From assembly GCA_003990765.1 (NCBI GenBank), contig RBNJ01000117.1, positions 1 to 40,787 on the forward strand: a DNA stretch of 40,787 nt, written 5' to 3'. A program made the position numbers and the translations under genes. This DNA comes from Jimgerdemannia flammicorona (lineage: Eukaryota). Under the pieces are notes generated by a model. That model had not been told where the DNA came from. It did no database searches and saw only the letters and a program-made list of their open reading frames with translations. Position 1 is the first letter of the stretch, and every line of letters starts with the position of its first letter. This document shows positions 1 through 40,787 of the stretch, piece after piece.

Positions 1-1130
1 TTTTTTATAAACTCATGTCCCATGGATTTTTATTGGAAGGAAACCTAGACTATATGTATAGGCCAAAACCCTCTCCCACCACCCACCAAGCACTGCTCCC
101 CTATTAACCTAGGCTAGCTATTGTCCAGCAGCTCGACTATGTCAGGCACAGCAGGGCTGATTAGATCTGTACCTCATTCTGCATACTATGCTCTCTCTAC
201 CACTAGGGGAAATCCAACCATATGCCAATGACCAAAAGCGCATGCCTGAGAACCCAATGTATGTACAAGGCCATGCCTGAGCCGAATAGAATAGCCCCTA
301 CCACCCCAAAGAGAATGACAGGCAAAGAAAAAACCCTCATCAAAGCACAATATAGTGGATAGGGCCTGGTTCTCCTAGTCAAGGTGAGTAAAGGACTTAC
401 ATGTGAGGTGAGAGGAAACTCTCAATACCCCACTACTCAAGCTTGCGGGCCTTAATCACATTGTCATGTCAGCTCCCAGTTCCAGTTGAGTGTAGCCAAG
501 ATGCCTGAAATAGGTAGCCTCGGGCCTCTTGACCCCCCCTGACAACTGGGGCCCAACCCTGCTGACTGTCAAAAGAAGTTGATAGTGACACCTATCACCT
601 AACTATGCTATACCAATTAAAAGGTCCCACCAAAGTAGTACCTATCCCAGTCCTGATGACCACCCCCAGCCTGGCACCCTACTGGTTCACCATTATCATT
701 CTTCCTCCTATCTGTAACAGCCATCTCCTCTCCCATCCCGACAACACCTGAAAAGCAGTCACCTATGCCAGAACCATGCTCGCCGAGAAGCTTGCCAAAG
801 CCAGAGGGCTCCACCACAGGTACCGAGGACCTGTAGGTAACCTACACTGAGCACTTGATGCCCAAGGTCAGCCGACTCCCTATATAGCCCAAGATATACC
901 AAGACAATACCTTGTTGGTGATAATAAAAGAAAGAAAGTGCCGCACTAAAATGGATATACCCCAGATGCAGCTGAAGGCACCAGAATCCATAAAAAAGTA
1001 GAGGAAGCACTGATCTAATACTGATAAAGAGGCAACTCATCACTATTGCCCTCCTCTCACCATACCCCTACAGGCACAGTAAATCAACCTGAGGTAGAGG
1101 GGGTAATAATAGGGGAAAGGGGACTCGGAA
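1..1130 (-). mobile_element. Probable 3' end of a degenerate non-LTR (LINE-like) retrotransposon
   Basis: The minus strand ends in AATAAAAA...TTTATAAAAAA at the window start. It is GC-richer than the flank, keeps several CpGs, and its broken translation has Trp/Cys-His patches reminiscent of a LINE ORF2 C-terminus. No RT motif seen; boundaries approximate. Confidence 0.4.
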
Positions 1131-1194
1131 GATCACCTATCAAACCTTGTAACTAGTAAGGTACATAGCAGAGAAAGGAGCATATTTTTGAAAT

Positions 1195-1300
1195 CTCAAT
1201 CTTTTTCAAAAACCTAACTATTATTAAAAATCTGATTTTTTTCAAAAATCTGACCTTTTTCAAAAATCTGATCTTTTTAAAAAATCTGATCTTTTCAAAA
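1195..1300. repeat. Short tandem array, ~18-19 bp unit TTTTTCAAAAATCTGA(T/C)C
   Basis: About 4-5 imperfect copies visible directly. Confidence 0.75.
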
Positions 1301-1489
1301 TAATCTTATTGAAAGATTTATTCTTTATATATCATTATCTATATCAAATCTTAAATATAGTTTACAAAGAGTATCAGTAAGATTGTTACTCAAATGAGAT
1401 TCTAATAGCTTAACAAAATCAATTAACATATAATTGAGTTACTAATTTTGACAAATCTAGTATATATTAATTCTAAGAAATATATATAT

Positions 1490-3068
1490 TGTTATATAGT
1501 AAGTATTAAGTTCTCCAAGTATATCAGATTCTCTTTAAGATATATCTCTTAGACTAACTATAAGTTTTTTATAAGTAAGTTCTATTGAAGTATCTTTCTA
1601 AGGTCTTATAGTCTTCAAACTTCTTATCTTTAAACTATTCTATTATCTCCTAAATTTGCTTGCTTGGAATTGAGTAGAAGACTGGAACTTCTGTACTTCT
1701 TGAGTAGTTGGGCACTTGAATGCTTGAGTGTTTTTAATACTTAACTACTAACTTTATTTCAAAAGAAATAAGAGGAGTATTTATATAAAATATAATTCAA
1801 TAATTGCTAAGTTATAAAACTAAATATAAATTCCAATAACCAAATAAGATATTTGAATACAGAAAACTTCAGATTATAAGTACAAATTTGAGTATCTATA
1901 TAATTGGTTATATAAGATCAGAATGCTGAAATAATTTCAATAGTTATATAAAGAACTTAGAGCAGAATGTTCAGAATCCTGAGAACTTCATCTTTGTTAC
2001 TATCATTAAGACTAGAGGTCAGAGACAGGATATCTTTGAAGAAAATAAGATTAGCAAACATTTTATCTATTTTACATATTTTGCATATATTGCACATTTT
2101 ATATATGTCAATTAGTGGAACAACATCATCATGTTTGATAGTAGTAGAGAGAGTAAGAAGATCAGAGGCTCTTTAATCTATAAGATTCTCCTCTACAAAG
2201 TAGGGGACAAAGGTATAATCTTGAGAGAGTCTAACCTGGATACTGGGGTCTTAGAATACTGAGATTAATCCTTACAGGAATTGATCTGGATTGTCCTAAA
2301 GGATGGGATTCCAGAACTCTTCTATCTTATCACTTTTGAGAGTAATGGTAGATTGAGCTTCTGTGGCCACCATAGTCTCCAGTATATATATCTGTACAAC
2401 AGGCTGACAATTTCTTAAAGTCTGAGACTCTAGTATACTCTAAGTTGGAAATTGACCAATATATATACCTGAAGATCTGATGGATTTTTTTGGCTACCCT
2501 CAATTTGCATATATTTATAGGAGTAGTATCTTATATCTCTTGAGAACTGGCCTGAGGGAATTTCTGGTAGAAGAGATTTCCTATTTCATATTTCTGTCAT
2601 ATCTAGAGATATTTGATAGTGATAGTAATCCTTATTTCCATTTTACAGCAGTAGAGGATAAAGTGATAAGAGTCACCAGTACTCAGGTTGAGGCTAGGAG
2701 TTCTTTTAGTACAGGTCCTCATAGCTCTCTTAATATCTTAGAATATCTTTTCTTAAACTGAGAAGCCTTGGTGATTCCTGGACCTTGAGGTTTAGCAGAT
2801 AGCAGGCATTTTATTTATAGTGAGTTTTTGAACTATTTCAGGATTTTGTGAGTCTTGTTTGAGTTGCTGCTACTGTAGTTCCTTAGTCCTTCTTTTATAT
2901 TTCTTGAGATGTCTATCTTGTAGTCATGATGACTTATAGTTAGTTATCATTACTCATCTTATAGTCTGGGTGAGTCATACCATATAATCTTCTTATATTC
3001 TAATCTGATAGCTTATAAGGAAAGACTGTCTTCTGTGATAATGTTACTATTCTGAGGTCACTGTTACC
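1490..3068 (-). repeat. 3' LTR of the Gypsy element
   Basis: Collinear with 9407-11010 (e.g. GTTCTCCAAGTATATCAGATTCTCT near both left ends, CTATTCTGAGGTCACT near both right ends). Minus-strand TATAAATA near 1780 and AATAAA near 1755. Confidence 0.93.
1957..2809 (-). pseudogene. Relic accessory ORF (~285 codons) inside the U3 region of the 3' LTR, unknown function
   Basis: Runs from ATG 2809 to TAA 1957 in one frame after removing a 4-nt TA slippage. Several internal stops correspond to CAA/TGG sense codons in the other LTR copy. Confidence 0.65.
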
Positions 3069-3930
3069 TCTTTCTCCTGAATAAGAATCTTCTCTTGAAT
3101 ATTTTTATTCATTGGTCTAGTCTGAAAAATTTACTGATCTCATAACCTCTGGCAGGGAGTTAAAAAGTGGTGTTTATGGGCTAATGTCTTTCTTATATAT
3201 TTTGGTATAATAGTGAAGAGTTACTTCCTTCATATAGAGCAAGGGCCTGATTCTGATCTTGACCAATCAGTTGATGGTTCAATTTCCTCTAGCTTTAAAA
3301 GTCTCATGAATAAGTAGTTGCTAGTGCCATATCCCTTAGAGAATGGTCTAGACAGATTGCTTGCTGATCACAGGATATGCTATTATGATTTGCAGACTAG
3401 AACCTCATGGGTAGTTATTATGTTTTACTTCTCTTATATAGGTTTATTGTACTTCTTGAGTCTATTTCTGTATACTATAGTAGGCAGTATAGTCTATGAG
3501 AGTTTTCTAAGCCAGAAGGTAGTTCTCTTGATATCTTGCATATAGAAGAGTCCTTCTCATTTAGGCTCTAGTTTTTATAATCATGAGATTTCTACTATAT
3601 TTTGATACAGTAGAATTTTTTCTCCAATTTGAATAAGTTCTAGAGTTTTGTAATTCTTTTCTATATTCTTCCTTATTAGTACTTGTGACTTGATGATGTA
3701 ATCTTTTACCTTCTTCCTGATTTAGTATAGTCTTCAGATTTCTGAGTCAATCTATTGTTAAGTTAGATCTAGATTTGTGGCTGAGATTCCATCAGAATCT
3801 TCTTCTCTGAAGAGTAGTTCTCTTAGGGTAAAGTTTGTACTCTGTGACTATATATCTCATAGGATAGAGAGAATAGTTGAGAGGTAGTTATCTCAATTCT
3901 TATATATATCTGAGATCTTAGCCAGAATAT

Positions 3931-4016
3931 TCTTGAGAGTCTTATTGGTTCTTTCTATCTGTCTATTTTCTTGAGAGTCTTATTGGTTCTTTCTATCTGT
4001 CTATTTTCTTGAGAGT
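3931..4016. repeat. Perfect 38-bp tandem duplication inside the integrase relic
   Basis: TCTTGAGAGTCTTATTGGTTCTTTCTATCTGTCTATTT twice plus a partial third copy. Confidence 0.9.
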
Positions 4017-6182
4017 GATATATAGTAGTCTTGATATACTGAATTTTGTATTTCTGATATATTATCTCATATAATCTATTAACAAATTCTGTGCTATAGT
4101 CTGTAGTGATTTGCCTTGGTATCTTATAGTGGCAGATGATTTCTCAATATAGGAAGTCAGTAATAGAGAGAGCATTAGCTTCTTATAATATCTCTGCTTC
4201 TATCTATTTGGTAAAGAGATCTATAATAACTATAATATAGTAGTTTCCTGATAAAGTTACTAGTAATAGTCTAATGATGTCCATTATGATGTAGTGGAAG
4301 GAGATAGGCTCAATTTTTGATGACCCAGATACCTGGTCTTGTTGATCTTATTTCTGTTTTTGGTACTTATCACATCCTTTAACAAATTGGTACAGATCTT
4401 CTTCTATCTTAGGCTACTATATAGTTCTTCCTGTCTTATCATATACATATATTTGTTCCTCTTAGGTATCCTTGTTCATATACTTTTTTCATTATTTGAT
4501 ACTTCTTATATTCAGATATGATGAGCTTTCCTCCTTTTCTGAGTGTGGTGTTGTTTAGTTCAAATTGTTTCCAAGTCTAGTTAATGATGGTAATAGTTCA
4601 GGGTTCAAGGTAGTTGAGTATCTCCCACTGCTCAAGATAGTTGATTAATCTATAATATAGCTTCTTATTCATATTGAATAGTCTTGATAGAAGTATTTTA
4701 GAGTATTTTTGAAAGTATATCAGTATTGGCATTAGTTTTTCTTGAGTAGTGTTTGATAGTACAGTCATACTCTTATAGTTTGTAGATCTATCTAGCATAT
4801 ATGTATTTCTTTGGGGTTCAGAGTGTGGAATATCCAGGTAAGAGCAGAATAGTCTGTTTGAATAGTGAAGTATTTTCTGACTAGATAGTAGTAGAACTTA
4901 TCTACTGCCCAGACTACTGCTAAGTATTCAAGCTTATATGAGTAGTTCTATTCTACTCTATGAGTACCTTGGCTTACATAAGAGATGATATATTCATATC
5001 TATCTTTCTTCTGAGCTAGTACTGCTCTAAGTCCTATAGTACTTATATTTATCTATAGGATGAACTCTAGATTCTAATCTGATCTTCTGAGAATGGGTGC
5101 TTGGGTCAATCTAGTCTTGAGTTTGTTGAAGGTTTCTTGACATTTATTGGTCTATTCAAATTTGATCTCCTTCAGTAACTCATAGATAAGTATTATAATA
5201 TTGAAGTATCCTTTGATGAATCTTCTATAGTAGGAGACCAATCCAAGGAAGACATAGACTTCTGTAGTTATTCTAAATCTTAGATAGACTACAACAGCCT
5301 CAATCTTCATAGAGTCTGTGTGAATTCCAGTCTGGTTGATGATGTGTTCTAGATAGGTAATTTTCTGAGCTATAAACTTATACTTCTTGGGCTTGATGTA
5401 GAGGCCATGCTCCTTGAGCTTCTTGAAGACTAGCTGTATGTGGTTGATATGTTTTAGTGTGATATTGCTGAAGATAATTATATAATCAACTTAGACAAAG
5501 AGTCATTTTCCAATTTCATTACTGAAGACTCTATTTATCATTCACTGAAAACTTACTGGGGTATTGTATATTCCAAATAGCATTCATAGATAGACATAGA
5601 TAGCATCAGATATAATAAAGGCTGATTTCTCACTGGTATCTTGAGTGAGACCAATCTGATGGAAGCCTGAGAATAGATCTAAGGTAGTGTAGTATTTGGC
5701 TTTAATTTCAAGGATAATAAGGATTTCTTGAATATTTGGCAAGAGCTGTCTATCCTTCTTAGTAATTGTATTGAGCTTTCTATAATCAATACAAAGTCTT
5801 AGGACAAACTCTCCAGACTTGCTTCCTTTCTTTAGAGCAAGGACAATGAGTGAAGCTCAGGGGCTGATAGCTTGCTTAATGATACTAGCTTCTTCCATTT
5901 CCTTAAATTCTACTTACAGCTATTCTTTATAGGCAGATGGTATGGTCTGGCTTTCTGGTAGATGGGCTTAGTATCACTGATGTCAACTTTATAGTAGTAC
6001 TTAGATTCTTGATTATGGATATCTCTGAAGTCTGTGACAAGTACTCCTTTATTTTAGTATAGAATCTTAAGAAGTTGTTCTTCTAGGAGAAAGTTTTCTC
6101 CAATGATATATGTGTGCTTGTTCTGGTTCTTGTCTTTCTTGTACTTGAGTTCAGTAATCTTAGTAGCAGTATAGGCTCCTCT

Positions 6183-6590
6183 TTCAGTAGATCCAAAGCC
6201 TTGTTCTTCTCTCTTAATCTTGATGAGTTCAATGGCTTCAGTGATCTTAGGCTTCTTAACTTCATAGATCCGTATCTGGCCAATCCTGTCATACTTCTTA
6301 ACTTCAAATAGGGTGATAGAGTTGTGATTCCTGACTATAAGAAAGATCTCACCAGTGTAATTAGGGTCAATAACTTCTCCTTTAACTGAGATTTCACTCT
6401 TAGCCAGACTACTCCTGATCTTGATAATTCTAGTATAGTTCTCTGGTAACTTGACTCCAATTCCAGTGCCAAGTAGAGTAGTCTGTGGTTTGAGGATAGC
6501 ATCTTAGATATTGATAAGATCTATTCCTACAGCTCCTTCAGTCTTGTATTCTGGGATCTTGGCTTTAGGGTGAAACTTCTTAACCTTGAG
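6183..6590 (-). pseudogene. dut: Trimeric dUTPase domain within pol, between protease and RT
   Basis: All five dUTPase motifs occur in order: LKVKKFHPKAKIPEYKTEGAVGIDL (I), RSSLA (II), GEVIDPNYTGEI (III), DRIGQ (IV), REEQGFGSTE (V). Confidence 0.93.
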
Positions 6591-7510
6591 AGTGATGTCT
6601 GGTTCTTATTTCTTCTTATCATTGCTATCAGCTTGAAGTTCTGAGGACTGGTCATCTTCTATAGCTTTCTTTTTTGCTTCAGCTACTTCTTACTTATATC
6701 TTTGTTGATAGATTTTACTAACTTCACTGATACAGAATCAGCAGTTATTTAGGTGTTTGGAGTAGTACATCCTAGCACTATGGGGGCATCTTCCTTAAGA
6801 GACATAGTTATCAATAATCTTTTTATACTACTACTCATCTGTGAGCTTAGTTGCCTTACTTTTGTTCTTATATACCAAGTGTATAAAGACTTCTGTATTC
6901 TCTTTATCTCCTTTCTCTATATCTAGTAGTACTTCTTTGTAGACATTGATAGAGACTTGTACCTTTCTTCCTTTATAGTTGATCTGCATCTTCTGGACAT
7001 TAAGATCAATAATAGTCTTGGCCTTATGAAGCTATTAGTTATCAATAAGGATATAATAGTTAGTGGCACTTATAATAATCATATCTATTGAGATAGTAGC
7101 TCCTCTAATCTTGATAGAGACTTCTCAGATCTTACCTAGGAGAGTAGCTTATGTATCATCTGTGGTGATATAGACCATTTTGGTAGATTATTTAATATTC
7201 CAGCCTAGGCAGTTAATTGCCTTCTTGCTCATGAGGTATCCTCCAGCACTGGTATCAATGATAGCATCAAAGATATAATCTTTAATCTAATATTAAGTAT
7301 AAGTTGAGGTCTTGTGCTAATCTTCATATTCTTTACCTGAGTCTTCTTATTTATCTTTCTATACATTATGAGCTTCTATAATCTTATATTCTTGGTTCTT
7401 GACAGTAGTTGCAAGTCTCACTCTAAACTACTATCTGAAGGCAGAGACTTCCACTAGTTGTCTATAAGTAGCATTGACCTTCTGTTCTTTGAGATCCTTA
7501 TAGATATTAT

Positions 7511-8110
7511 TTGTACTCCAAATGAGTCAATCTAGGTGGGATTTGAATCCCATCTGGATCAACTTGGATGAGATTCAAATCCCATCTGGATAGATTCGAA
7601 TCCCATTCAGATGGATTTGAATCAACCATTGTTTTGATTTCCAAATTAGACAATTAAATGTTTACATCAATAACTCGATGAATAATCATCTAAATTTGAT
7701 GATCTTAGTGTCATTTGAAAGCCCTTAATAAAGCCTTTCTAATGATACCAAGAATATTCAAATCGGATTACGCGTTGCCGAGATATTAAGGAAAACATTC
7801 TATTTGATGAAATTTTCAAAATCAGTGATTCAGATGGTTTCCTTTGTAACTCAGCAATGCATGATCCTATTTCAATGTTCCTGGTATCATTAGATAGGCC
7901 TTATTAAGGGCTTTCAAATAACACCAAGATCATCAAATTTGGATGATTATTCATTGAGTTATTGATATAAATATTTAATTGTCTAATTTGGAAATCAAAA
8001 CAATGGTTGATTTGAATCCATCTGGATGAGATTCAAATCTCATCTGAGTTGATCTAGATGGGAATCAATCTGAATCCAATTTAGATTAAATTGACTCATT
8101 ATAAGTACTA
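7511..8110. mobile_element. 600-bp non-autonomous hAT-type MITE/foldback element inserted in the Gypsy element
   Basis: Near whole-length inverted repeat with termini TTGTACTCCAAATGAGTCAA / TTGACTCATTATAAGTACTA. 8-bp TSD GATATTAT (7503-7510) / GATATCAT (8111-8118). Removing the element and one TSD restores the host frame KVHQYDIYKDLKEQKVNATY. Confidence 0.9.
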
Positions 8111-9406
8111 GATATCATACTGATGGACCTTGGTCTTGCACAGCTTCTATTCTTTCTTGCTTTCACTTTTTCCTAAGACTGAAGTAGTGCCTTCAATAAT
8201 TTGACAGACAGCTTCATCTAACTCTATGTCTTGATCAATCTCCTCAGGTTGGGTCTTACTTTGAATGGTAATAGTTGGGGTCTTTTTTGGTCTTTTAACT
8301 GGCTTGCTGTTACTCTTCTTATTATAGAGCTTGGACTAGATTCTGGTAGCTTTAGTAACAGGGTAGAATTCAGACTTCTTATAGTATTCTTTATCATCAG
8401 TATCACTAATCTCCTTAATGACTACAGCATTGGTTTGTTCTCTGGTTCTGATAGCATCACTTGGTTGAGCTCTATATCTTATTTTGATTATGCAATTCTT
8501 TATATAGTGGCCTTCTTCTCTATATTTAAAGTATATAATGATATATTCTACTATAGTAGCTACAAACTTCTACACTGGTCTCCTGTTGGTACTTTATACT
8601 TCTCTAACAACATCACTGAGGTATATAGTCATCTTGGCAAACTACTGGGTAAGTTCCTCTACTGGGTCAGCTTTGATCATCTTAGAGGTAAATGGAGATA
8701 GTTGTCTGTTGATAGCTATAGTAGATATGATACTAGTTGACTTTGATGGCTCCATTTTAATACTAGTTATTCTTTCCATTGAGTGTTTGGCAGAGTGTCT
8801 GGCAGTCTAATATCTCTATATAAAGACTACTTTCTAATCAAGAATTAGAACAGCTAGGGTAGATTAGATTACTAGGGTAATTTCATAGTAGACTCTTTTT
8901 AGAAAGGTTGAATCAGCTATCTATTCCTTGAGGGTATTATTATAGCTAGCTAAGACAGATTTGGGTGTAGAATAAGTTGGGGTCTTTATTGAGTCCTTGG
9001 TAGATAGAATTGAGTTGATCTTTGAGAGCTTACTTGATCTCTTCAATATAGTATGTAGTTCTGAGAAAGTTCTTTATATTAGTGAGTTTGGCTGCACCAT
9101 ATCAGCAATAGTGGCTATATTGAACTTATCTCTGGCAGGTCCTCTGAGGCTGACTAGTATATAAAAGGGCCAATTGTACTTCTATAATGAGAGCTTGTAT
9201 AGTAGCAAATTATTCAAAGTCTTCAATGAAGATTAGAATTGACTCTTCAGTAGTAAATCTATAGAATATGAGGGGATACATTTCTATCTTGTCTTGAATT
9301 TTTACAGGGTGACTTTTGTAGTCAGAGTAGTTGTTGTGATAATTATTCATTTTTTAGCTTGAAAGTAAGGAATCCTAATAGTATTACTAGTCAATAAGTA
9401 CCAAGT

Positions 9407-11010
9407 TGTCATATATTAGACATTAGTTCTCCAAGTATATCAGATTCTCTTCAAGGTATATCTCTTAGACCAACTATAAGTTTCTTATAAGTAAGTTCTA
9501 TTGAAGTATCTTCTCAAGGTCTTATAGTTTTCAAACTTCTTATCTTTAAACTGTTCTATTATCTCCTAGATTTGCTTGCTTGGAATTAAGTAGAGAACTA
9601 GAACTTTTATACTTCTTGAGTAGTTGGACACTTAAATGCTTGAGTGTTTTTAATACTTGACTACTGACTTTATTTCAAAAGAAATAAGAGGGGTATTTAT
9701 ATAAAATATAATTCAATAGTTACTAAGTTATAAAACTAAATATAAATTCCAATAATCAAATAAGATATTTGAACATAGAAAACTTCAGATTGTAAGTACA
9801 AATTTGAGTATCTGTATAATTAGTTGTACAAGATCAGAATGCTGGAATAATTTCAACAGTTACATAAGATCAGAATACTAGAATAATTTCAATAGTTACA
9901 TAAAAAACTTAGAGCAGAATGTTCAGAATCCTAGAGACTTTATCTTTGTCACTATTATCAAAACTAGAGATTGAAGACAGGATATCTTTGAAGAAAATGA
10001 GGTCAGTAAACATTTTATCTATTTTGTATGTTTTATATATATCATGTATTTTGTGCATATTAATTAGTGGGACAATATCCTCACTGATGATATCATCATA
10101 TTCAGTGGTGGCAGAGAGAGCAAGGAGATCAAGGGCTTTCCAATCTATGAGGTTCTCCTCTACAAAGTAGGGGACAAAAGTGGGATCTTGAGAGAGTCTA
10201 ATCTGGATACTGGGACCTTGGAATACTGAGATTAATCTTTGTAGGAATTGATCTAGATTGTCCTAGAGGATGAGATTCCAGAACTCTTCTATCTTATTAC
10301 TTTTGAGAGTGATACTTCTGTAACCACTATGGCCTCCAGTACATCTGTACAGTGGGCTGATAATTTCTTGAAGTCTGAGACTCTGATATACTCCAAGTTG
10401 GAGATTGATCAAAATATATGCCTAAAGACCTGATAGATCTTTTTGACTACTCTCAATTTGCATACATCTATAGAGGTGATATCTTATATCTCTTGGAGAC
10501 TGGTCTGAGAGAATTTTCAGTAGAGGAGATTTCCTATTTTGTATTCATATTATATCCAGAGATATTCAGTAGTGATAGTGATCCTTGTTTCTATTTCATA
10601 GTAGTAGAGAATAAGTAGTAAGGGTTACCAGTACCCAGGTTGAGGCCAGAAGTCTTTCTAGTATAAGTCCTCATGATTCTCCTGATATCTTAGAATATTC
10701 TTTCTTAAATTAGTAGTTCCTGAACCTTGAGATTTGATGAGCAGTAGGCATTTTATTTATAGTAAGTCTTTGAACTATTTTGAGATTTTTTGAGTTTTGT
10801 TTAAGTTGCTGCTACTGCAGTTCCTTAGTCCTTCTTTTATATTCTTTATGATATCTATTTTATAGTCATGATGATTCATAGTTGGTCATCATTGCTCATC
10901 TTGTAGCCTAGGTAAGTTATGCTGTATGATCTTCTTATACTCTGATCTAGTAGCTTATAAGGAAAGGCTGTCTCCTATAATGATATCACTATTCTGAGGT
11001 CACTATTACA
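9407..11010 (-). repeat. 5' LTR of the Gypsy element
   Basis: Bounded TGTCA...TTACA and collinear with 1490-3068. Carries an extra copy of a 36-bp unit near 9830-9900. Confidence 0.93.
9909..10751 (-). pseudogene. Second copy of the LTR-borne accessory ORF
   Basis: The C-terminal ~115 codons are stop-free: DNLDQFLQRLISVFQGPSIQIRLSQDPTFVPYFVEENLIDWKALDLLALS...SRILNILL*. Confidence 0.65.
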
Positions 11011-13429
11011 ATATATTAAGTAATATCTATATATAATAGTGAAGAATATTTAATCAGATATATTCTATTTTCAAATAAAAAATTAAAATGAGATTAATTT
11101 AAAGCTAATCAACTTTGAAATATTTGAATTCATATTCAATATTAAAATATAGCATATTTTTTTTCTTTTCAAAAGTAGATGTCATAAATATCTATACTTT
11201 CTTGATGTAGATAATTTATATAATAAGTTTTTGAAATAAATCCTTAAACTGTAGCTTTTGTTGACCAGTATTGAGATCACTGGGTAGTGTGGAAATATAC
11301 TCTTTTAAGAAGATGAGATCTCAATAATAATATTAGTCTATGAATAAAATTATTATATCTATATCTATATATAAATTCCTATATTAACCACTAATATTCA
11401 TACCACCTCCCCCCCCTCCATTTCATATCATATATTATACTCCTCTATAATTATATCCAGTATGAAACAATTGCTAGTATTTATAAAACCAAAGTAGTAG
11501 AAAACCTAAATATGATGAAATTCTCTCAATCTATATTATCTATAACTATCATTGGCAATGTCCTCTCCCCTCATCCTCCTCTATCTCCCTTTCTGTGATT
11601 GCTAGCACTATGGTATTGAAATTTCCTACTTACTATAGAATAAAAAAAAAAAAAAAAAAAAAAAAAATCAAGAGGCTAGCATAAGACACATAATTCATAC
11701 AGTGATTTTTCTAAAAATCCTTCTATCTTCTACTGTTGCTCAGCCCTCAAATTGCCAAAAAAATTATTGTATCTTTCTATAGCTACTAGTGTTTACTAAT
11801 AAATATTCAATAATATACTATACAAGATCTTATCACTCAAAATAGTTGATCTATAAGATTGATTAGAGTAAAAAACTACTAATATATCAGATTCTAAGAG
11901 TACACCAAAACTATATATAAGATTATAGAATAAGCCATCAGATTTTAAATTACATTATCTACTATGTTTTATGATATAAAGTAAAACTAGTAATATATCC
12001 TCATTAATATACATAGATGAGCTAGTATAGTATCTAAAGAATATATTACTGATCTTAGCAATATCTTGCTCAAAGTTGAACCCTCCAAGCTGAAAGCATA
12101 CCTTATATTGAGTTTGATCTAGCTGACCTCTATCAATTATAAGAAGATTTATTACAGATTTTTGAGATATTACTGCAAGATCATCTAAGATCAGAGATTA
12201 CTGATAAAGAATGTCAAATTGTTGAAGAATAAGTTAAAGAAGGAGTTTGTGTCTATACTCAGCAAGAGATTGTAAAGAGAAGTAATGCTATTTTCATAAC
12301 TATTATCTCATATTTCTCATACTAATTTTGCTCAATTTTCAGTTTAAAATTACTAATAGAAGTAATATAGTAGTATATTCTCTCTACAAATGACAATATA
12401 TAGCCAGCAGACATATAAAGTCCTGTTTCTGCCCTAGTCTTACCATATAATTCTGCCTGATAAAGTATAAATGCCTTCTTATAAATATTAGTCAGAACAT
12501 ATATGACTTAGTTTTTAAGTATTTTATACCAGATAGTAAGAATGACTTCATTTATAGTAGCATCAAGAATAATGTGATTATAGGTTGAATCTAGAATTCC
12601 CATAGAAATTGCAGAAGAATCCAATAGTACCACCATATAAAATCAATCTTATTTGTTTTTTTCAGATAATTTGACAGAATATTATCATCCAATTATAGCT
12701 GGATCTTAGGTGTAGAGTATTGGCTGAATTTCTGAAAAATTGAGGAGTAGAGTATACTATACTTTGAAATTCTTAGTAGCTGGAATTCAAAACTGAGACT
12801 GAACAAATCTATACTTTGACTCTTACTGATAATGCCACTAGTCTTACTGCTGAATCAGAAATTCTCCAATCACTTCTTCCTAGGATTCTTCTTATTGTCT
12901 TTTAAAAAATTATTACAAGTTACCAAAATACCAAATAATTATTTTACTAAAAGCCTTCAAGGAATGAACCCAATTTACCTACCCTATATATAGACAAAAG
13001 CAGTTAAATTTAGTCATAAATCTGCTTCCCAGTTAAGGTCAGGCTAGATGGAAACTGGAAGTACCACAACTCTACTAAACTACACTGCTCTGGGCTTTAG
13101 AAAGTCTCCTGTAGGGCCTCAATACTACAATCCAAATAAAGGATATATGCTAGAGAGTTTAAAAATATCTACATATTATTCTTATAGAGGGGCTGAGAAA
13201 AGTTTAGAAGACAATCTTCAGTAGCAGTAGCAGCCCAGAGTATATCAGCAAATATTATAGCTCATTCAGAGATTCATATGGATTATCACTGGTCCAGACA
13301 AAATTGTCCAGTATAGTAAGACTGGGTATACAGAATAAGGAGAATTATCAGATCAGTAGAGATAGCAGTAAATATCACTACAGATGACTAGCACCCCTGA
13401 GTCTCCAGGACCTGGGCCATAGATATAGG

Positions 13430-13726
13430 TCCTGAGGCTGGCTGTAAGAGGTCTGCTTCCAAGGAGAATGGACATATATATAACAGTACAGACCAGGGGG
13501 CAGTGCCACCTCTCAGCCAGCCTTAGAGATAGCATAGGACCAGCTATAAGAGATCTGCTATCACAGAGAACAGATATACAATAGTATAGATCAGGGGACA
13601 GTACTGCCCCCCAACTGGCTCCAAAGTCAGCAAAAGAATCCAGAGGCCCAAACCCCAAGACTGGCCATAAGAGGTCTACTACTATAGAGAATAAGATATA
13701 TAATAGTATAGGTTGAGAGACAGTAT
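13430..13726 (+). repeat. Cluster of three ~60-bp motif copies, shared with 19760-20220
   Basis: Consensus (G)ACTGGCTATAAGAGGTCTGC..GAGAACAGATATATAATAGTATAGATCAG at ~13435, ~13540 and ~13660. Confidence 0.75.
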
Positions 13727-16267
13727 CACTCATTGCTTTCAAGTCCTGCAAGCTGGCCCTAGCTGAATAAAAGCTAGCTACTCATGAGAAGGAACTACTA
13801 GCAATAATATATGCACTAAACTACTGGTGATGCTACCTAGAAGGTATTGAGTTTGATGTCATTACTGATCATCAATCCCTCAAGTATATCAATACCCAAC
13901 TTACTCTGCCATATCTATAAGCCAAGTAGAGCCTCAAGCTTCAAACCTTCAACCCAATGATCATCTACAAGTCTGGTAAGACACTTATAGTACCAGATAC
14001 CTTATCAAGATATCCAGACCTCACCACAATCATACAAGTCACCTTGGCATCAGAATTCCTAAACAAAATCAGACAAGCTTATAAAGAAGATACAGTTGTC
14101 ACTAGAGTTTTCTCAAACAAACTCAAGGATATATATACTGTTGAGAACAACCTAATCTGTCATGAAGATCAAGTCTATCTATCTGAAAACATGAACCTAT
14201 ACTACAAGGTTTTGCAAGAACACCATGACTCCCCTCTTGCTGGTTACCTGAAAATTGAGAAGACTGTCAAGAATATCCAACACTGCTACTATTGGCCAAA
14301 CATGGTCAAGGAAATCAAGAACTATATTGTCAGCTGTGATCTATATCAGTGTAATAATTCTACCAACCAAGTGCCTGCTGGTTTGCTACAACCACTACTA
14401 ATTCCTACCAAGAAGTTCAAGTAAGTCACTATGGACTTTGTAACTCAACTACCATGAACTCAATCTGGTACTGATGCTATTATTGTATTCATTAACCACC
14501 TGACTAAGACTATGGTTGCTGAACCAACCACTACTAATGCTATCACACCTGAGATTATAAGAATCTTCTTTAAGTCTATCTTCTATCACTATGGTCTACT
14601 ACAAGTAATTGTCAGTGATTGTGACCCCAAGTTCACCAGTCACTTCTGGCAAATCCTCTTCAAGACTCTGGAAACCCAATTGGCTATATCTACTGCCTTT
14701 CACTCACAAACTGATGGACAAACTGAGTACATGAACAGAACTCTAGAACAAATGCTTAGAAACTATGTTTCTTATGAGCAAGATAATTGGGACATCTACC
14801 TAACTTATGTGGAATTTGCATACAATAATGCTGTCCAATCATCTACTGGTCTTTTCCCTTTCTGGTTACTCTATGGTCAAGATCCTGAGACCTCTGCAAG
14901 TCTATTCCCTTTCAAGAAAACCAGTCAAATATAAGTTCCAACTGCCAAGAACCTTATAGACAAAATGGATGAATTACTCAAGATTGCTACCATGAATCTT
15001 TAGAAGGCTCAATAGCATCAAGCCAAGTATACTGACAAGAAACACTATGATGTCACTTACACTGTTAGAGATTAAGTCCTACTGTCTACCAAGAACCTCA
15101 AGATATAATCTCAAGTCAATCACTCTTCAAACAAGTTCCAACCCAAGTATATTAGACCTTTCAAGATCACTGAACAAGTCTCTGCATCCTCCTACCATCT
15201 CAAGCTACCTGAAACCATGAGAGTACACCCAGTCTTTCATATGTTATACCTCAAGACTTGGAACCAGTCACCACCCTACTCTGGTCAAATTCCTAAGCCT
15301 TCTGCCCCTATAATTATCAAAGACCATATTGAGTATGAAGCTGAGAAAATCCTTAACAAACAAATCTGCTACCACCATCCTGAATATCTAGTCAAGTGGA
15401 TGAGTTATCCTAAATATGATACTACCTGGGAACTACTGGTCAATCTCAAGAACTCTCAAGATCTAGTTTAAGACTTTGAGGCAAAACACATTGTCTAATC
15501 CCTATAGTGATTGTCAATGACCTATGGCAATGACCAATGTCTTATACATCAGAAGTTTACTTTGGGACTCCAGAACCAGCTGAACATTTAATGAACAAGA
15601 AGTCTACTGAAATGAAGCTACTAGCTGGGTTCGAACCCCTCCCAGTTGGTTACATAGTCTGGTAATAGGCCCTCTGCCCTATATAAGGATGGCCAATCCC
15701 TGCCAATGCACCAATTCAAGTTTGAGAAATTTTGGTTAAGTATATCTAGTCTTATATTACCTAAGAACTCAATGAGAATGTTGGTTCTTAAGGAGGGAGG
15801 GATATAACAATTTCACAGTCATATTTAGTCTTAGTATATTTTTGCATCTTTTAGTTAGTCTTTTCTTATTATTTCTTGAACATTCTACTATATTCTGTCA
15901 CCTTTTTACTTACTTAGAAACCTTCTCTTAGTACTCAGATACCACCAGAACATTTTTGTCTTTCCTTGGTACTAAGTATCTTGTTTTAGCTAGTTATGGA
16001 ACCTTTCAGAACATTGTAGAATAGTATTAGTCAGCTTTGCCAAGAACCTATTTCTTGGTATTTCTCTTTCTTTCTAAGATCCTTCTAGATATTTCTTTCA
16101 GATTATATATAAATATTCTTATTCTCTGCCTGAATAAAGCTCAGAATATTTTCTCCCAGAAATCCTTTGAGAATACTTAAACCTTTAAGTATCTCTTGGG
16201 GCTACTTTAGGCCAACCAGAACTTCCAGATTTAGCCACTTCCTCTTAAAGAAACTAGAACTGTTATA
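13727..16267 (+). mobile_element. 5'-truncated chromovirus (Ty3/Gypsy with chromodomain): RNase H tail, integrase, chromodomain, PPT, 3' LTR
   Basis: RNase H tail THEKELLAIIYALNYW..DVITDHQSLKY. Integrase zinc region HDSPLAGY..YYWPNM..CDLYQ and core IVSDCDPKFTSHFW..FHSQTDGQTEYMNRTLEQMLR. Chromodomain EYEAEKIL..EYLVKWMSYPKYDTTWE. PPT AAGGAGGGAGGGA ends at 15802, and the LTR runs ~15803-16267 with mutated TGTAAC/GTTACA ends. Confidence 0.92.
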
Positions 16268-18317
16268 GATAGCTTCTTATTAGTATAAATATCCCCTCCC
16301 TCAGACCTCAGAAACTCAGACTTAAATAATCCAAATATACAACAACTCCTGAATACTTTTCCACAATATTTCTTCACACAACTACTCCTAATATAGTAAT
16401 ACTATAAATAGTGAATAAATCTATTTAATAACTACAAACTACTCTTAAGTAAATCTGAATCCTGTTAGATCCCACTCCTAACTATATTACAAAATTTTCT
16501 AATTGGGTATTATCTGCAGTAATATACTAATTCAACTAAGCTGGTCTTAGTGTCTTAAACTTTCTGAAATATAGAAAATCCTGAAAATTCAGAACTAGTT
16601 TGAAAAAGGACTTTGGTTAAGATGTTAACTTAATCTTGAAATTGATAAGCATAGAGGACATACTCCATATAAAATTGATCTTGACCTTGAGAAAACAGTC
16701 TTCCAGAATATCCAGAACTTTTAGAAAACTCTTTCAGAACTACATAACAGTACTTTTATAAGTAACTCTCTTACAAGGATTATAGTGTCAAATACATGCA
16801 TGAGGAGGAGAAGAAGAAGGATAGTAGAGACTGGTCAATCTCAAAATAGGTTCAGTTTGAAGTAAGTATCATTAACTTCTAATATATAGGTTTTTTTATA
16901 GTGGTGTGGGCAATGGATGGCTTATGGTAGGGTGGGTTTTAGCTGTATAAGTAGGGCTAGCTAGATATTGGCTCTTTGTTTTTAAAGAGAGATGATAGAT
17001 AGATATACAGAAGAAGTTGTTAAGATGAGAGAGGTTGATGGGAGATTTGCTGACAGAGTGGTGGGTTGGTTAGAGTCCCCAGGGTGGGTAATGTTGCTAT
17101 CTGATAGAAGGAATCTGTGAACAGAGTAGTGGGTGGGTGGTGATAGTGAATGATAAAGTAGTCTTTTATCAAAAAAGAGTAAGAGGGGATGGAGAGGGGT
17201 CTAGGGGGATCAGATAGGAGTGGGCACAGTATATTTTATAGAGGATAGATGGGTGTATTAATAAAGAAAGGAGTCCAAGTGATTAAAAAAAATAAAAAAA
17301 ATATATAGATATTTTTTATTGACTATTATAATACATAATTCTAGCATTTTTTTTTTCTTCTTCTATAGCTATGCAAATTCCCTCCCATCTACACCCCTAC
17401 CTGCAGTATTTTGAAAAATGCTTAACAGCCATCACAGTATAACCAATCTCAGTACAATCAGAGTAAATCTTTAATATTACCAATTCTCCTACCAATAGTA
17501 CAGAAAATTACCCAGATAGAGAAATATAAGGTCACTATTACAGAGGTGATAAATTATCTATCACTGGACCAGTTTTCTACTTTGAGGGATGAATATCCAT
17601 CTGAGGATCTTGTGAAGCTATTTAGTACCCTCTGAGATATAATATAGAAAGCTGGTGTAACTTTCTATATAGGTAAAGTTAATAGTATAATTCTGCTATT
17701 GTTAGCTATGAGGTAGTTTGAACACACTCTCAGAGGGTCAGAGAAATGTCAATATCATCAATAGATCAAATAACACTTTGAACCTGATACTATTAAATTT
17801 CTCTCTGAGATCAGTTCAACTTAGTTTAATAAGAATGTTAAAGAAAAACCATCTCTTAAATATAGAACTCCTTATTTCTATATATATATTATATTTGAAT
17901 TAGTATATATATAAAAGATAATAAATTAATTATAGTATATATATATTTGCTACTGTAGATTATATGTCAATTAAAATTTTATTATTGATTCCTATTTTAT
18001 ATTCTGTATATAGCAGATAGAAGTATTTTTATCTAATGACTTTATAGTAGGTTCTTATGGCTTATCTACTTCTATTGGTCTGATAAATTTCTTTTTTCTC
18101 TGAGATATCTTCTCTATATTTTCTATAAGCTATGAGATATACTATCTCTCAGTTAATCACTCTTACTACCTATTCTCCTCACTGGTATTACAAAGTACAG
18201 TATAGCTACTGAAATCTCCTTATTATCACCCAGTCTTACTATTACTACTAATCTGTTTTCACATATATATATATATATATACCTTGATGATAATTGGATT
18301 TGTATATTGGCAGATAT

Positions 18318-18386
18318 CAGTATTCACTATAGCAGGTTGTTCACTATGACAGATTGTTCACTACAGATTATTCACTATGACAGGTA
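18318..18386. repeat. Short tandem array T(G/A)TTCACTATGACAG(G/A)T, ~4 copies
   Basis: Visible directly; possibly subterminal repeats of a DNA transposon. Confidence 0.7.
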
Positions 18387-18894
18387 TGTAATTTGATAAT
18401 AATCTGTCTCATGTTTGAATTATAATAATAATAATATAATCAAAACTAACTTAGCAGAGTTGGGTATAATATGCTGACTCTGCAATAATGTCAAAATATA
18501 TAATACAGATATTTTATAGAAATAAGGTCTAGAATGTATATATATATATGTATATATGATAAACTATAGTTACAGGATGTAGGCTGATAGCATAGTGATG
18601 ATAAAAAGCTTACAAATATCAATAGCAGTATTCTAAAGATAGCTAATATAGACTGGTAGTATGGGTTATGTAAAATATTGAGTAGTATACAAGCTATATA
18701 GGATCAAAAGAAAGTTAATGATAGGTGAAGAAGAAAGTTATCAGATTGATAAATATAAGTCAGTGAACATACTAAGAGATCAAAGATAAAAATATATATA
18801 TCAGCTTAGTGGTCTACATGAATTAGCAGTTTATTTTATATTTGATAGTAATTAGAAATTATATCATCACTGAGCATTCCAATAATAAATATAA

Positions 18895-19497
18895 GATCCT
18901 CTCTGCTGAAATCTTCTCTACTGAAGTCTCTTATGCTGAAGTCCTCTATCAAAGTCTCTCCTCTACCAAAGCCCCCTCTGCCAAAGTCCCCTCTGCTGAA
19001 GCTCCCTCTGCTGAAATCTTCTCTACTGAAGTCTCCTATACTGAAGTTCTCTACCAAAGTCTCTCCTCTCTACCAAAGCCCCCTCTACTAAAGCCTCTTC
19101 TGTTAAAGTCTTCTCTGTTAAAGTCTCCTCTACCAAAGTCTCCTCTACCAAAGCTCCTTCTGCTGAAGCCTCCTCTGCTGAAACTTTCTCTACTGAAGTC
19201 CTCTCTGCTGAAGCCTCCTTTACTAAAGCCTACTCTGCTAAAGCTCCTTCTGTTAAAGTCCCCTCTGCTGAAGCCCCCTCTGCTAAAGCCTCCTCTGCTA
19301 AAGCCCCCTCTATCAAAGTTCCAACAAAGTCTTCTTTACTAAAGTCTCTTTTGCTGAAGTCTCTTCTGCTAAAGTTCTGATGAAGTCTCTTCTACTAAAG
19401 TCTCTTTTACCAAAGTCTCCTCTACTGAAGTCCTCTTTACTGAAGTTCTCTCTATTGAAGTTCTCTCTACTGAGATTCTCTTTACCAAAATCTCCTA
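18895..19497. repeat. 15-bp minisatellite (consensus ~AAGCCCCCTCTGCTG/AAGTCTCCTCTACTA), roughly 40 units
   Basis: Periodicity seen directly; it explains the repetitive ORFs 18842-19342 and 18836-19057. Confidence 0.9.
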
Positions 19498-19569
19498 CTA
19501 GTAGTCTTGCTACTCAACTATAGTCTCACTGCATAACTATAAGCTGGCAAACAATGAGCCAGTAAATGA

Positions 19570-19722
19570 CATAAATATGGTAGATATGAATATGGTAGAT
19601 ATGAATATAGTGAGCATGAATATAGTGAGTATAAATATGGTGAGTATGAATATAGTAAGTGAGTATAAATATAGAGAGTATAAATACAGTATATATAAAT
19701 ATAGTAAGTATAAATATAGTAG
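19570..19722. repeat. 15-bp minisatellite ATGAATAT(G/A)GTGAGT, ~10 units
   Basis: Visible directly. Confidence 0.85.
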
Positions 19723-19759
19723 ATAGTTTTATAGATAGAGGCCTCAGTAGTATACTAAA

Positions 19760-20220
19760 GACTGGTTATAAAAGGTCTATCTCTAGAGAGAACAGATATA
19801 TAATAGTACTGATCAGGAGACTAGGCTACTTCTGACTAGTCTCATAGATAGTAGTAGAGTCTTAACAGTATGGAGCCTGAGTAGTATAGAACCTCAGTGG
19901 CATAGAATCTTGGCAGCATAGAACTGGTGTCCATATATCAGAGACTGGCTATGAGAGGTCTGCCTCCAGAGAGAACAGATATATAATAGTATAGATCAGA
20001 GATAGGACTACCCTCTGATCAGTCTTATAGAGAGTAGTAGAGCCTCAGCAGTATGATAGTGTAGAGTCTTGGTGGCAAGAAGTCTTGATGGTACAGAGCC
20101 TCAGTGGTATAGAATCTTGATAATATAGAACTGGTGTCTATATACTAGAGACTGGCTATAAGAGATTTACCTCCAGAGAGAACAAATGAATGATAGTGCA
20201 GCAGAACTACTCTCTAACCA
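19760..20220 (+). repeat. Three ~185-205-bp tandem units containing the same ~60-bp motif as 13430-13726
   Basis: AGACTGG(C/T)TAT.A.AG..CT..CTC.AGAGAGAACA at ~19760, ~19943 and ~20150. Confidence 0.8.
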
Positions 20221-20846
20221 GCCTCAGTGGCAGTGATGGTGCCAATGGTAGTAGAGCCAGGCAGTAGAGCCAGACAGTAGAGCTAAGTAGTGGATATATG
20301 AAAGTTCTGATCAAAAAACCCCAAATTTTACCTGATAAGAAAAGAAGTATTAGGAATAAGGCAGTTAGAGTGAGAGAAATAAGACAGTTAGTAGTGGGGA
20401 GATATAAGAGATCAAAATGAGTGAATGAAGCAAAAGAGTATATTGAATTGTGGGAAGTTAAAAAAAGATGTTAAAAAAGATTGTAGAATGACTCAACATT
20501 ATCTATCTAAATAAGAAGATCAAATGACAGTCAAAATAAGTAAAATGAGATAGAGTGAGATGAGCAGATATCTGATAGAATAAAGATTGAAATGAGTAAA
20601 ATAAGTAAAAACAGATAATTTACCTAAAGTCATCAACAATAATGTCTAGTTTCAAAAGACAAAAAAGATCTTTCAGCTCTGAATTTTTAACAACTATAAA
20701 AGACTAGCTATCATAGATAATTCAGTAAAGTTTATCTTGAAATAACTTTATAGAGAATTTTGACTATTTAGAGAATTATTAAGTAGTAATGAATTAATAA
20801 TAAGAAAAGAAAAAAAAGTAGATAAGTTATATAAAAACTATACTTT

Positions 20847-20883
<37 letters not shown>

Positions 20884-20893
20884 AAAAAAATAT

Positions 20894-20924
<31 letters not shown>

Positions 20925-20949
20925 ACTCTATTGCTTCTGTTTGATAACT

Positions 20950-21376
20950 CTTATAAAATTTGTTATAAATTTGTTATTGAGTCACCAATAGTCTTATATG
21001 ATATTTTACAATGATTATATTTGATTTGAATATCTTTATTTTCCTTATACTCCTTTGTAAACTTTTTCTAAATATTAGATTATTCTTGTACTTTTTCTTT
21101 TCCTTTCTCAGATGAGATTATACTTATTAAAGTTAGACTTATTGAAGCTAGACTTATTGAAGCTATATCTGATATTGAGGCTATTATTATAATATCCTCT
21201 ATAGAGAATATAAAAGATATAAAAGATATAATTACTTTAGAAGAATATATATATATATTGTGAATTATATTGTATGTATTTAGAATTACCATATTTAGTT
21301 TTAAATTTGAATTTTAAATTCAAATTGATTCAAATTAAATTGACTCTCAATTTAATTTAATTCATTCTAAGCACTA
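20950..21376 (-). mobile_element. 5' end of a hAT transposon: TIR plus relic BED zinc finger
   Basis: The minus strand begins TAGTGCTTAGAATGAA at 21376, similar to the MITE terminus TAGTACTTATAATGAG. Its translation E*SNI*KKFTKE..IQIKYNHCKISYKTIGDSITNL* restores by transitions to a BED pattern (RSxIWxxF...KCxHC...GGSTTNLW). Confidence 0.7.
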
Positions 21377-21638
21377 GTACTAACTAATCTTAACTTCTTA
21401 TTATCATCTATATTACTTTTCTAAATACTTTTCTCACTTCTTTTTCTTTAATACTATTAACTCTATATTAATTTCCTTATTAACTATCACCACTACTCTA
21501 CTAACTCTCCAACTTCAAACCACCTCTCTCTCTCAAATACTCATCTTTAATATACATACTACTATAATTCCACAATTCTCTCTAGTCTTCTCCATATTAC
21601 CAACATCTTCTAACAGCCTTCAATAAGAGTCACCTCCA

Positions 21639-21768
21639 ATAGAGAAGAGGTGGAGGGAAGGAAGTGAATTGAGATAGGGTAGGGTAGGGTTGGATTGGGC
21701 TACCAGTGTGGTATGAGGACCATGTATTTGTTAATAAAGAAGCCATAGACTCAAGGGGGGAAAAAAAA
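21639..21768 (+). mobile_element. 130-bp 5'-truncated retroposed insertion (LINE 3' end) with poly-A tail and 14-bp TSD
   Basis: AAGAGTCACCTCCA at 21625-21638 and 21769-21782. The insert has AATAAA at ~21733 and ends in an A tract. Confidence 0.85.
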
Positions 21769-22143
21769 AAGAGTCACCTCCACTATCTCTCTTACTCTCT
21801 AGCACCTCTCTCCCCAATACTTCTCCTTCTGAGCACTAATCACCATTGATCTCAATATATCTATTTAATCTGATACTTTCTTACTAAAGATGTAAATAAT
21901 AACATATGATCTGCATCTGTCAGGATAAAGATGACCTCATCTCTAAGAAAGATAAATTGGCAGCATTCAACTCAAGGTACAAGCAGAGAAAAACTGGGCA
22001 ACCGACCCGCAACATCAAACATGCTGCACAATGACCACAACGTAATCACTCCTACACTGATATCCTTATCTCTGATCCACCACCGTCATCCGAGTCCAAT
22101 AACTACTCAACGACGAAAGCGACCTACCACGATCCTTACTGCA

Positions 22144-23698
22144 CTACAACTCCCGCAACATCCGCTCCCTCCACTTGCGCACAGTTCTCGTGATCTCTCC
22201 GTAGTTGTCCGACCCGAGATTGTGGCCCTGCGCCTTGACGCACTGGAAGACTGTGTAGTAGAGATTGTCGGCGGGTTGAGTTCTGTTTTGAGGAAAGGGA
22301 GTGAGAAGGGAAGTTAATCGTTGGACAAGCGACTCTACGTTCTGTTAACGGGTGGATTGGGAGTGTTTGAATGGCTGAACTATAGGCCAAAATGCGATAC
22401 ACACGTGTATTTCCCGTCGGTGGTGATGAACAAATACTCGCCGACGACGAAATCGGGAGAGAGGTCAAAATACTGGGCAACTGTGATAGCGTGCGGGTGC
22501 AAGAATCAAAAGAACCTATATCAGCATTGTCTTTTTTCCATGACCCATTCCGATCGTCAGAAACCCGTCAATCAAATAGAATACAATAGAGAGATACCAA
22601 CAATCGCTGAGCTCGACGTCGAACCAGCGCGAGTGGTAGTGCATTTGGGCGGGATTGTCGGTGAAACCGACCGAGAAGCGGATACGCTTTGGAGCGTAGA
22701 TCGGATCCCTAAGGAGCGTAAAAATACATGTGAGAGGGAGAGGTGTGTGTAAATCCGAATGATCATCGATGGTATTATTCCCAATACTAATTGTGTAGTG
22801 CTTGACATACCCTAACTGCCAGATCGCCTGTGATAATTGGTTAGAAATAGAAGAGGGATCGAAGGGCGGAAACGCGCGGGTGAGCTTTCAAAAATCCCAT
22901 CTAATATTTGCCACAACCACCTAGAACCTCCGAACGACCTTCCACGTCGATATCTCTTACCCTGTACGGGATAATTTCAACCCCTCTCACGATGCACATG
23001 CCGGTCATTTTGTAGCAGAGCCACTCGCGCGAGTCCAGATTTCCAACCTCGCCTGACATACTCCCCGTGCTGCTCCAGAATTTTGTGGGCCGGTTTTCGA
23101 ATAGGGTTTGCTGAATGTCCTGGCAGTATACGTCGTCCGTTGTGCTCGCCGCTAGGCCAGAGTGGAGGAGGGTCGGGAAGGTTGTGGGTGTGTTCGGAAC
23201 GGCGGGGCGCGACGGCGGGACGACGCACTTGGTAAGCGAGACTGTGATGGATGGAGGGGTAGAGCGGTGTGGGTGAGTATGATGTGATGCGATGGGTACG
23301 GCGATCGTGCACAACTTGGAGGAAAAGAAATGTTTTTACTAACGATTTTGCTTGCAGAATGATTTGGGATGCCTACAACAGGAGACGAACTGTCCTCTCA
23401 ATCCCATCCTCTTCGAGCAAGCCACTGACGGGTCCGTCTCGGACCGGCGGCGGAGGAGTTCGTTAGAATAATGATTACTCAACGTCTCCAGCTCCTCCGC
23501 GCTGACGGGCACTCCGGGCGTGAACTTCAACATGTCGCCTTCCGGATCAAGGCAGAGGGCGCTCCAGACGTCGGGGGAGTAGGCAATCTGGTTCCAGAGC
23601 TTTGAGACGGCCGACGCGCGGGCAATACTTGAAAAATTTAGGAAGGAGAGGGTATGGAAGGAGATTTCCGTTGGCAGGGTAGCGAAAGGGTCTGGCAT
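22144..23698 (-). CDS. F-box protein, At4g00755-like family (F-box plus C-terminal beta-sandwich domain), multi-exon
   Basis: F-box DPFATLPTEISFHTLSFLNFSSIARASAVSKLWNQI. Spliced C-terminal domain ASTTDDVYCQDIQQTL..FWSSTGS..EWLCYKM..EIIPYR/AIWQLG/DPIYAPKRIRFSVG..GKYTTQPADNLYYTVFQCVKAQG. Stop TAG at 22144. Confidence 0.85.
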
Positions 23699-24322
23699 TT
23701 TGCCAAGTGAAACAGCAAAGAGAAACGCCGTTATCAAGTGACTGTTCAAAACGTGTGAAGGGTCTCGCATCATGTGAGATGAAAGAGTCACGACCAAGCG
23801 TTCGGCCGAAAAAAAAAACTACCTGCGATTTACATAATCATCGCCGAAACTGCCTCACACCCCTTGGCTACATATATGTGGGACGTCCATTGTTCTCCAG
23901 TCCTGGGATTGCTCTCGACATGTTTTGCCACAGATCTCCTCGCAAAAAAGTGTCAGACATGTTCGACAACAAAGAGCCGATCAATGCGGCAATCATCTGC
24001 AAGGGATACGGAACCTGAAAATACCGAGATAGCAAACCTGTACCAGCACGTTAGGATCGCCTAATTGCAATGAAGATATGGTTTTTAAGACCCTCTAGTG
24101 AGTCTATTTTTTTTTAAAAACGCCACACTTTCGTAATGCGTTCTTGAGACAGACTCGGGGACCTAGCTACATGTCTCACCTCCGCTATAACAATTGCAAA
24201 GTCAGGACAGCAACGCATAATTTCTTGGAGCTGCCCACTCTCTTCTTTACTCGCCTCCAATTTCTGTCATAGCAATTGCAACTTTAGGACACTAAAAGAA
24301 CAGCAACACATAACCCCCTGTA

Positions 24323-24893
24323 GCTGCTCACTCCCCTCCTCCTCTCCCTTCTCCTCTCCCCCCTTCTCTGGTCACCAATACCCGGAGTACGGTTACATCG
24401 CCGTCTTCATGCTCTTTTCAGCCGTCTGCGTCTTTTCAAACCTTGCTTTCCTCGGCCTCGGAAAACGGTTCTGCCCGGACCGTTGACTATACGGAAAGAA
24501 TCGCACGTGGACACTCGTATGTTGTGGGATGTTGATGGCCATATCGCTGTCCACATCTGTGTTCTATATCGTCATCACCGTGTCCACGAGTCCTACTTTG
24601 TTAGCTTCTGTGTGACATATTGTCTTGCTATGTTGGTGAAATTGCTGGAGCGAATTATGCGTTCTCGCCGCTTATGGAGGCAAGGCGTAGCTGTACTACG
24701 ACTATCGCGTTGGACGCGTTCACGGTCGGGTTCTGGTGAGTAGCGTGTCGGTTCCCTTTGCGTATTTGTTTTTCGCAATTTACGATGTGACAAAGCCATT
24801 CATAAAGTGCTATACTCCCTTTAGGTACCTTGCCATAAGCAACATCTGGGCGACCTTATACGCCGTCTTTTACATTGTAGTCCTCGCAAAAGG
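24323..24893 (+). pseudogene. Possible small multi-TM membrane protein gene or pseudogene
   Basis: Successive hydrophobic segments (YIAVFMLFSAVCVFSNLAFLGLG; LVCCGMLMAISLSTSVFYIVITV; YLAISNIWATLYAVFYIVVLA) with an in-frame TGA at 24484. No family recognised; exon limits uncertain. Confidence 0.3.
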
Positions 24894-25789
24894 TAGATCT
24901 TACTTCATGGACCTTAATCGCCACGCCACCGACTTTCTCTTCCGGTACACACACTCTCACCCTTCCTATACTGCCTCCCCCCTCCCTTATACTTCATCAC
25001 CCATCGTTCTTCTCCTTCTCACAGTGCGTTCTTTGGGCTCATATTCTCGACAACCCCGCCCCGGGCCGCCATCGCTCTCCTCCGCCGCCGGCTCTTCCGA
25101 CCCTGATTATTAATGGAGGCGCTGAAGGGCTGAGGGGGGGGGGGGGGCGATGTGAGAAATGTCGTTATGTCACCTAGAGTTGCGTTGGGGGTGATATGTG
25201 CTATGATTATTATGTGTATCCAGCCTGAGTTTATCTCGTCGGTTTATTATTTATTATTTTTGGGGAGTTTCTCCTCCATTATACATGAGTTGATTTACGA
25301 AATCTGGATTTGGCAAACGACAAGTACATAATTCAGGTCGAAGCGATTAAAAGTGACTTAGGCATATCATAACACCGATAAACAAATCCCTTTTTAATTG
25401 CGAATCCCCCAATTATGTTCAGTCCCAACATTTACTATTTAGTTACCAACGTACGTTTTACATGCTACCAATCCGCTACAGGGTTGTTCACGACGATGCT
25501 CATAGGACCGAACAGCACGAGGATGACTGAATTTCCTGCAAGGAATTCGATTTTCAAACATCACCTGTCTCAAACGGTTATGACTGGCAGTGTTTTTGAT
25601 GGCTTGAACCTCTACCCAACTCTCGCCAATCCAATTGATCATGGTTATATTGTTCAAATCAAAATCTCGGCCGGAGACCTTTTTTATTTCTACACACGCC
25701 CCAAAGATTCTCACTCGAACCCCCTAAATCCCAAAACACAACTCATTTCCTCATTCTCCCTTTCCTAAAGGGCTATCGCACCGCCCCAC

Positions 25790-27510
<1,721 letters not shown>

Positions 27511-29397
27511 GTTTCGTTTTGGGAGGGGGGTTGTGTGGGGTTAGAATGGACAGGGGAAGCAATGGCAATTTATATTTTCAGATGGGATAATCAGCCGTCA
27601 TTAAATTTTCCAAAATGGGGATGACGAGAATTCGACTCATCTGGTTCACACTCTTAATTAGGCAATTTTCATCATCCATCTCGCCTTTGCGACGACTCAT
27701 AATGATTCTTTAATCGAGAGTCTTACATGTACACCAACCCCAAGGTGATTACGTGCACTTCCCCACTGACAGAACCACATCACCCACCCATTTCACGTGC
27801 TCGTCAGAGGCACATGCAAGATCGACCTACGTTAATGCCCCTTTACTTTGGGGTGAACGGCCGCATCGGAGGAAGCGCATATGATCGCCCTTACCGACTG
27901 ACTCTGCGAATGCCGAGTCTCATTTTAAACTGCTCGCAGGTAATTGTTTTCTGGGGAAGGGGAAGTGGCTTTACACATTTGCACTAGGTGAGCTGGATGA
28001 GTTCGAGCCCATGCAAGTATTTTTAAGCTTGATAATCAGACTACATCATGTCAAATAATTGAGGTTGGCGTTTCTTCCCAGTAAGCAGAACGCTCATTCT
28101 CTCCATCGCCTTTTGCAACACCATACAAAGAGCATTTAGGTCCCGCCTTGGAGGTTTCCGCAGACGGCAGTGAGCGGGTGAAAATCCCACCGAAACTGAA
28201 AAGCCTTGAAAAGACTTGTGGTATGGTGAGGCGGAAGGCCGCGACTCTACCCTTGTCACGCACTGTCATCGTGGGAGGGAGGTTACATACATACATGAAG
28301 ACGGGGAAGGGGCCGGGGGTCAGTCAGACAGGGTTCGTTGCACGGTATCGGAGTATTTGGCAGTAGCTGGTGATACATGGGAAGATATCTATTGCTGGCT
28401 GGTGAAAAGATGGTCAGTGAGCAGAGTCGAAGGAGGCTTCGTGTTGGTGCGAGTGATGTGGTGGGGCGAGGGATGGGGTAGAGGTCACGGTGGGAGGGAA
28501 GATGGTTATTCCTGAGCTATACGAAGCTTGCCTACCAGAGAGTGAAAAAGAGGGACGGCGCTTCAAACGGTCATCAGTGCATTAAATTCTCTCTCTCACC
28601 ACTATTCGCTTCCATCAACGGAGGTGGTTCGTGAGTTGGCATCTCGTCTACCTAAACTCCAGGTTGGTGTAAATACTCGCCTGAAGATCCTCCGTAGTAT
28701 GAGCAAAATAAATATTCATCATGTCTGTCTTTGGAATAACGCGTATTGCAATCTTGCCCGCTTTCTCATTGAGCAGTAATTTCCTCGAAAATGACGTTCG
28801 CGATGCAAGAACAATATATTTCATCAAATGCGTCGACAGGCTCCTCTTTGATGCGCACATCCCTGTGACGAAAACTGTTATTGTCATTGGTCACAACGTC
28901 TTTAACCGATTCAGTGGGACAGTAAAAGTCACCGAAAACCTTAAGGCGATGTGATTTATTGGTTGGCTCCCAAGAATTAAAATGGTTAATATAATTATGT
29001 TGAATAAAGGGAATGGTTATAGCTACTCTTGAGAGCAATTTTTCCAGCCACCTAATTACCTAACGCGTTCAGGGGTAACCCAGGTGATCAAGAGGGATCT
29101 GCGAGGCGCAGCAGCCAACTATATCGACGTTCCTTGTGAGAGATCCCAATTATGCACGGAATGTCATTCGTGGCAATGCGGTATTAACGATTGACCCGAA
29201 ATAGAAGTCAATATGTGGATGATGAATGCAATCGTTTCCATGCCGAGGGATCCATTTGAGTGATGTCATCCAAATGATTTGATTGGATGGTGATCATGTC
29301 GCATCGCGTCCGTCAACCACAAACGGTATAAGTAGAGTCACAGTTGGACTTGCAAAGCGCACTTTAAACTTTTGGGATTTGAACTTCCGTCTCCATA

Positions 29398-32300
29398 ATG
29401 CTGCCAATCGATTTCCCAGTATCTTTAGAGATCTTCAAGACCCTTCGCTCGGATCAACCGCATGCCCTTGCCGACCTTCTCGCTCACTGCCTCAGCGGTA
29501 TTCAAACTAAAGATGGCAACCAGCTCTTGAACGACTTCTTCGACCAAGTTTTTTGTCTAGTGCAGTCTCAACCGCAGTGCTACCTCTTCCCCTTGATCGA
29601 GTTTCTCAAACACATACGAGACGTTTTCAAGAAACCTGAACGTGCCGACCCCCAGGTCACGATCCACTCATCCGCATTATTGTTGCCCCTTACGCAGTGC
29701 ATCTTGGGACGCATGCTTAAGAGCATAGCCACCATACCGCAAACCGTGTACCTTGTCGCAACCTTTGTTGACCTCCTGGTCGCCGCGAACAAATGTGACA
29801 GTGTTGGGAGATTATTTCTTCGCGAAATAGTTGATGTGCCTGGTGCGTTTGAGAGTCTGTTGACTGGTATGTGCAAGCCTGTCTGTCCCTTGAAACTTGG
29901 AAAATAGAATACACCAATTCCATTCGTCGATTTTTACAACCTCCTACCAACCCAGCCCACACCGGCCACCGATCGCTCCAGAAACTCTTCGTGCACGTCG
30001 AACTTCGTGTAGAACCCTTAGCCCTCAATCTCGTCGATCGCCTGCATGCCTTCGTCCGCGACTGTGCCACAAAGGCCAAAATTCCTGCCTACGTCGAAAC
30101 TTACATGAAGCAGTATGATGCTTGCGAAACATTGCTCGGAATTGTGCAGCTTCAGTCAGCCAAACTCCGCAGTTCATTGTCGTTGGGGTGCGCGCGTGCG
30201 GGCGATACGACCTCTGAGAGATCTCGTGCCGTCAAAATCATTGTGCCGAAGAAGGGACGTAACGATGACGACCACTTTTTTGGGAGTTCGAAGAATGGAA
30301 AGAAGGACGCGAAACAGCAACAGCAACCGCCACAGGAGGAAGTGGTGTGTATTTTTTTTTATATTCTATGACAGTTACACCAATGTGATTATCGAAATAC
30401 ATGTGAAGACAGTCTATCGCTGAATTCAGATATTTGAATAGATGATATTCAGTGCAACGCATTTGCGTTGCTTCAAGTCCATTGACGTTAAGCCGCCTTC
30501 TACGTTCGAGCAATTCAAAGTCACCTTCTCCTACGTTGAATTAGTGAAATTCGGTTTGCTGCAAGTGTGTTCAAATCCGTTTTCGGGCCTTATCTAATTA
30601 TGATGGGTTCTCTTCTTTCTCACGTCTTCTTACTACTTCAAGACCCCCGTCTAATCCTTACTTCTTCTCGACATTCATAAGCAATACTTGGACTCCAATA
30701 TCTTCCCCAATCCCGACTTCCACAAATTCGCCCTCAATGTCCTCTCCGACCAACACGCCGTTCAAGAAGTTGAGCAGGGGCCGATATCGAATTCGCAATC
30801 CGTGGGCTGGCCGCTGAGTCCTTCGCCCACCTCACCCTCGTTCTCCCTCTCGGACTCGTTGGGTCAGTTTGGGGATGATTTAGGAGAGTGGACGATTCTC
30901 CTCAGCGATAAAGCAGGTAAGTGCGGATGCAGCCTTCTCGCAAATTTTCATGGAACCCAATTGATGTCTAAAGGACTCATCGCTTCATTGTTTTGTTATT
31001 ATGACTATCAGTGACTGGCCTACATAATCTGCGATCACTCGACAGTTTCAGGGTCATCAAAAAGAAGCTTCAAGAACTTGCATCTGGAGTTTGGACGGAT
31101 GATAATGCAAAGCCTTTGATGGGTGGTCCCACCCATCACCAATCATTCGGTAGGTGTTGGGTGTCGGCTTTGTCTTTGCTCTTTTCCATATCCTCTTTGC
31201 ACTTGTTACTTTTATCGTCGCTTCTTCAAAATAAAGACAAACTTGGAATGCCAAAACTTCGTTTTTCTTCCTGGGTTCATTTTGAGTTTTTACTGGTCGT
31301 TTCGTGCTCGCACAATTGCGCCAACAGGAATCAAGGTGTATGAAGCCAAAACGTTCCGCAACCAACGCATTGTCTGGCAGGTCGATGTGGACTATGTTCA
31401 ACGTTTGAACGCAAATGCTCAAGTTATTAAAGTATATTACGTTGCTTCCTCCATTTTATTTTTTATTTTTTTTATTTTTATTTTTTTTATTTACCTGCTT
31501 TTTATGATGAAGAGGATGTGCTCTTATCCTAGTACATTTTAGCTGAGACCTCTTAGCTCAATATATCGCGTTTTGTTTATCCTCTTTCCTCCAACTTCAG
31601 GTTTGGGCCATCGGCAATCATAAAGACGTCAGCACTATAATGAACAAGTACCTCTGGATGGTCCAACTAGGCTATTCTGAGGAGCACAAGAAGCGGTGTC
31701 AAATGCGCAGTTCGTCCAGGAGGGGCTCGAACGGTTCGTTGCAGCAATTCTCTCCTCTGGTATTTGACAGAGATGTCAAGAAGTTTGACATAGAGGAGGC
31801 GGTGGAAAAACAGACATTAAACGACGATGATAAGGTGCAGCTCCATAACTTGAGAGTGACCACAAAGTTCTTCCACTTGTCAAAGGTCGGTGACGTCTTT
31901 TCGCCTTCCAATCAGCACGAATTTGAGCGTGTTCTCTCAATAGATGAAATTTATATCTTATCCATCATCCATGTAGACGGTGATAAAATCGATCCTTGCA
32001 GGTTCGACGGATTTCGTTTTTTCTGTGAGCTCACAAGAACATGAAATCATGGAGTATCCTTCCTCCGCCATCGTCATCGGCCGGTCTGGTAAGCAATGAT
32101 ATCAATAACTAATTCTCTAAATGCGCGACAGCACCGAAATGCGAGCAATTTATATGTTCACCTACACATGTGTGATTTGGCTGCATTCTCTCTTCCCAAA
32201 GGTACCGGCAAGACTACGACCATAATTTTCAGAATGCTGGGTCTCTATCAAGCCTACCATAGTAATACTGGCGAATATCTCTACAAATCCCCCACTCTCC

Positions 32301-35300
32301 CTGAGTCTAAGAGCACACATCTCCATCAGATCTTCCTCACGCAATCTGCAGTTCTTTGCACTCGCGTGCGGTCCAATTTTCGGCGCCTCCTTGAGTCCAC
32401 AGACCGCGCGAGCCTCCCCAAAGAGGAGATCCTGTTGGCCGCCAAGCGTCGCCTGATGACGGACCAGGACAGCACCGAGGACGTGATGATTGAGGATGAC
32501 GATGGCAAGGAACTGTTCGTCGACGTTCCGATAAACATGAATGACCTGCGTGACGAACACTTCCCACTGTTTTTGACAGTAACAAAGTTTCTAGAGATGC
32601 TTGAGGTAACTTACGGTATTCGACGCGCCACTGCTGAGCTGCCAACTAGGGTGCCTACTGCGAAACGACTCTCGCTCTGGAGTGGTGCGAACCTTGGACG
32701 ATTTCTGCAGAATCGTATGAAAGTTGAGGATAGCAATGAAGAAAGCGGGGAGTCTGATGCAGATGACGATGAGACAAACGAGGGCAACACCGCAAAGAAA
32801 GACGTGCAACAAATCTTTGATACCCAGCAAGCCTGGGCGCACTACGTCACCTATGAGATCTTTGAGAGTAAATATTGGCCTCGGATAAACAAAAATTATA
32901 CGAATCATTTGGATTGCGCGCTTGTGTTCACTGAAATCATGTCCATCATCAAGGGTTCGGAGGCTGTGCTATCTACCGAGAAGGTGAACTTTTCATCTAC
33001 ATCGGCTGTTCTTTCATCTCTTCAACTGATGATGAATATCGAAATAACTGCCGTTTATTTAATAATAGGGTTACCTGTCCCGTGAAATGTACATCAACTT
33101 GAGCCAAAAGGCGTTTCCAACACTTCATTATGCTCGTGAGACTGTTTACGCCATATTTCAACAATATAAGATGCTCAAAGCGAGGTAACTTGAAAGTAGT
33201 TTGATGTATATTTGAAATTTTGGTTGTATCAAATTTGGATATGCACAATTATATCATCTTTTATATGGCAAACAGGTTCAACGACTTCGACGCTCCGGAC
33301 AGGTGCGTTCCATGCTTTTAATTTACTTTGGAACATTCTCGTACCGTGGAATGTCCATCGCCTTATTGAGCTCACGGCTGCCTTCCTTTCGGGCATGCTC
33401 CATATTAGGAGTTTTGCGATTCTCCAAGCCATTAATAGAAGCGGCTATCACGGCGTGGATTTTCACCAGATCTATGTTGACGAATGCCAGGACAATAATG
33501 TTTGCGATTATGCTGTGATGATGAAGCTCATTTCTGACCCTAAAGGACTCTTCTTTGCCGGGGACACCGCCCAAGCTGTCGCTCGCGGCTCATTGTTTCG
33601 CTTTGCCGATCTGAGCTCTTTTGTGTATCGCCACGAACATCAGCATCCATTGGTGCTGACTGGCCATCGCAAGCCTGTCCAACCCCGACTGTTCCAGCTA
33701 ACTACCAATTTCCGCTCGCACGACGGCATATTGAAACTCGGGGCAAACATCGTTCAGTTGTTGCACCATTTCTTTCCCTCTACCGTTGATGTTCTGGACA
33801 AGGAGCACGGCATTGTGGATGTACGTGTAAACTTCAAAGGCTTTATCGTTTTTAATATCTCGAGACACGAAAGATGAATGAATTCTCAAAGCCATGTTCG
33901 CCTGATATGTAGGGTCCCAAGCCGATTTTTTTTAGTGACTTCACGGCTGACAGCTTCCTCGATCTCTTCTGCTTCGGCGAATCATCTGACCAGCCCATTG
34001 AATTTGGTTCTGAGCAATGTATGTTTTGTTCGATAGTGAAAGGTGTTGTTATTTCTGTCCCAAACACACTATTAAGGCTGTTCCATCGGAATCTGGCAGG
34101 TATCATCGTCAGGGATGAAGCCGCCAAAGAAAAACTTCAGCAGCGCGTTCGTGGCATGGCTTTGGTGATGACTGTTTATGAGGTGCGTGTGGAATCATCC
34201 TCGGTTGAAGGCAATTTCTTCGAATTTGTACACTCTTTATCAAACATTGGGTTTGCAAGTGGATATTTACTAGGAATTACTCTGTGTATAGGCCAAAGGA
34301 TTGGAATTTACCGATACCTTACTATACAATTTCTGGCACGACTCTCCTGCACACGAGAAGGTTGTTTGGCTGATATTCTTCTCGCTATTACTTTGAATCT
34401 GAATAACCTTTCTACACAAACGTTTTGACAGGACTCTATCTTTTGTAGTGGGACGTAGTTCTGTCGACAATCAAAGGGAGCAATAATCGATGGTACCCTC
34501 AATTCGACCATAGGAAACATGTAATCCTTTCTGACGAATTGAAGCAGCTGTACGTTGCCGTTACGAGAGCAAGGTCGCACCTCTGGATTTTCGATGGTAA
34601 TCTCCCACTCTGTTGCTGATGTCGATCGAATGTATCAGTTTTTTTTTTTTTTTTTGGCGAATTGTCATAGTATGCATTTTACGTATTAAACATCCTAAAC
34701 GTTTTGCAGAGAGCGGATCCAGCGAGCCCATGAAGGAGGTTTGGCTATCCAACGGACTCGTGAAGATCGTAAGCAAAGGAGACGAACTACCATCTCTGGG
34801 AACGAAATCGTCGAGCGACGAATGGGACAAGCAAGGCCGCAATCTGTTCGAGCGTAAACAGTACGAGCACGCCGTCTTTTGTTTCACCAAGAGTAACAAC
34901 CAGAAGGCCAGGGAGCTTTCCGAGGCGTACATGCTACGCGACAAAGCCCGTCGTCTAGTATCCCAGTCGGCCAGCCAGGGTGATGTCAAGGACGCGTTCG
35001 TCAAGGCGGCACTGGCATTTGGCAAAGCTCAGAGACCGTTGCATGCTGCTGAGTGCTACCAGGTTTGTGATATATTGTAATGAAATGCTTTCTTTTTCTA
35101 GGTGATAATTAATTGTCGCGCTCTATTTCTTGGGCGATTTGAACATCTCATCTAGGATGTTGAGATGTATTACGAGGCTGGCCAGTGTTTCGAGCGGGCA
35201 AAGAGGTTCCAACAAGCAGTACTGATTTTCAAAACAGGAGGTCATTTTGACGAGGCGGTCGATATTTTGAATAGGTGCATTTCCATTCATGGAGTATCGT

Positions 35301-38300
35301 ATTAAATCTTTTTTTCTTTTTCCCTCTTTTGTTTGCCAATTTTGAGATGACGGTTATTGTTTTAATTCTTTCAGGAAACCAAACGAGGTAGCCGTCGATA
35401 TTGCCAACAAAGTTCGCCGTATCGCACGAATTAATTACTCAAAGGACCAGCAGCACGATAAAGCCCTCGCATTAAGCAGCATGTCTTATGACGAATTGGT
35501 CAAATCTTACCGTGAGCATAACATGTTACAGCAACTGGCGGATCTATACGACAAAAAATTGAAAAATTACATCAAAGCTGGGGATGTCTTGCAATCGCTG
35601 GATCGGCTGCAGGATGCTGCTGTATTGTACGCCAAGGATGTGTCCCAACAAGGAATGGTGTCAGCGCTTGAATGCTATTTGACTTTAGCCAGCCGAAACT
35701 CGCGTCATCTCTTCGAGACGAGAAACAGGGACGTGAGACCCATCACCGAATTTTCCTCACTCTATGACCAACAAAATGATATTGTCGTGAAAGCGGAGCA
35801 TATTATCAATAGCTTGCTCTCCAATGAAAGTAATTTGAATTCAGCATTGAACTTGATGGTGCATGAGGTGAGCGATACCTTTTGCGTGTGACCTTCTAAT
35901 ATACAGTCATCGAGCTTTAATTCTGGCAATACACATCAGCATTCACAACTATGATCTACCTTTCATGTCTCAGGTCAAACTATTCCGTTCACAACTTGGC
36001 TTGTTGTCTCCATCCCATTCACAACTTGATAACTCGTTAGATCATTTACGTGACTGTGCAATCTTTTTCCATGGGAAGTCCATCATTAATGAATACCGAT
36101 CGCTCGAAGTATATATCGGATTTGCGCTAGAGACATACGACCACAACAAGATCTCGATGGACTACTGGAAATCCGAGCTGCACTTGCTTCAGGCTCTTTG
36201 TGATTGTGTCTTCACGCTCCTGAAGGCTACCCCTCAATCGAGCAAAGATGAAAACTGGGAGGAACTGTTCTGTGTCGACACTATAAACGTTGTTGCTTCT
36301 ACCGTGGATCGAAGAGTGCACGTGCAATCACCGCTAATTCCGATCATTCTTGGCAATGCCGACAGTCAAACTTCAAATCCACAGACCGAAGATCAGAACA
36401 AATTGTTACGACCATTTGAGAACGATCCGTCATTCCATCTATGCACTTACGAGCATGTTCAACTAGCAGCACGAAAGTTGCTCTGTAGGCGTCTGTGGAT
36501 GTTTCTTGAGGATAGTGGATATTTCGCAAGAAAGTTCAAATTCTTCAGAGATCCTTGTGTCAACCAATTGATACTTAACAACTGCCGGTCTCAAGAATGT
36601 AAACATGAACACATTCATCGCATGGATCCCGAGGTGTTCTACAAACGGAGGTCATTACTGCTTTTGCAGGTCAATCTGATGCATAATTTATCAGTGCTCC
36701 GGTATCCCCACGGAGTTTTCTTGCTTGAATATCACAGGCATAATTACAAACCTTTCCTCAAGTATTGGAAGATGGAGTGGGTGGACGCCAATATATTCCA
36801 CACCATGGAGATGGAGTCCGCAAGCGTTTTACGTAAGATTGCGAGAGATGTTCCTCCGCTTGTGGTGGACGAACTTTCCAACTTAGTCACAGTAATCTGG
36901 TTGAAGGATCCGAATCCGAAAGATCCCGATTCTTATCAGTATTGGAACAACTTTGCGCGTATCACGAGAGCTGTTCTCTTGATTCAGGCGGGTATGGTTC
37001 ACAAAACGTGGATAGGATGGATCAGAAAGAAGATTTACCGGCTTGAGAGTCAAGCAGCTAGGGTCTTTCGCGATATGCCGCCTGCCGGGATCGTTTCCAA
37101 AAATGGTCGGCGACGGTATTGGATGGTGAGAGATTTTATTTACTTTTTCGAAACCCTGAATCACGGGGATCTGGAAAAGGCTTTGAAGAATGGTGACGAA
37201 TTCATCAGGTAAATTTATTATTATCCCGGTGCAGTAATTTGCCTTCAGCTACGAGGTCTTTCGTGAATGATTAACTGTCTTTCTAATATCCTTCATCTTA
37301 GATTTTGCTTAAAAAATCCAAACGAGCTTGAACTGAACCCTTGGGACCTTATCTATACGCTCGAGTACACTATCACGTTACTCATCTTCATCAATTTGGG
37401 CGGCCACGGCGTCGTGCTGCCGCGTAGCTTTTTGCAATTTTTTGTGCAAGACCATATCCATTATCTCCTTCAAAGCTCACTCTTCGCTAAAGACAATATA
37501 CTGGAAAGGCTTTGGTCTAACGCGAGCGATACGGTGATACTATTCTTTAGTCTGCTTGCAAGTAACACATGTATGTTATGTTTGTTGTTCTTCATCGATA
37601 TTTGGGTATGGGTCACAGTTATCCAGACATTACCGTGGACTTATTTCTGCTTGGTTTCATGGTGGCACCGCATAGGCCGCTTTGGATTGAAGTATACGAT
37701 GCTCCAGGTCCTCCTTGCACGCGTGGTCCGGTTAGGTATTATTCTGAGCTCAAATGATACTAACCACCGACTTGACAGTAAAATCACAAGTTACTTCCGA
37801 ACGACCGAAATTGCTAGTATCAGTACGCGTCTTTTTTCCAGATACCTTGAGGCGAAGTCATGGTACGACATGGTGGGGGCCCTGCAAACTCAGTACAGGG
37901 AGACTAACGGGATGGATGAGCTTGTGCTGTTAAAGCGTGGCCAAGGACACATCAAATATATTGCCAAGGACATTACCGTGATGCAATACGAAGATGCCGA
38001 CGGATTCCGCGCGGCGCTCTGCGAATACCGTGATGTTGACCCCGTCCTGGCCGTAGGATCACCACCGGTCGATGATGATCAGCCGATCAATCCGCACCTC
38101 GTTAAGGACTCCGATCCCATCTTTCATGACAAAGCCATTCTCATCCAGCGTTGCTTCCGCAAGCACCGGATCCGCCGGGCGGAGATAGCGAGCGGGACGG
38201 CGTACGCCGACGCAGGGTTGCAGGAAGTGTTTACGCAGATGAAAGAACTAGCGAACAGGATGCCCGGGTCAACCGAGGGGAGACTATATGCCGTCATGCT

Positions 38301-38801
38301 TCGCGGGCGGGTAGCCGAGTTGTATCATGAAATATCCAAGTGTAAGGTGGAGGTGAATTTGATGCTCAACAAGGTGCAGTACAAGCTAAAGATGTCACAG
38401 TCGGACGAGGTGGAATGGTGGTTGGAACGGTCGGATGAGTGCAAGTGAGTTCTTTTTATTGTTTGGTTGGTTAATTTTGCCAAACAACTACCAATGAATG
38501 GTGCGCTAACAGAATACAAACGTAACCCGTCACCAGCGAGAAACGCGACCTCCTCCAACCTTTCCTTGACGCGCTTTCACCTGAGAATCCGCTTCACATG
38601 AACATGCAACCCGACCGCCTAAATCGCGATTACGACAAGGCTCGCGAGATACTCGATGTCGTAAAGGCTTGGGTCGAGGAGACTTCAGCACTGCAAGAGG
38701 GCGGAAAGAGGAGGGAATCGTTTACTGCGGAGGTGCCCAAAAAAAAGAACGAGGGCACAAAGAAAGAAAAAAGGCCAATGCTTAACAATTGGGATGTTTA
38801 A
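29398..38801 (+). CDS. Large TRANK1-like UvrD/SF1 helicase with RelE-like domain, TPRs, CCCH finger and IQ motif; many introns, >2000 aa
   Basis: Walker A GRSG/TGKT is split by intron 32089-32201. Other helicase motifs: IYVDECQD, AGDTAQAVARGSLFRF, LTTNFRSH, MTVYE/AKGLEF, ELKQLYVAVTRAR. TPR-like EWDKQGRNLFERKQYEHAVFCF follows. GT-AG junctions were phase-compatible where traced; last exon 38537-38801. Confidence 0.9.
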
Positions 38802-39565
38802 GTGTTTCTCGTGTTTATTTATGGACCCATCGAGTATTTTCCAACCGTCTCCCAAACAGGGAACTGTTAGCTATCCCAAAACAGGGATCCATTGAAGGCT
38901 ATGTATATAATTATATATTATACCAATATCATGTTTATAGCGAAGTCTCTTTGGGCCAACATAACGAATGGGTCTGTTCAGCTGAGCGAGGTGCTCAACT
39001 CTATGATATCCGAATGGGAGAGCCTGGTCACATTACCACGGAAAGAACGTAAAAACTCATTTCATGCATCGCCCACGGCATGGAACAAGACAAAATACAC
39101 GAGCACGACTAGGAATTGGCAAGAATTTACAGACAAGAAATACTAAAGCACGCGAGATTCGTAAAGCGAATGCAGGGTATAATTTCCCCTCCGATAATGT
39201 TTTTGGTGCGCGTGTGGTTCCACAAAAGCAGGAACAATGTAGGGATAGAGGAAGGGAAGGGGATTGACGTCGAGGAAAAGTGTGTAGGAAGCCCCCAAGG
39301 CGGTGAGAAGATTACGACAAGCGATCTAGACTATATATTCCAACGGCGCGACGCCCACCTCGCCCCACCGTTTCCACTCCGTCTGCCCCCGGCTAAGTCC
39401 GCACATAACCGTGCAGGGAACGGCAAATCGATCCGACCACTGCACCAACGACGCGCACAAGTTCAACTCAAAACTACGCCTCCCGTCCGTCCACCCAGCA
39501 GACCAGACGGCCTTGTCCAACCCCTACGACCTGACAAGTATTGACAACCCCGGACCACGATCCCC

Positions 39566-40787
39566 TCAGGCACCCATGCGTAGCCTCGACACTTCGTCAA
39601 GCAGGCGCTGTGCCGTGCCGGGACACTCGCGTTCGACATCCTCGAACGCACGCTTGAGGGAATCAAGCGCCATCTGGCCACCCCAGCTCTCACATTGGGA
39701 GTGCATCTGAAGATGTATACATCAAGGGATAATTCGTGGAACAGGTCATCAGTGACACAATTAAAGTGTGCATGGAATATCTATAATAATAAATCCCCCC
39801 CCTTCCCAAAAAAAAAAAAAAATTCCAGACAACGCTACACACCCGAGAGAGCACCGGCGTGATAGCGTTGGACAACAGGGCCTGACTCGACGCCACAAGC
39901 GAAACCTTATGTGACGATGGTGGATGCTGGCGTGGGGCGTAATCAGGCTTTTGTGGTCGCTGACGTCCACTGCTGTTGTTGCTGCCGCTGCTGCTGCTGC
40001 TGATGACGTTGAGATTGGTACTGCTATTGTTATTGACCTTGACGGTCTCATACCCTAATTCAGGCGCCTGTAGGTTCTCGACGCCGGCCTAAATCAAAAG
40101 AAAAGGAATATGAGCAATAGAGATGCGAATTAGACGGACACACGACGAAATCATGTGCATAGGGACCCTTACCGACACCTCCCCGGTCGTCGACATGTTG
40201 TTCGACAAGTTGTTCGAGGACGACCTCGGTTTGATGATGGCGGCCCGTACCGTCGCATCTGTCATCTCCGTGCCGTTCGATGACGACGCCGACGACGACT
40301 GCACGGGTTTTGGCGGCGGCAGTGGGGGCAACGGTTTCGCGGGCATGGATGCCGATCGCCCGTGCTGCTGCTGCGCTTGCCGAGGAGACGCGGGCTGCCG
40401 AACGGTGCCAAAGTCCCAGCCATCGCCGTAGATGGTCGGTGGTCTATAAGGAGACGAGAAGGTGTTGCGACGGGTCAATATCGAGCTAGCACTCCTCGAT
40501 ATCCACCGCGGGTAATGGACTGGCCCACATGATATATGTAATTTCAAAAAAAAAGGGACAGGGTCACGTACCCGCCTTCATCGTCCGAGGATTCGTCATC
40601 ATGCGCGCCGCCCTCCGCCAGCCAGCGTTCGTGTTTCTCAATCAGTTCGGTGAGGTAGGACACCTTTTTCGCGTTCTTGATGAATTTGTGCTTTAAAAGA
40701 TCCTTCGCCGAAGGTCGCTGAGCGGTTTAAGCAAAATGCACGTTCAACACAGAACAAGCGCTTCCGTGACATACAACATCCCAAAAA
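39566..40787 (-). CDS. 3' part of a Ste20-family GCK-III (MST3/STK24/STK25-like) kinase; the gene continues beyond the window
   Basis: Kinase end RPSAKDLLKHKFIKNAKKVSYLTELIE, then WDFGTVR, then C-terminal ALDSLKRAFEDVERECPGTAQRLL (GCK-III dimerisation-type domain). Stop TGA at 39566. Confidence 0.9.

Follow-up and report, generated by a model that had tools for sequence, protein, structure and literature searches.

Transposon-bearing DNA of Jimgerdemannia flammicorona, a fungus of the Endogonales (Mucoromycota) that lies outside the lineages with established RIP, has undergone heavy C>T mutation after element insertion, at a rate set by the base on the 3' side of the cytosine. The outcome is RIP-like, with a context signature of its own. 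The window, a stretch of 40,787 nucleotides, was analysed as a single 41-kb scaffold, in which the main evidence comes from one LTR pair and one minisatellite. As an explanation, we give about even chances to a context-dependent C>T hypermutator that would work on double-stranded DNA after insertion, probably through a DNMT1-superfamily agent on silenced transposons.

The hypermutated block contained 8 CpG, whereas the amounts of C and G in the block itself predict 557 (Poisson P ~1e-225); about 0.6% of the CpG expected at gene-like composition remain. The gene side had 1148 against 1088 expected. The first-pass annotation had likewise described CpG as nearly absent from the block and freely used by the genes to the right. 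The surviving CpG were located at 6271, at 7597, 7676, 7764, 7771, 7773 and 7779, and at 15632. GC was 0.48 on the gene side and 0.33 in the block, where TpA was abundant as had been noted (o/e 1.04 vs 0.68) and CpT/ApG was in excess (o/e 1.49, with subregions at 1.36-2.07, vs 0.89 in the genes). At the right border, CpG numbered 0 in 21601-22000 and 13 in 22001-22200, a change sharp within a few bases and with no gradient into the adjoining gene. Of the limits originally given, 1300 and 22000, the right one was therefore even sharper than claimed, and the left edge was relocated to near 1127. Canonical RIP thresholds are TpA/ApT above 0.89 and (CpA+TpG)/(ApC+GpT) below 1.03. When these two indices, suggested earlier as a check, were calculated, the first was raised (1.06 in the block vs 0.66 in the genes), and the second gave no RIP signal (1.16 vs 1.17).

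Table. Features of the window with their positions, strands and supporting evidence.
Feature	Position	Strand	Evidence
Left flank, intermediate state	1..1126	.	GC 0.48 (normal), 12 CpG, CpG o/e 0.17, TpA o/e 1.06
CpG-free AT-rich hypermutated block	1127..22002	.	CpG counts, GC 0.33, CpT/ApG o/e 1.49
3' LTR of element 1 (LTR-A)	1490..3068	-	Starts TG; purine-rich PPT-like run just inside
Internal region of element 1, Ty3/gypsy	3069..9406	-	Pfam domains
RVT_1, RNase H, rve of element 1	3418-5910	-	Profile matches
Asp_protease and dUTPase of element 1	6150-7370	-	Profile matches; dUTPase PF00692 E 1.5e-18
Foldback (MITE-like) insertion in element 1	7592..8040	.	Arms 7592-7798 and 7834-8040
CCHC-like gag remnant of element 1	near 8533	-	
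5' LTR of element 1 (LTR-B)	9407..11010	-	TG...CA ends
Element 2, 5'-truncated chromovirus	13702..16131	+	Partial RNase H, Integrase_H2C2, SH3_Tf2-1, Chromo
15-bp minisatellite, 36 units	18897..19490	+	
Gene side, normal CpG	22003..40787	.	CpG o/e 1.06
F-box-like exon	23342-23818	-	
LYS1 exons	about 25793-27498	-	
Long helicase-like gene	about 29383-38448	+	

Recognisable transposon features covered about 12 of the 21 kb. The earlier description of a 21-kb transposon block thus holds for that part and does not extend to the remaining ~9 kb; in six read-through frames, Pfam returned no family in 1-1127, 11010-13702, 16132-18881 or 19500-22003. Element 1 was assigned to Ty3/gypsy from its paired TG..CA LTRs, PPT and PR-RT-RH-INT order, all of which are present, and its (AT)n flanks are compatible, and only compatible, with a target-site duplication. 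Element 2 had fewer stops and a GC of 0.38, yet it contained a single CpG, together with an excess of CpA/TpG (o/e 1.25). Among such nearby elements the non-CpG load varied, and CpG was missing from all of them. Six of the eight block CpG were carried by the left arm of the foldback, and at five of these places the right arm had TG or CA. An arm that keeps six CpG is unexplained by a steady, purely regional process unless the insertion was recent.

The two LTRs of element 1 (~1.58 kb) were taken as identical at insertion and were aligned over 1628 columns, 77 of them with gaps (1491-3067 vs 9408-11009). The alignment had 1315 matches, 230 transitions and 6 transversions, a ts/tv of 38 that rejects ratios of 2:1 (P 1e-32) and 4:1 (P 8e-16). 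Divergence was accordingly 15.2% overall and 0.39% by transversions only. Neither copy had a CpG. At 11 sites, TG in one copy faced CA in the other, indicating that CpGs were present at insertion and have all been lost since. Among the 226 inferred C>T events, 204 were outside CpG and 22 at reconstructable CpG, in agreement with the initial claim that the LTRs differ mostly by C/T and G/A, often at non-CpG sites. Derived states were found at 121 sites in LTR-A and 109 in LTR-B, with 95 changes on the top strand and 135 on the bottom, near the C and G content. Editing before integration is ruled out by this symmetric load on both strands and both LTRs. The foldback arms and the 183-207-bp tandem units, with ts:tv of 1.5-4:1, were kept out of the rate estimates because the copies of either kind may have differed from the start.

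The share of LTR sites that differed was 56% for CpA (112/199, all CpA vs TpA), 42% for CpC (31/73) and 13% for CpT (31/239), and Fisher tests separated CpT from both CpA (3e-22) and CpC (2e-7). Relative to transversions per site, the rate was ~257x for CpA (range 118-701), ~162x for CpC, ~37x for CpT and at least 1000x for CpG. The order of targets is hence CpG >> CpA ~ CpC >> CpT, and the first-pass framing, which took CpA as the hallmark of RIP in Pezizomycotina, does not fit it. In a tabulation by neighbouring base, the share differing was 0.53 with A, 0.44 with C and 0.11 with T on the 3' side; the 5' base had little effect (A 0.31, C 0.42, G 0.39, T 0.28), with T mildly protective. UV-type (dipyrimidine) damage is ruled out by this protection, and alkylation-type (CpY) damage fits only in part, as CpC is affected and CpT spared. 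CHG and CHH sites in the LTR pair did not differ (33% vs 36%), so that a plant-like or Phycomyces-like sub-context is not apparent. Where two adjacent positions both differed, the trans arrangement (CT vs TC) accounted for 28 pairs and the cis arrangement for 2 (P 9e-7).

The minisatellite, 8 kb away, is an independent read-out of the same context rule. In purine/pyrimidine space, 32 of its 36 units were identical and 4 had one mismatch, indicating that the units differ almost solely by transitions. Positions 11-12 were never CG, being TG in 17 units, TA in 11 and CA in 8. At the CpT-type positions 5, 7 and 15, C or G was kept in 28, 28 and 31 of the 36 units, and at the TpG position 9, G was kept in 17. 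The counts for C at positions 1-4 alternated (13, 29, 16, 23).

The direction of change was assessed in pol, where 71 of 173 conserved columns differed from the homologues, with inferred C>T plus G>A at 43.8 against T>C plus A>G at 3.0. The 60 aligned homologues are distant (33-40% identical), and 47 transversions were also inferred, which we attribute to family divergence. The RT-RNaseH-integrase frame had 39 stops in 831 codons. At columns where at least 70% of the 60 homologues agree there were nine stops, four of which stand in place of a W or an R (TGG>TGA or TAG, CGA>TGA); the other five, found where the homologues have Y, N, L, L and V, need transversions, and none was at a conserved Q column. 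Conversion of conserved codons to stops, proposed earlier for Trp, Gln and Arg alike, is thus seen for Trp and Arg and not for Gln.

The LYS1 exon was 99% identical to a J. flammicorona protein, followed by Endogone (86%) and then Mucorales, placing the host in the Mucoromycota as the gene content had suggested. The first-pass annotation would have yielded to either a Pezizomycotina host or transitions confined to CpG; neither was found. Elsewhere on the gene side, an ESM Atlas look-up of the ORF at 35965-37209 gave no usable match, and no longer homologues of the ORF at 37267-38445 were found. No public sequencing runs were listed for 18001-28000. A degenerate motif built on the LTR had 0 matches among metagenome contigs, and of 28 integrase-based locus patterns there 0 were confirmed by tblastn.

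C5-cytosine methyltransferases and RIP read the 3' neighbour of the cytosine, and AID/APOBEC deaminases the 5' neighbour. From this logic of context, the 3' dependence points to a DNMT1-superfamily enzyme (DNMT1-, DIM-2- or RID-like) as the most likely agent. It would act on the DNA of silenced transposons after insertion, either deaminating it directly or laying dense CG and lighter non-CG methylation that then deaminates, and would affect both strands and both LTR copies about equally. The 3' base sets the rate, with CpG going to completion, roughly 30-40% of CpA and CpC sites changing per copy, and CpT largely spared. Each new T would shield the C on its 5' side, so that in runs of C or G every other position tends to be lost. 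What is left is RIP-like, with stop codons, AT-rich composition and an abrupt boundary beside the adjoining gene.

A heavy C>T load with almost no transversion divergence would also fit bursts, and a true analogue of RIP, triggered by homology before meiosis on duplicated DNA only and carried out by an enzyme dedicated to it, RID/Masc1-like or other, has to be considered. Such a process could account for the equal load on both copies of a linked 1.58-kb duplication and for an edge that is exact to the single base and does not tail off towards the gene; a homology-length threshold would let a 207-bp foldback arm escape with six CpG. With repeats reported at >77% of the J. flammicorona genome (PMC10386755), nearly every element would have partners. 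However, the ~9 kb of the block without recognisable repeat or transposon identity bears the same signature, and the unequal non-CpG load among CpG-less neighbours resembles gradual accumulation. Single RIP events leave strand-coherent mutation clusters, and runs tests between the LTRs (z -0.05 to 2.1) detected none; their absence was also counted against the hypermutator favoured here. RID-dependent RIP was found by Amselem et al. (2015, PMC4352252) in Ascomycota only, as were RIP-like signatures in the kingdom-wide screen of Badet and Croll (2025, PMC12543289). We consider the RIP analogue unlikely. Ordinary Pezizomycotina RIP is excluded by the Mucoromycota host.

An AID/APOBEC-like or related single-strand deaminase, editing transposon DNA or reverse-transcription intermediates, would likewise produce changes that are nearly all C>T or G>A. 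Retroelements use dUTPase against uracil in DNA, and element 1 carries one (PF00692). But the rate here follows the 3' neighbour and hardly the 5' one that known AID/APOBEC enzymes read, CpG is the fastest context, and editing of minus-strand cDNA would give G>A on one strand, mostly shared by the LTRs, rather than the symmetry observed. With neither 5'-set target choice nor one-strand bias, this source is highly improbable. We give almost no credence to ordinary decay, that is, CpG-only methylation with spontaneous deamination, together with AT-biased drift under neutrality in old, functionless DNA. CpG loss is indeed the strongest component, and transposon CpG methylation is known in Mucoromycota relatives. 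The excess is, however, not confined to CpG, and decay at CpG only is excluded by the proportion of reconstructable CpG events in the LTR pair; the high ts/tv, the CpA>TpA rate relative to transversions and the sharp context rule also argue against ordinary decay, and Gigaspora is described as keeping methylated CpGs, with 58.8% of CpG sites highly methylated (PMC13443276). The total loss and the larger non-CpG component distinguish the block from 5mCpG decay in vertebrates and CpG-methylating fungi, which it resembles in its CpG loss, its TG/CA footprints (the 11 trans pairs) and the CpA/TpG excess of element 2.

Among known systems, Pezizomycotina RIP shares with the block the almost exclusive C:G to T:A change on both strands and in both copies of a duplication, a rate set by the 3' neighbour with CpA as a good target (as in Neurospora crassa), the stop codons, the AT-rich composition, the sharp edge beside an intact gene and a raised TpA/ApT. 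It differs in that CpA does not come first here, in that the second index is not lowered, and in the lineage of the host. The RIPCAL abstract gives CpA as the preference of most fungi. Zymoseptoria tritici has a mitotic C>T mutator that depends on Dim2 (Moller et al. 2021, PMC8016269); described as methyltransferase-linked, confined to methylated transposon DNA, with >95% transitions and without meiosis, it is the nearest mechanistic model for the favoured hypermutator. According to the same source, CA accounts there for >98% of C>T changes and CG escapes, whereas here CpG was erased first and CpC was affected about as much as CpA. The review table in PMC13297926 lists CpT as the preference of DIM-2; here CpT is the most spared context. 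RIP-like C>T change in transposons outside Pezizomycotina, in lineage-specific contexts that include CpG, has been described by Horns et al. (2012, PMC3318451) for Pucciniomycotina, and Amselem et al. (2015, PMC4352252) linked dinucleotide signatures with subfamilies of Dnmt1; the cases in these accounts belong to Dikarya. The Pucciniomycotina target is given as TpCpG (PMC3318451), in contrast to a mildly protective 5' T and mostly non-CpG events here. The signature matches no described enzyme, which counts against the favoured explanation. In the Mucoromycotina, Phycomyces is reported to encode DIM2 and DNMT1 and to methylate transposons at CG and CHH (PMC11258239), which, like the Zymoseptoria mutator, offers a precedent for the favoured explanation.

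To our knowledge, the RIP-like patterns on record so far come from ascomycetes and a few basidiomycete groups only, and our literature search found no report of such hypermutation in Endogonales or Mucoromycota. The 2025 screen, which describes RIP-like signatures as unique to Ascomycota, covered scaffolds >50 kb only (PMC12543289). The present scaffold, at 40.8 kb, is below that cut. It is possible, if on balance doubtful, that Endogonales, and perhaps Mucoromycota more widely, possess a dedicated repeat- or heterochromatin-directed hypermutator with a signature unlike described RIP or Dim2. The genome of J. flammicorona, reported as 240 Mb, would then present a paradox, being so rich in repeats while housing a mutator that kills transposon copies. 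For this locus, dating by total LTR divergence would be badly wrong, and degraded copies of this kind will be missed by repeat finders. If such a dedicated mutator exists, mutagenic silencing by DNMT1-superfamily enzymes predates Dikarya or arose once more independently, and a strong hypermutation signature in Endogonales that CpG-only decay does not fit would call for a new look at the time at which fungi acquired mutagenic defence of their genomes.

The first-pass annotation had contrasted a near absence of CpG in the left block with its free use in the genes, and the counts were stronger than it had stated. The block (1127-22002, GC 0.33) contained 8 CpG against 557 expected from its own base content, whereas the gene side (22003 to the window end, GC 0.48) contained 1148 against 1088 expected. 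The right border was sharp to within a few bases, with no CpG in 21601-22000 and 13 in the following 200 bases, and lay about 130 bases past the final open frame (minus strand) of a gene that includes an F-box-like exon. Surviving cytosines in the block were found in CpT, at an observed/expected ratio (o/e) of 1.49 (1.36-2.07 by subregion), compared with 0.89 in genes. Positions 1-1126 were intermediate, with gene-like GC (0.48), a CpG o/e of 0.17 and a TpA o/e of 1.06, and a six-frame read-through scan of 1-1127 yielded no Pfam family. At this end of the scaffold the process seen in the block may be at an early stage, in which CpG goes first, or it may have spread there from the block.

Both LTRs of the Ty3/gypsy element 1 derive from a single template copied at insertion, so every difference between them arose later, in the chromosome. 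Alignment of 1491-3067 with 9408-11009 (1628 columns, 77 of them gaps) gave 1315 matches, 230 transitions and only 6 transversions, corresponding to a divergence of 15.2% and a ts/tv of 38. This spectrum rejected ts:tv ratios of 2:1 (P = 1e-32) and 4:1 (P = 8e-16). Derived states were similarly frequent in the two copies (121 and 109), and both strands were affected (95 C/T and 135 G/A differences), which rules out editing of reverse-transcription intermediates. Neither copy retained a CpG. At 11 sites, TG in one LTR faces CA in its partner, the footprint of CpGs decayed independently in each, indicating that CpGs were present at insertion and have all since been lost. When C or G was taken as ancestral at each transition, 226 events were obtained: 112 at CpA, 61 at CpC, 31 at CpT and 22 at reconstructable CpG. 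The small CpG share rules out CpG-only decay, and the proposal that the LTRs differ mostly by C/T and G/A changes, many of them outside CpG, was borne out. The observation rests on one scaffold and is confirmed there.

The 3' neighbour of the mutated cytosine governed its fate. Among sites with the same 3' base in both LTR copies, 56% of CpA (112/199), 42% of CpC (31/73) and 13% of CpT (31/239) differed (Fisher tests, CpA versus CpT, 3e-22; CpC versus CpT, 2e-7). Relative to transversions (0.0019 per site per copy), the implied rates were about 257-fold for CpA, 162-fold for CpC, 37-fold for CpT and at least 1000-fold for CpG; together with the ts/tv and the spectrum tests, they rule out neutral drift. 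CHG and CHH contexts did not differ in the LTR pair. The 5' base had only a small effect, T being mildly protective, which rules out a deaminase that reads the 5' neighbour. The measured 5' and 3' contexts likewise rule out UV damage and a clean alkylation pattern, judged by the usual preferences of these agents. Adjacent double differences occurred 28 times in trans (CT versus TC) and twice in cis (P = 9e-7), an excess that follows if a new T shields a C located 5' of it and, less so, a C located 3' of it.

The 15-bp minisatellite showed the same context rule, although its units are related by duplication and unit counts are not independent events. In a self-comparison in purine/pyrimidine letters, the units differed almost only by transitions. 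Positions 11-12 were CG in none of the 36 units (TG in 17, TA in 11, CA in 8), while C or G was kept at the CpT-type positions 5, 7 and 15 in 28, 28 and 31 units. The G of the TpG at position 9 was kept in 17, and the C run at positions 1-4 was kept, alternating, in 13, 29, 16 and 23.

To assess polarity, the RT-RNaseH-integrase frame, read through its 39 stops over 831 codons, was aligned with 60 homologues of 33-40% identity. These were taken from the 120 matches listed out of 663 (28-43% identity among those listed), 101 of which were 900 residues or longer; the 60 belong to these 101. Of 173 columns with at least 80% homologue agreement, element 1 was the same in 102 and different in 71. 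Under the most parsimonious reconstruction, the codon changes comprised 43.8 C>T and G>A, 3.0 T>C and A>G, and 47.2 transversions. This asymmetry supports a C>T direction, but the test is supportive rather than clean, since the transversions stem largely from family divergence and have an AT bias of their own. The suggestion that stops repeatedly replace conserved Trp, Gln or Arg codons held in part: nine stops fell at well-conserved columns, where 4 replaced W or R and the other five Y, N, L, L and V; none fell at a conserved Q.

Features inside the hypermutated block
Feature	Position	Strand	Basis or content
Ty3/gypsy element 1, complete	between LTRs 1491-3067 and 9408-11009 (1.58 kb)	minus	LTR pair and domains
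Foldback insertion, 449 bp	7592-8040		within element 1
Element 2, 5'-truncated chromovirus	13702-16131	plus	partial RNase H, Integrase_H2C2, SH3_Tf2-1, Chromo
15-bp minisatellite	18897-19490		36 units

The LTRs of element 1 end in TG..CA, a purine run adjoins the 3' LTR, and the (AT)n flanks are compatible with a target-site duplication. Its read-through frames encode Asp_protease, dUTPase, RVT_1, RNase H and rve. The dUTPase (PF00692, E = 1.5e-18; within 6150-7370, minus strand) lies between protease and RT and, with a single stop over some 130 codons, is much less interrupted than the remaining pol. The left foldback arm (7592-7798) carries 6 of the 8 CpG of the block; in the right arm, 5 of the positions aligned to these CpGs read TG or CA, and 19 transitions and 6 transversions separate the two arms. 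Recognisable transposon accounts for about 12 kb of what had been called a 21-kb transposon block; the remainder has the same composition, and six-frame read-through scans of 11010-13702, 16132-18881 and 19500-22003 found no Pfam family. In the unclassified AT-rich parts of the block, long poly(A) tracts (11650-11665 and 20850-20925) may be tails of non-LTR retroelement relics. The minisatellite sits in a 166-codon open frame (18842-19490) of A/P/S/K-rich pentapeptide repeats, which matches Extensin_1 weakly and under the Pfam cut-off; the minisatellite could once have been a coding repeat, either in a gene or in a transposon gag. A 66-nt unit is present once immediately upstream of element 2 (13529-13594) and in three tandem copies near 19.8-20.2 kb (19751-20206, period 183-207), which suggests LTR fragments of one family flanking the minisatellite.

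An LYS1 exon was 99% identical to a Jimgerdemannia flammicorona protein, followed by Endogone sp. (86%) and Mucorales (77-81%). Judged from this exon, the host is an Endogonales fungus and so falls in Mucoromycota, the placement first suggested from gene content; this rules out Pezizomycotina RIP. Reviews put the genome at 240 Mb, more than 77% of it repeats (repeat figure, PMC10386755). Also on the gene side, a plus-strand run of long open frames (29383-38448, up to 446 codons) has a short UvrD-helicase segment (PF00580, E = 1.4e-5) as its sole domain match and no homologues in the searches run; these frames probably belong to a single very large gene of an unassigned family.

Our literature search returned no description of hypermutation of this kind for Endogonales or for Mucoromycota; two papers from 2019, by Chang et al. 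and by Bewick et al., may bear on the question. A 2025 kingdom-wide k-mer screen, limited to scaffolds above 50 kb, describes RIP-like signatures only in Ascomycota (PMC12543289). Elsewhere, RIP-like TpCpG hypermutation is described in Pucciniomycotina (PMC3318451), dinucleotide signatures tied to Dnmt1 subfamilies in ten Dikarya genomes (PMC4352252), and abundant retained methylated CpGs in Gigaspora (PMC13443276).

As to the trigger, the evidence leans in two directions. A homology- or episode-based process, that is, true RIP logic, is favored by the sharp gene-side edge of the block, the very low transversion age and the short foldback arm retaining 6 CpG. Steady regional action, as by a chromatin state, is favored by an identical signature across 9 kb of DNA that could not be classified, by the graded non-CpG load among neighbours all devoid of CpG, and by the lack of strand-coherent mutation tracts, which were looked for and not found.

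The RIP-like interpretation initially proposed is partly supported. It holds for hypermutation and host, the mutator may be repeat-directed, and the context signature departs from the canonical CpA pattern, as CpG mutated fastest and CpC was also affected. From the sequence context, the candidate agent is most likely a cytosine hypermutator reading the 3' neighbour, as C5-methyltransferases and RIP do. A mutator of Zymoseptoria that depends on Dim2 acts on methylated transposons during mitosis with more than 95% C>T changes (PMC8016269). However, according to the same source it targets CA and not CG, whereas CpG is erased in the block, and the CpT preference reported for DIM-2 (PMC13297926) does not fit a block in which CpT is slowest. 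According to a review citing Bewick et al. 2019, the Dim-2 clade is present in early-diverging fungi, and Phycomyces, of the same subphylum as the host, is described as encoding DIM2 and DNMT1, with transposons methylated at CG and CHH (PMC11258239).

Follow-up and report, generated by a model that had tools for sequence, protein, structure and literature searches.

RelE/ParE toxins are, to our knowledge, regarded as prokaryotic, and TRANK1 is a large protein that combines a UvrD-like helicase with TPR repeats. According to the accessible part of Gerdes 2025 (PMC11980606), in which the word ‘helicase’ is absent, Escherichia coli RelE cuts codons in the A site of eukaryotic ribosomes. A RelE-like–helicase fusion is described in the accessible part of a preprint (10.64898/2026.09.30.754977), and the accessible sections of a paper on HEPN (PMC3710099) hold nothing on a RelE-fold fungal helicase family. 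TRANK1 is listed in a gene table in the section on identifying interferon-stimulated genes of another paper, as far as its accessible text goes (PMC6880163). In a literature search that covered neither subscription journals nor supplements, no paper was found that combines TRANK1 with RelE, UvrD or toxin–antitoxin, and none that joins ‘TPR and ankyrin repeat-containing’ and fungus. Here, we describe a gene of the mycorrhizal fungus Jimgerdemannia flammicorona whose product is predicted to join a RelE/ParE-fold domain to an SF1A helicase, a TPR-like solenoid, a CCCH finger and an IQ-like motif, and we compare it with these systems.

Results

The window, meaning the whole stretch of 40,787 nucleotides that was analysed, contains one intact 23-exon gene of J. 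flammicorona (Table 1). It starts with an ATG at 29398, with an in-frame TGA upstream at 29380–29382, and stops with a TAA at 38799–38801, and both ends agree with those of the first-pass annotation. That annotation had also claimed a single chain of >2000 aa, and this is borne out: removal of 22 GT-AG introns of 81–178 nt yields one protein of about 2366 aa, and an NCBI model (P0004, BC936DRAFT_144875, Jimgerdemannia flammicorona, 2417 aa) joins the same exons, with 2394 of 2401 aligned residues the same (99.7%). The last intron (38445–38536) has a GTGAGT donor, a CTAAC branch-like site and a CAG acceptor.

Unspliced, the region could be taken for several adjacent genes or for a pseudogene decayed beside a transposon-rich, AT-rich block. 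No reading frame is open throughout, stops are abundant in every frame, the gene adjoins 22 kb of AT-rich retrotransposon remnants, and there is ambiguity over two introns, one at 29867 that could measure 41 or 89 nt and an in-frame one of 105 nt at 37571. Against this, each of the 22 junctions follows the GT-AG rule and brings the reading frame back into register, the peptides that span the splice sites agree with those of the paralog P0001, no stop interrupts the spliced product, and tblastn with P0001 is collinear over 29395–38436 (P0001 residues 23–2383). Together with the independent NCBI model, which links the same exons, this makes a set of separate genes or a pseudogene extremely improbable.

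Table 1 Features of the J. flammicorona gene (window coordinates) and its bacterial counterpart (coordinates of the bacterial locus)
Feature	Position	Strand	Evidence
Whole gene	29398..38801	+	tblastn, junction search, assembly, NCBI model P0004
Exons 1–6	29398-29866, 29956-30344, 30442-30564, 30682-30916, 31012-31149, 31328-31431	+	
Exons 7–12	31601-31885, 31977-32088, 32202-32983, 33069-33184, 33276-33302, 33409-33820	+	
Exons 13–18	33913-34018, 34100-34182, 34292-34360, 34449-34596, 34710-35062, 35156-35274	+	
Exons 19–23	35375-35867, 35974-37208, 37302-37570, 37676-38444, 38537-38801	+	
Lineage-specific N-terminal extension without a known family, aa 1-388	29398..30864	+	phmmer, Pfam
Predicted RelE/ParE-fold domain, aa 389-512	30865..31678	+	AF2, Foldseek, hhalign
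SF1A (UvrD-type) helicase core, aa 607-1199	32052..34595	+	Pfam, NCBIfam, motifs, profile vs PDB
Walker A GRSGTGKT	32079-32215, intron-split	+	
Motif II VDECQD	33476-33493	+	
Motif III GDTAQ	33560-33574	+	
Motif V YEAKGLEF	34177-34309, intron-split	+	
Motif VI VAVTRAR	34554-34574	+	
TPR-like alpha-solenoid, aa 1234-1522	34811..35976	+	AF2, Foldseek, weak Pfam, phmmer
CCCH motif C-x8-C-x4-C-x3-H, aa 1716-1734	36556..36612	+	Conservation
IQ-like motif, aa 2177-2190	38137..38178	+	Pfam sub-threshold, conservation
Last exon, basic C-terminal tail, ends at TAA	38537..38801	+	Sequence; also in NCBI model P0004
Thermoanaerobaculia MAG L003, two tandem genes	2083-6570, 6610-11019		hhalign, Pfam

The complete SF1 helicase motif set reported at first pass is present: motifs I, Ia (FLTQS), II, III, V and VI are intact, and all are at least 90% conserved in the family alignments A2 and A3. 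The Pfam UvrD-helicase family exceeds its cut-off of 23 on the window exon 33200–33874 (25.4 bits) and on P0001 (39.8 bits), and P0001 also carries UvrD_C (37.8 bits, cut-off 25.6). NCBIfam returned PcrA, RecB, AddA, Rep and UvrD, far under their equivalog cut-offs (PcrA 46.5 bits against 911). The nearest solved chains for the family profile in the PDB are AddA (1.7e-6) and PcrA (3e-3); with the whole protein, phmmer matched nothing in the PDB at E ≤ 1e-3, so it has no close relative with a solved structure. PADLOC returned GajB (9.8e-13), a generic GajB/UvrD similarity that is no evidence for a Gabija system.

The type of helicase bears on two alternatives. One takes the protein for a housekeeping or genome-maintenance DNA helicase, whose RelE/ParE fold either is a catalytically dead scaffold or serves to bind protein or DNA, and whose TPR, CCCH and IQ elements are ordinary regulatory and partner-binding parts. 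The SF1A UvrD type speaks for this, as do AddA and PcrA, the closest relatives of solved structure, which are DNA enzymes; together with the evidence from the other domains given below, we consider it unlikely on balance. The other is a true immune receptor of the NLR-like (STAND) type, in which effector, NOD and repeats follow one another and ligand binding drives oligomerisation. The first-pass annotation had likened the effector-NTPase-repeat layout to NLR-like proteins, and as an analogy of layout this stands, given the order of an effector-like domain, a P-loop NTPase and TPR repeats. Strict STAND/NLR membership is already contradicted: the NTPase is SF1A UvrD-type, with two RecA-like halves that carry helicase motifs and match UvrD-helicase and UvrD_C above the Pfam cut-offs, and Pfam scans of the window exons and P0001 found no NACHT or NB-ARC. 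The only STAND signals were nSTAND3 (E 0.086, 13 bits against 27.2) and, on the bacterial relative L004, nSTAND_NTPase5 (19.8 against 34), which leaves a receptor of this kind very improbable.

Upstream of the helicase, the protein opens with a stretch peculiar to its lineage. Its N-terminal 400 aa have phmmer matches in only three sequences, all from Jimgerdemannia, and the extension has one sub-threshold Pfam match and 48% identity between the paralogs. The domain that follows has a predicted RelE/ParE topology, though it falls under every sequence-family threshold. Its AF2 model, built from a 26-sequence alignment (pLDDT 83.7, pTM 0.80), has the order beta-alpha-alpha-beta-beta-beta-alpha (E10-13, H15-22, H27-42, E68-71, E76-87, E92-104, H105-123). 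Nearly all of the approximately 40 Foldseek matches listed from the PDB are RelE/YafQ/YoeB/ParE/HigB-type toxins, including the first 11, and rank 12 is the CARF-RelE effector Cami1. The best E-value is 2.2e-3, with a probability of about 1.0 and a TM on target of 0.6–0.76, and no PDB match reaches E ≤ 1e-3. The putative toxin-fold domain of the first-pass annotation is thus upheld at the level of structure prediction.

Sequence searches with this domain give fainter signals. A Pfam scan of the domain in P0001 found 0 families at E ≤ 10 and no toxin family, phmmer against the PDB found nothing but a flagellin (E 0.74), and a profile of the domain against PDB sequences placed YoeB among the four best at a marginal E of 0.094. 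Searched against proteins of 63–226 aa, the profile (A1) gave 14 matches, all free of Pfam domains; apart from an incomplete J. flammicorona protein they have uninformative names, and no stand-alone bacterial RelE is among them. In the ESM-Atlas, the closest clusters that carry a name are without exception ParE, RelE or YhaV (0.81–0.83, lead level). The domain is split by three introns (30917–31011, 31150–31327 and 31432–31600), which marks it as part of a true eukaryotic gene and not as contamination.

Using hhalign, the domain aligns with E. coli RelE over 57 columns (probability 50%, E 1.6e-4). The catalytic residues of the toxin we take to be K52, K54, R61, R81 and Y87. The alignment pairs the K and R of the family with K54 and R61, places the family E at K52 and omits the C-terminal part bearing R81 and Y87, so that two catalytic positions are aligned. 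This partial match, and the missing Pfam toxin family, speak for a housekeeping helicase with an inert fold. On the other side, eight polar positions are kept in 90–120 of 123 copies of the domain: E in 109, K in 95, R in 100 (K in a further 16), Q in 112, D in 120, a second Q in 115, K/R in 114 and H in 90, with the K and the H not retained in many Glomeromycota copies. Between the paralogs, no other region is as well conserved as this domain (71%; the helicase reaches 68%), which a dead scaffold would hardly explain.

Downstream of the helicase, the TPR-like repeats noticed at first pass are recovered by structure prediction. Pfam TPR families stayed under their cut-offs (best TPR_8, 22.0 against 25.7, and TPR_6, 21.6 against 26.3), and an AF2 model of P0004 residues 1215–1800 (pLDDT 86.4) has paired helices over model residues 37–250. 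The 49 Foldseek matches at E ≤ 1e-3 are mostly TPR and other helical-repeat proteins, the top ones being SPY, Ctr9, IFT-A, Ski3, OGT, Gemin5, LGN and designed CTPR, and phmmer found the region in the 120 listed relatives. AlphaFold modelling, which the first-pass annotation had suggested, was thus run on two regions, and gave a RelE topology for one and a helix-pair solenoid for the other.

CCCH fingers are typically RNA-binding elements. Using the pattern C-x7-9-C-x4-5-C-x3-H, the finger proposed at first pass is found at one conserved site in 78 of the 120 listed relatives, as opposed to 1 of 120 shuffled sequences. In alignment A2, its three C and its H each reach 90% conservation or more, and Pfam zf-CCCH had no match at E ≤ 0.1 in the window exons and P0001. 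A finger of this type, so widely kept, counts against the housekeeping DNA helicase. The C-terminal IQ motif is better called IQ-like, given a Pfam IQ score of 15.5 bits under a cut-off of 20.3. With the pattern [ILV]Q-xx-[FYW][RK]-x3-5-[RK], it is present at the corresponding position in 26 of 39 aligned relatives and in 65 of 120 C-terminal tails (2–3 of 120 when shuffled); a strict IQ form occurs in 38 of 120 (1–4 shuffled), and in P0001 a K replaces the Q. As first noted, ankyrin repeats are not evident: Pfam scans of the window exons and P0001 at E ≤ 0.1 contain no Ank family.

The C-terminal region is otherwise variable. The last 850 aa are detectable in 8–9 sequences of the relative set and are barely alignable beyond Jimgerdemannia. 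A 446-aa exon had no usable match in the ESM Atlas and found three clusters only among all cluster representatives, so the C-terminal region is either narrowly distributed or fast evolving.

The core, usually with the CCCH finger and IQ motif, defines a large and often multi-copy fungal family. RelE-like domain, helicase and TPR region occur together in all 120 listed relatives, and the 113 for which an organism is named are all fungal, from Mucoromycota, Glomeromycota, a chytrid and Agaricomycetes. They include Rhizophagus, Gigaspora, Suillus and Hypsizygus, and J. flammicorona BC936DRAFT_145324 also belongs to the family. Databases label its members ‘UvrD-like helicase ATP-binding domain-containing protein’ or TRANK1-like. 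In J. flammicorona, two complete paralogs that share 58% identity are accompanied by a third copy that is a fragment, and at least 19 species each contribute two or three of the 120 sequences. A survey of copy number and patchy distribution had been proposed in the first-pass annotation; multiple copies and fast-diverging ends are indeed found, and the core is conserved across fungi. The breadth of that conservation favours a housekeeping helicase, whereas multi-copy species and fast-evolving N and C ends count against it. Separately, ESM-Atlas gave a lead to Streptophyta fragments (score 0.93, lead level).

Judged by profile comparison, the same N-domain–helicase–TPR layout is present in a bacterial MAG (L003, Thermoanaerobaculia), where two genes in tandem carry it. 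The fungal profile A3 aligns with the first of these from inside the RelE-like domain onwards (hhalign probability 99.95, E 1.8e-37), and A1 aligns with the first 150 aa of the two ORFs at 73% (E 3e-5) and 93.6% (E 2e-7). The negative controls L004 and L002 gave 0.5% and 0.08%, and a ciliate-code relative and a Kryptonium relative have no N-domain. Among the loci compared, hhalign links A1 to the two L003 ORFs only, and a plain hmmsearch of A1 on the ORFs of 11 genomic loci, L003 included, found no match. The one bacterial locus examined adjoins selB and no obvious defence genes, a neighbourhood that suits a housekeeping helicase.

Discussion

Taken as a whole, the protein is best explained as an ATP-driven enzyme of nucleic-acid surveillance or conflict, most likely acting on RNA or on translating ribosomes, and we give this explanation an even chance of being right. 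In such an enzyme, the RelE-fold module would engage either the ribosome or RNA, the latter perhaps with cleavage; the fully or nearly invariant E, K, R, Q, D, Q, K/R and H presumably lie on its strand face. Translocation or licensing would fall to the helicase, and the binding of partners or cues to the TPR region together with the variable C-terminal region; the CCCH finger would bind RNA, and the IQ motif would bind calmodulin or a similar light chain. The layout of RelE fold plus helicase in a fungal family and a few bacteria hints at RNA-directed defence or surveillance, and we infer an immune or RNA-surveillance role for the RelE-fold helicase.

Against this role stand the lack of a sequence-family match for the RelE-like domain, its partial catalytic alignment, the DNA-acting relatives of the helicase, the selB neighbourhood and the relatives that have no N-domain. 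In addition, ParE-type members of the fold are not nucleases, so the RelE-like domain could be a binding module, and a housekeeping role would also be compatible with purifying selection on the core across fungi. A bolder version of surveillance or conflict would make the RelE-fold module an active RNA endonuclease, ribosome-dependent or helicase-coupled. The core would then be an old conflict effector that goes back, by inheritance or acquisition, to bacterial genes of the Thermoanaerobaculia type, and that has expanded in fungi into a multi-copy system directed against viruses or transposons, with calcium/calmodulin control and variable sensors at the C terminus. We regard this fuller version as rather doubtful.

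Whatever its activity, a RelE-fold domain with three spliceosomal introns appears to be constant throughout a large family of fungal helicases in which no member has a described function and Pfam annotates only the helicase. If the domain is active, it would be a eukaryotic toxin-type RNase built into an ATP-driven machine, in parallel to the bacterial multidomain RelE defence effectors. If vertebrate TRANK1 has a RelE-like module, this would offer a first mechanistic handle on TRANK1, itself an entry in a table of interferon-stimulated genes.

Set beside known systems, the fungal protein shares the SF1A superfamily and its motifs with UvrD, PcrA, AddA and GajB, and differs in long domain 1 insertions and in N- and C-terminal modules that are absent from those enzymes. 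With vertebrate TRANK1, named for TPR and ankyrin repeats, it is comparable in its large size, UvrD-like helicase and TPR repeats; the fungal protein has no ankyrin repeats, and the putative family link is an automatic name on one fungal relative (P0052). Cami1 and the Tiamat-linked RelE-like–helicase fusion, compared by the descriptions in the accessible text, likewise join a RelE-fold module to a regulatory or motor domain; in the fungal protein, by contrast, no CARF and no Tiamat neighbour was seen. RelE, YoeB, YafQ, HigB and ParE toxins are the top structural matches and have the topology predicted for the fungal N-domain, in which R-[LI]-V-[YW]-Q-V-D aligns with R-L-V-Y-Q-V of RelE. They are proteins of approximately 90 aa paired with an antitoxin, whereas the fungal domain is embedded in a 2366-aa eukaryotic protein and only part of the RelE catalytic set can be aligned in it. 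Within the fungal UvrD-like/TRANK1-like family, the gene is a member by its core and, like many relatives, by its CCCH finger and IQ-like motif, and it stands apart in an N-terminal 400 aa confined to Jimgerdemannia; Pfam marks the helicase alone. The L003 proteins are shorter (about 1470–1496 aa), approximately 25% identical and unannotated, and their Pfam scan has no zf-CCCH or IQ, but they appear to share the RelE-like N-domain, the UvrD-type helicase and the TPR region, with 778 columns alignable from the N-domain.

Results

No reading frame is open throughout 29398-38801, and the window is eukaryotic DNA. A 446-aa exon from this region, searched against a representative protein library, retrieved P0001 (BC936DRAFT_145324), a 2,411-aa paralog that tblastn places on the window in 17 collinear pieces on the + strand (P0001 residues 23-2383, window 29395-38436). 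For each gap, frame-keeping GT/GC..AG introns were enumerated and the junction peptide was scored against P0001; a GT-AG solution exists for each of the junctions, with a peptide that agrees with the paralog over the splice site (for example '...IGRSG/TGKTTT...' and '...LLSDKA/V/TGLHNL...', with slashes at the junctions). An additional in-frame intron of 105 nt takes out 35 hydrophobic residues absent from P0001, and a final intron leads into the terminal exon. The assembled model has 2,366 aa in 23 exons, separated by 22 introns, and no internal stops. The gene ends proposed in the first-pass annotation, 29398 and 38801, are exact, because the ATG follows an in-frame TGA and the final exon ends at a TAA.

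Residues 430-1260 of P0001 also retrieved P0004, 'hypothetical protein BC936DRAFT_144875 [Jimgerdemannia flammicorona]', a database model of 2,417 aa that is identical to ours at 2,394 of 2,401 aligned residues. Judged by this identity, the window gene is BC936DRAFT_144875, and its source is the same genome or one very close to it. The exons are connected in the same way by an annotation made independently of ours; that 29398-38801 is not one gene, the region having no continuous frame, is extremely improbable. The seven substitutions suggest another strain, haplotype or assembly. The models also differ in the first intron (41 nt in P0004 versus 89 nt in ours, giving P0004 16 more residues) and in the 105-nt intron, which P0004 treats as coding. 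P0001 is 58% identical to the window gene, and a third, partial copy is present (P0131). The P0001 database model stops at about the last intron of the window gene, with a tail that does not align; on sequence comparison, it probably runs on into that intron and misses the final exon.

An AT-rich block (GC 0.25-0.41 versus 0.42-0.56 rightward), some 7 kb away from the gene, holds broken remnants of Ty3/gypsy-type retrotransposons on both strands. The F-box ORF between them is probably an exon of an adjacent gene.

Features of the window and of the helicase gene
Feature	Position	Strand	Detail
AT-rich block	1-22000		retrotransposon remnants
Reverse transcriptase remnant	5155-5490	-	
dUTPase ORF	6057-6503	-	
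Integrase zinc domain	13930-14421	+	
SH3/chromodomain	15109-15468	+	
ORF with F-box domain	23342-23818	-	F-box-like, 7.8e-12
ORF	24691-26681		no Pfam match
Helicase gene	29398-38801	+	ATG at 29398
First intron, our model	29867-29955	+	89 nt
First intron, P0004	29867-29907	+	41 nt
446-aa exon	35872-37209	+	
CCCH motif	36556-36612	+	C-x8-C-x4-C-x3-H
Additional intron	37571-37675	+	105 nt, GTATGT...TAG
Final intron	38445-38536	+	GTGAGT, CTAAC, CAG
Stop codon	38799-38801	+	TAA
ORF	39693-40577		no Pfam match

The domain following the N-extension, aa 389-512, had been read as RelE-like. Pfam gave zero matches to it at E<=10, it carries no Pfam or NCBIfam annotation and phmmer against the PDB found nothing meaningful; these searches do not place it in any named toxin family. 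AlphaFold2 on A1, an alignment of 26 copies of the domain, gave a model (pLDDT 83.7, pTM 0.80) whose elements run beta, alpha, alpha, beta, beta, beta, alpha. Nearly all Foldseek matches listed from the PDB were RelE (T. thermophilus, E. coli, P. horikoshii and M. tuberculosis), YafQ, YoeB, ParE, HigB or Cami1, a CARF-RelE effector; these matches had a probability of about 1.0 and a TM-score on the target of 0.6-0.76, the best E value being 2.2e-3 and none reaching 1e-3. The A1 profile had four matches among PDB sequences, with S. aureus YoeB at E values of 0.094 and 0.29, and hhalign matched it to E. coli RelE over 57 columns (probability 50%, E 1.6e-4), pairing the family's 'YEAK..R[IL]V[WY]QV' with 'YKIK..RLVYQV'. 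The closest named ESM-Atlas clusters, taken as leads, are ParE, YhaV or RelE (score 0.81-0.83). The assignment of a RelE fold, as predicted, is well supported. Residues kept among 123 copies are G (122), W (122), S (112), G (121), E (109), K (95), R (100, plus 16 with K), Q (112), D (120), Q (115), K/R (114) and H (90). For residues 10-140 of one relative (P0014), the closest ESM-Atlas cluster (0.93) groups eukaryotic fragments that are uncharacterised and come most often from Streptophyta, a lead that hints at the domain also in plants.

The SF1 helicase held up: UvrD-helicase and UvrD_C exceed the Pfam cut-offs, motifs I-VI are all intact and the closest solved chains to the family profile are AddA and PcrA; PADLOC found GajB-type UvrD similarity and nothing beyond. 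The first-pass annotation had proposed AlphaFold modelling, and for the TPR-like repeats a model of P0004 residues 1215-1800 from 40 sequences (pLDDT 86.4) has stacked helix pairs, with 49 Foldseek matches at E<=1e-3, mostly to TPR and other helical-repeat proteins. Of the 120 listed relatives, 78 have the CCCH finger at a single conserved position, versus 1 of 120 shuffled sequences. At the C terminus, the suggested IQ motif is conserved, although its Pfam score is below threshold: the family consensus contains 'A..IQ..[FY]R....RR', 26 of 39 rows have the motif at the aligned site, and 65 of 120 tails contain it versus 2-3 when shuffled. P0001 has K in place of Q. Ankyrin repeats, which had been noted as missing, have no Pfam match in the window exons or in P0001.

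At E<=1e-3, P0001 residues 430-1260 recovered 644 proteins from 8,000 scored candidates of 1,326-4,220 aa. Among the best 120 of the 644, which were listed, 113 carry an organism name, all fungal (Endogonales, many Glomeromycota, the chytrid Dinochytrium and many Agaricomycetes; no Ascomycota), and seven are nameless. Database names include 'UvrD-like helicase ATP-binding domain-containing protein' and 'P-loop containing NTP hydrolase', and one of the 120 is called 'TPR and ankyrin repeat-containing protein 1'. A copy-number survey, suggested earlier, found many species with more than one copy (at least 19 with two or three entries among the 120); Diversispora epigaea has two on one contig with neighbouring locus tags. 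Gene and family are already in databases but uncharacterised, and the architecture is a property of the whole family, not of the window locus alone. Two members are of double length with two RelE-like domains each (P0005, 3,975 aa, also with two CCCH motifs; P0006, 4,101 aa, Dinochytrium kinnereticum), through either tandem duplication of the whole module within the protein or annotation fusing two genes.

Within the fetched sequence set, phmmer found the N-terminal 400 aa in three sequences, all Jimgerdemannia, the RelE-like domain in 133 (short fragments included), the helicase and the TPR region in 120 each, and two C-terminal blocks in nine and eight. The window gene and P0001 agree best in the RelE-like domain (71% identity) and the helicase (68%), followed by the TPR region (61%) and the middle block (54%); the N-extension and the C-terminal block are at 48% each.

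A family alignment of 20 sequences, scanned once against bacterial and archaeal genomes, yielded 11 loci. A Thermoanaerobaculia MAG (L003, DATMER010000137.1) has tandem ORFs at 2083-6570 and 6610-11019 (1,496 and 1,470 aa), directly downstream of selB, both with UvrD domains and TPR matches. The RelE-like-helicase-TPR core exists in bacteria by these comparisons: the fungal profile matches the first ORF from within the RelE-like domain (probability 99.95, E 1.8e-37, 778 columns), and the opening 150 aa of each ORF are matched by A1 on its own (73% and 93.6%), with two other loci of the scan negative as controls (L004, 0.5%; L002, 0.08%). L002 (CBDIIG010000002.1, 2296-8691), titled a Sediminibacterium MAG, has 27% GC and encodes a helicase-TPR relative in which no N-domain was detected; its 2,132-aa frame is open under the ciliate code only (TAA/TAG=Q), table 11 giving no ORF >=150 aa, and it looks like eukaryotic contamination in a bacterial bin.

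Discussion

New here is a RelE-fold module within a TRANK1-like helicase. In a library with few subscription journals, we found no paper joining TRANK1 to RelE (whole word), UvrD or toxin-antitoxin, and none on TRANK1-type UvrD helicases or 'TPR and ankyrin repeat-containing' proteins in fungi. The observation is solid and direct experiments follow from it; the function we infer.

On the reading we favour, the protein would be an ATP-driven machine working on RNA or ribosome-bound RNA. Its RelE-fold face would bind and perhaps cut RNA, the helicase would translocate or license, and partners or cues would be recognised by the TPR and variable C-terminal regions; the CCCH finger would bind RNA and the IQ motif calmodulin. 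We regard this RNA or conflict role as evenly poised. Against it, the helicase belongs to a type found in DNA enzymes, the match to the RelE catalytic set is partial, and the conserved core is compatible with a housekeeping role as well; that the protein is a DNA helicase for housekeeping, its N-domain inert, is in our view possible though rather unlikely. The earlier comparison with NLR-like proteins fails as strict membership, which is very improbable, since the NTPase is by its motifs a UvrD-type SF1A helicase rather than a STAND NTPase. In print, the RNA or conflict role finds support in E. coli RelE, which cleaves A-site codons on eukaryotic ribosomes (PMC11980606).
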